Origin: a plasmid
Length of the DNA stretch: 43,223 nt
Reading direction: 5' to 3' (one strand)
Sequence record: NZ_CP125988.1
The stretch's first letter is position 1, and each line of letters starts with the position of its first letter. The position numbers and the translations under genes were made by a program. The notes under the pieces are model-generated. The model ran no database searches and had not been told where the DNA came from. It was given only the letters and a program-made list of their open reading frames with translations. This document shows, in pieces, positions 1-43,223 of the stretch.

Positions 1-17
1 TAATTCAGCAAAGTGAT

Positions 18-335
18 ATGATTTTAGCTAATCAAGAATTATTTAAAAATATACTTCAAGGTGAAATAAAAGAGGAAATAAAAAAGGAAATTATTAGTGA
101 GGATAATTTTAAAAAACCTAACGAAGTTATTGCAGTAACACAAAATTTTGAAAAGACTAATTCGAGTAATATAGATGATTATTTGAATGTAATTGAAAAA
201 TTAAATAAACAAATCAGTGATTTAAAAAGTAGTGTTAATCTGATTGTTTCTAAGGCAGAAAAAAACGAAAAAGGAAAAGTTCATTATACGATAGTTCTTA
301 ATGAAATAGAATATAATAGTTTAAAAAGAATCTAA
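18..335 (+). CDS. Small MobA-like mobilization accessory protein; the frame is open to the window start, so it may be 5'-partial
   Basis: 105-aa ORF whose stop overlaps the ATG of the downstream relaxase (ATGA overlap at 335). Position and size match the first gene of Bacteroides-type mobA-mobB-mobC operons. No diagnostic motif seen. Confidence 0.35.
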   Translation: MILANQELFKNILQGEIKEEIKKEIISEDNFKKPNEVIAVTQNFEKTNSSNIDDYLNVIEKLNKQISDLKSSVNLIVSKAEKNEKGKVHYTIVLNEIEYNSLKRI

Positions 336-1486
336 TGCACATTTCATATAAAGCACATGATCCGCAAAAATTTGGTTTGAGTTCTCAAACTATGATTGAG
401 TATTTAACAAAAGAAGAAAAAACAAAAGAAGCAGAAGTTTTTTACAATCATGAACAGCAAAATATATCTCCTAATGATGCTTATAATGCCATTGATAATA
501 ATAAAGGAAGTCATGGAAAAGATGTGTCTAAGTTTTATATGATGAATATTTCTCCCTCTCAAAAAGAATTAAATCATTTGGAAAATTTAGCGGAGAAATT
601 TGCTAATGAATCAAAACAAGATGATTTGACTAAAGAGGAAATAAAAAAAATTTATGTTGAAAAATTATTACAAGAATATACGTACAAAGTAATGGATGAC
701 TATGCTAAAAATTTTGAGCGTGATAAAACCATTGATGACTTAGTTTATTTTGCTAAAATTGAACACAACAGAACTTTTAAAGAAAATGATAAAGATGTAA
801 TTCATAATAAAAGAATAGATGCTAAAATCAAAGAGAACCCCGAAAGAAAAAATGAATTTGATAGAGATTACAAACGAAATAGTAAAGGCGAGATTATTAG
901 AAATGGATTAAAAAAGGAGGGTAATAATACTCATATTCATGTTGTAGTTTCGAGATACGAAAAGAAAGGAGAACAACGTGATAAAGCTTCTTTATCTCCA
1001 ATGAGTAAAGCGAGAAAATCTAAAGGGTTGAATAATTCAAAAGTTGGTTTTGATAGAGATAGATTGAATCAAAAGTCGGAGGAAAGATTTGATGATATGT
1101 TTGATTTTAAAAGAATGAATAATGAAACTTATCAAAAAAGAAAGGAAAATAAGAAAGGTTATGACCAAGATAAAAGCAATTATTATGATTATGAAAGACA
1201 ATCTAAATCTAATAAAAAAAAGAATGATAATGCAATTGTTTCCTCTATAAAGGATCGAGTTAAAGAAGAAGCAAAAGAACTTAAAAAAGAGTTTAAAGAC
1301 GCATTAAAAAGTAATGGAGTTGATGTCAATTTGCCTACATCATTGAAAGAATTACAGTGGAAAATTGAACGCGATATTAAACAAGAATTAGGAATGGATA
1401 ACCTTAAAAGTCCTAAAGAAATATTGGATAACGAAATTAAAAGTATTCGAGATAACTTGTCTAAAGGAATCGATATTGGATATTAA
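335..1486 (+). CDS. MOBP-type relaxase (Bacteroides MobB-like)
   Basis: Histidine triad 'NNTHIHVVVSRYEKKG' (HxHxxxSR, nt ~935) as in the RP4 TraI / RSF1010 MobA motif III. Lysine-rich C-terminal tail. Translationally coupled to the flanking mob genes. Confidence 0.6.
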   Translation: MHISYKAHDPQKFGLSSQTMIEYLTKEEKTKEAEVFYNHEQQNISPNDAYNAIDNNKGSHGKDVSKFYMMNISPSQKELNHLENLAEKFANESKQDDLTKEEIKKIYVEKLLQEYTYKVMDDYAKNFERDKTIDDLVYFAKIEHNRTFKENDKDVIHNKRIDAKIKENPERKNEFDRDYKRNSKGEIIRNGLKKEGNNTHIHVVVSRYEKKGEQRDKASLSPMSKARKSKGLNNSKVGFDRDRLNQKSEERFDDMFDFKRMNNETYQKRKENKKGYDQDKSNYYDYERQSKSNKKKNDNAIVSSIKDRVKEEAKELKKEFKDALKSNGVDVNLPTSLKELQWKIERDIKQELGMDNLKSPKEILDNEIKSIRDNLSKGIDIGY

Positions 1487-1500
1487 AAACTATTTTAAAT

Positions 1501-3042
1501 ATGAATACAAATACAATTATTTGGTTAGTATTAATTAACATCATATTCTTTGTTGTGTTTTGTTTGGCCACGAAGAAAACTAAATTTTTCTTTCTTTTTT
1601 ACATTGGTGGAACGATTTATCTGTACAATCTGTTTCCCTCTTACAAAACACTAATATATTTTATACTTCCTAATTTTGTGTTGGGTGCTATTATCAGTTT
1701 GCTAACTAAAAAGAAACCCCTAGTAGATGATATTTTTGATATTAAAATTATTACTAATCAGGGCGAAAGATTGTTAGAAAATTTTGATAGGGGAGTTTCT
1801 ATTTTTGGTTCGTCCGGTTCTGGTAAAACTCAAAGTGCTATTTATAATTTCTTTGAGCATTTTAAAAAACATGATTTTGCAGGTTGTCTTTATGATTATA
1901 AAAACGGCGAGCTTACAGAAATTATAATGGGAATGTTTGACAATGTTGAAATTATTGCTCCTCATGACCCGTCAATAAGTGCTAGAGTTAATTTTATTAA
2001 ACCAGAATTACTTAATGATGAAATTGATATTAACGAGATTGCAAAAGTTTTAATCATGAATCTGAAAGGTAATAATGATAAAGGAAATTTCTTTGACACT
2101 AATGCGGAAGCTCTTTTTACGGGGCTTATCTTGAAGTTTAAGTTAGATCATCCTGAGTATTGTACATTTCCTCATATACTAGCTTTCCTTACGTTAAATG
2201 ATTTTGGAGGTATTAGAATGGTCAGAACCGTTGATGAAGATTCAGGAGAAGAAAAGATAGTACGCAAATGGAGTGATTTTAAATTGTTGCAAGATTTCTT
2301 GGAAAGTAACGATAGGGTTAGAATGCAAGCTTCTGCATTTTTATTAGGACTTAACTCTGAAAATCAGACAGCGGGTGTTATTTCAACTTTAATTAATGCT
2401 TTGAGACAGATAGCAACTCCTAATTTCTTTTGGGTGTTTTCCGGTGATGATTTTGATTTAGCTATCACTAAAGAAAACAACAGAAAAATTGTTTCGGTGA
2501 TAAATGATCCAAGTAAAGAAATTTCTGTTACCCCGTTAGTTGCTTCTAGTATTCATTCAATAACTAAACAAATGATGATAAGACATCAAAAACAAGCGTT
2601 TTTATGTATCGATGAAGCTCCAACTATTAAACTCTTAAACATGGCTCGAGTTCCCGCAACAATGCGTTCATTTAATATAGCTACAATCTACTGTGCACAA
2701 GATGTTACACAAGGTTACACACAGTACGGAGGTGTTAATCAATTCAAGGAAATTTTAGCTAACCTTTCTATTCAAATTTTTGGAAAGGCTAATGATCCCG
2801 AGACAGCAAAGTTCTATGAACAATACACTGAAATTATAGAACAAGAACAAGTATCAGTATCAAGAGACGGTTCGGGGTGGATGTCCTCGCAAAAGGGAAT
2901 TAACGTATCAAAACGAGAAGTACGAAAATATAGACAAAATGACTTTCAACAATTAGTATCAGGGCAATTTGTTATTGTTAACAATGGATTAAGTGAAAAA
3001 ATTCGATTTACATACCCTGATTGTAGATTCCGGAGAAAGTGA
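1501..3042 (+). CDS. Type IV coupling protein (MobC/TraG/VirD4-like), C-terminally truncated by the IS21 insertion
   Basis: N-terminal TM helices and Walker A 'FGSSGSGKTQSA' (nt ~1800). The last codons ('...DCRFRRK*') are read from the IS21 left terminal repeat that begins near 3022. Confidence 0.7.
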   Translation: MNTNTIIWLVLINIIFFVVFCLATKKTKFFFLFYIGGTIYLYNLFPSYKTLIYFILPNFVLGAIISLLTKKKPLVDDIFDIKIITNQGERLLENFDRGVSIFGSSGSGKTQSAIYNFFEHFKKHDFAGCLYDYKNGELTEIIMGMFDNVEIIAPHDPSISARVNFIKPELLNDEIDINEIAKVLIMNLKGNNDKGNFFDTNAEALFTGLILKFKLDHPEYCTFPHILAFLTLNDFGGIRMVRTVDEDSGEEKIVRKWSDFKLLQDFLESNDRVRMQASAFLLGLNSENQTAGVISTLINALRQIATPNFFWVFSGDDFDLAITKENNRKIVSVINDPSKEISVTPLVASSIHSITKQMMIRHQKQAFLCIDEAPTIKLLNMARVPATMRSFNIATIYCAQDVTQGYTQYGGVNQFKEILANLSIQIFGKANDPETAKFYEQYTEIIEQEQVSVSRDGSGWMSSQKGINVSKREVRKYRQNDFQQLVSGQFVIVNNGLSEKIRFTYPDCRFRRK

Positions 3043-3130
3043 CCATGTTATTCCGGTGGAAAGTGACCACCTAAAATCAAGTCAAAAACATGTTTTATAT
3101 TTCAGTTAAAAATACAAAAAATAAGTATAG

Positions 3131-3883
3131 TTATTTAATAGAGTTTTGTTGAATTTTTGCTAATGTATTTTTACTTCTTAAAGACTCCCCATGAAGTTCA
3201 ATTCTAATAGAATTATGTACCATTCTATCTAAAATAGCGTCAGCTATAGTTTGTTCTCCAATTATATCATGCCATGTTTCAATGGGAAGTTGTGAAGCTA
3301 TAATTGTAGATCTCTTACCATGGCGATCTTCAATAATTTCCATAAAATCTTGTCTTTTAAGATTGTCTAAGGGTTGTAATCCAAAATCATCTAATATAAT
3401 TAGGTCTTGTTTTTCAATTCGATCTATTTCCTTAGAAAAAGAACCATCTCCTTTAGCCATCTTTAATTTAGAGAATAGTTTATTGATACTAAAGTACATG
3501 ACTTTATATCCTAACATACAAGCTTGATAACCAATTGCAGAAGCAATATAACTTTTTCCTACTCCTGTACTACCAGTAATTAATACGTTTTGTTGCTGTT
3601 TTATAAATTGACAAGCAGCTAATCGATCAATCATATTCCTATCAATATTTCTGGATGAATCTATATTAATATCCTGTATATAAGCTTTGTATCTAAATTT
3701 AGCTGTATTTATTAGTCTTTCTATCTTTCTGTTCTCCCTATCATCATATTCACTATCAGTTAAATAAGCAATAAGTTGATCATTTGTATAATCCGAAGTA
3801 GGAAGTTGTAGTGTTGATGCGAATGCTCTATGCATTCCATAAAGTTTTAAATACTTTAATTTTTCTAAAGTTGTTTGATTCAT
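3131..3883 (-). CDS. istB: IS21 helper ATPase IstB
   Basis: Walker A 'ITGSTGVGKSYIASAIG' and DnaA/IstB-like AAA+ fold signature. Immediately downstream of istA on the same strand. Confidence 0.9.
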   Translation of the reverse strand: MNQTTLEKLKYLKLYGMHRAFASTLQLPTSDYTNDQLIAYLTDSEYDDRENRKIERLINTAKFRYKAYIQDINIDSSRNIDRNMIDRLAACQFIKQQQNVLITGSTGVGKSYIASAIGYQACMLGYKVMYFSINKLFSKLKMAKGDGSFSKEIDRIEKQDLIILDDFGLQPLDNLKRQDFMEIIEDRHGKRSTIIASQLPIETWHDIIGEQTIADAILDRMVHNSIRIELHGESLRSKNTLAKIQQNSIK

Positions 3884-3908
3884 GTTTCTATAATTTAATA
3901 TTATTGTT

Positions 3909-5456
3909 CTATTGATAATAAGCTGCTCCTCTGATATTCTGATGAGTAGGAACTTCTCTTTCTTTGTTTAATGGTTGTTCTTCAATAGCATCTAATCCCT
4001 TTTCTAAAATGCTTTTGATCATTTTATAACTATATCTTTCGTATTCTAAACCCCGTGTACAGGCTTTTTCTAATCGAATATTAGAAAAGCGTTTACCTAA
4101 GCTTAAAATTCCAGCACAAGACTTATATGATTGTTCTGGGTGCTGTCGCTTATCTAATATCATTGCTAAATATTTTTGTGTAGATTCTCCTATTTCTTGT
4201 CCCCATTTCAAAAACTGTGTAGGATTCCAATCTGTGATATATTGGTGAGATGAAGGCATATGTTCCTTTACAGTAGTATACCGATACTTTCCTAATTCTC
4301 TATTGTGTGAAGCGATAAGTCTTTGATTGTGATATATATCAACAATATCTTTGCTATAAAGAATATTTACCTTTTTACCAATATAATGGAAAGGAACACT
4401 ATAGTAGTGTTTATCTTTATTTAGGTAGATGTGACTAATTTTTTGAACAGTTGCTTTTATAGCATATTTTAATTCATACCTGTGTGCTGGTAGTGATTGT
4501 AAAACAGGTTGTTCAATTTCTTTAAACAACGTTTTTCTTGAAACTCTTTCTCGTGAAAGTAGTTTTTCATTATGCTGTTCTAACAATTCTGCTATTGCTT
4601 GATTTAGTTCTTGCAAACTAAAGAACTCTCTATTTCTAAGAGGAGCAAATACACGAGTATAGATTGTTTTTACTGCATTCTCTACTAAGGCTTTATCCTT
4701 TGGCTTATAACTTCTTGCGGGTAAAATAGTTGTGTTATAATGTAGAGCAAAGTCTTGAAGATTATGAGCTATTTTAGGTTCGTATTTATCACTTTTAGTT
4801 ACAGCTGCTTTTAAGTTGTCAGGTACAATGGCAAGTGGGACTCCTTGATAAAAATGTAAGGAATTGGTGAGACTTGATATAAAATCTTCTGTATTTTGAG
4901 TTAGACTGGCTTCTACATAAGTCATTCTACTTGAACCAAGAATAGAAATAAATACTTCTACAGAAGTTATTTCTCCTGTAGATTTATCAATAATAGACAA
5001 CTTTTTCCCTGTGTAATCAACAAACATCTTATCTCCAGCTTTGTGTTGCATGTGTAAAGAAGGAGATGTTTTTTTCTGCCAAGTTCGCAAATGATAGCAA
5101 AATTGAGAATAACGATAACCTTCAGGATGTTTCAAAAGGTACTCTTGCCACAAGATATGTCTTGTTACTCCCGTTTTAAGTAGTTCTTTAGTAAAGTAAG
5201 GGAAATATTTATACAAGATTGCTTCTTTTTCATCAGAATCCAATTCTTTAGTGTCAAATAAATCTTCTATATCTGTATCATTTAATTCTTTTATCTCTTC
5301 ATAAGTGAATTTTGAAGTCGTAAAGAGAGTAATATATTTCTTAACAGTATTACGTGAAAGACCTAATTGGGAACTTATTTGAAGTTTACTTACTCCTTGA
5401 GTATATAGACGTAGTAGTTGTTTTAATTGTAACATGTCGATCTTTTTATTAGCCAT
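3909..5456 (-). CDS. istA: IS21 transposase IstA
   Basis: 515 aa with an N-terminal HTH ('LGLSRNTVKKYI') and a DDE integrase core. Paired with istB. Confidence 0.9.
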   Translation of the reverse strand: MANKKIDMLQLKQLLRLYTQGVSKLQISSQLGLSRNTVKKYITLFTTSKFTYEEIKELNDTDIEDLFDTKELDSDEKEAILYKYFPYFTKELLKTGVTRHILWQEYLLKHPEGYRYSQFCYHLRTWQKKTSPSLHMQHKAGDKMFVDYTGKKLSIIDKSTGEITSVEVFISILGSSRMTYVEASLTQNTEDFISSLTNSLHFYQGVPLAIVPDNLKAAVTKSDKYEPKIAHNLQDFALHYNTTILPARSYKPKDKALVENAVKTIYTRVFAPLRNREFFSLQELNQAIAELLEQHNEKLLSRERVSRKTLFKEIEQPVLQSLPAHRYELKYAIKATVQKISHIYLNKDKHYYSVPFHYIGKKVNILYSKDIVDIYHNQRLIASHNRELGKYRYTTVKEHMPSSHQYITDWNPTQFLKWGQEIGESTQKYLAMILDKRQHPEQSYKSCAGILSLGKRFSNIRLEKACTRGLEYERYSYKMIKSILEKGLDAIEEQPLNKEREVPTHQNIRGAAYYQ

Positions 5457-5596
5457 ATCTCTTGCATTTTAGCTAAGATACTTAGACATGTTTTAACTTG
5501 GTTTTTTAGGTGGTCAATTTCACCGGAATTAGGTGGTCACTTTCCACCGGAATTAAGTGATCACTTTTAACGGAATTAGGTGGTCAATTTCACTGG

Positions 5597-5889
5597 ATTC
5601 TCCAAATACAATAATTAAAACACCAAATAATTATTTGTACAAATGTACAAATGGGGAATTGTATAAATGTATCAATGTACAAATGGATAAAAGTATCAAT
5701 AATACTTTGTACAAAGAATTAAAGTATGAAAGTATTATTTGTTGTTTCGACAATGATAAAGCTGGAGAAAGTGCCTTTCAAAAAGTAGCTCAGACCTATA
5801 CAAACGTTGTTGATGGACGAAAACTGTACGAGAATCACAAAGATTTGAATGATTATTTACTAACTATTAACCGCAATGATTTGACGTGA
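5597..5889 (+). pseudogene. C-terminal remnant of a Toprim-domain (primase-like) protein cut off by the IS21 right end
   Basis: 'IICCFDNDKAGESAFQKVAQ' matches the DxD Toprim motif. The track ORF begins at a GTG inside the IS21 terminal repeat (5557), so its N-terminus is not genuine. The expected upstream conserved Glu motif is missing. Confidence 0.35.
5630..5712. repeat. Cluster of 5 TTGTACAAA(TG)-like palindromic motifs
   Basis: 'ttgtacaaatgtacaaatgg...ttgtataaatg...atgtacaaatgg...ttgtacaaag' all within 80 bp. Confidence 0.5.
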
Positions 5890-5972
5890 GAATTATCGAG
5901 ATGTGTCTTTGTCCTTACAAATTGGAAATTTGACAACCAAAGACCACTCGTTTTTCTCCCGAAGGTCGCAAA

Positions 5973-6284
5973 ATGGGTAAGACGATGAAAAAAACAAAGA
6001 AGATAGAATTTAGAGTAACTCTTACAGAGGCTCTAATCATAAAAAACAAAGCAGAAAAAGTAGGTTGTAGCGTTTCGGAGTACATCCGAAACACCGCACT
6101 TGACTATTCTTTAGCGTATAAATTAACTCCTGATGAAGTTGAAGTTTACAAATTACTGAACAAATACACAGATAATTTTAGGCGAATAAGCAACCTTTTT
6201 AAGCTTGGTGATACAACAGGAGTTAAAGAACACACTATTGAAACAGCTAATCTAATTCGGACTCACTTACAAAAACTACTGTAA
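5973..6284 (+). CDS. MobC-family relaxosome accessory protein (ribbon-helix-helix)
   Basis: 103 aa immediately upstream of a relaxase. 'EFRVTLTEALIIKNKAEKVGCSVSEYIRNTAL' fits the MobC RHH family. Confidence 0.55.
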   Translation: MGKTMKKTKKIEFRVTLTEALIIKNKAEKVGCSVSEYIRNTALDYSLAYKLTPDEVEVYKLLNKYTDNFRRISNLFKLGDTTGVKEHTIETANLIRTHLQKLL

Positions 6285-6286
6285 TT

Positions 6287-7201
6287 ATGATAGCTAAAGC
6301 AAAATCTTGTGTTGGTGGCACAGCATTATTCAATTACGTAATTGATGATAAAAAGGGATATGAGCTATTAAGAAACAATCTTTCGGGGGATACTCCGAAA
6401 GATATGTTTCAAACGATGCAGATACTACAAAATCAAAACAGCAGATGTAAAAACAACACAATATCGGCTGTTATATCTCCAACTATTGTAGATAGTCAAA
6501 AGATGAGCGATAGAGATTTACGAGCATTAGCCGTTGAGTTTTTACTTGGTTTACAAATCGATCCTACCAAAGCTCAATTCATTGCTTTTGTTCATACAGA
6601 AAAAGAGCATAAACATATTCATATCATCGCCAATCGCATAGATGAAAATGGCAAAGCTCTAAAAGATAATTACATTGGTTTTGAAGCTCAAAGAGTTGCT
6701 CACGAAATAGCACTTAAATACGGTTGGACGTCTATAAGACAAGAAAACGAGAATAAGAAACAAAGAGCTAACAACACAAACTTAATAGCTAAAAACACTA
6801 TCAAAACAGCTCATAGGGAAGTTTTAAGACAGGAACCAAAAGATTTACAACAATACATTCGATTAATGCTTGAAAAAGATATTGAGGTTAAACCAACTAT
6901 TAATAAACAGGGGAATATTCAAGGATATCGCTTTATTCATTTACCAACTAATACAAACCTAAAAGCAAGTGAAGTTGACCGAAATATGAAGTTGAATGAT
7001 TTATTTAAAAATACAGCAAGCACAGAGTCAAAGAATGAAGTAGAAAAACTATTAACTAAGCAAGAAGCAATCGAACCACAAATGCAGAATTGGAAAACAG
7101 ATGTGTCTGTTTTATTTAGTTTGTTATCTGCTTTTCAACTTAGTGGTAACGATGAAGATGATGAACAAAAAAAACGTAAACGAAGAGCACTAAAAAGATA
7201 A
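6287..7201 (+). CDS. Relaxase/mobilization nuclease (MobA/VirD2 family, MOBP)
   Basis: N-terminus 'MIAKAKSCVGGTALFNYVIDDKKG' and histidine triad 'HTEKEHKHIHIIANRIDENG' (HxDxxHxHxHxxxNR). Confidence 0.75.
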   Translation: MIAKAKSCVGGTALFNYVIDDKKGYELLRNNLSGDTPKDMFQTMQILQNQNSRCKNNTISAVISPTIVDSQKMSDRDLRALAVEFLLGLQIDPTKAQFIAFVHTEKEHKHIHIIANRIDENGKALKDNYIGFEAQRVAHEIALKYGWTSIRQENENKKQRANNTNLIAKNTIKTAHREVLRQEPKDLQQYIRLMLEKDIEVKPTINKQGNIQGYRFIHLPTNTNLKASEVDRNMKLNDLFKNTASTESKNEVEKLLTKQEAIEPQMQNWKTDVSVLFSLLSAFQLSGNDEDDEQKKRKRRALKR

Positions 7202-7204
7202 ACA

Positions 7205-7693
7205 ATGGCAAAGAACCAACCTAAACTCACTGATATGACAGAACTATTACTTCAGCAAGTCATACAATTAGAACACACGATAAAACAAAGTAAAAAAACT
7301 CATTTAGATACCATCAAAGAATTAAGTAACATCAAAGTAACAGTAAATGTTGCTGAACTTCGACAGATAGAAAAAGAACAAAGACAACGCTTACAGAATG
7401 ACTTCGATCAATTTCATCGAGAGATAACAAAAAATAATGAGGAGCTTTTGAAGGTTCACAAGGCTGTTAGCTCAAAGAGGTTATTCTACTTGATTGTATT
7501 GAACATCTTTTTACTTTTAACAACAGGTTTTTCAATGTATTTAGCTGTTAAGAATACTATTGAGAAATCGGAGTATGAGCGTTTAGAAAAAGAAAAGGGG
7601 CAATTAATAAATCAATTAGAAAATGTAAATCAGTTTTTTAACAAAAATCCAAGGACAGCTAAATCTTTCAAAGAGTGGAGTCAAAAGCAATAA
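7205..7693 (+). CDS. Coiled-coil protein with one TM segment (MobB-like mobilization protein?)
   Basis: Coupled 4 bp after the relaxase stop. Heptad-rich N-terminus and hydrophobic segment 'LFYLIVLNIFLLLTTGFSMYLAV'. Confidence 0.3.
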   Translation: MAKNQPKLTDMTELLLQQVIQLEHTIKQSKKTHLDTIKELSNIKVTVNVAELRQIEKEQRQRLQNDFDQFHREITKNNEELLKVHKAVSSKRLFYLIVLNIFLLLTTGFSMYLAVKNTIEKSEYERLEKEKGQLINQLENVNQFFNKNPRTAKSFKEWSQKQ

Positions 7694-7804
7694 TTGAAAA
7701 GTGTTTATCAAAGTTATTTCCGTAAAATTTTTAGAGCTTTGAAGGCTCAAAATTTTATGGAATAACTTTGTTGGAATAGGTTCACAATATTTTAAAAGAT
7801 TTAC

Positions 7805-7935
7805 TAACGACGTTTTGGGGCTTTGCGTAGTGGCGGATTTCGAAGACGAAACTTTCGATTTTGCACTAAAGTTCAATTGAAAAACTGAACTTGAATTTCG
7901 CACTAAACCCGCCATTACGCAAAACCACTGTTGAA
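7805..7935. repeat. Structured repeat A: long-range imperfect inverted repeat enclosing nested hairpins
   Basis: 'cgttttgg|ggctttgcgtagtggcgg|atttcgaagacgaaactttcgattttgcac...gttcaattgaaaaactgaac...gaatttcgcac...|ccgccattacgcaaaacc'. Homologous to repeat B at 12482-12662. Confidence 0.7.
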
Positions 7936-8157
7936 CTAAACCTTCGGTAGCTTTTCCGTTAGAAATCATATATTTAGGGTATTAAAATTCAAAATTATGG
8001 TAACTAAAAAAAATCTCCAGAGGAGTTAAGAACAAACAAATACCTGAATCGCGCTTGCTGTGAAATTAATGGTTTCTCTGAACTTCTGCAACGATTCGAA
8101 CGAAATATTTCTATTCTAGGAAGAAGTAAACGCACGTTCGATAATTATTCTCGTCAT

Positions 8158-8946
8158 GTGGCTGCCATGGCGCTTCATTTTAGCTGTTTACCCACCGAAT
8201 TAGATCCCGAACAGGTTAAAGATTATCTTTTTGAACTACAACAACGTTCTAATTCACCTTCGCAATCCTATTTTAAACACACGGTTTACGGACTTCGTTT
8301 CCTTTTAAAAACCGAAAATCTTCCGTACGATTATCTTCATTTACCTTCCATTCCTAAAGAGAAAAAACTTCCTGTAATTTTAAGTCGGGAAGAAATTTGG
8401 AAGCTGCTTCAACATGCCGATTTACTTAAACATCGCCTTTTAATTGGATTGATTTACAGTTGTGGACTTCGTTGTATGGAAGTTCGAAATATTGAACTCA
8501 AACATCTCGATTTCGATAGAAAACTCCTTCATATCGTTCAAAGTAAAGGGAAGAAGGATCGTTATGTTCCACTTTCTGATCATATCATTCGAGGAATTAA
8601 AAAGTATATTTCAGTTGAACACCCCACTAGTTTTTTATTTACAGGAAACACTAAAGATACCAAAGGATTTGATTCGCGTTATAGCCAACGTGGCGTTCAA
8701 TGGGCGATTCAATCGGTTTGTAAAAAGGCTGGAATTTTAAAAGATGTACACACGCATACCTTGCGCCACAGTTATGCTACCCATTTATTGGAAGATGGTG
8801 TAAATATTTTGCAAGTTCAGAAACTGATGGGACACGAGCGCATTGAAACTACAATGGAATACTTGCATGTTTGTCAGCTCGAAAACCAAAAAGTACACAG
8901 TCCAATTGATACCGTTTTTGCGCTATGCAGCCGCAATGGGAAGTAG
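8158..8946 (+). CDS. Tyrosine site-specific recombinase (phage-integrase family); true start probably upstream, since the frame is open from 8008 with no ATG
   Basis: Catalytic motifs 'GLRCMEVRNI', 'HTHTLRHSYATHLL' and 'GHERIETTMEYLHV' (R-H-R-Y). The in-frame upstream translation '...FSELLQRFERNISILGRSKRTFDNYSRHV' looks like a genuine N-terminal core-binding region. Confidence 0.8.
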   Translation: MAAMALHFSCLPTELDPEQVKDYLFELQQRSNSPSQSYFKHTVYGLRFLLKTENLPYDYLHLPSIPKEKKLPVILSREEIWKLLQHADLLKHRLLIGLIYSCGLRCMEVRNIELKHLDFDRKLLHIVQSKGKKDRYVPLSDHIIRGIKKYISVEHPTSFLFTGNTKDTKGFDSRYSQRGVQWAIQSVCKKAGILKDVHTHTLRHSYATHLLEDGVNILQVQKLMGHERIETTMEYLHVCQLENQKVHSPIDTVFALCSRNGK

Positions 8947-10022
8947 CTGATGTGCTGAGAAAAGTCGATTTATCCCATCAAAACTTCACGGTTCATCAGG
9001 AGAAAACACTCCGAGCACTGACTTTATGCCGAACGGCTGCTTTGGGCGGACACGTAGATGCTTGTGATGGGTGTGGAAACATCAGCATCAGTTACAACAG
9101 TTGTCGCAATCGGCATTGTCCAAAATGTCAAGGACATAAACGCAAAGAATGGATTCAAGCTCGCGAACATGATTTATTGCCCTGTTCGTATTATCATGTA
9201 GTTTTCACTTTGCCCGATACGCTTAATGGATTAGCGATTCATCAACCACAATTGATTTATAAAATCTTGTTTGAATCTGTGTGGGCTACTTTATCTCAAT
9301 TTGGCAAAACCGACGGTTTGCAATTGGGTATGATTGCCATTTTACATACTTGGGGACAAAATTTGAGTTTGCATCCGCATCTACATTGTATTGTTCCAGG
9401 TGGAGGAATTGATACAAATGGCAAGTGGAAACGCAAGATAAAAACCGATAAATACTTGTTTGCAGTAAAAGCATTGAGTAAGGTTTTTCGTGCCAAATAT
9501 GTAGCCTTGTTGCGCAAAGAAAAATTTGCAGATGCTCAAGTTTTGCAAAGTTTGTTTGAAAAGGATTGGGTGGTTTATGCCAAACGTCCTTTTGGTGGAC
9601 CAAAGCAAGTGATTGAATATTTAGGCAGATACACCCACAAAGTGGCAATTAGTAACCATCGTATTAAAAACGTAAGCCAACAAGAAGTTACCATTAACTA
9701 TAAAGATTATAAAGATAACAGCAAAACCAAAGAGCTCACACTTAAGAATGAAGAATTTACTCGTCGATTTAGTTTACATATTCTGCCTAAACGCTTTGTT
9801 CGAATCAGGCATTACGGCATTTTAAGTAGTAGTTGGAAACGCGGTAAACTACAACAACTACAAGAAGATTTAAATATCATCCGACCGATAGTTGAACCTA
9901 AAACACAACATCGAAAATGTTATTGTTGCAAAATTGGTAATTTGGTTACGTTACATGTTTTTGGGCAACGAGGTCCGCCAAAAGCTTATCTTATCGGAAA
10001 TACACTTGCGCGTGTGAATTAA
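8925..10022 (+). CDS. IS91-family HUH-Y2 transposase
   Basis: N-terminal zinc-binding domain 'CRTAALGGHVDACDGCGNISISYNSCRNRHCPKCQ'. HUH motif 'HPHLHCIVPGGG'. Y2 region 'RIRHYGILSS'. Confidence 0.9.
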   Translation: MQPQWEVADVLRKVDLSHQNFTVHQEKTLRALTLCRTAALGGHVDACDGCGNISISYNSCRNRHCPKCQGHKRKEWIQAREHDLLPCSYYHVVFTLPDTLNGLAIHQPQLIYKILFESVWATLSQFGKTDGLQLGMIAILHTWGQNLSLHPHLHCIVPGGGIDTNGKWKRKIKTDKYLFAVKALSKVFRAKYVALLRKEKFADAQVLQSLFEKDWVVYAKRPFGGPKQVIEYLGRYTHKVAISNHRIKNVSQQEVTINYKDYKDNSKTKELTLKNEEFTRRFSLHILPKRFVRIRHYGILSSSWKRGKLQQLQEDLNIIRPIVEPKTQHRKCYCCKIGNLVTLHVFGQRGPPKAYLIGNTLARVN

Positions 10023-10236
10023 CTTTTACGGGTAAGGGAATTTGTGTTTGGTTGAATCGAAAAACAACAAAAAACGATTGAAACAGCACAATTTCAACCA
10101 CAAAAAAAGCAGTAATTCTAAAATTACTGCTCGTATATCTTAAAGTCATACTTCGACAACTCCATAATACTTTATTAGCTTCCTACGGTTCCGTTCAACG
10201 GGCTTTCATCTCGTGCCCTCCGGGCAAGACGAAAGC

Positions 10237-11406
10237 TTAGTTATTGTGCGTAGTTATTATATTCTTTTTTAGTGCTACTTCACAGATTAAATCAATTTCT
10301 GAGTTCGTAAAATTCAGTTCAAAATTTTCAAATTCTTTCAAAATTTTCTCGGAAAGATTTATACTTCTCAAATGTCCTCTTTGTACTAACTGCATCCACG
10401 TTGCATCTTCAGTTTCTTGATATCCTCCTGAATTATTTGGAATATGTGAACCGTGTCGATACATTTTCATACTGTCCCACATTAGTTGAATAAAGGGTTT
10501 TCCGACTAAATTATTTTTTGTTGCTGTTGTGTAAGCCAAATATTTATCAGAAATATATTGAATATCTGGTATCACACCTATTCCAAAAATTACCATAAAT
10601 TGGTAGCCATAATCCCTTACAATTCTTGCCCTGTTTGAATATGCATCAATAGAGAGTAAATTGCCCTCACTCATATAGATAACTCTTGAAAGGTATAGGA
10701 AGATTAATTTTAATAATTTGATTTCGAAGTTTTGAATTGACTTTTCAATTTCCCTAAAACCGTCATATCCCAATAAAAACTGAATTCGATATAAAGACGT
10801 AGCACACGCATCTACACCTCGCAAACTATGCCAAAAATAATTTGGATAACGTAAAGCGTATTTAAGAGATTTTTTTAGAACCGCTATTCCATTCGAGTAG
10901 TTTTTTGCTTGAATAATTGGTTCTGAAATTAAATCATAAATATATGGGTGATTAAACTCCTTATATTTTTCATATAATTCTGACAATCCTTTTCCATCAA
11001 CACCGTGTAAAGAAATATATTCTTTTACTGTTTTGTACTTCCCTTTATTTATTTCTTCAAAAGATAAGTCGCCTGTTTTTATTGCTTGAAAGTCGGTTTG
11101 AAATTCTTTTAGAAAATCTTCATTGGGTATTTGCAACTTATTTACAATTGAAATTTTTAAAGCACTATTCGCATAAATTTCATTTTCCGTGCATTCAAAA
11201 ATATGTTTTAGCAGTATATCTTCTTCTGGCGATAACTCTCTCTTTTGGGATAGATTTTCTCTAAAAAATTCAATTAACAAATAAAAACCATTTTTACCCT
11301 TAATCTTTTTTTCTTGAGAATAGTTTTTGTAGAAATCCTCAAATTCTGGAATCGAGAAGAGTAGTCCAAGACTTAATTTTAGACCTTTGTCAACTGTTTC
11401 ATCCAT
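10237..11406 (-). CDS. Hypothetical protein (389 aa), third gene of an overlapping three-gene operon
   Basis: Long ORF whose start overlaps the stop of the upstream gene by 1 nt. No recognisable motif. Confidence 0.5.
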   Translation of the reverse strand: MDETVDKGLKLSLGLLFSIPEFEDFYKNYSQEKKIKGKNGFYLLIEFFRENLSQKRELSPEEDILLKHIFECTENEIYANSALKISIVNKLQIPNEDFLKEFQTDFQAIKTGDLSFEEINKGKYKTVKEYISLHGVDGKGLSELYEKYKEFNHPYIYDLISEPIIQAKNYSNGIAVLKKSLKYALRYPNYFWHSLRGVDACATSLYRIQFLLGYDGFREIEKSIQNFEIKLLKLIFLYLSRVIYMSEGNLLSIDAYSNRARIVRDYGYQFMVIFGIGVIPDIQYISDKYLAYTTATKNNLVGKPFIQLMWDSMKMYRHGSHIPNNSGGYQETEDATWMQLVQRGHLRSINLSEKILKEFENFELNFTNSEIDLICEVALKKNIITTHNN

Positions 11407-12014
11407 TATAATGGTGGTAATGGATTATAATTTTCGTGTAAATATGGACCTGTACATAATTGACCAATTATGTTTTCAACTTTTCCATATTCTGACATAT
11501 CGGTTTCAGCAATTATAACTCCTGACATTTGAGCCAAAGCATCTATTTTAGAAAGTCCTGTTCCTCCAAACGCACTCCACATTAAAATAAGTTGGTCATT
11601 CAATAGGTAGTGTAAATATGTAAATTCTATTTCTTCAATGTCAGAATTGTTACCTTGTCTTGCTCCTTTAATTTTATCAGCGAATCCAGCATAGGAAACA
11701 CTACCAACCATATTGCTGCTTTTTTCAGATAGCAATTGTAACAATATTGGCTGTGTTTTCATTGATTGATTTTGGTATAAAGTCATCATTTCACGAAAGC
11801 CCTCATTGAAGTCACTCCACAAAACTTTATTTCCACCAAACATTTTCTTTTGAAATGAATTTTGAATTTTATCCCATATAAATAAAGTTGAATACTTTCT
11901 GTAGAATACATTTAGAAGCACCTTCTCTCCATATTCACTTTTACTATATCTACTTCGCCAAGCTTGCAAGTTGTTCATTCCTTCTGCAAGCTGATTTCTT
12001 AAATCTATTCTCAT
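11406..12014 (-). CDS. Hypothetical protein (202 aa), middle gene of the operon
   Basis: Start and stop overlap both neighbours (ATGA junctions). Confidence 0.5.
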   Translation of the reverse strand: MRIDLRNQLAEGMNNLQAWRSRYSKSEYGEKVLLNVFYRKYSTLFIWDKIQNSFQKKMFGGNKVLWSDFNEGFREMMTLYQNQSMKTQPILLQLLSEKSSNMVGSVSYAGFADKIKGARQGNNSDIEEIEFTYLHYLLNDQLILMWSAFGGTGLSKIDALAQMSGVIIAETDMSEYGKVENIIGQLCTGPYLHENYNPLPPL

Positions 12015-12475
12015 TATTGATTGAAATAATTAGTGTTTTGCCTTAAAATGTTCTCCGCTTCTTTATTCCCGAGCTTATATGATTTTACCAAATAGTCAAT
12101 TCCTTCTTGTGGTTTATCTTGATTGTGGTAAATCACAAATAACTGGTAATATGCTTGATTTAATTCGCTTATGCTTACAGAAATTTTTAAATCATCAATT
12201 GCTCCTTGCATATCATTGAGATAATATTTTGCTAATGACCTGTTGTAATAAATCATAGCATCTTGCTCTGCAATTTCAGCGTCATTAAAATTTACTCGAT
12301 TTGAAACATATTCCGAAATCAACTTGTTGAAAACTTCAAGCGATTTTTGGTGTTCGCCATTTTGAAGTAAAGAAGCAGCCATTAAAAATAATGCTGGTTC
12401 ACCTGTTAATTTTTCTTCTTTTTTTCTGTCAAATAATCCCATTTTGATTTGATTTAGTTTGTTATAATTACGCAC
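12014..12475 (-). CDS. TPR-like repeat protein (153 aa), first gene of the operon
   Basis: Helical-repeat signature '...AASLLQNGEHQKSLEVFNKLI...YYNRSLAKYYLNDMQGAIDDL...AYYQLFVIYHNQDKPQEGIDYL' resembles tetratricopeptide repeats. Confidence 0.5.
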   Translation of the reverse strand: MRNYNKLNQIKMGLFDRKKEEKLTGEPALFLMAASLLQNGEHQKSLEVFNKLISEYVSNRVNFNDAEIAEQDAMIYYNRSLAKYYLNDMQGAIDDLKISVSISELNQAYYQLFVIYHNQDKPQEGIDYLVKSYKLGNKEAENILRQNTNYFNQ

Positions 12476-12481
12476 AACGTT

Positions 12482-12662
12482 TTGGGTATTGCCGAAGGCG
12501 GGAAAATCGAAGCTGAAAGTTTCGATTTTGCACCGAGGTGAGCCAAAACGAATTTTTATGAGTTAAATTTACAAAACAAAAACGAATAAAATTCGTTTTT
12601 GGCGGAGATAGAAGTACAAACCTTGAATTTTGCACTTCAGCCCCGCTTTTGGCAATACCTTG
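12482..12662. repeat. Structured repeat B, homologous to repeat A and in the same orientation
   Basis: 'cgttttgg|gtattgccgaaggcggg|aaaatcgaagctgaaagtttcgattttgcac...ccaaaacgaattt...aaattcgtttttgg...gaattttgcac...|ccccgcttttggcaatacc'. The inner stem-loop doubles as a likely terminator for the convergent GmrSD gene on the minus strand. Confidence 0.7.
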
Positions 12663-12684
12663 TTACCTGCTGTGTTGTTTTCGG

Positions 12685-14370
12685 TTATACATTTTCTATT
12701 ACGAATTTAACGATTTTGTCTTTACGTTGCTGAATAAGTTCTTTCGTCCAAGTTGCACTTTCAGCCGTCATTTTTTGTATTTCTCGTTGTTGTTCCAAAT
12801 GGTTGTAACTATTGCGTTTGTCGGCAAATGGTTTGTTACCAACTGAACAATTATGTGATTTAGAAAGCAATAAATAATTTCCTAAACAATTGATGTATTG
12901 ATTTACAAATTCCTCGTCATAACTGTCATAACCTGTTTCTGGATTTTCTGTTTGCGGTGCAATGTGTTCCAATTCTGGTTTTTCAATTTTGTCAAATCGA
13001 GTAGGCGAGTAACCACTTTTACCTTGTCCTTCTAAATGGTTTTCGTATTTCCAAAGTAAATATTTTGCAGTCGTATGATTTATTCCGCCTTGAATTGAAC
13101 GTTCCAATTCTTTGTTTCCCCAATATGACCACCACCAATCTTGTGTGGTTTTCATCCAATCAATTCTAACATTTATTGGTGTGATGTCTGGATTTTCAGA
13201 AGTGAATTTTTGGTAAACATCATTTAAACGTGTTGTGATTTCGGCTCTTGTTCCGATTAGTCTGTGTCGCAAAACAATTGTTTCTAACTTGCTACAAAGC
13301 AAATTGATTTGATTTATTGGCAAACCAAATTTATATGCTTTGATAATGAAAGGCATTGCAATACCAATTCCGCCAAGTGTTACAAGTGAATGTATTTCTA
13401 AATTTTCTCTTTCGTCTTTGCTGAAAAATGTTGTTAGATGCTCAAAACTTATAGCAAGTGATTGAGTAAATGACTTAATGAAAGGAATTGGGTTTGCTTC
13501 CGATAACAATTTATTTATTTTGTCGATTGCATTAGTTTCCCAAAGTGAATTGAAGTGTACACGAAGTGTGTAAACTAAAACATCGTCTTCGTTAATTCTG
13601 TATTCAATGGACGAGATTGATTTGTAAATTTCTTCAAATCGGTCTTTGATTTCCTTTATTAGACTTTCTTTTTCTTCGCCACCATAAAGATGAACATTGA
13701 ACATAAATTGAGCCTTGATAATTTCCAAATTTGAAGGTTTTTTTCCTCTGTTGTTTTGGAAAATAAACATCTGAATTGCTTCTGAAGGGTCTTTTACTGG
13801 ATGCGTTGTGCAAGATGCGTTTTGAACCGTGTTCAACATTTTCAGTAGATACGTTTCATCTTTATCGGCAAGTTGTGAAGTAAAAAAGTCAAACGCAATT
13901 GCAATACGTTTTGCAGAAACGGTTTTTATTCCATTTCTGTCTTTTTTGCTTTGGTCAATTACGCAATCTTTAAAAAATCTATCATCATAATCAACTGTTT
14001 CAAAACGATAAGTTGAGTTTCGTTTAATTATGTCTTCAAATGCTTCCTGTTCGGTTTCGTTTAAAGGTCTGATTTGTTTTAGTCTGCTAAATAATGTAGA
14101 TAAGAAAATAACGATTGTCGTCATTCGCTGTTGTCCGTCAATTATTCCGAACGTTCTTTCGTCTTTTTCTTCAAATAGGAAATGTCCGAAATAGTATTTT
14201 GATTTGGTTGAACTTTTATTGTAATCTTCCAAGTCAGATAAAAACACATTTGTCTGTTTTGGTGAATTTGTCTTTTCAAGTTCTGTATCCCAAGAATATG
14301 CTCTTTGATATGTCGGAACAAAAATTTTGTTGCCTGCCAACATTTGTTTTATAGTTGTAGATGCTTCCAT
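12685..14370 (-). CDS. GmrSD-like type IV (modification-dependent) restriction endonuclease; DUF262 (ParB-like NTPase) + DUF1524 (His-Me finger) fusion
   Basis: N-terminal 'FVPTYQRAYSW...FGIIDGQQRMTTIV' (DGQQR motif). C-terminal 'HIAPQTENPE...CLGNYLLLSKSHNCSVGNKPF' (H...N...N nuclease motif). Confidence 0.8.
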   Translation of the reverse strand: MEASTTIKQMLAGNKIFVPTYQRAYSWDTELEKTNSPKQTNVFLSDLEDYNKSSTKSKYYFGHFLFEEKDERTFGIIDGQQRMTTIVIFLSTLFSRLKQIRPLNETEQEAFEDIIKRNSTYRFETVDYDDRFFKDCVIDQSKKDRNGIKTVSAKRIAIAFDFFTSQLADKDETYLLKMLNTVQNASCTTHPVKDPSEAIQMFIFQNNRGKKPSNLEIIKAQFMFNVHLYGGEEKESLIKEIKDRFEEIYKSISSIEYRINEDDVLVYTLRVHFNSLWETNAIDKINKLLSEANPIPFIKSFTQSLAISFEHLTTFFSKDERENLEIHSLVTLGGIGIAMPFIIKAYKFGLPINQINLLCSKLETIVLRHRLIGTRAEITTRLNDVYQKFTSENPDITPINVRIDWMKTTQDWWWSYWGNKELERSIQGGINHTTAKYLLWKYENHLEGQGKSGYSPTRFDKIEKPELEHIAPQTENPETGYDSYDEEFVNQYINCLGNYLLLSKSHNCSVGNKPFADKRNSYNHLEQQREIQKMTAESATWTKELIQQRKDKIVKFVIENV

Positions 14371-14383
14371 TAAATAATATTCT

Positions 14384-14422
14384 GATTAAAAATATTAAAG
14401 GTGGCGAAGCCACCTTTGATAA
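14384..14422. terminator. Bidirectional hairpin 'aaaggtggcgaagccaccttt' flanked by T/A runs
   Basis: Perfect 9-bp stem with a 3-nt loop between the zinc-ribbon mini-gene and the GmrSD gene. Confidence 0.45.
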
Positions 14423-14430
14423 AAGATTTT

Positions 14431-14682
14431 TTATAATGCTGGGCTATGTTTTCCTTTGTTGCTTCCGTTTGGATGTCTTGAACAAGAACTTGCTGTTAAA
14501 CTGGAAATACTTGACCTTTCAGTTCCACAATATTTACAAGTGTATTTTGATTTTTCAGAACCTTCGTAAAGTTTGTGTTTTCCCTTATTTGAACCTAAAG
14601 GATGTCTTGAGCAAGAGCTTGCGGTTAAACTTGAAACACTTGAACGATCAGTTCCGCAATACTCACAATAAAATTTAGCCAT
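14431..14682 (-). CDS. Tandem double zinc-ribbon mini-protein (83 aa, two ~40-aa C-x2-C...C-x2-H repeats)
   Basis: 'YCEYCGTDRSSVSSLTASSCSRHPLGSNKGKH' then 'YTCKYCGTERSSISSLTASSCSRHPNGSNKGKH'. Conservation across a ~100-bp tandem DNA duplication supports a real gene. Confidence 0.45.
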   Translation of the reverse strand: MAKFYCEYCGTDRSSVSSLTASSCSRHPLGSNKGKHKLYEGSEKSKYTCKYCGTERSSISSLTASSCSRHPNGSNKGKHSPAL

Positions 14683-15037
14683 ATTAATTTTGGTTTTTGT
14701 TAGTGCTTACTCTTTATGGTTTTTCAGCTTCCACCGATAATTCTGCAAAGCTAAAATTTTAATAAGTCAAACTATGTCGTTTGGCACGGTCGTCTTTCCA
14801 AGATTGCAGGTAACTCTCAAATATACGCAATTACATTAATTTAGGAAATTATTTGTTTATTCTTATCAACATAGATATAAAACGGTATATAATAAAAAGA
14901 TATAGTGCGTAATTTGTATTGTAATTTTAAATTTTAATGCGGTTTTATATAAAATATATACAAAATACGAATATGGAAATTTCGGTGTTTATAAGCTCTT
15001 TTATTATATTGATTTTTTACAAATGAACATGATAATA

Positions 15038-15212
15038 ATCCCACCCACCCTATTTCAAAGTTAAATTTCTATCTAACTGTTTAATACTTTACACCCGGGA
15101 AATAACCCCTTGCTGTAAACAATTAAACAATAAATTCACAAAACACAACCTCTTAAAATCGGTTTAGTTTTTAGTCGTTCATTTTACGATAGAAATTAGT
15201 GTGTTTATCCCA
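15038..15212. repeat. Repeat C1 (~170 bp), ~430 bp upstream of ardC
   Basis: 'cccacccaccctatttcaaagttaaatttctatc...ttacgatagaaattagtgtg' is ~85% identical to 16782-16952. Confidence 0.75.
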
Positions 15213-15643
15213 GTTAAAAGGAAAAGTAATTAATGTTTTAATTTATTCTTTTTGCTTGGTTTTTATTGTTCCATCAACATATTGAAAAAAGATCTTCCTC
15301 TTTTTACATCATTCTACTCGGAGTAATCGCCATATATGGTTTTTTTGTTGCAAAATTATTGCCTATTCCGCTTTATAAAAATCTATTGAGGTTTCTACTT
15401 CTTAAGAACTACAAAAATAGATATCACCTTAAAATCGTCATTATTTGTAGGAAAAATAACGCCAATTTTCAGTTTATCTATCGTGTATTTCTAACTCGCA
15501 GACACTCCTAAATATATTTACCAGTCGAATCCATTTGTCAGCTTCAGTTCTGTAGCGGCCAATGGATTTTTCCTTTTATAAATCGTTCGGTAGGCAATAG
15601 TTCTATTTCGCACAGAAAAGCCATAAGCGACAACTCACGAAGA

Positions 15644-16669
15644 ATGATTAATAAAAATTGTAGAACTATTAAATATTATTTTATTATGGAAACAAATGTA
15701 AAAACTCGCCAAGCAAAAAGAACCATTAAAACAACAGAAAAGAGCCAAGCTCAAACTACAAAGAATAATTATAACGATTTGTTTTTTAGTTCAATTATTG
15801 AACAACTGCAAAGCGTAGAAGAGAAACATTGGCAACATTTTTTAAAAGAAAATGTATCTTTTATGCCTGCTAATAGACTTTCTTTACAATCTTACACACG
15901 ATTAAACCAATTTATATTGGCACTTGATATGTTGATAAATAAGCGTTCAAATTGCTACTATGCAACTTTTAACCAAATTACTAAATCAAAAGGTAAAGTA
16001 AAAAAAGGTTCAAAGTCATTACCAATACAATACTTTAGTTATGATATTAGACATAAAGAAACGGAAGAACGTATTCAACTTGCTGAATTTAAGGCTTTAG
16101 ATAGCACAAAACAAAAAGAATATCGAGTAAAAAGCTTTATGAAGTATTATCGTGTATTTCATACGGATAACATTGAAAATATAAATGATTGTGACTTTCC
16201 AATTATTGCAGATATTGAATTCATTGAGCTTGACGAATGTGCCGAAAAATTTATTAATGATTTAATTGAAACCAAAAATTTATCCTTACAACATCTAGTA
16301 CAAGGCGAAGCGTATTACGCTCCTGGAAAAGATGAAATACATTTACCAAAACCGCAATATTTCAAAAATAAGGGAGCGTATTATTCAACTGTTTTTCATG
16401 AAATTATTCATTGGACTGGACACAAAGATAGATTAAACAGATTAGACCAAGATTTTGAAGACGGTAGAAATAAATATGCTTTTGAAGAATTGGTTGCTGA
16501 ATTGGGTTCGTTATTGTTTTCGTTAGAATTTAATTATTCGGAGCAGTTTATTAATTCAATTATTTATTTAAAAAGTTGGTTAAAGCATACAGCTGAAGAA
16601 AAAAAACATCAAATTTTAGAAGAGGCTTTTAGTTATGCGAATAGAGCAATAAATTACCTTAAATTATAA
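15644..16669 (+). CDS. ardC: ArdC-like antirestriction protein (N-terminal ssDNA-binding domain + C-terminal HExxH zincin metallopeptidase); start may be the internal Met at 15686
   Basis: 'YYSTVFHEIIHWTGHKDRLNRL' matches the ArdC/polyvalent-protein metallopeptidase motif (HExxHxxGH). Confidence 0.7.
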   Translation: MINKNCRTIKYYFIMETNVKTRQAKRTIKTTEKSQAQTTKNNYNDLFFSSIIEQLQSVEEKHWQHFLKENVSFMPANRLSLQSYTRLNQFILALDMLINKRSNCYYATFNQITKSKGKVKKGSKSLPIQYFSYDIRHKETEERIQLAEFKALDSTKQKEYRVKSFMKYYRVFHTDNIENINDCDFPIIADIEFIELDECAEKFINDLIETKNLSLQHLVQGEAYYAPGKDEIHLPKPQYFKNKGAYYSTVFHEIIHWTGHKDRLNRLDQDFEDGRNKYAFEELVAELGSLLFSLEFNYSEQFINSIIYLKSWLKHTAEEKKHQILEEAFSYANRAINYLKL

Positions 16670-16781
16670 CCCTTTTACGCCTTTTTAAATAATAAAGGGC
16701 GTAAAAATTCGCCCCTCCGGGGCGGATTGAATTATTTAGTGAAACCTTATATTCGTACCTTAATATTTTTCTTACCCACCC

Positions 16782-16952
16782 ACCCTATTTCAAAGTTAAA
16801 TTTCTATCGACCTCCTTTAATACTTTACACTCGGAAAATATTTCCTTGTTGTAAATAATTAAAGGGTACATTCACAAAACAAATCCTCTTTTAATCGGAT
16901 TAGTTTTTAGTTGTTCTTTTACGATAGAAATTAGTGTGCTTAACCCATTTGT
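16782..16952. repeat. Repeat C2, ~150 bp upstream of parA
   Basis: Direct copy of C1. Followed by an extremely AT-rich 'tatatgtttatatgtagatatattaatattt' stretch. Confidence 0.75.
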
Positions 16953-17099
16953 TATTAAGTGTTTATAAAATATATGTTTTATAAACGATAATAATATATA
17001 AATATATGTTTATATGTAGATATATTAATATTTAACTATACAAATATTTGTATATCAATATATTTTGAATTATTTTTGATGAAAATTAATAGATGAAAT

Positions 17100-17699
17100 A
17101 TGGCTAAGATCATTTTATTTACTCATCAGAAAGGTGGTGTTGGAAAAAGTACATTATCTTATAATGTTGCAAATTTACTTAACCAAGATGCGAAGGTTGG
17201 CTTAATTGATTGGGATTATCAAGGTACTTTACTTCAAGTAAAAGACTTAAATGACCAATTGACGTATATTGATGTGGATCGTAAAATTAATAAAATACCG
17301 CATGAAGATTTCGATTTCATCATTATCGATACACCTCCTTACCTATTCGAAGAAATACACTCATTGGTACAACAAGCTGATTTAATTGTAATACCAACGC
17401 AAGCGAGTATTAATGATTTATTAGCTATTGATAAAACTGTACAGATTATTAAAGATAATAATGCTGTAGATCGATCTTTAATCGTTTTTAATAGAATTAA
17501 AGCTAATTCATCACTTAAAGATAGATTAAGTGAGAATTTTAATGAGTTGGATGTTCCTATTGCTAACACTGTAATCAACGATTATGATGCAATTACCAAC
17601 AGTATTGTAACCAAAGGAGTTGAAGGAAAGCACAAAGCGAGTAATCAACTTCAGAATTTGACAAGAGAATTAATGATTAAACTTTTAAGTAATGGCTAA
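17100..17699 (+). CDS. parA: ParA/MinD-family partition ATPase (TraA-like in Bacteroides conjugative elements)
   Basis: Deviant Walker A 'THQKGGVGKSTLSYNVA' at the N-terminus. Confidence 0.85.
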   Translation: MAKIILFTHQKGGVGKSTLSYNVANLLNQDAKVGLIDWDYQGTLLQVKDLNDQLTYIDVDRKINKIPHEDFDFIIIDTPPYLFEEIHSLVQQADLIVIPTQASINDLLAIDKTVQIIKDNNAVDRSLIVFNRIKANSSLKDRLSENFNELDVPIANTVINDYDAITNSIVTKGVEGKHKASNQLQNLTRELMIKLLSNG

Positions 17700-17970
17700 T
17701 AAAAAAGTAGATTTATCTGCATTAGTAAATCAGGTAAAAAAAACGCAAGTAGAAACACCAGTACAAAAAGTGGTGCCGGTACAAAAATCTTCAACGTCTG
17801 AAAAAGGATTGTATGTAAAAGTTCCGAGTGAAATGATTACGTTCCTTAAAAATAAAGCATCATTGATTGAAGGAATGACTGTGAAAGAATTGATTAATAC
17901 TGCATTAGTAAACGTTTACGAGGAAGAATACAATGAATTCTTAAAGCGTTATCATGGAAAAATCAAATAA
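17692..17970 (+). CDS. Small partner protein of ParA (ParG/ParB-like or TraB-like), 92 aa
   Basis: Overlaps the parA stop by 8 bp. No motif recognised. Confidence 0.35.
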   Translation: MANKKVDLSALVNQVKKTQVETPVQKVVPVQKSSTSEKGLYVKVPSEMITFLKNKASLIEGMTVKELINTALVNVYEEEYNEFLKRYHGKIK

Positions 17971-18178
17971 AGTATATGTAGTAAATGTGAAGCTCTTAAA
18001 TGGTAACTGGGTTAAATATCGTGCTGTACAAGGATCAGCTGGAGTAAAACGCCTGGTTAAGTATTTTGATGAAAACTTTATAGGAGAAAACAAATGGTTA
18101 TTCTGTAATGTTTATGAGAAAGAAAGTCAGCAACAAGTAGCTAATTATTTAAACGGTAAGAACCCTACCCGACCCTAA
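17954..18178 (+). CDS. Hypothetical small protein (74 aa)
   Basis: Coupled to the upstream ORF and followed by a terminator hairpin. Confidence 0.3.
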   Translation: MEKSNKVYVVNVKLLNGNWVKYRAVQGSAGVKRLVKYFDENFIGENKWLFCNVYEKESQQQVANYLNGKNPTRP

Positions 18179-18180
18179 AA

Positions 18181-18207
18181 TAAAAGAGGAGCCGAAGCCC
18201 CTCTTTC
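18181..18207 (+). terminator. Rho-independent terminator-like hairpin 'aagaggagccgaagcccctctt'
   Basis: GC-rich stem agagg.gc/gc.cctct with a cgaa loop, directly after the parA operon. Confidence 0.4.
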
Positions 18208-18325
18208 GAAAAACAAAATTTATTTTGTTTTCCTTTTCGTATTTCAAATATACGATTAAATTTTATTTGGTCACTAAAATAATTATTAAATTACAGCACT
18301 TTAACGAGAAAGAAAATTATAAGTC

Positions 18326-19480
18326 ATGAATCAGGAAGAAAAAGATAATAAAGTAAAGGAAACGTTTAGCAGCAATAAGATTGCTGATAAGGTTAAGATT
18401 TCTAATGAATTTTATCGAGATCTATTTTTTCATGAAGATAATGGCAATTTTGTTGTTAAAGAATCTATGCCAATTGAAGCGAACCGTATTATAATTAATA
18501 TTTTAAATACCTTACGAAACAAACAGTTCCAATATGGAGTTTCAGATGAGAGTTTTCAATTGGATTTATTTAAAAAAACATATTTAGAAGACGACGAATC
18601 TTATGCTAAAATAGTAATGAGAACTGCGGATATTTCTAAATCAAGAAATTTAGAGTTAACTAAAAAAGGACTTCAGTTTCTAGTTAATTATAAACAAGAA
18701 TGGCATACTGTCAAGTTTTATAATTCAAAAGGGGAAGTAGAAAAAAAACAATTTTATGGTGGTTTAATTATTGATCCAACCATTTATAAAGGGCAAGTAT
18801 CTTTTTATATTAATCCTTATTGGTTTAAAAAGATAGTAGCTTTAGCTAATTATAATTACGTTCTATACTCCTTAGTCTATTCGGTAAAATCTCATAAACA
18901 GTTCCTCTTTGCACTCTGGCTTAATACACTTAGAGAAGATGGAACTAAGGTTACATTAGAATATATGAATAGAACCTGGGGAATTAATTACAAAGATCTA
19001 AGAACGCTTAAAAAAGGCTTTTTAGACCCGATTAAAAAAGTATTAGACAAATCCTCTTCTTTCTCTTTTAATAGCTCTGTAAATGGAAATTACATAGGTA
19101 TAACGAGATATCAACTTAAATCCATTGGAAGTGGCGCAGCAGAATCTATAAATTTATCAAGTCAGGACAATCAATTCAAATTATATAAACTTTCTTATAT
19201 TAAGAAAAGACATAACCTGACTAAAAAAGAGTTAGAGCATATAGAAAAAATATTTGATATGGATTTTGGTGCAAAGTTTCTTTTTAGCAGTGCATATAAG
19301 AATCTGGTTAAAAAATATAATACAGCAAGAAGAAAAGATAACAACAAACCTTTAATTACTGATATTCCTTTTTCAGCATTGTTAGATGAAATTCAAGAAG
19401 AAGTGATTTCTCTTTATTCTGCGACGAAGCATGCTCAAATATCCCCTAAGGGCTACCCAATATTTAATGCTCCTTTTTAG
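18326..19480 (+). CDS. Putative replication initiator (Rep) protein
   Basis: 384-aa protein immediately upstream of an iteron array and an AT-rich region. Called by context. No motif I can name with certainty. Confidence 0.4.
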   Translation: MNQEEKDNKVKETFSSNKIADKVKISNEFYRDLFFHEDNGNFVVKESMPIEANRIIINILNTLRNKQFQYGVSDESFQLDLFKKTYLEDDESYAKIVMRTADISKSRNLELTKKGLQFLVNYKQEWHTVKFYNSKGEVEKKQFYGGLIIDPTIYKGQVSFYINPYWFKKIVALANYNYVLYSLVYSVKSHKQFLFALWLNTLREDGTKVTLEYMNRTWGINYKDLRTLKKGFLDPIKKVLDKSSSFSFNSSVNGNYIGITRYQLKSIGSGAAESINLSSQDNQFKLYKLSYIKKRHNLTKKELEHIEKIFDMDFGAKFLFSSAYKNLVKKYNTARRKDNNKPLITDIPFSALLDEIQEEVISLYSATKHAQISPKGYPIFNAPF

Positions 19481-19498
19481 GAGCATTTTTTATTATTA

Positions 19499-20348
19499 TC
19501 GAGATTCCACTACCCATCAGGATAAAAGACTATTAATAAATCAAGGAACTTCTCTTTTAAATTTCGAGATTCCACCACCCATAATTAAGAAAAATCTATA
19601 GAATTTAAGTTGAATTTGCAGTACTTACGTAGTTTCAACAAAATTATTTTTTATTAATATTATCGAGATTCCACTACCCACCATTAAGAAAGATTATTAT
19701 TAAACCAAGGAAGTTCTCTTTTAAATTTCGAGATTCCACTACCCATTACACCTTAGTGAATTAAAAATAAATGAGATAGGTCGTTGATGACATTTAGGTT
19801 CTATGTTTTATTTATTTAAAATTTTGCATCTAACATAAGATTCGAGATTCCCCTACCCATTACTATATAAGCACTCTGATATATAAAGATAACTTAATAT
19901 ATATTTCGACATTCCACTACCCATATTGTATTAATATCTTAGCTATCATTACTTTATTAATATGTATTCATACAATTGAGTATATATTTATACCGTTTAT
20001 ATTAATATACCTTATTTATTTATCGTATCTTTATATGAGTTACTAATTCAAAATCGATATTTCACTACCCAAAATTCAATAAAGAACAACTATTTTCTTT
20101 TATTTCGAGATTCCACTACCCATAATTATGCATTTTATCTATTTAATATTCGACATTCTACTACCCATCGAACTTTTTTTGATTTTAGAGTCAGTTTTTA
20201 AGGTGAAAAATCGAGATTCCACTACCCAAAAATCGACATTTCACTACCCACGTGAGTTTATTTCGACATTCTACTACCCAAAAATCGACATTCCACTACC
20301 CATTTAATCGACATTCTACTACCCATATCTTCGAGATTCCACTACCCA
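19499..20348. repeat. Iteron array: at least 15 copies of the 18-bp consensus TCGAGATTCCACTACCCA (TCGAcATTCcACTACCCA variants)
   Basis: Copies start at 19499, 19564, 19663, 19728, 19842, 19906, 20054, 20105, 20150, 20211, 20233, 20263, 20285, 20308 and 20331. The last six are tandem at 22-23 bp (one 30 bp) spacing. An AT-rich stretch at ~19925-20050 between dispersed copies is a candidate DUE. Confidence 0.8.
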
Positions 20349-20594
20349 AAAAAGCCTAAAATAAAGAGTGTAAAACATTAATAAACAATGTTTTATGCCT
20401 TAAAAAAACGGTTACTTAAAATTAATATTAAAATTAATATTAAAATTAAAATAAGAAACGTTCAAAATCATATTCCCATTCTAAAAAGAATTTTTTTAAT
20501 CATTTACCCATTTTTGATAAAAAAGTCCGAAAAGGAAAGACGATATTTCACCAGTGCCCGGCGAATTTTTGTAAAAAATAGCTAAGTTTATAGA

Positions 20595-21392
20595 ATGAAA
20601 CGAGTTGGTACATGTCCCATTTGCAACAAAGGGCAGCTTTTAGAGTTTGAGGATAAATTTCAATGTAATTTTGTTGAAAACAATAAGCAGTTGTGCAATT
20701 TTTTTATTTATAAATCGTATTCGAAAAAAAATATCACTCCAGAAATGCTATTTGACTTGCTTCACAATTACGAAACAAAATTTTATTCAGATTTTGTGGA
20801 CGATAAAGGCGAAAAATTTGAAGCTGCATTAAAAATTGTACACGGTTATATCAATTATAAGTTTCGAAATCAAATTGTAGATAATGTTAAGTGTGTTAAT
20901 TGTGATGGCGGAATTCTAAGAACAAAGCAAGGCTGGGGGTGTGAAAATTATTTTAACCGTAAATGTGGAATGTTTATTTACCGTTCTTATAATGGAACTG
21001 TAATGAATGAAGATAATGTAAGATTATTAGTTACTGGCAACTACACTCCTTTTTTAAATTTTACTTCAAAACAAGGTATTAATTTTCAAGCAAAACTTTT
21101 TGTAAATGACAGTACTTTTCAAGTGCAATTTGATTACTCTTTAGGAGATTGTCCGAAGTGTAGCGGTGCTGTATTGAAAATGGAGAAATTCTTTGGTTGT
21201 ACTAATTATCTATCAGATTTAAGATGTGATTTTATAATTTGGCCATCAATTTTTGACTATAATTTATCTTCTAATGATGTAGAAATATTACTTAGAGGAG
21301 ATCAAACTGATGTTAAATCTTTTAGGTGGAAAGATAAAGAATTTGAGGGTAGGCTTTCATTAGATGAAAACTTTAAATGCAAAGTGTTATAA
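20595..21392 (+). CDS. Stand-alone protein made of three topoisomerase-type C4 zinc-ribbon + topoisomerase C-terminal repeat units; no topoisomerase catalytic domain
   Basis: Three repeats, each beginning with CxxC...C: 'CPICNKGQLLEFEDKFQCN...', 'CVNCDGGILRTKQGWGCEN...', 'CPKCSGAVLKMEKFFGCTN...'. Each is followed by a ~45-aa conserved segment. Confidence 0.65.
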   Translation: MKRVGTCPICNKGQLLEFEDKFQCNFVENNKQLCNFFIYKSYSKKNITPEMLFDLLHNYETKFYSDFVDDKGEKFEAALKIVHGYINYKFRNQIVDNVKCVNCDGGILRTKQGWGCENYFNRKCGMFIYRSYNGTVMNEDNVRLLVTGNYTPFLNFTSKQGINFQAKLFVNDSTFQVQFDYSLGDCPKCSGAVLKMEKFFGCTNYLSDLRCDFIIWPSIFDYNLSSNDVEILLRGDQTDVKSFRWKDKEFEGRLSLDENFKCKVL

Positions 21393-21627
21393 TAACTTAC
21401 TTGTTATCACATATCTAAAAATATATATGTATAGTAATATATATAAATAGATATATATAACGCTATATGTATATTTAAATATAAAGATAGTTTTATATTT
21501 AAAAATTGTTTTATAATTTAGTCTTACTTTTTAATATGATTATGGTAATTTTAAGCTTTAATATATTAATGAAATGTTCCTCCATATAACTGTTTCAAAT
21601 GCTATATTTGTATAAAATAATATTATA

Positions 21628-21804
21628 ATGAAAAATCTTTTAGAACAATTAAACACAGAATTTGAAACATTCAATTCAGATGCTCAATTGCAAATTGAAA
21701 AAGAAAATAAATCTGCTGGAACAAGAGCGAGAAAATCATCTTTAGCTTTAGAGAAACTTTTAAAAGAATTTAGAAAGTTATCTTTAGAAGCATCTAAAAA
21801 ATAA
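21628..21804 (+). CDS. Histone H1-like small nucleoid protein (58 aa); absent from the ORF track because it is shorter than 60 aa
   Basis: 'MKNLLEQLNTEFETFNSDAQLQIEKENKSAGTRARKSSLALEKLLKEFRKLSLEASKK' matches Bacteroidota histone-H1/Hc1-like proteins. Preceded by a 'TATATTTG' (-7 TAnnTTTG) box at 21603-21610. Confidence 0.6.
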   Translation: MKNLLEQLNTEFETFNSDAQLQIEKENKSAGTRARKSSLALEKLLKEFRKLSLEASKK

Positions 21805-21811
21805 TAGTGAG

Positions 21812-21841
21812 GCCGTATACATTAGCATACGGCTTTTTTTT
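21812..21841 (+). terminator. Rho-independent terminator
   Basis: 'gccgtatacattagcatacggc' stem-loop followed by nine T residues. Confidence 0.7.
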
Positions 21842-21953
21842 TATTGCAATACATATAAATATATACATATATATAAATATAAATACATGTATATATACTT
21901 TTACAACTAAGGCAACTAGTTATACATATCTATACATATCAATTAATTTTTAA

Positions 21954-22340
21954 TTGAAAAAAAATTATATATTTTTATATATAAATATAAAAAGTCACTT
22001 CATGGAGATAACTGGGGAACAATTAATAGCTGCAAATAAGATATATAATTATTTAAATAGTATTACTGATTTAGATCTAACATTAAAAAATAATTGGACG
22101 GATATCAGCAGTGATATGATTGAGTTTTTGCAATCTCCAAAACTTATAACTTATTTAAAAACAAATACTGATGTTAGAGGTATTTTAAACCAATCTGATT
22201 ATAAATGTATTAAAGGAGAAATATTGAAAGACAGTAAATTTATTACAAATTGTGTTGTAAAATTCAATATCAATGATGAGATATTTAGTCCAGAAGAAAA
22301 ACAGGGGGCTTTAGATTTTTTCTTTGGAAAAAATGAATAA
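21954..22340 (+). CDS. Hypothetical protein (likely start at the internal Met 'MEITGEQ', ~22002)
   Basis: ORF convergent with umuD. No recognisable domain. Confidence 0.35.
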   Translation: MKKNYIFLYINIKSHFMEITGEQLIAANKIYNYLNSITDLDLTLKNNWTDISSDMIEFLQSPKLITYLKTNTDVRGILNQSDYKCIKGEILKDSKFITNCVVKFNINDEIFSPEEKQGALDFFFGKNE

Positions 22341-22342
22341 AA

Positions 22343-22807
22343 TTATTTTTTCATTCTTTTATCTCTGATCAAAGCATCTACAACTCCCAGTATCACAACT
22401 TCGTCACTTTCATCAATTGTTACACTTTTTGCATAATCACTATTCAAAGCCACTAAGCGATTATTCGCTTTATCGTATCGTTTTAATGTATATTCGGAGC
22501 TATTAATAGAAACTACAATATCATCACCATCTATAGGATAATAGTCGGAACGTATAATGATAATATCGTTTTCTAAATATTCAGGATACATGGATAATCC
22601 TTTCACACGATTTACAAATGTACTTTCTACTTTAGACAGATATCGTTCGTCTAAACTGATCCGATCACTTAAAAAATCTTCTGCAGGAGAAGGAAATCCA
22701 GCACGAATTCCTCCACATACTTGAACATATTTTTTTTCTCCTTCTGCATGGATGGTTAGATTTTCTAATTCAGTTCCAAAATAAGGTGCTTTTTTAAATG
22801 TTATCAT
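22343..22807 (-). CDS. umuD: UmuD-like S24 peptidase (translesion polymerase accessory / LexA-like self-cleaving)
   Basis: '[15 protein letters not shown]' cleavage-site region, Ser motif 'GLSMYPEY', Lys 'TLKRY'. Overlaps umuC by 4 bp. Confidence 0.85.
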
Positions 22808-24057
22808 TGTATGGTAAGTATATCATTCCACTTTGTTGTATAGTTAGGACTTAATAAATCTTGTCTCATTTTCCATGTTTTATCTAATGCTTGAGAACCA
22901 ATTTTTAATTTTTTAACTCCATATTTAAAATTCATTTGATCCATAACATTCATTAATTTTCGATGCTTTGGATGTTCGTCTTCGAATAAATTGAATTGTT
23001 TTTCACTTTCGGGTGTTATTCCACCAACTATAACTCCTGCTTTTTTATAGGCATACCCTTTTTTATAAATAGCATCTAATCCAATTTTTGCATATTTAAT
23101 AATCTCAATAGATGAATTAGTAGGGAAGGGGATGGTTACATTGATTGATTGATAATACTGTGGCTTATTTTCTTGAAATCGATTCGTAAAAATAAAAACA
23201 GTTACAAGTTGACAATTGCTGTGCTGGTTTCGTAATTTTTCGGCACAAGTTGCAGCAAAAGTTGCAATGCGTTCCTGTAAATAGGTTTTATCTTCATACG
23301 TTTTATCAAAAGATCTTGTCGTAGCAATATTCTTTTTTGTTTTTACATCTTCAAGTTCCATAGCAGATATACCTTCTAACTCTTTTTTTAATCGTAAACC
23401 GACTACAGTAAATTCCTTTCGGACATATTCATCAGGAAGTAAAGTAAAATCTAATGCTTTATTTACTCCTTTTGCCTTTAATTTTTTAGCAAATTGTCTA
23501 CCAATACCCCATACATCTTCGATATCTAACCAGCGTAGTGCTTTAATTCGTTTTTCTTCTGAATCAATAGCATATACTCCTTCTAATTGCGGATATTTTT
23601 TAGCTATTCTATTGGCCACTTTAGTCAATGCTTTTGTGGGAGCAATTCCAATACACGTTGGAATTAAAGTGTTTTTAAGCACTTCTTTTCGTATCTCTTT
23701 TGCATATGATACTAAATTATAATTTTCATATCCCTTGAATTGTAAAAAGCTTTCATCTATCGAATAAACTTCTAAATCAGGAGTGTATTTTCTTAGTATT
23801 CGAGTTACACGGTTACTCATATCGCCATACAAAGCATAGTTTGATGAAAATACATTTACATTATTATCTTGAAATAACTTTTTGTATTCAAAAGCGGGTG
23901 CTCCCATGGGGATACCTAATGCTTTGGCTTCGTTAGAACGTGCAACAACACAGCCATCATTGTTGCTTAACACAACAATTGGCTTATGCCGTAATTGAGG
24001 ATTAAACACCCTTTCACAGCTTGCGTAAAAATTATTACAATCTACTAAAGCATACAT
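22804..24057 (-). CDS. umuC: Y-family DNA polymerase V catalytic subunit UmuC
   Basis: N-terminus '[49 protein letters not shown]' is canonical for UmuC/DinB-family polymerases. Confidence 0.9.
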
Positions 24058-24102
24058 TTTGCAAAATTATTAAATTAGTAAACGTGCTAAAGTTAAATTA
24101 TC

Positions 24103-24558
24103 ATGATGCCAAGAAACGTCGTTTGTTTAGCGTTAGATTTAGGAAATTCATTAGAACCTGAACATATATCTAACATTGAGATTGTAGCGAAAAATTTAGT
24201 AGATTTTAATAATCGTTTTCAAACAGAATTTTATCTTTTTTATGATACGGATGGATATACTTTTGAAATTCCTGAACAATTTATAATTAATGATTTATTA
24301 AATTGGTTCGTTGAAGGTATTGGAGAATTATTAGCTTTTTCATATTCTCCAACTCGAGACAGTTATTTTGATTTAAATGCTTATTTAAATGATCGTAAAA
24401 CAGAGTTAGATTTTTTACATAGTTTTGAAATGTATAACAATTATCGTCAACGTTATATTGATTATGCCCCCTTAGGATTTTTAGAAGAGGAGTCGTATTT
24501 TTTTATAAAAGAAAATCTTACTAATTTGATATTAGACTATTCCCGGAATTTTAATTGA
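24103..24558 (+). CDS. Hypothetical protein (151 aa)
   Basis: ORF divergent from umuC. No motif. Confidence 0.35.
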   Translation: MMPRNVVCLALDLGNSLEPEHISNIEIVAKNLVDFNNRFQTEFYLFYDTDGYTFEIPEQFIINDLLNWFVEGIGELLAFSYSPTRDSYFDLNAYLNDRKTELDFLHSFEMYNNYRQRYIDYAPLGFLEEESYFFIKENLTNLILDYSRNFN

Positions 24559-24667
24559 TAAGACCAATTCTGCAAGTTTTTTAATTTTAATAGGCGAAGT
24601 ATAAAATTATTTATTTTCGTTTATTTTGTTTGTTTCGTTTATTTCGTTTAATTTTGTGTAAAACAAT

Positions 24668-25129
24668 TTGACTATGGAAACATTAGACTATATAAAAAGA
24701 CCCACTAAGAAAGAACAACGAGTGGCTATTGAATCTTATTCAGCACTTTCTTCAATTTTATCACAATTGAAGAATGATGATACAGAAATAGAAATCGAAG
24801 AAACAAATGACAGAATTAAAATACCTTTTAAAGCTTTAAAGCTTTTAAGTGAAATTTTGAAGTCAATGAGTGAAGGAAATCCAATATCTATTGTACCTAT
24901 TGCAACGGAAGTCACTACTCAAAAAGCAGCTGAAATATTGGGTTGTTCAAGACCTCATTTAGTTAAACTTTTAGAGCAAGGCGAAATTGATTTTACAATG
25001 GTTGGAAGACATCGTCGTATTTTATTTGAAGATGTAATCAAATATAAAAACGAAATGAAGCAAAAACAGAAAAAGCATATCATTGATATTATGAACTTTG
25101 ATGATGAAATAGGTTTATATGATTCATAG
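24668..25129 (+). CDS. HTH (excisionase/MerR-type) DNA-binding protein; putative antitoxin of the PIN toxin
   Basis: C-terminal HTH 'QKAAEILGCSRPHLVKLLEQGEIDFTMVGRHRRILFEDV'. Overlaps the PIN gene by 11 bp. Confidence 0.55.
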   Translation: MTMETLDYIKRPTKKEQRVAIESYSALSSILSQLKNDDTEIEIEETNDRIKIPFKALKLLSEILKSMSEGNPISIVPIATEVTTQKAAEILGCSRPHLVKLLEQGEIDFTMVGRHRRILFEDVIKYKNEMKQKQKKHIIDIMNFDDEIGLYDS

Positions 25130-25682
25130 TGTACGATACAAAGCTGTTCTTGATACCAATGTAATATTTCCTATCGTGATTAGAGATTTATTATTTTGGT
25201 TTGCTCATTATGATTTATATACCCCAAAATGGAGTAAAATCATTTTTGATGAATGGAAATCTGTAATGATTCGAAAGGGAGTTGAATCTTCCCAAGCAGA
25301 GAAGCGGATAAACGTTGCAAATTTGGCATTTCCCGATGCTTTAGTACTAAATTATGAAGGTTTAATTGATAATTTAAATTTACCTGATAAAGATGATAGA
25401 CATGTATTAGCTGCTGCTATTAAAGTCAATGCCAATATTATTGTAACTAATAACTTAAAGGATTTTCCAGATGATTATTTAGACTCTTTTGGATTGAAGG
25501 CAGTTTGTGCGGATGATTTTCTTACAGATATCATTGATTTAAATCCAAAAATAGCCCTCCAAGCTTTTAAAGATTTGGTATTAAATCGCAAAAACCCGGC
25601 AATGGATGAATTTCAAGTATTAGAAAGTTTTAGAAAAAATGGATTAAATCAAACAGCAGATTATTTACATGCTTTATTGTAA
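25119..25682 (+). CDS. PIN-domain ribonuclease-like toxin
   Basis: N-terminal 'AVLDTNVIFPI' (first conserved Asp of the PIN fold). 187 aa. Confidence 0.6.
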   Translation: MIHSVRYKAVLDTNVIFPIVIRDLLFWFAHYDLYTPKWSKIIFDEWKSVMIRKGVESSQAEKRINVANLAFPDALVLNYEGLIDNLNLPDKDDRHVLAAAIKVNANIIVTNNLKDFPDDYLDSFGLKAVCADDFLTDIIDLNPKIALQAFKDLVLNRKNPAMDEFQVLESFRKNGLNQTADYLHALL

Positions 25683-25807
25683 TTAATGATACCAAAAATC
25701 GACCGTTTTATGGGACTACTTTTTAGTAGTCCTTTTTTTATTTTAAATAGTACTTTTTATCGTTATTTTTATTAGTTTTATAAAATAATCTTTTACAGTA
25801 CTATTTT

Positions 25808-26371
25808 ATGATTATTGGATATGCGAGAGTTTCTACAAAAGACCAAAATTTAGAAAATCAAATTGAGCTATTGAAGCAACACCAATGCGAGAAAATATTT
25901 TCGGATGTAGCAAGTGGGGTAAAGGAAGATAGAAAAGGTTTATTAGAACTTTTAGAATTTGCTCGACCAGGTGATACCATTTTGGTTTATAAGAACGATC
26001 GTATTTTTCGTTCCTTAAAAAATATGGTTGATTTAATTGAAACATTCAATCAAAAGAAGATTCATTTCAAATCGATAACAGAACCGGAGTTTGATACCAA
26101 TTCAGCCAATGGGAAATTTTTACTTCAAATATTTAGTGCTGTTGCCGAATTTGAACGCAACCTAATCAGCGAACGAACCAAACACGGTTTAGAAGGTGCA
26201 CGAAGACGTAATGAAACCTTAGGTAGACCTAAAGGTATTTCTAAAGAAACTTTAGAAAAATACCAGTACGCAAAGCACCTTTACGATAATAAAAAATTAA
26301 GTATTGATAACGCTTGTAAACAAGCCGGTTTAAGTAAAACTACTTTTTATAGGGTAGAAAAAGAAAAATAA
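25808..26371 (+). CDS. Serine recombinase (resolvase/invertase family) with C-terminal HTH
   Basis: 'MIIGYARVSTKDQNLENQIELL' catalytic Ser motif. C-terminal 'ACKQAGLSKTTFYRV' HTH. Confidence 0.85.
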   Translation: MIIGYARVSTKDQNLENQIELLKQHQCEKIFSDVASGVKEDRKGLLELLEFARPGDTILVYKNDRIFRSLKNMVDLIETFNQKKIHFKSITEPEFDTNSANGKFLLQIFSAVAEFERNLISERTKHGLEGARRRNETLGRPKGISKETLEKYQYAKHLYDNKKLSIDNACKQAGLSKTTFYRVEKEK

Positions 26372-26426
26372 AGTTTTAGATGACAATTAATGACGTCCTA
26401 ATGTTTTATTTTTAAAAAAATATTTT

Positions 26427-26816
26427 ATGGAAACATTTATAGAAATAAATGGGGTAGAGGTTGAAATAACTAAAATCTACCAAATTAAAACTTATGATTC
26501 TTTAATTGAAGGAACAGCCAATAAAGAATTAAATGATGATATTTTAGTTGATATAAAACAACGTGCTAAACGTATTTTTTATCGAAGTTCTTATTATGTC
26601 ATGGATCCAAGAGAAAATCCGAATGATGATTTTCCTCAATATTGTATTATTTTAGAATTAATGGTTTTTAATACATTTCAAGATCCTGATAAAGATTATT
26701 CTGCTTTAACAGTAATTTGTTTTCAAGATGAGTTTGCATTTCCAATAAATGAAGAAAATTTAATTCATTTGAAGCAAATACCTTTTGGGTTATTGTGTAA
26801 TGAGTATAATTTTTAG
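26427..26816 (+). CDS. Hypothetical protein (129 aa)
   Basis: ORF only. Confidence 0.3.
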   Translation: METFIEINGVEVEITKIYQIKTYDSLIEGTANKELNDDILVDIKQRAKRIFYRSSYYVMDPRENPNDDFPQYCIILELMVFNTFQDPDKDYSALTVICFQDEFAFPINEENLIHLKQIPFGLLCNEYNF

Positions 26817-27810
26817 ACAGATGTCAACAAATAAAAATGCATTAATAAGATACAAGACACTTGATAAATGTTTAAGTAATAAATACAAAAGATATTATAT
26901 CAACGATTTAATTCAGGCATGTAATGATGTGTTGTATGAACATTATGGTGAAGAGGTTACAGTTTCTAGGCGTCAAATTTTCAATGATCTTGAATTCATG
27001 AAAAGTGATGCAGGATATGAAGCTCCTATTGTATCTGTTAGAGATGGAAGGAAAGTATATTATACATATGAAGATCTTAATTTTTCTATAGTACAAAAAC
27101 CTTTAACCAATGACGAATTGTCAATTTTAGAAAATACAATTGAATTATTGAGTCGGTTAAAAGGAATTCCTGGAATTGAGGGTATTGAATCTGTAGAAAC
27201 AAAATTAATGAATGTAAGTAATGAAAATTCAGTACAGAAAATCATCTCCTTTCAAGAAAATGAATTTTTAAAAGGTTTAGAATTTTTGACTCCATTATAT
27301 AATTATATAAAGAATTGTCAAGTTGTAAAACTTACTTACAAACCTTTTACACATACAAACTCTACGTCATATATTATAGCTCCATATTTTTTAAAACAAT
27401 ACAATAATCGTTGGTTTTTATTTGGGTGGAATTACGAATTAAATAAAATACAAAACATAGCATTAGATCGAATAGTAAAGTTGGAGTCAACAACTACTGA
27501 GTTGTATTGTAATTCTACTATAGATTTTGATGAATATTTTGAGGATATTATTGGTGTAACTAATTTTGAAAATAATGAAGTTTTAAAGGTAAAGATTCAG
27601 TTGTCTGATAGTATAATTCCTTATATTGAGTCAAAGCCGATACATGGTTCTCAAAAAATTATTGATAATATTTTACACTTATCAGTAAAATATAATTATG
27701 AATTAGAAAGTTTACTTCTTTCTTACGGTGAAAATATTAAAGTATTAGAACCTCATTTTTTAATTGATCGATTAAAGGAGAGAATCAATAATTTAAAAAA
27801 TATTTATTAA
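26785..27810 (+). CDS. WYL-domain transcriptional regulator (BrxR/CapW-like), probable start at 26818 (MSTNKN...)
   Basis: N-terminal wHTH 'VSRRQIFNDLEFMK'. WYL motif 'APYFLKQYNNRWFLFGWNYELNKIQNIALDRI'. Sits directly upstream of a defence operon, as BrxR-family regulators do. Confidence 0.7.
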   Translation: MGYCVMSIIFRQMSTNKNALIRYKTLDKCLSNKYKRYYINDLIQACNDVLYEHYGEEVTVSRRQIFNDLEFMKSDAGYEAPIVSVRDGRKVYYTYEDLNFSIVQKPLTNDELSILENTIELLSRLKGIPGIEGIESVETKLMNVSNENSVQKIISFQENEFLKGLEFLTPLYNYIKNCQVVKLTYKPFTHTNSTSYIIAPYFLKQYNNRWFLFGWNYELNKIQNIALDRIVKLESTTTELYCNSTIDFDEYFEDIIGVTNFENNEVLKVKIQLSDSIIPYIESKPIHGSQKIIDNILHLSVKYNYELESLLLSYGENIKVLEPHFLIDRLKERINNLKNIY

Positions 27811-27846
27811 TGCAGTATAATTGCACAGGTCGTCTGTATTTTTGTA

Positions 27847-30327
27847 GTGTTAATCTTTAATATTTGTTTTATGAGCGTTACAAAGACTACTTCAGAAGTT
27901 AATATGATCACAAGTAATTTATTACATGATATTAGAAAAATAATTTCATTAGATAATTATATCGTTTTAATTTATTTAGTTTCACTAAATAAGATTGGCG
28001 CTATTTCTATTTCTGAAACATTACCAAACGATGATATGAAGAAGAGCTTATTAGCTCAATTAAGAAATTCGGAGTTTATAAAGAATGTAAATCCTTTATT
28101 TATTGATGTTTTTCACACAGTTATTAATAAGCTATCTTATAATGAGTTAAATAGTCTGTTGTATGTTTTAAAAGACTTTTCTATTGATGATCATCTTTTA
28201 TCTGATTTCTTTGAAGATTTAATTTATAAAATATCTTTAAGCCAAGGTAGAATTGCTTCAGAATACTTACAACCTTTAGAATTAACTCATTTTATAAAGG
28301 GTTTGATTTCTAAAGATGAAGGTCAGAAGATTTATAATCCATTTGCTGGTATAGCTTCTTTTGGAGTTATTGCAAATGAAAAGGATAGCTATTATGGACA
28401 AGAATTAGTACCAACCTCATGGGGTATTGGGCTATTACGATTGATTATTAATGGAAAAGATCATCAAAACTATGTTTGTGATGATTCAGTTTCAAATTGG
28501 TTAGGCACTTCTCAAAAATTCGATGTAATTGTAGCTAACCCACCATTAAATGTTCGGCTAAATGAGAGAATTGAAGGGCTTAGATTTCTTGAAGATTTTT
28601 ATATAAGTAAAGGGTTAGATGCATTAGCAGATAATGGATATTTAATTTCTGTATCTTCTTTTACTTTACTTACTTCTACTATGTATCGACCTTTAATTCA
28701 AAAATTAGTAGATAATGATTATTTAGAAGCTATCGTTTCATTTCCTTCTAATATTTTATTGAATGCGAGCATTCCTTTTTATGTACTTATTCTAAACAAG
28801 AATAAGGCTGAAAAAGGAGTAGTTAAGTTTTTCGATGCCAAAGATTTTAGTATTAAGTCCAATAAAATTTTTAAAATTGACGATTCTAATTTATTAGAAG
28901 CATTTAAAAATTCTAAGGATAGGAATGTTGTTAGAAAAATTACGAATGAGCAAATTAAAGAAGAGGATTACAATTTACAAGTTGGTAGATATTTTATAGA
29001 TATTGATTTTAATTTAGGCCATCCATCTAAATTAGGTAATATACTTACACCTGTTTCTTTAGTAAATGATAGAAATATATCAAGATTCTATAAATTGAGT
29101 TTAAATAATCTTTCTGATAATATTTTGAAGAAAGATATTGATAACTCTACACTAGAAATTGTAAATGATCATGATGCTCCTAGATTTATGAATATTTTAG
29201 GTAGAAATGCTCTTATTATTTCTACCGTAAATAATATTAAAATTGGGTTTTTCAAATTTGATGGTACACCAGTGTTACTTCCAAGAGATTTTTATGCAGT
29301 AACTTTTGATGATGATTTAATTGATGCCAATTATTTAGTTTCCGTTTTATTATCTACAAATGTTCTGGAACAGTATAAAAAATATTCTAAAGGAAATGTA
29401 CTGAGTAGAATATCTAGAAATGATTTTTTTAAAATCATAGTTTCACTTCCTCCATTAGATACTCAGCATGCTATTTATTTAGATAATTTAAGAGATTATA
29501 TTGGTAAAAATGAAGAATTAAATCACCTTATTAAGGTTCAAAATTTATTAGACAGTAGCGATAGTAATAGTTTGTTAAGACATGAAATTGCTGGACCTCT
29601 AAGAAATATAAAATCTTCATTGAATTTTATACTAAGTATGATGGAGAAAAAAATCTCTTCAGATTTCCCAGAAGTGTTACATTTAACACCACATCCTGCT
29701 GTAGAAACAACGTTTAAAGAGTATTTAAATTTTATGAAAAGAGATTTAGATAGAATAAGTGTTTCCGTAAATAAAATGAGTGGAGAAATTGATTTTAGTC
29801 AAATGAAAATAGAAGAAATTGATTTGATTTCATTTATTCAAGATTATGTCAATTCTGTAAAGGTTCGTGCGAATAATAAATTTTCTATCGAATTGGATTT
29901 TAATGAAATTGAATTAAAATTAAATGGAATTGATCAGCTATTGATCAATGGCGATAAAAATTTGCTTTCCAATGTATTTGACAATTTAATTGAAAATGCT
30001 GAGAAGCATGCTTTTAGTTCTGAAGATTTTGAGGATAATAAAATCAAAATTGAATTGTTGTGCAGTTTTGAGGACAATACGGTTCAAATCGATATTTGTA
30101 ATACAGGAAAGCCTTTACCATCCGACTTAACGTACAATCAATTGGTAAGGAAAGGTGGTTCTTTCGGAATTAATAATGGCAGTGGGATAGGGATGTGGTA
30201 TGTTAGTGAAGTTCTTAAGAAGCATAAAGGATTTTTAGGGTTTACGGATGAAACGGGGCCTGAAGGTATTGATAGTGAATTTGTAACGTCTATTGAACTA
30301 ACACTTCCTGTAATTTTTAAAAAATAA
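27847..30327 (+). CDS. Fusion protein: HsdM-like N6-adenine MTase fold (degenerate motifs I and IV) + single HsdS-type TRD + histidine-kinase core (HisKA + HATPase_c); probable start at the second Met, 27871
   Basis: MTase block 'YGQELVPTSWGIGLLRLIING', 'FDVIVANPPLNV', 'YLEAIVSFPSNILLNASIPFYVLILNKNK'. TRD end 'IVSLPPLDTQHAIYLDNL'. H-box 'LRHEIAGPLRNI'. N/G1/G2 boxes 'NLIENAEKHAF', 'DICNTGKPLP', 'GSGIGMWYVSEVL'. TATTTTTG -7 box at 27837-27844. Confidence 0.8.
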   Translation: MLIFNICFMSVTKTTSEVNMITSNLLHDIRKIISLDNYIVLIYLVSLNKIGAISISETLPNDDMKKSLLAQLRNSEFIKNVNPLFIDVFHTVINKLSYNELNSLLYVLKDFSIDDHLLSDFFEDLIYKISLSQGRIASEYLQPLELTHFIKGLISKDEGQKIYNPFAGIASFGVIANEKDSYYGQELVPTSWGIGLLRLIINGKDHQNYVCDDSVSNWLGTSQKFDVIVANPPLNVRLNERIEGLRFLEDFYISKGLDALADNGYLISVSSFTLLTSTMYRPLIQKLVDNDYLEAIVSFPSNILLNASIPFYVLILNKNKAEKGVVKFFDAKDFSIKSNKIFKIDDSNLLEAFKNSKDRNVVRKITNEQIKEEDYNLQVGRYFIDIDFNLGHPSKLGNILTPVSLVNDRNISRFYKLSLNNLSDNILKKDIDNSTLEIVNDHDAPRFMNILGRNALIISTVNNIKIGFFKFDGTPVLLPRDFYAVTFDDDLIDANYLVSVLLSTNVLEQYKKYSKGNVLSRISRNDFFKIIVSLPPLDTQHAIYLDNLRDYIGKNEELNHLIKVQNLLDSSDSNSLLRHEIAGPLRNIKSSLNFILSMMEKKISSDFPEVLHLTPHPAVETTFKEYLNFMKRDLDRISVSVNKMSGEIDFSQMKIEEIDLISFIQDYVNSVKVRANNKFSIELDFNEIELKLNGIDQLLINGDKNLLSNVFDNLIENAEKHAFSSEDFEDNKIKIELLCSFEDNTVQIDICNTGKPLPSDLTYNQLVRKGGSFGINNGSGIGMWYVSEVLKKHKGFLGFTDETGPEGIDSEFVTSIELTLPVIFKK

Positions 30328-30331
30328 AGCG

Positions 30332-31498
30332 ATGATAAATGTACTTTGGATAGATGACGAGCATAAAGTTTTCCAGCCTCTTAAAGATGCTGCAATAATA
30401 GAAAATATTCAATTGGTTGGATATGACAATGCTGAAGATGGGTTATTAGAATTGACTAATAATTTCAATCATTATGATGCTGTTATTTTAGATGGAATTT
30501 TTTTTACAGATAAAACAAATAGTAAACAAACAGATGAAGCGTTTGGGAATGTTGCAAAAGGTTTACTTGAATTAAGAACAAAGGGATTTATAATACCTGT
30601 TTTTATTTATTCCGGTCAACCAAGTTTTGTGAAAGATAGTCATTCATATGTAAATTTATTTAAAGATGAATTTTCTGCAAATGGAAGGGTTTTCGATAAA
30701 ACGGATGATGATGGTATGCCTGAACTTTTACTGCATATTAAAGAAGCTGTAAAAGATAATGTTTATACTAAAATAAGACATCAGTATTCCGATGTATTCA
30801 AATACGTATCTTACATCCCTACTTTAGATAAGCATTATGGAAACTTTTTAGAACTTTTAAAAAATATTGATACCGATCAGGATTTGACGAAAGTTCGTAT
30901 GATTATAGAAAGTCTTTTCAAAGCTTTAGCTGATATTAATATCATTCCACAAGGATTTACGGAAGAAAAAGGTTGGATTAATGGAACCTCAAAGTTTTTA
31001 TCCTGCAACCACAAGGATTTTGATTTTTTAGCACCAGATTTCATTCATCCTACGATATGCGAAACTTTATACAGAGTTTTAAATATAGTACAAGATGGTT
31101 CACATAACGAAGGTAGCCTTAAATTGAAAGTAGATGATTATTCACGTAAATACACTTCTGGTTATCTTTACAAAAGTGTTGTTTATGGACTACTCGAAAT
31201 TTTGTGTTATTTTGGTGAATTAATAAAAAACAATCAAGACGTAGAAGAAAATCAATCCCGTTGGAAGAAAAAAAAGATTGTAAAAACAGAAGAAGTTTTT
31301 GTTGAAGCCATATTTCAATCGATAAACGAAGCTAATTGGGGAACAATTAAATGTATAGATGGAAAAGAAGTTTCAGTACATCCAAAATCGATTGAAACGC
31401 ATAATTTAGCAATTGGAGAAATAATTTGGGTTTCTTTGGAATTTAACGAACCAAAAAATAAATATCATATCAAAAACATTAAGAAGAATAATGGCTAA
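30332..31498 (+). CDS. Response regulator: N-terminal receiver (REC) domain + ~250-aa output domain of unknown type
   Basis: '[14 protein letters not shown]...[12 protein letters not shown]...[15 protein letters not shown]' (acidic pocket, phospho-Asp, S/T and K positions). Starts 4 bp after the kinase stop. Its stop overlaps hsdM. Confidence 0.65.
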
Positions 31499-33044
31499 AA
31501 AGAAAAAAGAAGAAGTTCAAGAAACCATCGAAAAAACCTTGTGGAAAGCAGCGGATAAGTTGCGTAAAAACATCAATGCAGCCGAATATAAAGATGTGGT
31601 TCTTGGCTTAATATTCTTAAAATATATATCCATTGCGTTTGAAAAATTGCATGCAGAATTAACCGCACAAATTGATCAAGGAGCTGATCCTGAAGACAGA
31701 GAAGAATATACTGCAGAAAATGTATTCTTCGTGCCACTATCGGCGCGTTGGTCGTTTTTACAAAGTTCAGCTAAACAAACGACGATCGGTAAAATTGTAG
31801 ACGATGGGATGGATGCTATTGAGGCGGAAAATCCGCAATTAAAAGGAATTTTACCTAAAGTATATGCTAAACAAAATTTGGATCCTACCAGCTTAGGAGA
31901 TTTGATCGACTTAATTGGTAATATCAACTTTGGCGATACCCAAGAGCGTTCTGCCGATGTATTAGGACACGTTTTCGAATATTTCTTAGGTCAGTTTGCT
32001 TTGGCTGAAGGTCAAAAAGGTGGACAGTTCTACACGCCACGTTCGGTAGTAGAGTTATTGGTCGAAATGCTAGAGCCTTACAAAGGTCGTGTATTCGATC
32101 CATGCTGTGGTTCGGGGGGGATGTTTGTGCAGTCGGAGAAATTCGTAACCGAGCGTCAAGGTCGTATTGATGATATCTCTATTTTCGGACAAGAATCCAA
32201 CCAAACCACTTGGCGTTTGGCAAAGATGAACTTAGCCATCCGTGGGATTGATTCTTCGCAAGTGAAATGGAATTCGGAAGGTTCGTTTTTGAACGATGCA
32301 CACAAAGATTTAAAAGCCGATTATATCATTGCCAATCCTCCGTTTAACGTGAGCGATTGGTCGGGCGATTTGTTGCGTAACGATGCGCGTTGGCAGTTTG
32401 GTACTCCTCCCGTAGGTAATGCCAACTTTGGTTGGTTGCAACATTTTATCCATCACTTGGCACCAACAGGGCAAGCGGGTGTAGTATTGGCAAAAGGAGC
32501 CTTAACGTCTAAAACTTCGGGTGAAGGAGAAATCCGTAAAAACTTGATCGAAGAAGGTTTGATTGATTGTATCGTGAACTTACCAGCAAAATTGTTCCTG
32601 AATACGCAAATTCCTGCCGCCTTATGGTTTATGCGCCGTAAGAAAGTACCGAATCCAAAATTTCGTAACACCGAAAACGAAATCTTGTTTATCGATGCGC
32701 GTAATTTAGGGCATTTGATCAACCGTAGAAACCGTGAGTTGAGCAAAGAGGATATCGACTTAATTGCTTCTACCTACCACAATTGGCGTAATTTAGATGG
32801 GCAATACGAAGATGTAGCAGGTTTCTGTGCTTCGGTGCCTGTATCTAAAGTAGCGGAGTTGGATTATGTACTAACGCCTGGACGATATGTAGGTTTACCT
32901 GATGAAGAAGACGATTTCAACTTTGTAGAACGTTTTACATCATTGAAAACCACTTTAGAAGAACAATTAGCCAAAGAAGCAGAACTGAATGCCATAATTG
33001 CGGATAACCTATTAAAAATTGAATTGCCGAAAGATGGAGAATAG
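31491..33044 (+). CDS. hsdM: Type I restriction-modification methyltransferase subunit HsdM
   Basis: '[17 protein letters not shown]', motif I '[12 protein letters not shown]', motif IV '[12 protein letters not shown]'. Noticeably higher GC than the flanking genes. Confidence 0.9.
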
Positions 33045-34293
33045 CTTATTTAAAAATTCAGAATTAGGTTTGATTCCTTTTAATTGGAATGAATATTCAG
33101 TTGAAAAATTAATTGAATTAGAATATATACATAAACCATTGGATGGAAATCATGGGTCTATTCACCCTAAAGGAAAAGACTTTATAGATTGTGGAATTCC
33201 TTTTATAATGGCATCGGATATAAATAATGGAAAAGTTAATTTAAAGCATTGTTCATTTATTAGTGAAGAACAAGCAAATTCATTACAAAAAGGTTTTTCT
33301 ATTGAAGGTGATGTATTACTGACTCATAAAGCTACTCTAGGGAGAACTGCAATTGTTCCGAAGATTTCAACTGATTTTATTATGCTTACACCACAAGTAA
33401 CATATTATAGAATTAAGAATAATGATTATTTAAATAATAAATATCTTAAATATTATTTTGATAGTCCTTCATTTCAGGGGATTTTAGAGAATCATGGTAG
33501 TAGCGGATCAACCAGAGCTTATATTGGAATTACGGCTCAAAGAGAGCTGCCAATCATTATTCCCCCACTTCCCGAGCAAAAAGCCATTGCATCGGTCTTG
33601 TCGAGTTTGGATGATAAAATCGACTTATTACACCAACAAAACCAAACCTTAGAGGCTTTGGCGGAAACCTTATACCTTAATTTCATTGGAGAAAGAGAAT
33701 TTAATAGTAAGCTAAGTAATATATTTTCTTTGCAGAATGGATATGCATTTAAAAGTAAATCATTCAAAGAGTCGGGTACTATTAGAGTAATTAAGATAAA
33801 AAATATTTCTGGAGATATAGTTGATATAACAAACTCCGATTTTGTTGATGATGAATCGATAAAAAAATTGGATACAAAGTTTAAAATCAATTCGGGCGAT
33901 ATATTAATAGCTATGACAGGAGCTGAAGTAGGTAAATTAGGTATTGTACCTGAGACAGAACAAAGCTTGTGGTTAAATCAGCGAGTAGGATTATTAAAAG
34001 AAAAATTTGAAGGTGCAAAGTATTTAGCATATCTACATTTAAAATCTGATTTCGGTCAAGATTATATTGAAAATACAGCGACTGGAAGCGCTCAACCAAA
34101 TATATCAGGAGAAGGAATTGAGAATTGTGAATTTCCTTTCTACGAAGAAACAGAGTTAAGGGAAATTTGTAATAAACTTTCTCCACTTTATGATAAAGTG
34201 ATATTTAATTTAGGTCAAATCCAAACCCTAACTAAACTTCGCGATACCTTATTGCCTAAGTTAATGAGTGGCGAGGTGAGGGTTCAGCTATAA
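33019..34293 (+). CDS. hsdS: Type I RM specificity subunit HsdS (two TRDs)
   Basis: Central conserved '[43 protein letters not shown]' and C-terminal '[17 protein letters not shown]' repeats flank two AT-rich variable TRDs. Confidence 0.85.
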
Positions 34294-34372
34294 AAATAAA
34301 TAAGGGAGCTGTTGCCAATGCAGCTCCTTAAAGCTATTAACCAAAGCTAAGAATAACCCAAAAACATAATTT

Positions 34373-35986
34373 ATGGCTAAAGTATTACGTAGCAACGAGC
34401 ATATTGCACCTTATCTAAGCGAACGTTTGGCCTACATTCGTGGGCTAGATCCGCTAGGCTTACAAAATAATTCAGAAGCTACTTTTGCAATGCTTTTGCC
34501 TGGGCTTAATAATGTAACAGGTAGGCTTAGGTATTATAGTTTTTATTGTTGGTTGTTAGATCAATACAGTGTACACATCGGAAGTACCAATCCTAAAGAC
34601 CAAGAAGCATTTATTCGTAAAGCGGAGTTGCTATTAGCCTTGGTCATGGTACAATCTGGTACCGAATTTAATAATATACCCGGAAGTAATTTTGCTTCCA
34701 ACTACTTGCAAGAATCAACCGAAATCATAGATTTAGCTTCGGGAATTTATACAGAAGATCATAAAACAGCCACTACCTATTGGAAATATGCTACAGGTGC
34801 ATTTGGTCAGTATTATGTAGCTTCTTTAATCAATATAGGTATAGTAAGTAGTCGTGCCGATGAAGCCAAACTATACAGTCGTACCAATACCTTAGAAGAT
34901 GCAATTTTTGTAAGTGGTGAACAATTGGCTAAAACTTTTGATGTGAATATTGATCCATCGCACAAAAGCATCTTTTTAGAAGCTGTGCTATCTGCTCAAG
35001 TTTCTAAAAGTGATCTTGCGCCACTCTTTGAATCGTTCAATATGATGGAAATTCCATTAGATACCCAAGAGCATCAATTATTATTGCAGTTATTATTGCA
35101 AAGTGATCGTATGCCTTTGGATGCCGAAGAAGTACCCTTTCATAGAAAAAACACCTTTCGAGCATTACTATATTTTATACATCAGCAACCTGTAGAAAAG
35201 CCGACATTGGCTTTTGTACAAAATAATTATCATCGTGTCATTACAGAGGGGTTACCAACCAATGAAACACTTTTCGGTTGGTATTATTACCAAGTAAATG
35301 ATTGGTTTCAATTTGCAAATACAGCCTTATTTAATGGTTTGTTGCAAGAATTAACAACTGAATATGGTCTGAATTACGCTGACCTAACCACTTTTTGCGA
35401 TGTAATGAGTGGTAAAGTATTAGCAGAACTAATGGACACCTATGAAATCGAAGAGGCAGTAAGCTTACAAGATTTCATTTCTCAAATGGAAAGCTTCGTT
35501 ATAGATGAAGTGGAATTGAGTGATAATATATTGCGTTACGAAGGACTGGATAGAATCGTTTACGGTTTTGAATTATTAATCGCTTTATTTATCAATAATC
35601 AAGAGCATTTAGAAGCTATAGATACATTTGGTCATCGTCATGGAATTAAAAGAGATGGTGAGGCGAGTGCGTACTATTTAAAAAAGCTTACTCATAAATT
35701 ATCCTTATCGTTTAAAGATTTCATATATGAATATTTAGTGCAAAATATTGTATTACGACATCATTTTGTGGCTTTCAGGAAAATGGGAGGTGGTTCACAA
35801 AGTACTCAAAAATTTGTATTAGAAGAAGGACATATCCGTTACTTAGGAAATTTTGAGCCTTCGTTTACAGGACCTCGATTAACCACACTACATGCCTTTC
35901 TTAAAGATTTAAAATTGGTAGAACAACATAATATTACTGCCAAAGGAATTGCTGTTTTAAACGATGAAGCATTATGGCAAAAATAG
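34373..35986 (+). CDS. Hypothetical protein (537 aa) inserted between hsdS and hsdR; translationally coupled to the downstream PLD gene
   Basis: Long ORF with codon usage and GC similar to hsdM/hsdR. Its stop overlaps the ATG at 35974. No motif recognised. Confidence 0.55.
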   Translation: MAKVLRSNEHIAPYLSERLAYIRGLDPLGLQNNSEATFAMLLPGLNNVTGRLRYYSFYCWLLDQYSVHIGSTNPKDQEAFIRKAELLLALVMVQSGTEFNNIPGSNFASNYLQESTEIIDLASGIYTEDHKTATTYWKYATGAFGQYYVASLINIGIVSSRADEAKLYSRTNTLEDAIFVSGEQLAKTFDVNIDPSHKSIFLEAVLSAQVSKSDLAPLFESFNMMEIPLDTQEHQLLLQLLLQSDRMPLDAEEVPFHRKNTFRALLYFIHQQPVEKPTLAFVQNNYHRVITEGLPTNETLFGWYYYQVNDWFQFANTALFNGLLQELTTEYGLNYADLTTFCDVMSGKVLAELMDTYEIEEAVSLQDFISQMESFVIDEVELSDNILRYEGLDRIVYGFELLIALFINNQEHLEAIDTFGHRHGIKRDGEASAYYLKKLTHKLSLSFKDFIYEYLVQNIVLRHHFVAFRKMGGGSQSTQKFVLEEGHIRYLGNFEPSFTGPRLTTLHAFLKDLKLVEQHNITAKGIAVLNDEALWQK

Positions 35987-38490
35987 AGCGTAGAAATGTT
36001 ATAGAACTCATAGGTAACAATACCAAGAGATATCACTCTTGTATTATTACTTGTTTTACATTCGATTTTACCTATTTTGAAGAACGTATTGCACCTATTT
36101 TAAGAGCTGCAAACATTAGAAACATCAATATTTTTGTGGATGGAAATGAATTGATAAAAGCGCAAGAGTTTTTATCAGGTAAAGAATTCTCTTTTCAGAA
36201 AAATTATAATCTTATCGGCGTACATTCAGCACATGGTGTTTTTCATCCTAAAATCATTTATTTGTTTGGACAAGATGAAGGATTATTAACTATTGGTTCA
36301 GGCAATATTACATCATCGGGTTTAAGTTACAATGACGAAGTGTGGTCTTCCTTTCATCACCGAAATTTAGAATCAAGCTATCTTCATTTATTTAGAGCGG
36401 CTTGGTTGTACATAAATCAATTTTTCCAATACGCTTTGGGTGTTGCAAAAGTAAAATTAGATTGGATTCCAACAAATACCCCTTGGTTGGAGGAATTAGT
36501 AAAGAGCCCTAGTTTTGAAGTAAATGATATACAATTTGTTTCAGAAAGTTCTTTAGCTTTTTTAATCAACGAATTACGTTCGAAAAAAATAGAGAAGATG
36601 GTGGTTATTTCACCATATTATGATAAAAGTGGTAAAACTATTGAATTACTTCAACAGCATTTACAACCTCAAAAAGTAGATGTTATTGTAGATCAACATT
36701 CCACTTTATTACCAACCGATATTTTCGAATCTGACCACTGTCATTTTCATTTTTGGGCTGATGTCGTAGAGTCATATGATGAAGAAATCAATCGTCTTCA
36801 TGCCAAAATCTTTTATTTTTCTACAGAAGAATCAGAGTATATGCTCATGGGAAGTGCTAATGCAACTTATGCTGCAATGGGTGATTTGACAAACGTCAAT
36901 AGCAATACAGAAGCTGGTTTATTTTTAAGACGACCAAAACAAACAACGAATTGGTTGAAGGAATTGGGAATCCAAATTCCTAAAAAAGGTATAGCTACTT
37001 CAGAACTTGCAGAAATTTCAAAAATAAATAGGCCTGTAAATCATAAGATAATCTATGAATATCAAATACTTTATGCAGAAAATACGAATGAAAATATAAG
37101 TCTTTATCTTGATAAAATAATCAATCAAGAAGTTTCATTTCAGATCGAAGATCGAGATGGAACTATTTGTAGTGTTCAAGCTATAAAGTATTATGAAAAT
37201 AGAATTGAATTATTTTTAGACCATACATCAGAAGCATTCAAAATTTGCATTTGTCAAGAAGGCAAAAGAGTTTCTAATTATGCAGTGATTCATCAAGTTG
37301 AACAACTTCTAAAAACCAATCCTAATCAAATCAATGCTGATTTAGATATTTTATTAGGAAAAGATAATCTTCAAAATTTTGACTGGTATCATATCATAAA
37401 GTTTGTGGATTTGTCTTGGGTGGATGATGAAAATGAAGTGGCAAATAAAGGGGAATCTACAGCATTTGATAAACGAGAAACTCCAATTTTGGAAACAACT
37501 TCTTATGAAAACCTAAGTTATGAAGATTTTAATACGAATGCCGTTTATCATAAATTATCCAATAGTTCGAATCCTAATATACGCATCACCGATTTTTTCA
37601 TCACCTTATCTAAAGGACTAGACATAACCCATTATGAAGAATCAGAAGAAATTAGATTAGAAATAGAGGGCGAGGCTGATAAAGGAAAATCCGATAAAGT
37701 AGCAACTAATGAAGTAAATATAAGTTGTACTGTTGGTAGGAAGATAAAAAAAGAAGTATCTAATTTTTTAGTGAAATTATATGAATTTCTAGATAATAAA
37801 ATAGATAATGCTTTTCCTGAGAATCCTAAAGAACCTTTAAAACTGGATCAATTACCTAGTGAAACGTATACCATTACAAATTTAAGTAAGGTTATCATTG
37901 CATTAGAATTACTAGGCAAATATTTAGATAGCTTCTATGAGGAAGAAAATGGAAGTAAGATAAAATTTGTAAAAAATGGACCAATTGAAGAAGTAGATAC
38001 AGCAATTGGATTTGTTACGAATACCATAGGACTATTTTATATCGCCTTCAACAAAGGAACTTATATATATGATTATGAATTTCACAACAAAAAACTAAAG
38101 AATTATAAGATACATTTTGTCAACCTGTTATTTTCCTTCGTAGATAAAATTAATTGGCGTAAAAATGAAATATATGCTAAATTGTTACGATTAAATACCA
38201 TTCGTTTTTCAGAATTAACTCCTTTGGAATTATCTGAAATTAGGGAAATGAATCAAGAAGATATCAATAACTATTTTCAATGGAAAGAGCATTTTGATGA
38301 TTTAGAAAAAAGGAGAAAACATTTAATTATAGACGTTAATCAAAGTCTTATTGGGAAAATTATTTTTAATAGTAAATTAGGCTTTTGTTATGTGTCTCAT
38401 GTCAATAACAACTATGAATTAGATATACACACTTTAATTGGAAATATAAAAATTAAGTTGACCAAATGTGTAGTATTTAATTCATTGTAA
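35974..38490 (+). CDS. Phospholipase-D-family nuclease with two HKD motifs (N-terminal ~320 aa) and a ~500-aa C-terminal extension of unknown function
   Basis: HKD-1 'HGVFHPKIIYLFGQDEGLLTIGSGNITSSG'. HKD-2 'LHAKIFYFSTEESEYMLMGSANATYAA'. Confidence 0.75.
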   Translation: MAKIERRNVIELIGNNTKRYHSCIITCFTFDFTYFEERIAPILRAANIRNINIFVDGNELIKAQEFLSGKEFSFQKNYNLIGVHSAHGVFHPKIIYLFGQDEGLLTIGSGNITSSGLSYNDEVWSSFHHRNLESSYLHLFRAAWLYINQFFQYALGVAKVKLDWIPTNTPWLEELVKSPSFEVNDIQFVSESSLAFLINELRSKKIEKMVVISPYYDKSGKTIELLQQHLQPQKVDVIVDQHSTLLPTDIFESDHCHFHFWADVVESYDEEINRLHAKIFYFSTEESEYMLMGSANATYAAMGDLTNVNSNTEAGLFLRRPKQTTNWLKELGIQIPKKGIATSELAEISKINRPVNHKIIYEYQILYAENTNENISLYLDKIINQEVSFQIEDRDGTICSVQAIKYYENRIELFLDHTSEAFKICICQEGKRVSNYAVIHQVEQLLKTNPNQINADLDILLGKDNLQNFDWYHIIKFVDLSWVDDENEVANKGESTAFDKRETPILETTSYENLSYEDFNTNAVYHKLSNSSNPNIRITDFFITLSKGLDITHYEESEEIRLEIEGEADKGKSDKVATNEVNISCTVGRKIKKEVSNFLVKLYEFLDNKIDNAFPENPKEPLKLDQLPSETYTITNLSKVIIALELLGKYLDSFYEEENGSKIKFVKNGPIEEVDTAIGFVTNTIGLFYIAFNKGTYIYDYEFHNKKLKNYKIHFVNLLFSFVDKINWRKNEIYAKLLRLNTIRFSELTPLELSEIREMNQEDINNYFQWKEHFDDLEKRRKHLIIDVNQSLIGKIIFNSKLGFCYVSHVNNNYELDIHTLIGNIKIKLTKCVVFNSL

Positions 38491-38509
38491 TATTAAACAC
38501 TAACCAACC

Positions 38510-41500
38510 ATGACCGAAAACGAAATTGAACAACTCGCTATAGCCTTATTAGAGCATCAAGGATATACTTATATCAACGGGGTTCATTTAGCTCCTGATG
38601 CAGGAGATCTAGAAAGAACATCATTTGAAGAAGTGGTGTTAAAACAACGATTGGAAAATGCAGTTCGCCGTATCAATCCTAATATTCCTTTAGATGCACA
38701 ACAAGATGCTGTAAAGCAAATTTTGCGTATTGCTTCGCCTGATGTGTTATCCAATAACGAAACCTTTCACCGATTACTAACAGAAGGAATTCCGGTCACC
38801 AAACGGGTAAATGGGCAAGAACGTGGAGATCGTGTTTTTTTAATTGATTTTGAAAATCCATTACATAATGAATTTTTAGTAGTCAATCAATTCACAATCG
38901 TAGAAAACGGAGTAAATAAAAGACCAGACATTATTCTTTTTGTAAATGGTTTACCATTGGTTGTGATAGAATTAAAGAACGCCACTGATGATAAAACCAC
39001 CATTCAGTCAGCCTTCCGCCAAATAGAAACCTATAAAGCAATGATTTCTTCATTGTTTACTTTCAATGCTTTTTCCGTTATTTCTGATGGATTAGAAGCA
39101 AAAGCAGGAACTATTTCAGCAGGTTTGAGTCGTTTTATGGCTTGGAAAACCACAGATGGTATTTCAGAAGCTTCTAAACAAATCAGCCAATTAGAAACAT
39201 TGATTAAAGGTATGTTACAACCAACCGTATTATTGGATTTGGTTAGACATTTTGTGGTTTTTGAAAAATTTAGAAAAGAAGACGCTGAAGGTATTGTTAC
39301 CGTTCAAACAGTAAAGAAATTAGCAGCGTATCACCAATATTATGCCGTAAATCGTGCGGTAGAATCAACCAAAAGAGCTTCTGGTTTTATCTCAAAACAA
39401 ACATTAGGGAATTTATTAAATGAATCTCCTGAAAGCTATGGTTTACCAGGTGTTAAAAATCAACCCGAAGGCGACCGTAAAGGTGGTGTAGTTTGGCATA
39501 CACAAGGTTCGGGTAAATCCTTGTCTATGGTGTTTTATACAGGTAAAATTGTGTTAGCCTTAGATAATCCAACGGTTTTAGTGATAACAGACCGTAATGA
39601 TTTGGACGATCAATTATTTGATACGTTTGCTGCTTCTAAACAATTATTGCGTCAAGATCCTGTTCAAGCAACCGATCGCAAACAGTTAAAAGACCTATTG
39701 AAGGTAAATTCAGGAGGCGTAATTTTTACAACGATACAAAAATTTCAACCGGAAGAAGGAAATGTTTTTGAAACCTTATCTGCCAGAGAAAATATCATTG
39801 TCATAGCAGACGAGGCACACCGTACACAGTATGGTTTTAGTGCAAAAACGGTTGATGATAAGGATGAGAACGGTAATGTAATTGGTAAAAAAATCGTGTA
39901 TGGATTTGCCAAATATATGCGTGATGCTTTACCAAATGCTACCTATTTAGGTTTTACAGGAACACCTATAGAAAGTACAGACGTTAATACACCAGCAGTA
40001 TTCGGTAATTATGTCGATATCTATGACATTGCGCAAGCTGTAGAAGATGGTGCAACGGTTCGTATTTTCTATGAAAGCCGATTGGCGAAGGTAAAATTAA
40101 CCGAAGAAGGAAAGGAATTAGTAGATGAGCTGGATGATGAATTGGATCAAGAAGATTTAACATCCACTCAAAAAGCCAAAAGTAAATGGACTCAGTTAGA
40201 AGCCTTGATTGGCGGGAAACAACGTGTCCAAAATATTGCTGCTGATATTGTCGGTCATTTTACGCAACGTCAGGAAGTGTTTCAAGGGAAAGGAATGATC
40301 GTGTCGATGAGTCGTCGTATTGCGGCGGATTTGTATAATGCGATAGTTGCTATTAAACCCGAATGGCATTCGGATGATTTGAAGAAAGGAAAGATTAAAG
40401 TCATTATGACTTCTGCATCTTCGGATGGTCCTGAATTAGCTAAATTCCACACGACCAAAGAGCAACGTAGAATGTTAGCCGAACGTATGAAAGATCCGAA
40501 TGATGAATTAGAATTGGTGATTGTCCGTGATATGTGGTTAACAGGTTTTGATGCTCCTAGTATGCATACCTTGTACATCGATAAACCTATGAAAGGGCAT
40601 AACTTGATGCAAGCGATTGCTCGTGTTAACCGTGTGTATAAAGATAAACCCGGAGGATTAATCGTTGATTATTTAGGGATTGCTTCTGACTTGAAAAAGG
40701 CTCTTGCTTTTTATTCAGATGCAGGTGGAAAAGGTGATCCAGCAGTAGCACAAGAACAGGCAGTAACTTTGATGTTAGAAAAAATTGAAGTGATTTCGGC
40801 CATGTATCATGGTTTCCCTTATGAAGATTATTTTGATGCCGATACATCTAAAAAACTGTCCATGATTTTAGCAGCCGAAGATCATATTTTAGGCCTAGAG
40901 GATGGCAAGAAAAGATACATTAATGAAGTAACCGCTTTATCAAAAGCATTTGCTATTGCTATACCGCATGATCAAGCAATGGATGCTAAAGATGAAATTT
41001 CATTCTTCCAAGCCGTTAAAGCAAGGTTAGCAAAGTTTGATACTACAGGATCGGGCAAAACAGATGAAGAGATTGAAACAACCATTCGACAAGTGATTGA
41101 TCAAGCTTTGGTTTCTGATCAAGTGATTGATGTTTTCGATGCAGCAGGTATTAAGAAACCTGATATTTCTATATTATCCGATGAGTTTTTAATGGAATTG
41201 AAAGATATGCAACATAAAAATGTGGCGTTGGAAGTCTTGAAAAAACTATTGAATGATGAAATAAAATCCCGATCAAAATCCAATTTAGTACAAAGTAAAA
41301 AGTTATTGGAAATGTTGGAGCAGTCAATAAATCGCTACCACAATAAGATTCTAACAGCAGCTGAAGTTATTGATGAATTAATTCATTTAAGTAAAGATAT
41401 TGTTGAAATGGATAATGAGCCTAAAAAGTTAGGATTAACAGAATATGAATATGCTTTTTATACCGCAGTTTCTAATAATGATAGTGCTAAGGAATTAATT

Positions 41501-41719
41501 CAACAAGATCGATTAAGAGAATTAGCTGTAGAATTAACGACTACTATTCAGCAAAATGCAAGTATCGATTGGAATATCAAAGAAAGTGTACGAGCAAAAT
41601 TAAAAGTGGCTGTAAAACGATTATTGCGTAAATATGGATATCCACCAGATATGCAGTTATTGGCAACAGAAACGGTATTAAAACAAGCAGAGATGTTGGC
41701 TAATGAGTTGACCAAGTAA
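38510..41719 (+). CDS. hsdR: Type I restriction enzyme R subunit HsdR (SF2 helicase/translocase + nuclease)
   Basis: Typical HsdR N-terminus. Walker A 'WHTQGSGKSLSMVF'. DEAH box 'IVIADEAHRTQYG'. 1069 aa. Confidence 0.9.
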   Translation: MTENEIEQLAIALLEHQGYTYINGVHLAPDAGDLERTSFEEVVLKQRLENAVRRINPNIPLDAQQDAVKQILRIASPDVLSNNETFHRLLTEGIPVTKRVNGQERGDRVFLIDFENPLHNEFLVVNQFTIVENGVNKRPDIILFVNGLPLVVIELKNATDDKTTIQSAFRQIETYKAMISSLFTFNAFSVISDGLEAKAGTISAGLSRFMAWKTTDGISEASKQISQLETLIKGMLQPTVLLDLVRHFVVFEKFRKEDAEGIVTVQTVKKLAAYHQYYAVNRAVESTKRASGFISKQTLGNLLNESPESYGLPGVKNQPEGDRKGGVVWHTQGSGKSLSMVFYTGKIVLALDNPTVLVITDRNDLDDQLFDTFAASKQLLRQDPVQATDRKQLKDLLKVNSGGVIFTTIQKFQPEEGNVFETLSARENIIVIADEAHRTQYGFSAKTVDDKDENGNVIGKKIVYGFAKYMRDALPNATYLGFTGTPIESTDVNTPAVFGNYVDIYDIAQAVEDGATVRIFYESRLAKVKLTEEGKELVDELDDELDQEDLTSTQKAKSKWTQLEALIGGKQRVQNIAADIVGHFTQRQEVFQGKGMIVSMSRRIAADLYNAIVAIKPEWHSDDLKKGKIKVIMTSASSDGPELAKFHTTKEQRRMLAERMKDPNDELELVIVRDMWLTGFDAPSMHTLYIDKPMKGHNLMQAIARVNRVYKDKPGGLIVDYLGIASDLKKALAFYSDAGGKGDPAVAQEQAVTLMLEKIEVISAMYHGFPYEDYFDADTSKKLSMILAAEDHILGLEDGKKRYINEVTALSKAFAIAIPHDQAMDAKDEISFFQAVKARLAKFDTTGSGKTDEEIETTIRQVIDQALVSDQVIDVFDAAGIKKPDISILSDEFLMELKDMQHKNVALEVLKKLLNDEIKSRSKSNLVQSKKLLEMLEQSINRYHNKILTAAEVIDELIHLSKDIVEMDNEPKKLGLTEYEYAFYTAVSNNDSAKELIQQDRLRELAVELTTTIQQNASIDWNIKESVRAKLKVAVKRLLRKYGYPPDMQLLATETVLKQAEMLANELTK

Positions 41720-41729
41720 ATTTATTATT

Positions 41730-42308
41730 ATGAAGGATATTGATTTATTAATAAAAAATTTTTTTAAAAAGAAAGAATTTGATTCGGATGAATTAAGTAT
41801 GTTAAAGCAAAATATTATTGACAGATTAGGCTATAAATATTATAAACCTTATGAGTCAATAATAAACCTTCATTTATTAAAATTTATTGTTAAAGCTAAT
41901 AAGCCTGAAAAAAATTTACACCCTAAAAAATTAAATACTCTAGAACAGAACATATTTGAACAAGAGCATATTAAAGAAATTTTAAAAAATAAATATAAAG
42001 ATAAAAAAGTATTTGAAATAGCGAATTTATTAGAGATACCACCAAAATATATTATTTCTTTTTATAAAAAAGTAAGTATTGACGTAGACGAAGTAACAAT
42101 AATTAATGATTCTCTATTTGATATAATTTATTTTTATATTAACAAAAGAGAATCAGTTCTTAAATCTAAAAGGACAAGAGAAAGAATTGAAACTAAACCT
42201 CTAAATCCTTATAAAAAAGATAAAAAATCGCTTAGTTCAAATACAGTATATGATAAATTATTACATACTAAAACTTCAGTAAAATTGATTTATATACGAT
42301 CCAAATAG
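41730..42308 (+). CDS. Hypothetical Lys-rich protein (192 aa)
   Basis: ORF 10 bp after hsdR. A convergent bidirectional terminator follows it. Low-complexity composition. Confidence 0.3.
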   Translation: MKDIDLLIKNFFKKKEFDSDELSMLKQNIIDRLGYKYYKPYESIINLHLLKFIVKANKPEKNLHPKKLNTLEQNIFEQEHIKEILKNKYKDKKVFEIANLLEIPPKYIISFYKKVSIDVDEVTIINDSLFDIIYFYINKRESVLKSKRTRERIETKPLNPYKKDKKSLSSNTVYDKLLHTKTSVKLIYIRSK

Positions 42309-42357
42309 TTCATAAAATATTCACTTTCCTTTTCGGACTTTATATCAACCAAAAAAA

Positions 42358-42392
42358 CAAAAATGCTTTCCAAACTGGAAAGCATTTTTATT
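42358..42392. terminator. Bidirectional Rho-independent terminator 'aaatgctttccaaactggaaagcattt'
   Basis: Perfect 11-bp stem with a 5-nt loop. A-run upstream and T-run downstream. Lies between convergent ORFs. Confidence 0.65.
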
Positions 42393-42579
42393 ATAGAAAA
42401 TCAAGAATTTCTTTCTTCATTTTTGTTGAAAATTTTATATTATTTTCCTTTAAAAGATCCTTGTCAATGGATTCGATTTCTTTGATAAGCGGTCTTAAAT
42501 TTTCATCATTAAGAGCTTCTAATTGTGTTTGAAGTTTATACAATCTTAATGAAATTTTCTTTACATTTTTTTCTTCCAT
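42391..42579 (-). CDS. Hypothetical small coiled-coil protein (62 aa)
   Basis: Ends at the shared bidirectional terminator. Otherwise unsupported. Confidence 0.25.
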   Translation of the reverse strand: MEEKNVKKISLRLYKLQTQLEALNDENLRPLIKEIESIDKDLLKENNIKFSTKMKKEILDFL

Positions 42580-42958
42580 AGCTAATAAAAAAATTTAATG
42601 TTATTAATATTGATTTCTAAAATTACAAAATTTTACTGTTTGACACAATTGCTGTACCGATAGAAAAGACGTATTGTAAATATATGTTCAATCTGGGACT
42701 AAAGTTATAGGTATGTTTAGCAAGAGGATACTGCGATGAATCGCAGTAGTAAGATTAAGCACCTGCAAATCAATATCTTACGATATTAGTGTTTTTAAAT
42801 AAAATATATTTTTGAATACTTTTTTTAAAAAAGTATTGAATTTCAATCAAATAGAATTAAAAAAAATATATGCTTCAAATATACTTTTGTGTAAAAATCT
42901 ATTCTAATATACTGATTTTTATCGTATTATTGCATATATTTATTTAAAAAATAAAAAA

Positions 42959-43223
42959 TGAGTAAATCAGATATAACAACGATACGCGTTCAACGTGATT
43001 TGAAAGAAAAAATTGAAGTAATCCAAAAGAATTACCAATACAACTTTATCTATGAAGTCTTAGATGATATGACTAGTTTTTTTTTAAATAATGGATTAAG
43101 TCCGGCTACTAATCTAAATTTAAATATTCACAAGGACATTCAAAAAATCAATGAAGATTTTAAAAAAAGGGATGATAGTTTTCGAAAATGGTTTGGAGAT
43201 CATTTCAAAAAAACTATTGAATT
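42959..43223 (+). CDS. 5' part of a hypothetical gene running off the window end
   Basis: ATG at 42959 with an open frame to the end of the window ('MSKSDITTIRVQRDLKEKIEV...'). Not in the ORF track because it has no stop. Confidence 0.3.

Follow-up and report, generated by a model that had tools for sequence, protein, structure and literature searches.

Between hsdS and hsdR of a type I restriction-modification (R-M) operon on a 43-kb plasmid of Myroides odoratimimus (NZ_CP125988.1), two further genes are found, designated here as A and B. The question is whether they represent a new accessory of the restriction complex or a two-gene defence or nuclease module embedded in the operon. The window, that is, the whole stretch of DNA analysed, comprises 43,223 nt, and the plasmid is conjugative or mobilisable.

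Organization of the operon

The genes are arranged on the plus strand in the order of hsdM, hsdS, A, B, hsdR and a 192-aa ORF, and the coordinates and lengths given for the two extra ORFs in the preliminary description were confirmed exactly. The features of the operon are listed below.

31491..33044, plus strand: hsdM, type I methyltransferase subunit, the upstream conserved flank of the operon
33019..34293, plus strand: hsdS, specificity subunit, whose 3' end is the left boundary of the cargo slot
34303..34329, plus strand: spacer hairpin with a 10-bp stem (34303-34312/34320-34329) and a 7-nt loop, in the 79-nt hsdS-A spacer
34373..35986, plus strand: gene A, 537 aa, ATG start
35974..38490, plus strand: gene B, 838 aa, ATG start
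38510..41719, plus strand: hsdR, type I restriction/translocase subunit, whose 5' end is the right boundary of the cargo slot
41730..42308, plus strand: 192-aa ORF with function unassigned, 10 nt after hsdR and the last gene of the array
42356..42392, no strand assigned: palindromic terminator-like hairpin of 17 pairs with A and T runs on either side, from the terminator scan

The hsdM product was matched by Pfam N6_Mtase (5.1e-104) and HsdM_N (1.4e-26) and by PADLOC MTase_I (2.7e-193), and is 71-80% identical to HsdM of related operons. The hsdS product carries two stretches of Pfam Methylase_S and was matched by PADLOC Specificity_I (9.8e-90). HsdR contains the Pfam domains HSDR_N, SWI2_SNF2, T1R_D3-like and T1RH-like_C and was recognized by PADLOC REase_I (1263 bits) and TIGR00348 (2.4e-176); its PD...ELK nuclease motif is intact and is invariant across the embedded and control operons. 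The 192-aa ORF has no match in Pfam, PADLOC or NCBIfam, and shows 98% identity with the locus of Myroides sp. C6-3 (L004) over the 86 aa available there. The operon likely ends at the hairpin of 42356..42392.

A and B overlap, as described previously, with the size of the overlap being 13 nt (ttATGgcaaaaaTAG) and not that of a 4-nt ATGA; hsdR follows closely behind B, at a measured gap of 19 nt instead of 20 bp. The hairpin reported between hsdS and the pair is real: the 79-nt spacer has an MFE of -18.2 kcal/mol (z = -3.5) and none of 200 shuffles (0/200) was equally stable. The hairpin has no T-run, and the terminator scan makes no call there. It is degenerate in the closest relative (L004), with arms that are not complementary, and the hsdS-A spacing in the other embedded loci is only ~5 nt.

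Sequence features of A and B

Both A and B are real genes: full-length homologues number in the hundreds for either protein, and both structures are predicted with confidence. The conserved elements of the two proteins are located as follows.

34487..34702, plus strand: ZacA-matching region of A (aa 39-110), which holds its most conserved motif, GLNNVTGRxRYYSFYCW
36244..36306, plus strand: first H-x-K...G-S-x-N motif of B (H91, K93, S109, N111), sequence HPKIIYLFGQDEGLLTIGSGN
36799..36861, plus strand: second H-x-K...G-S-x-N motif of B (H276, K278, S294, N296), sequence HAKIFYFSTEESEYMLMGSAN

The A protein is mainly helical with winged-helix-like modules in the predicted structure, and is the putative DNA-binding or sensor subunit. 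The residues G44, L45, N47, T49, R53, Y58, W60, F80, R82 and E85 are invariant in 121 sequences. The 537-aa ORF, in which no motif had been recognised earlier, does have relatives: A matches the PADLOC ZacA model, weakly (E 6.6e-4) but reproducibly, with aa 39-110 aligned to positions 45-114 of the 396 in the profile.

For B, aa 1 to ~345 constitute a tandem PLD/Tdp1-like catalytic module, which is followed by a beta-domain (~360-445) and then by a disordered linker (483-580), after which come a helical domain (585-785) and a small beta-domain at the C terminus. Both PLD motifs quoted previously were recovered, 'HPKIIYLF...GSGNIT' at aa 91-113 and 'HAKIFYFS...GSANAT' at aa 276-298, respectively, and the second one falls inside the stretch 199-331 covered by Pfam PLDc_2 and PADLOC ZacB. 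In the alignment of 105 homologues, H91/K93/S109/N111 and H276/K278/S294/N296 are invariant, so that the catalytic His and Lys, on which the nuclease assignment had been staked beforehand, are kept in both lobes. The Asp of the classical HxKxxxxD is missing from both motifs, which makes them Tdp1-like 'HKN' motifs; PF06087 is precomputed on ~20 homologues. With two HxK(...)N motifs, one active site and a two-lobed fold, B is a member of the PLD superfamily. A Walker A motif is absent from the B sequence.

In every locus whose sequence continues downstream, B lies directly after A, the junction ranging from an overlap of 17 nt to a gap of 12 nt; the pair is obligate and translationally coupled. 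Among 43 genomic loci the pair has no conserved third gene: no other protein cluster is common to more than 16 of them, and the clusters that do recur are HsdM, HsdS and HsdR. The family is widespread, mainly in Bacteroidota, and has a full-length proteobacterial sister family (A against A' by hhalign: probability 100%, E 9e-73, full length); the A-B pairing also holds in these distant proteobacterial relatives.

Relationship with Azaca

Azaca is composed of ZacA (DUF6361), the PLD nuclease ZacB and the SF2 helicase ZacC (Millman et al. 2022). ZacABC is a nuclease complex preferring T4 DNA, and its DNA cleavage in vitro needs all three proteins, including the ATPase of ZacC (bioRxiv 10.1101/2025.07.10.664194). 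In PADLOC, A and B match no families at a meaningful level other than ZacA and ZacB, respectively. The ZacA model matches 16 of 20 close and 48 of 73 divergent members of the A family (best 2.2e-8); Pfam DUF6361 gives nothing for A of the window and one match among the 73 family members, at 3.5e-4, which is below the family thresholds. B of the window matches ZacB at 1.6e-15 over aa ~200-331, i.e. the second PLD lobe only, where the generic PLDc_2 is near-equal (5.1e-13), and B possesses the catalytic HxK of a ZacB-type PLD nuclease.

The pair resembles Azaca in its first two components and in their order, the first protein matching the ZacA model by way of the conserved N-terminal motif region and the second being a nuclease of PLD fold that matches ZacB. 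It differs in that A has 537 aa against a 396-position ZacA model, of which only ~70 residues align, and in that B has 838 aa against a 586-position ZacB model, to which the second lobe alone aligns, with a C-terminal region of ~500 aa unique to B. No ZacC helicase accompanies the pair in the 43 genomic loci; the helicases adjoining it in single loci match REase_I, DpdF, GajB, MkoA and SspC, never ZacC, and consequently the pair is not a member of Azaca. Because A matches ZacA and B matches ZacB, the pair is, as judged by sequence similarity, a distant, helicase-less relative of ZacABC that stands outside Azaca as defined. The homology searches, set beforehand to decide whether the pair was a known characterised system, thus returned a distant kinship and no membership. 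Since Azaca needs ZacC for cleavage, the helicase-less A/B may not be an autonomous nuclease.

Comparison with other PLD nucleases and Tdp1

DISARM DrmC was rejected as an identity of B (NCBIfam DISARM_DrmC_I, 19.1 bits against a cut-off of 133; PADLOC DrmC, E 0.0039), and no DrmA or DrmB partner is present in the window. BfiI, NgoAVII, SauUSI, the END nucleases and DrmC are dimers of chains with a single HKD each, whereas in B, as in Tdp1 and PLD3/4, one chain holds both lobes. Unlike the PLD restriction nucleases, B carries no B3, EVE, iEndoIII or helicase domain, and needs a separate partner, protein A. B also differs from Tdp1: the identity is 13%, the long C-terminal half of B is additional, and B has an obligate partner gene and a setting in defence islands.

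The HKN-type motifs without Asp, together with the PF06087 assignments, are what would be expected of a non-immune pair serving Tdp1-like DNA-end/adduct processing or mobile-element maintenance, for example the resolution of covalent relaxase-, topoisomerase- or transposase-DNA intermediates or a plasmid-stabilising addiction module, and pairs do occur on plasmids/ICEs beside relaxase or Tra genes (the window plasmid, pPNAP03 and L130). Such a role is nevertheless very improbable. The neighbours of the pairs are mostly defence genes rather than transfer genes, no relaxase family was found to accompany the pairs consistently, and the specific sequence similarity points to Azaca defence proteins, whereas the profile matches the Tdp1 sequence at only E ~0.1. 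In addition, A and B are 42% and 35% identical, respectively, where the flanking HsdR is 78-81% identical, and fast evolution of this kind is typical of conflict genes.

Association with type I R-M operons and the cargo slot

The pairs sit in defence islands and mobile elements, and the neighbours of the non-embedded ones include Cas9, SspC, MkoA, DpdF-like and GajB-like proteins, a SauUSI-like enzyme, STAND/TIR and HipBA. Type I R-M genes occur within ~10 kb of the pair in 19 of 30 non-redundant loci (63%), in several arrangements and nearly always co-directionally. A single insertion hot spot would not account for all of this, which may point to a functional dependence. The remaining 11/30 loci have no type I gene within ~10 kb, and distant relatives also stand alone. 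On the neighbour-joining tree of A, the embedded loci fall in scattered positions, and the embedded arrangement is polyphyletic. At least two HsdR families (57-98% and ~31% identity) are represented among the neighbouring type I systems. An obligate type I subunit or accessory was rejected on these grounds, namely the 11/30 loci without type I genes and an embedded state that is not monophyletic.

A functional dependence could take the form of a motor-enzyme accessory, in which A/B borrow an SF2 translocase, with HsdR in the ZacC role in the embedded operons and another helicase elsewhere; the type I complex would then acquire a further nuclease, of the PLD type, or a new range of targets. The dependence of Azaca cleavage on the SF2 ATPase of ZacC agrees with this reading, as does the position of hsdR immediately after B in 8 loci (4-13-nt overlaps or 19-136-nt gaps) and the recurrence of type I genes within 10 kb, found in 19/30 loci and also among distant relatives (Prevotella pE2-28, L132). 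Elsewhere, a 977-aa SF2 helicase ends 1 nt before A (L017), and SNF2 (Sphingobium p1), DEAD/DpdF-like (L016) and UvrD-like (L005) helicases abut the pair. We consider it unlikely, however, in view of the 11/30 loci with no type I gene nearby, the polyphyletic embedding, and the pairs of L015, L026, L036 and L131, which are flanked by convergent or housekeeping genes and no helicase. The adjoining helicases are of unrelated families and are assigned by PADLOC to other systems, ~80 unrelated cargo clusters are packed equally tightly against hsdR, HsdR retains its own nuclease motif, and the analogous TgvAB works without HsdR. Also unlikely is the proposal that the ZacA/ZacB-like pair is a portable nuclease head for varied SF2 translocases (ZacC, HsdR, SNF2 and others). 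If it were correct, the type I motor of the embedded operons would bring in a second nuclease, of PLD/Tdp1 type and directed by the winged-helix protein A, or would itself be licensed by that nuclease. The result would be a hybrid restriction enzyme whose cleavage chemistry or targets (modified or protein-capped DNA, for example) are not those of classical type I enzymes.

The occurrence of extra genes between hsdS and hsdR, which had been taken as unusual, proved to be common in a control census of 53 operons of the same HsdR subfamily. The slot holds other cargo in 45/53 of them, with 0.66-7.6 kb and ~80 protein clusters, and holds A/B in only one of the 53. The cargo sampled includes Abi_C, Schlafen/AlbA_2, DUF4917, RhuM, HTH+M78, DUF3800, NACHT/STAND, a DEAD helicase and AAA_13. 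A/B thus share with the embedded cargo PrrC, RloC and PDC a place between hsd genes, the same orientation and a slot with many alternative defence genes, as is characteristic of type I-embedded defence cargo, but match none of the 145 PDC models of PADLOC-DB 2.0, nor its HEC and PrrC models. The use of 'guilt by embedding' in type I R-M has already been published (Payne et al., bioRxiv 10.1101/2024.01.29.577857). The fragments of hsdS-3' and hsdR-5' at the cassette edges are recombination scars. In L004, a chimeric hsdR-start/hsdS-end ORF precedes A; in L062, B is followed by a truncated hsdR 5' fragment, another cargo gene and then an intact hsdR; and in L013, an hsdR remnant follows B.

Slot companions such as Abi_C, AAA_13/RloC-like and STAND proteins, the status of PrrC as the classic type I-embedded Abi gene and the two-gene, translationally coupled architecture would also suit an abortive-infection or toxin-type module, with B as a nonspecific nuclease that is restrained by A, is freed on infection and kills the cell. 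This is improbable, as A is unlike a small antitoxin, being a large (537-aa) and highly conserved protein rich in winged helices, and Azaca preferentially cleaves phage T4 DNA.

TgvAB offers a parallel in organisation. It consists of two genes inside a type I R-M operon, both of which are needed, works independently of HsdR, and has been proposed as a complement to R-M that strikes modified phages (PMC11411939). Both are two-gene nuclease systems embedded in a type I operon, and the organisation is analogous, not homologous: TgvAB is GmrSD-like (DUF262/DUF1524, HNH-type), whereas B is PLD/Tdp1-like. A type IV enzyme of the GmrSD/TgvAB kind was rejected, with no Pfam match to DUF262 (GmrSD_N) or DUF1524 (GmrSD_C) in A/B.

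Proposed role of the pair

Taken as a whole, A/B probably form a self-contained two-gene anti-phage/anti-MGE nuclease cassette, carried as cargo of the variable hsdS-hsdR slot; it is uncharacterised so far and probably autonomous. Of the two possibilities put forward previously, the embedded defence or nuclease module is favoured by the obligate coupled pair, the defence-island and mobile-element setting and the invariant catalytic His/Lys, and the new accessory of the restriction complex is disfavoured by the loci without type I genes, the polyphyletic embedding and the PD...ELK motif kept by HsdR. No experimental report on anti-phage activity of the A/B family was found in the literature.

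In the proposed mechanism, A would bind B and supply DNA recognition or sensing, by analogy with the winged-helix arrays of type IIS recognition domains and BrxA; both the physical A-B interaction and the binding of DNA by A are inferred. B would cut DNA by way of a phospho-histidine intermediate and need no ATP for this. The pair would be co-transcribed with hsdMSR and would broaden the coverage of the operon, and may attack DNA escaping type I restriction, e.g. modified phage DNA, as is reported for Azaca in vitro and for TgvAB. Homologous recombination in the hsdM/hsdS-3' and hsdR-5' flanks, which are highly conserved, would allow cassettes to be exchanged and stacked.

The window plasmid also encodes GmrSD (12685-14370) and ArdC.

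Organization of the A/B pair in the type I operon

Two open reading frames, A and B, were recovered between hsdS and hsdR at the coordinates assigned to them in the preliminary description, and the three hsd genes were each supported by Pfam, PADLOC and NCBIfam.

Genes of the type I operon (window coordinates, strand, description)
31491-33044, +, hsdM, upstream of hsdS (Pfam, PADLOC, NCBIfam)
33019-34293, +, hsdS, 5' of A (Pfam, PADLOC, NCBIfam)
34373-35986, +, A, 537 aa, annotated as 'hypothetical protein' (WP_131541130.1)
35974-38490, +, B, 838 aa, annotated as 'phospholipase D-like domain-containing protein' (WP_131541131.1)
38510-41719, +, hsdR, 3' of B (Pfam, PADLOC, NCBIfam)

The overlap of A with the start of B, noticed at the outset, was confirmed, the ATG of B lying 13 nt within the 3' end of A, and B was separated from hsdR by 19 nt. 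The hairpin described in the spacer between hsdS and A is real (z -3.5 against shuffled sequence) but not conserved, being degenerate in the closest relative. It carries no T-run and was not called by the terminator scan; a role as a terminator or as a cassette signal was rejected, since the hairpin, although stable, lacks the T-run and is not conserved.

Properties of proteins B and A

PLDc_2 was the sole Pfam match in B. Both PLD motifs reported earlier were present, and in an alignment of 105 homologues H91, K93, S109 and N111 as well as H276, K278, S294 and N296 were invariant, with no loss of the catalytic His or Lys. The label "double-HKD" held for the two motifs and their His and Lys but not for the Asp of HxKxxxxD, which is absent from both, so that the motifs are of the HKN type. 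In an AlphaFold2 model (mean pLDDT 80.8), the N-terminal ~345 residues were predicted to form a two-lobed module and the remaining ~500 residues a beta-domain, a disordered linker, a helical domain and a small beta-domain; this C-terminal part gave no informative match.

A had been described as lacking a recognizable motif, and indeed no significant match was obtained in Pfam, in NCBIfam or by a profile search of PDB sequences. Its structure was predicted with a pLDDT of 88.4 and a pTM of 0.86, comparison of A with the PDB by Foldseek returned only noise (transporter matches at TM ~0.1), and some members of the A family matched wHTH Pfam models. On the basis of the confident model, the lack of a Foldseek match and the wHTH matches in relatives, A was considered to have a new overall architecture with winged-helix-like modules, which suggests a DNA-binding or sensing role. 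At 50% identity the A family fell into 1,507 clusters when the limit was E<=1e-3 and into 372 when it was E<=1e-30, and it proved to be a full-length homologue of the proteobacterial sister family A' (hhalign E 9e-73). As for phage carriage, the patterns searched in IMG/VR brought up no relatives of A.

Relation to Azaca

The anti-phage system Azaca consists of three genes, encoding ZacA (DUF6361), the PLD nuclease ZacB and the SF2 helicase ZacC; DNA cleavage in vitro requires all three proteins together with the Walker A motif of ZacC, and T4 DNA is preferred (bioRxiv 10.1101/2025.07.10.664194). In PADLOC, B matched ZacB at 1.6e-15 and A of the window matched ZacA weakly (6.6e-4, aa 39-110). 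The ZacA match was reproducible in the A family: among close homologues 16 of 20 gave it, and among divergent ones 48 of 73, the best at 2.2e-8. Pfam DUF6361 was reached by one family member (3.5e-4). A homologue search with an A' protein from Sphingobium as the query returned 59 proteins, none with PF19888, and thus did not provide a bridge to DUF6361. The likeness therefore extends to ZacA for A and to ZacB for B, covering only part of each protein, whereas ZacC has no counterpart with A/B, and assignment to Azaca failed on this component. On these matches, A/B is best regarded as a distant relative of Azaca that lacks the helicase.

The need of Azaca for ZacC leaves room for the main rival reading, namely that A/B also requires a motor protein and that HsdR stands in for ZacC. 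It corresponds to one of the two proposals made initially, an accessory of the restriction complex; the other, an embedded nuclease or defence module, is the better supported.

As a separate observation, in locus L017 (7061-9994) a 977-aa SF2 helicase (ResIII/DEAD/Helicase_C), whose best PADLOC matches were REase_I, PbeA and type IV mREase (~1e-11), stops 1 nt before the start of A. This was the only locus seen with a helicase coupled to the pair as tightly as ZacC would be.

Census of the A/B pair

Scanning GTDB with a single genome for each species yielded 43 loci, nearly all from Bacteroidota. B lay directly 3' of A in every locus with downstream sequence; at the junction the two genes overlapped by up to 17 nt or were spaced by up to 12 nt. 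Clustering of all census neighbours revealed no third conserved gene or helicase beside the pair, HsdM, HsdS and HsdR being the only recurrent neighbours. Large neighbours were annotated one by one and were assigned to other systems.

Among the 30 non-redundant loci with usable flanks, type I genes were found within ~10 kb of the pair in 19 (63%) and were not found nearby in 11. The pair was embedded between hsdS and hsdR in seven census loci (L001, L002, L004, L009, L013, L020 and L043) and, as one further case, in L062 from the HsdR control sample described below; elsewhere it was placed 5' of hsdM, 3' of hsdR or divergently. Two different HsdR families were represented among the neighbours, and embedded loci were interspersed with the others when A was placed on a neighbour-joining tree. 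Non-embedded pairs adjoined other defence genes, among them Cas9, SspC, MkoA, DpdF-like and GajB-like helicases, a SauUSI-like enzyme and STAND/TIR proteins. The proteobacterial sister family was also paired (A'-B') and was located alone on plasmids or ICEs, behind a type I operon or, at one locus, behind an SNF2 gene. A partnership with SNF2, suggested by the Sphingobium p1 locus, was rejected because it was not kept in three other loci of the same subfamily.

The type I association, which is high, position-flexible and co-directional, leaves room for dependence on HsdR as a motor, whereas the existence of stand-alone pairs and the polyphyly of the embedded state weaken the case for it. An association so unusually frequent and so flexible in position raises the question of synergy or dependence.

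Two of the loci were recorded for their other neighbours. In L037 (9665-15954) the Ssp phosphorothioation gene SspC (PADLOC E = 0) is situated ~1.6 kb 3' of B, and in L016 a DpdF-like helicase is situated 53 nt past B; the pair thus repeatedly adjoins DNA-modification-based systems other than type I.

The slot between hsdS and hsdR in sister operons

The control sample consisted of 80 metagenomic loci (L047-L126) with an HsdR 62-96% identical to that of the window, and the slot was counted in the 53 of them with hsdS visible upstream. hsdS directly abutted hsdR in 8 loci, while inserted genes of 0.66-7.6 kb were present in the other 45 (85%). The genes between hsdS and hsdR, earlier singled out as extra, are therefore present but not exceptional. 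The control cargo fell into ~80 protein clusters, with almost never the same cargo twice, and A/B occupied the slot of a single control locus, L062. Sampled cargo included Abi_C, Schlafen/AlbA_2, DUF4917, RhuM, HTH+M78 peptidase, DUF3800, NACHT/STAND NTPase, DEAD helicase and AAA_13 ATPase. Other cargo was packed against hsdR as tightly as B, which makes the tight spacing a property of the slot and not of A/B. HsdM and HsdR were 70-81% identical across these operons, as against 42% for A and 35% for B, so that conserved flanks enclose cargo that evolves fast; across phyla, HsdM and HsdR kept 62-81% identity.

The PD...ELK nuclease motif of HsdR was intact in embedded and control operons, so A/B does not replace a defective HsdR nuclease, and this candidate role was excluded. 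Both the diversity of the slot cargo and the intact nuclease motif also weigh against HsdR serving as the motor of the pair. The HsdR subfamily is of the T1RH-like_C type, and many of its operons carry extra genes between hsdM and hsdS as well, for example DUF1016 and RhuM in L001.

Recombination scars

In L004, from Myroides sp. C6-3, hsdS is followed by an additional gene of 415 aa and then, 5' of A, by a chimeric mini-ORF (9770-9901, MTENEIE...NTLLPKLMNGEERVKKK...). The 5' part of the mini-ORF corresponds to the first seven codons of hsdR with the 5' leader (aaccaaccATGACCGAAAACGAAATTGAA), and its 3' part to the C-terminal end of hsdS (...NTLLPKLMNGEERV), after which the window-type spacer and A follow. 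The mini-ORF has the look of a scar left by recombination when cassettes were stacked. In L062 (7977-9225), what follows B is a truncated 5' fragment of hsdR, ~112 codons long and with 62% identity to HsdR of the window; a 283-aa cargo ORF and then an intact hsdR (9366-12596) come after it. This is a second, independent stacking scar. In L013, only a 74-aa remnant of hsdR remains after B, followed by a GH127 glycosidase. These scars indicate that the cargo moves as cassettes bounded by the 3' end of hsdS and the 5' end of hsdR, and we infer that the cassettes are swapped or stacked via recombination in these conserved sequences. Together with the control census, the scars show type I operons to be exchange platforms, in which the conserved hsdM/hsdS-3' and hsdR-5' sequences appear to be the homology arms through which defence cargo is swapped and stacked.

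Proposed function and novelty

The reading with most support takes A/B for an autonomous nuclease cassette of two genes, carried in the type I operon's cargo slot and very probably serving in defence. Two minor alternatives are a Tdp1-like role, in repair or maintenance, and a role in abortive infection. Guilt-by-embedding in type I operons was set out by Payne et al. (10.1101/2024.01.29.577857), and in V. cholerae the two-gene type IV system TgvAB lies within a type I operon and acts independently of HsdR (PMC11411939), so the concept of embedded cargo is already established. A/B may plausibly complement type I restriction, by analogy with TgvAB and in view of the T4 DNA preference of Azaca; modification-dependent attack would be one possibility.

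The A/B family is uncharacterised and unnamed, while its components and genomic logic are both of known kinds. Outside the generic PLD domain, nothing in Pfam or NCBIfam corresponded to it, and it gave no match to the PDC models of PADLOC-DB 2.0 (phage defence candidates predicted from embedding). The family is large (at least 1,500 clusters at 50% identity) and carries no functional annotation; plasmids and ICEs often harbour it, among them elements of the opportunist Myroides odoratimimus. Should A/B act as an autonomous nuclease system, an Azaca-type PLD core would be functional without a helicase, as a compact two-gene defence module.

Other features of the plasmid

By an exact sequence match, the window comprises the whole of a 43,223-bp plasmid from Myroides odoratimimus. 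The following genes were annotated outside the operon.

Other annotated genes (window coordinates, strand where noted, description)
335-1486, DUF5712 relaxase
1501-3042, TraG/TraD-type coupling protein (type IV)
3909-5456, -, Mu-like transposase
8925-10022, IS91 transposase
12685-14370, -, GmrSD-family type IV restriction enzyme (GmrSD_N + GmrSD_C)
15644-16669, ArdC anti-restriction protein
22804-24057, -, UmuC
26785-27810, +, WYL/WCX regulator
27847-30327, +, 826-aa fusion of an N6-adenine MTase, a type I-like TRD and a C-terminal histidine-kinase-type HATPase_c
30332-31498, +, 388-aa protein without a family, its 3' end overlapping the hsdM start

Based on the relaxase, coupling protein, transposases, GmrSD, ArdC and UmuC, the plasmid is a mobile element with several defence and counter-defence genes, and the GmrSD gene means that a modification-dependent nuclease is already present besides the type I system and A/B. 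The window was absent from the PLSDB copy searched, a short hsdR segment being the sole near-identical DNA match.

A 192-aa ORF (41730-42308), for which no family was detected by Pfam, PADLOC or NCBIfam, begins 10 nt past hsdR and is kept in L004. Next comes a palindromic, terminator-like hairpin of 17 bp (42356-42392), the probable end of this long run of co-directional genes. Directly 5' of hsdM, on the same strand, lies a second methylase module (26785-31498, +); its trio of regulator, 826-aa fusion and 388-aa protein is kept in Myroides sp. C6-3, and a weaker pair, HsdM-like and 388-aa-like, is located 5' of hsdM in the metagenome locus L111.
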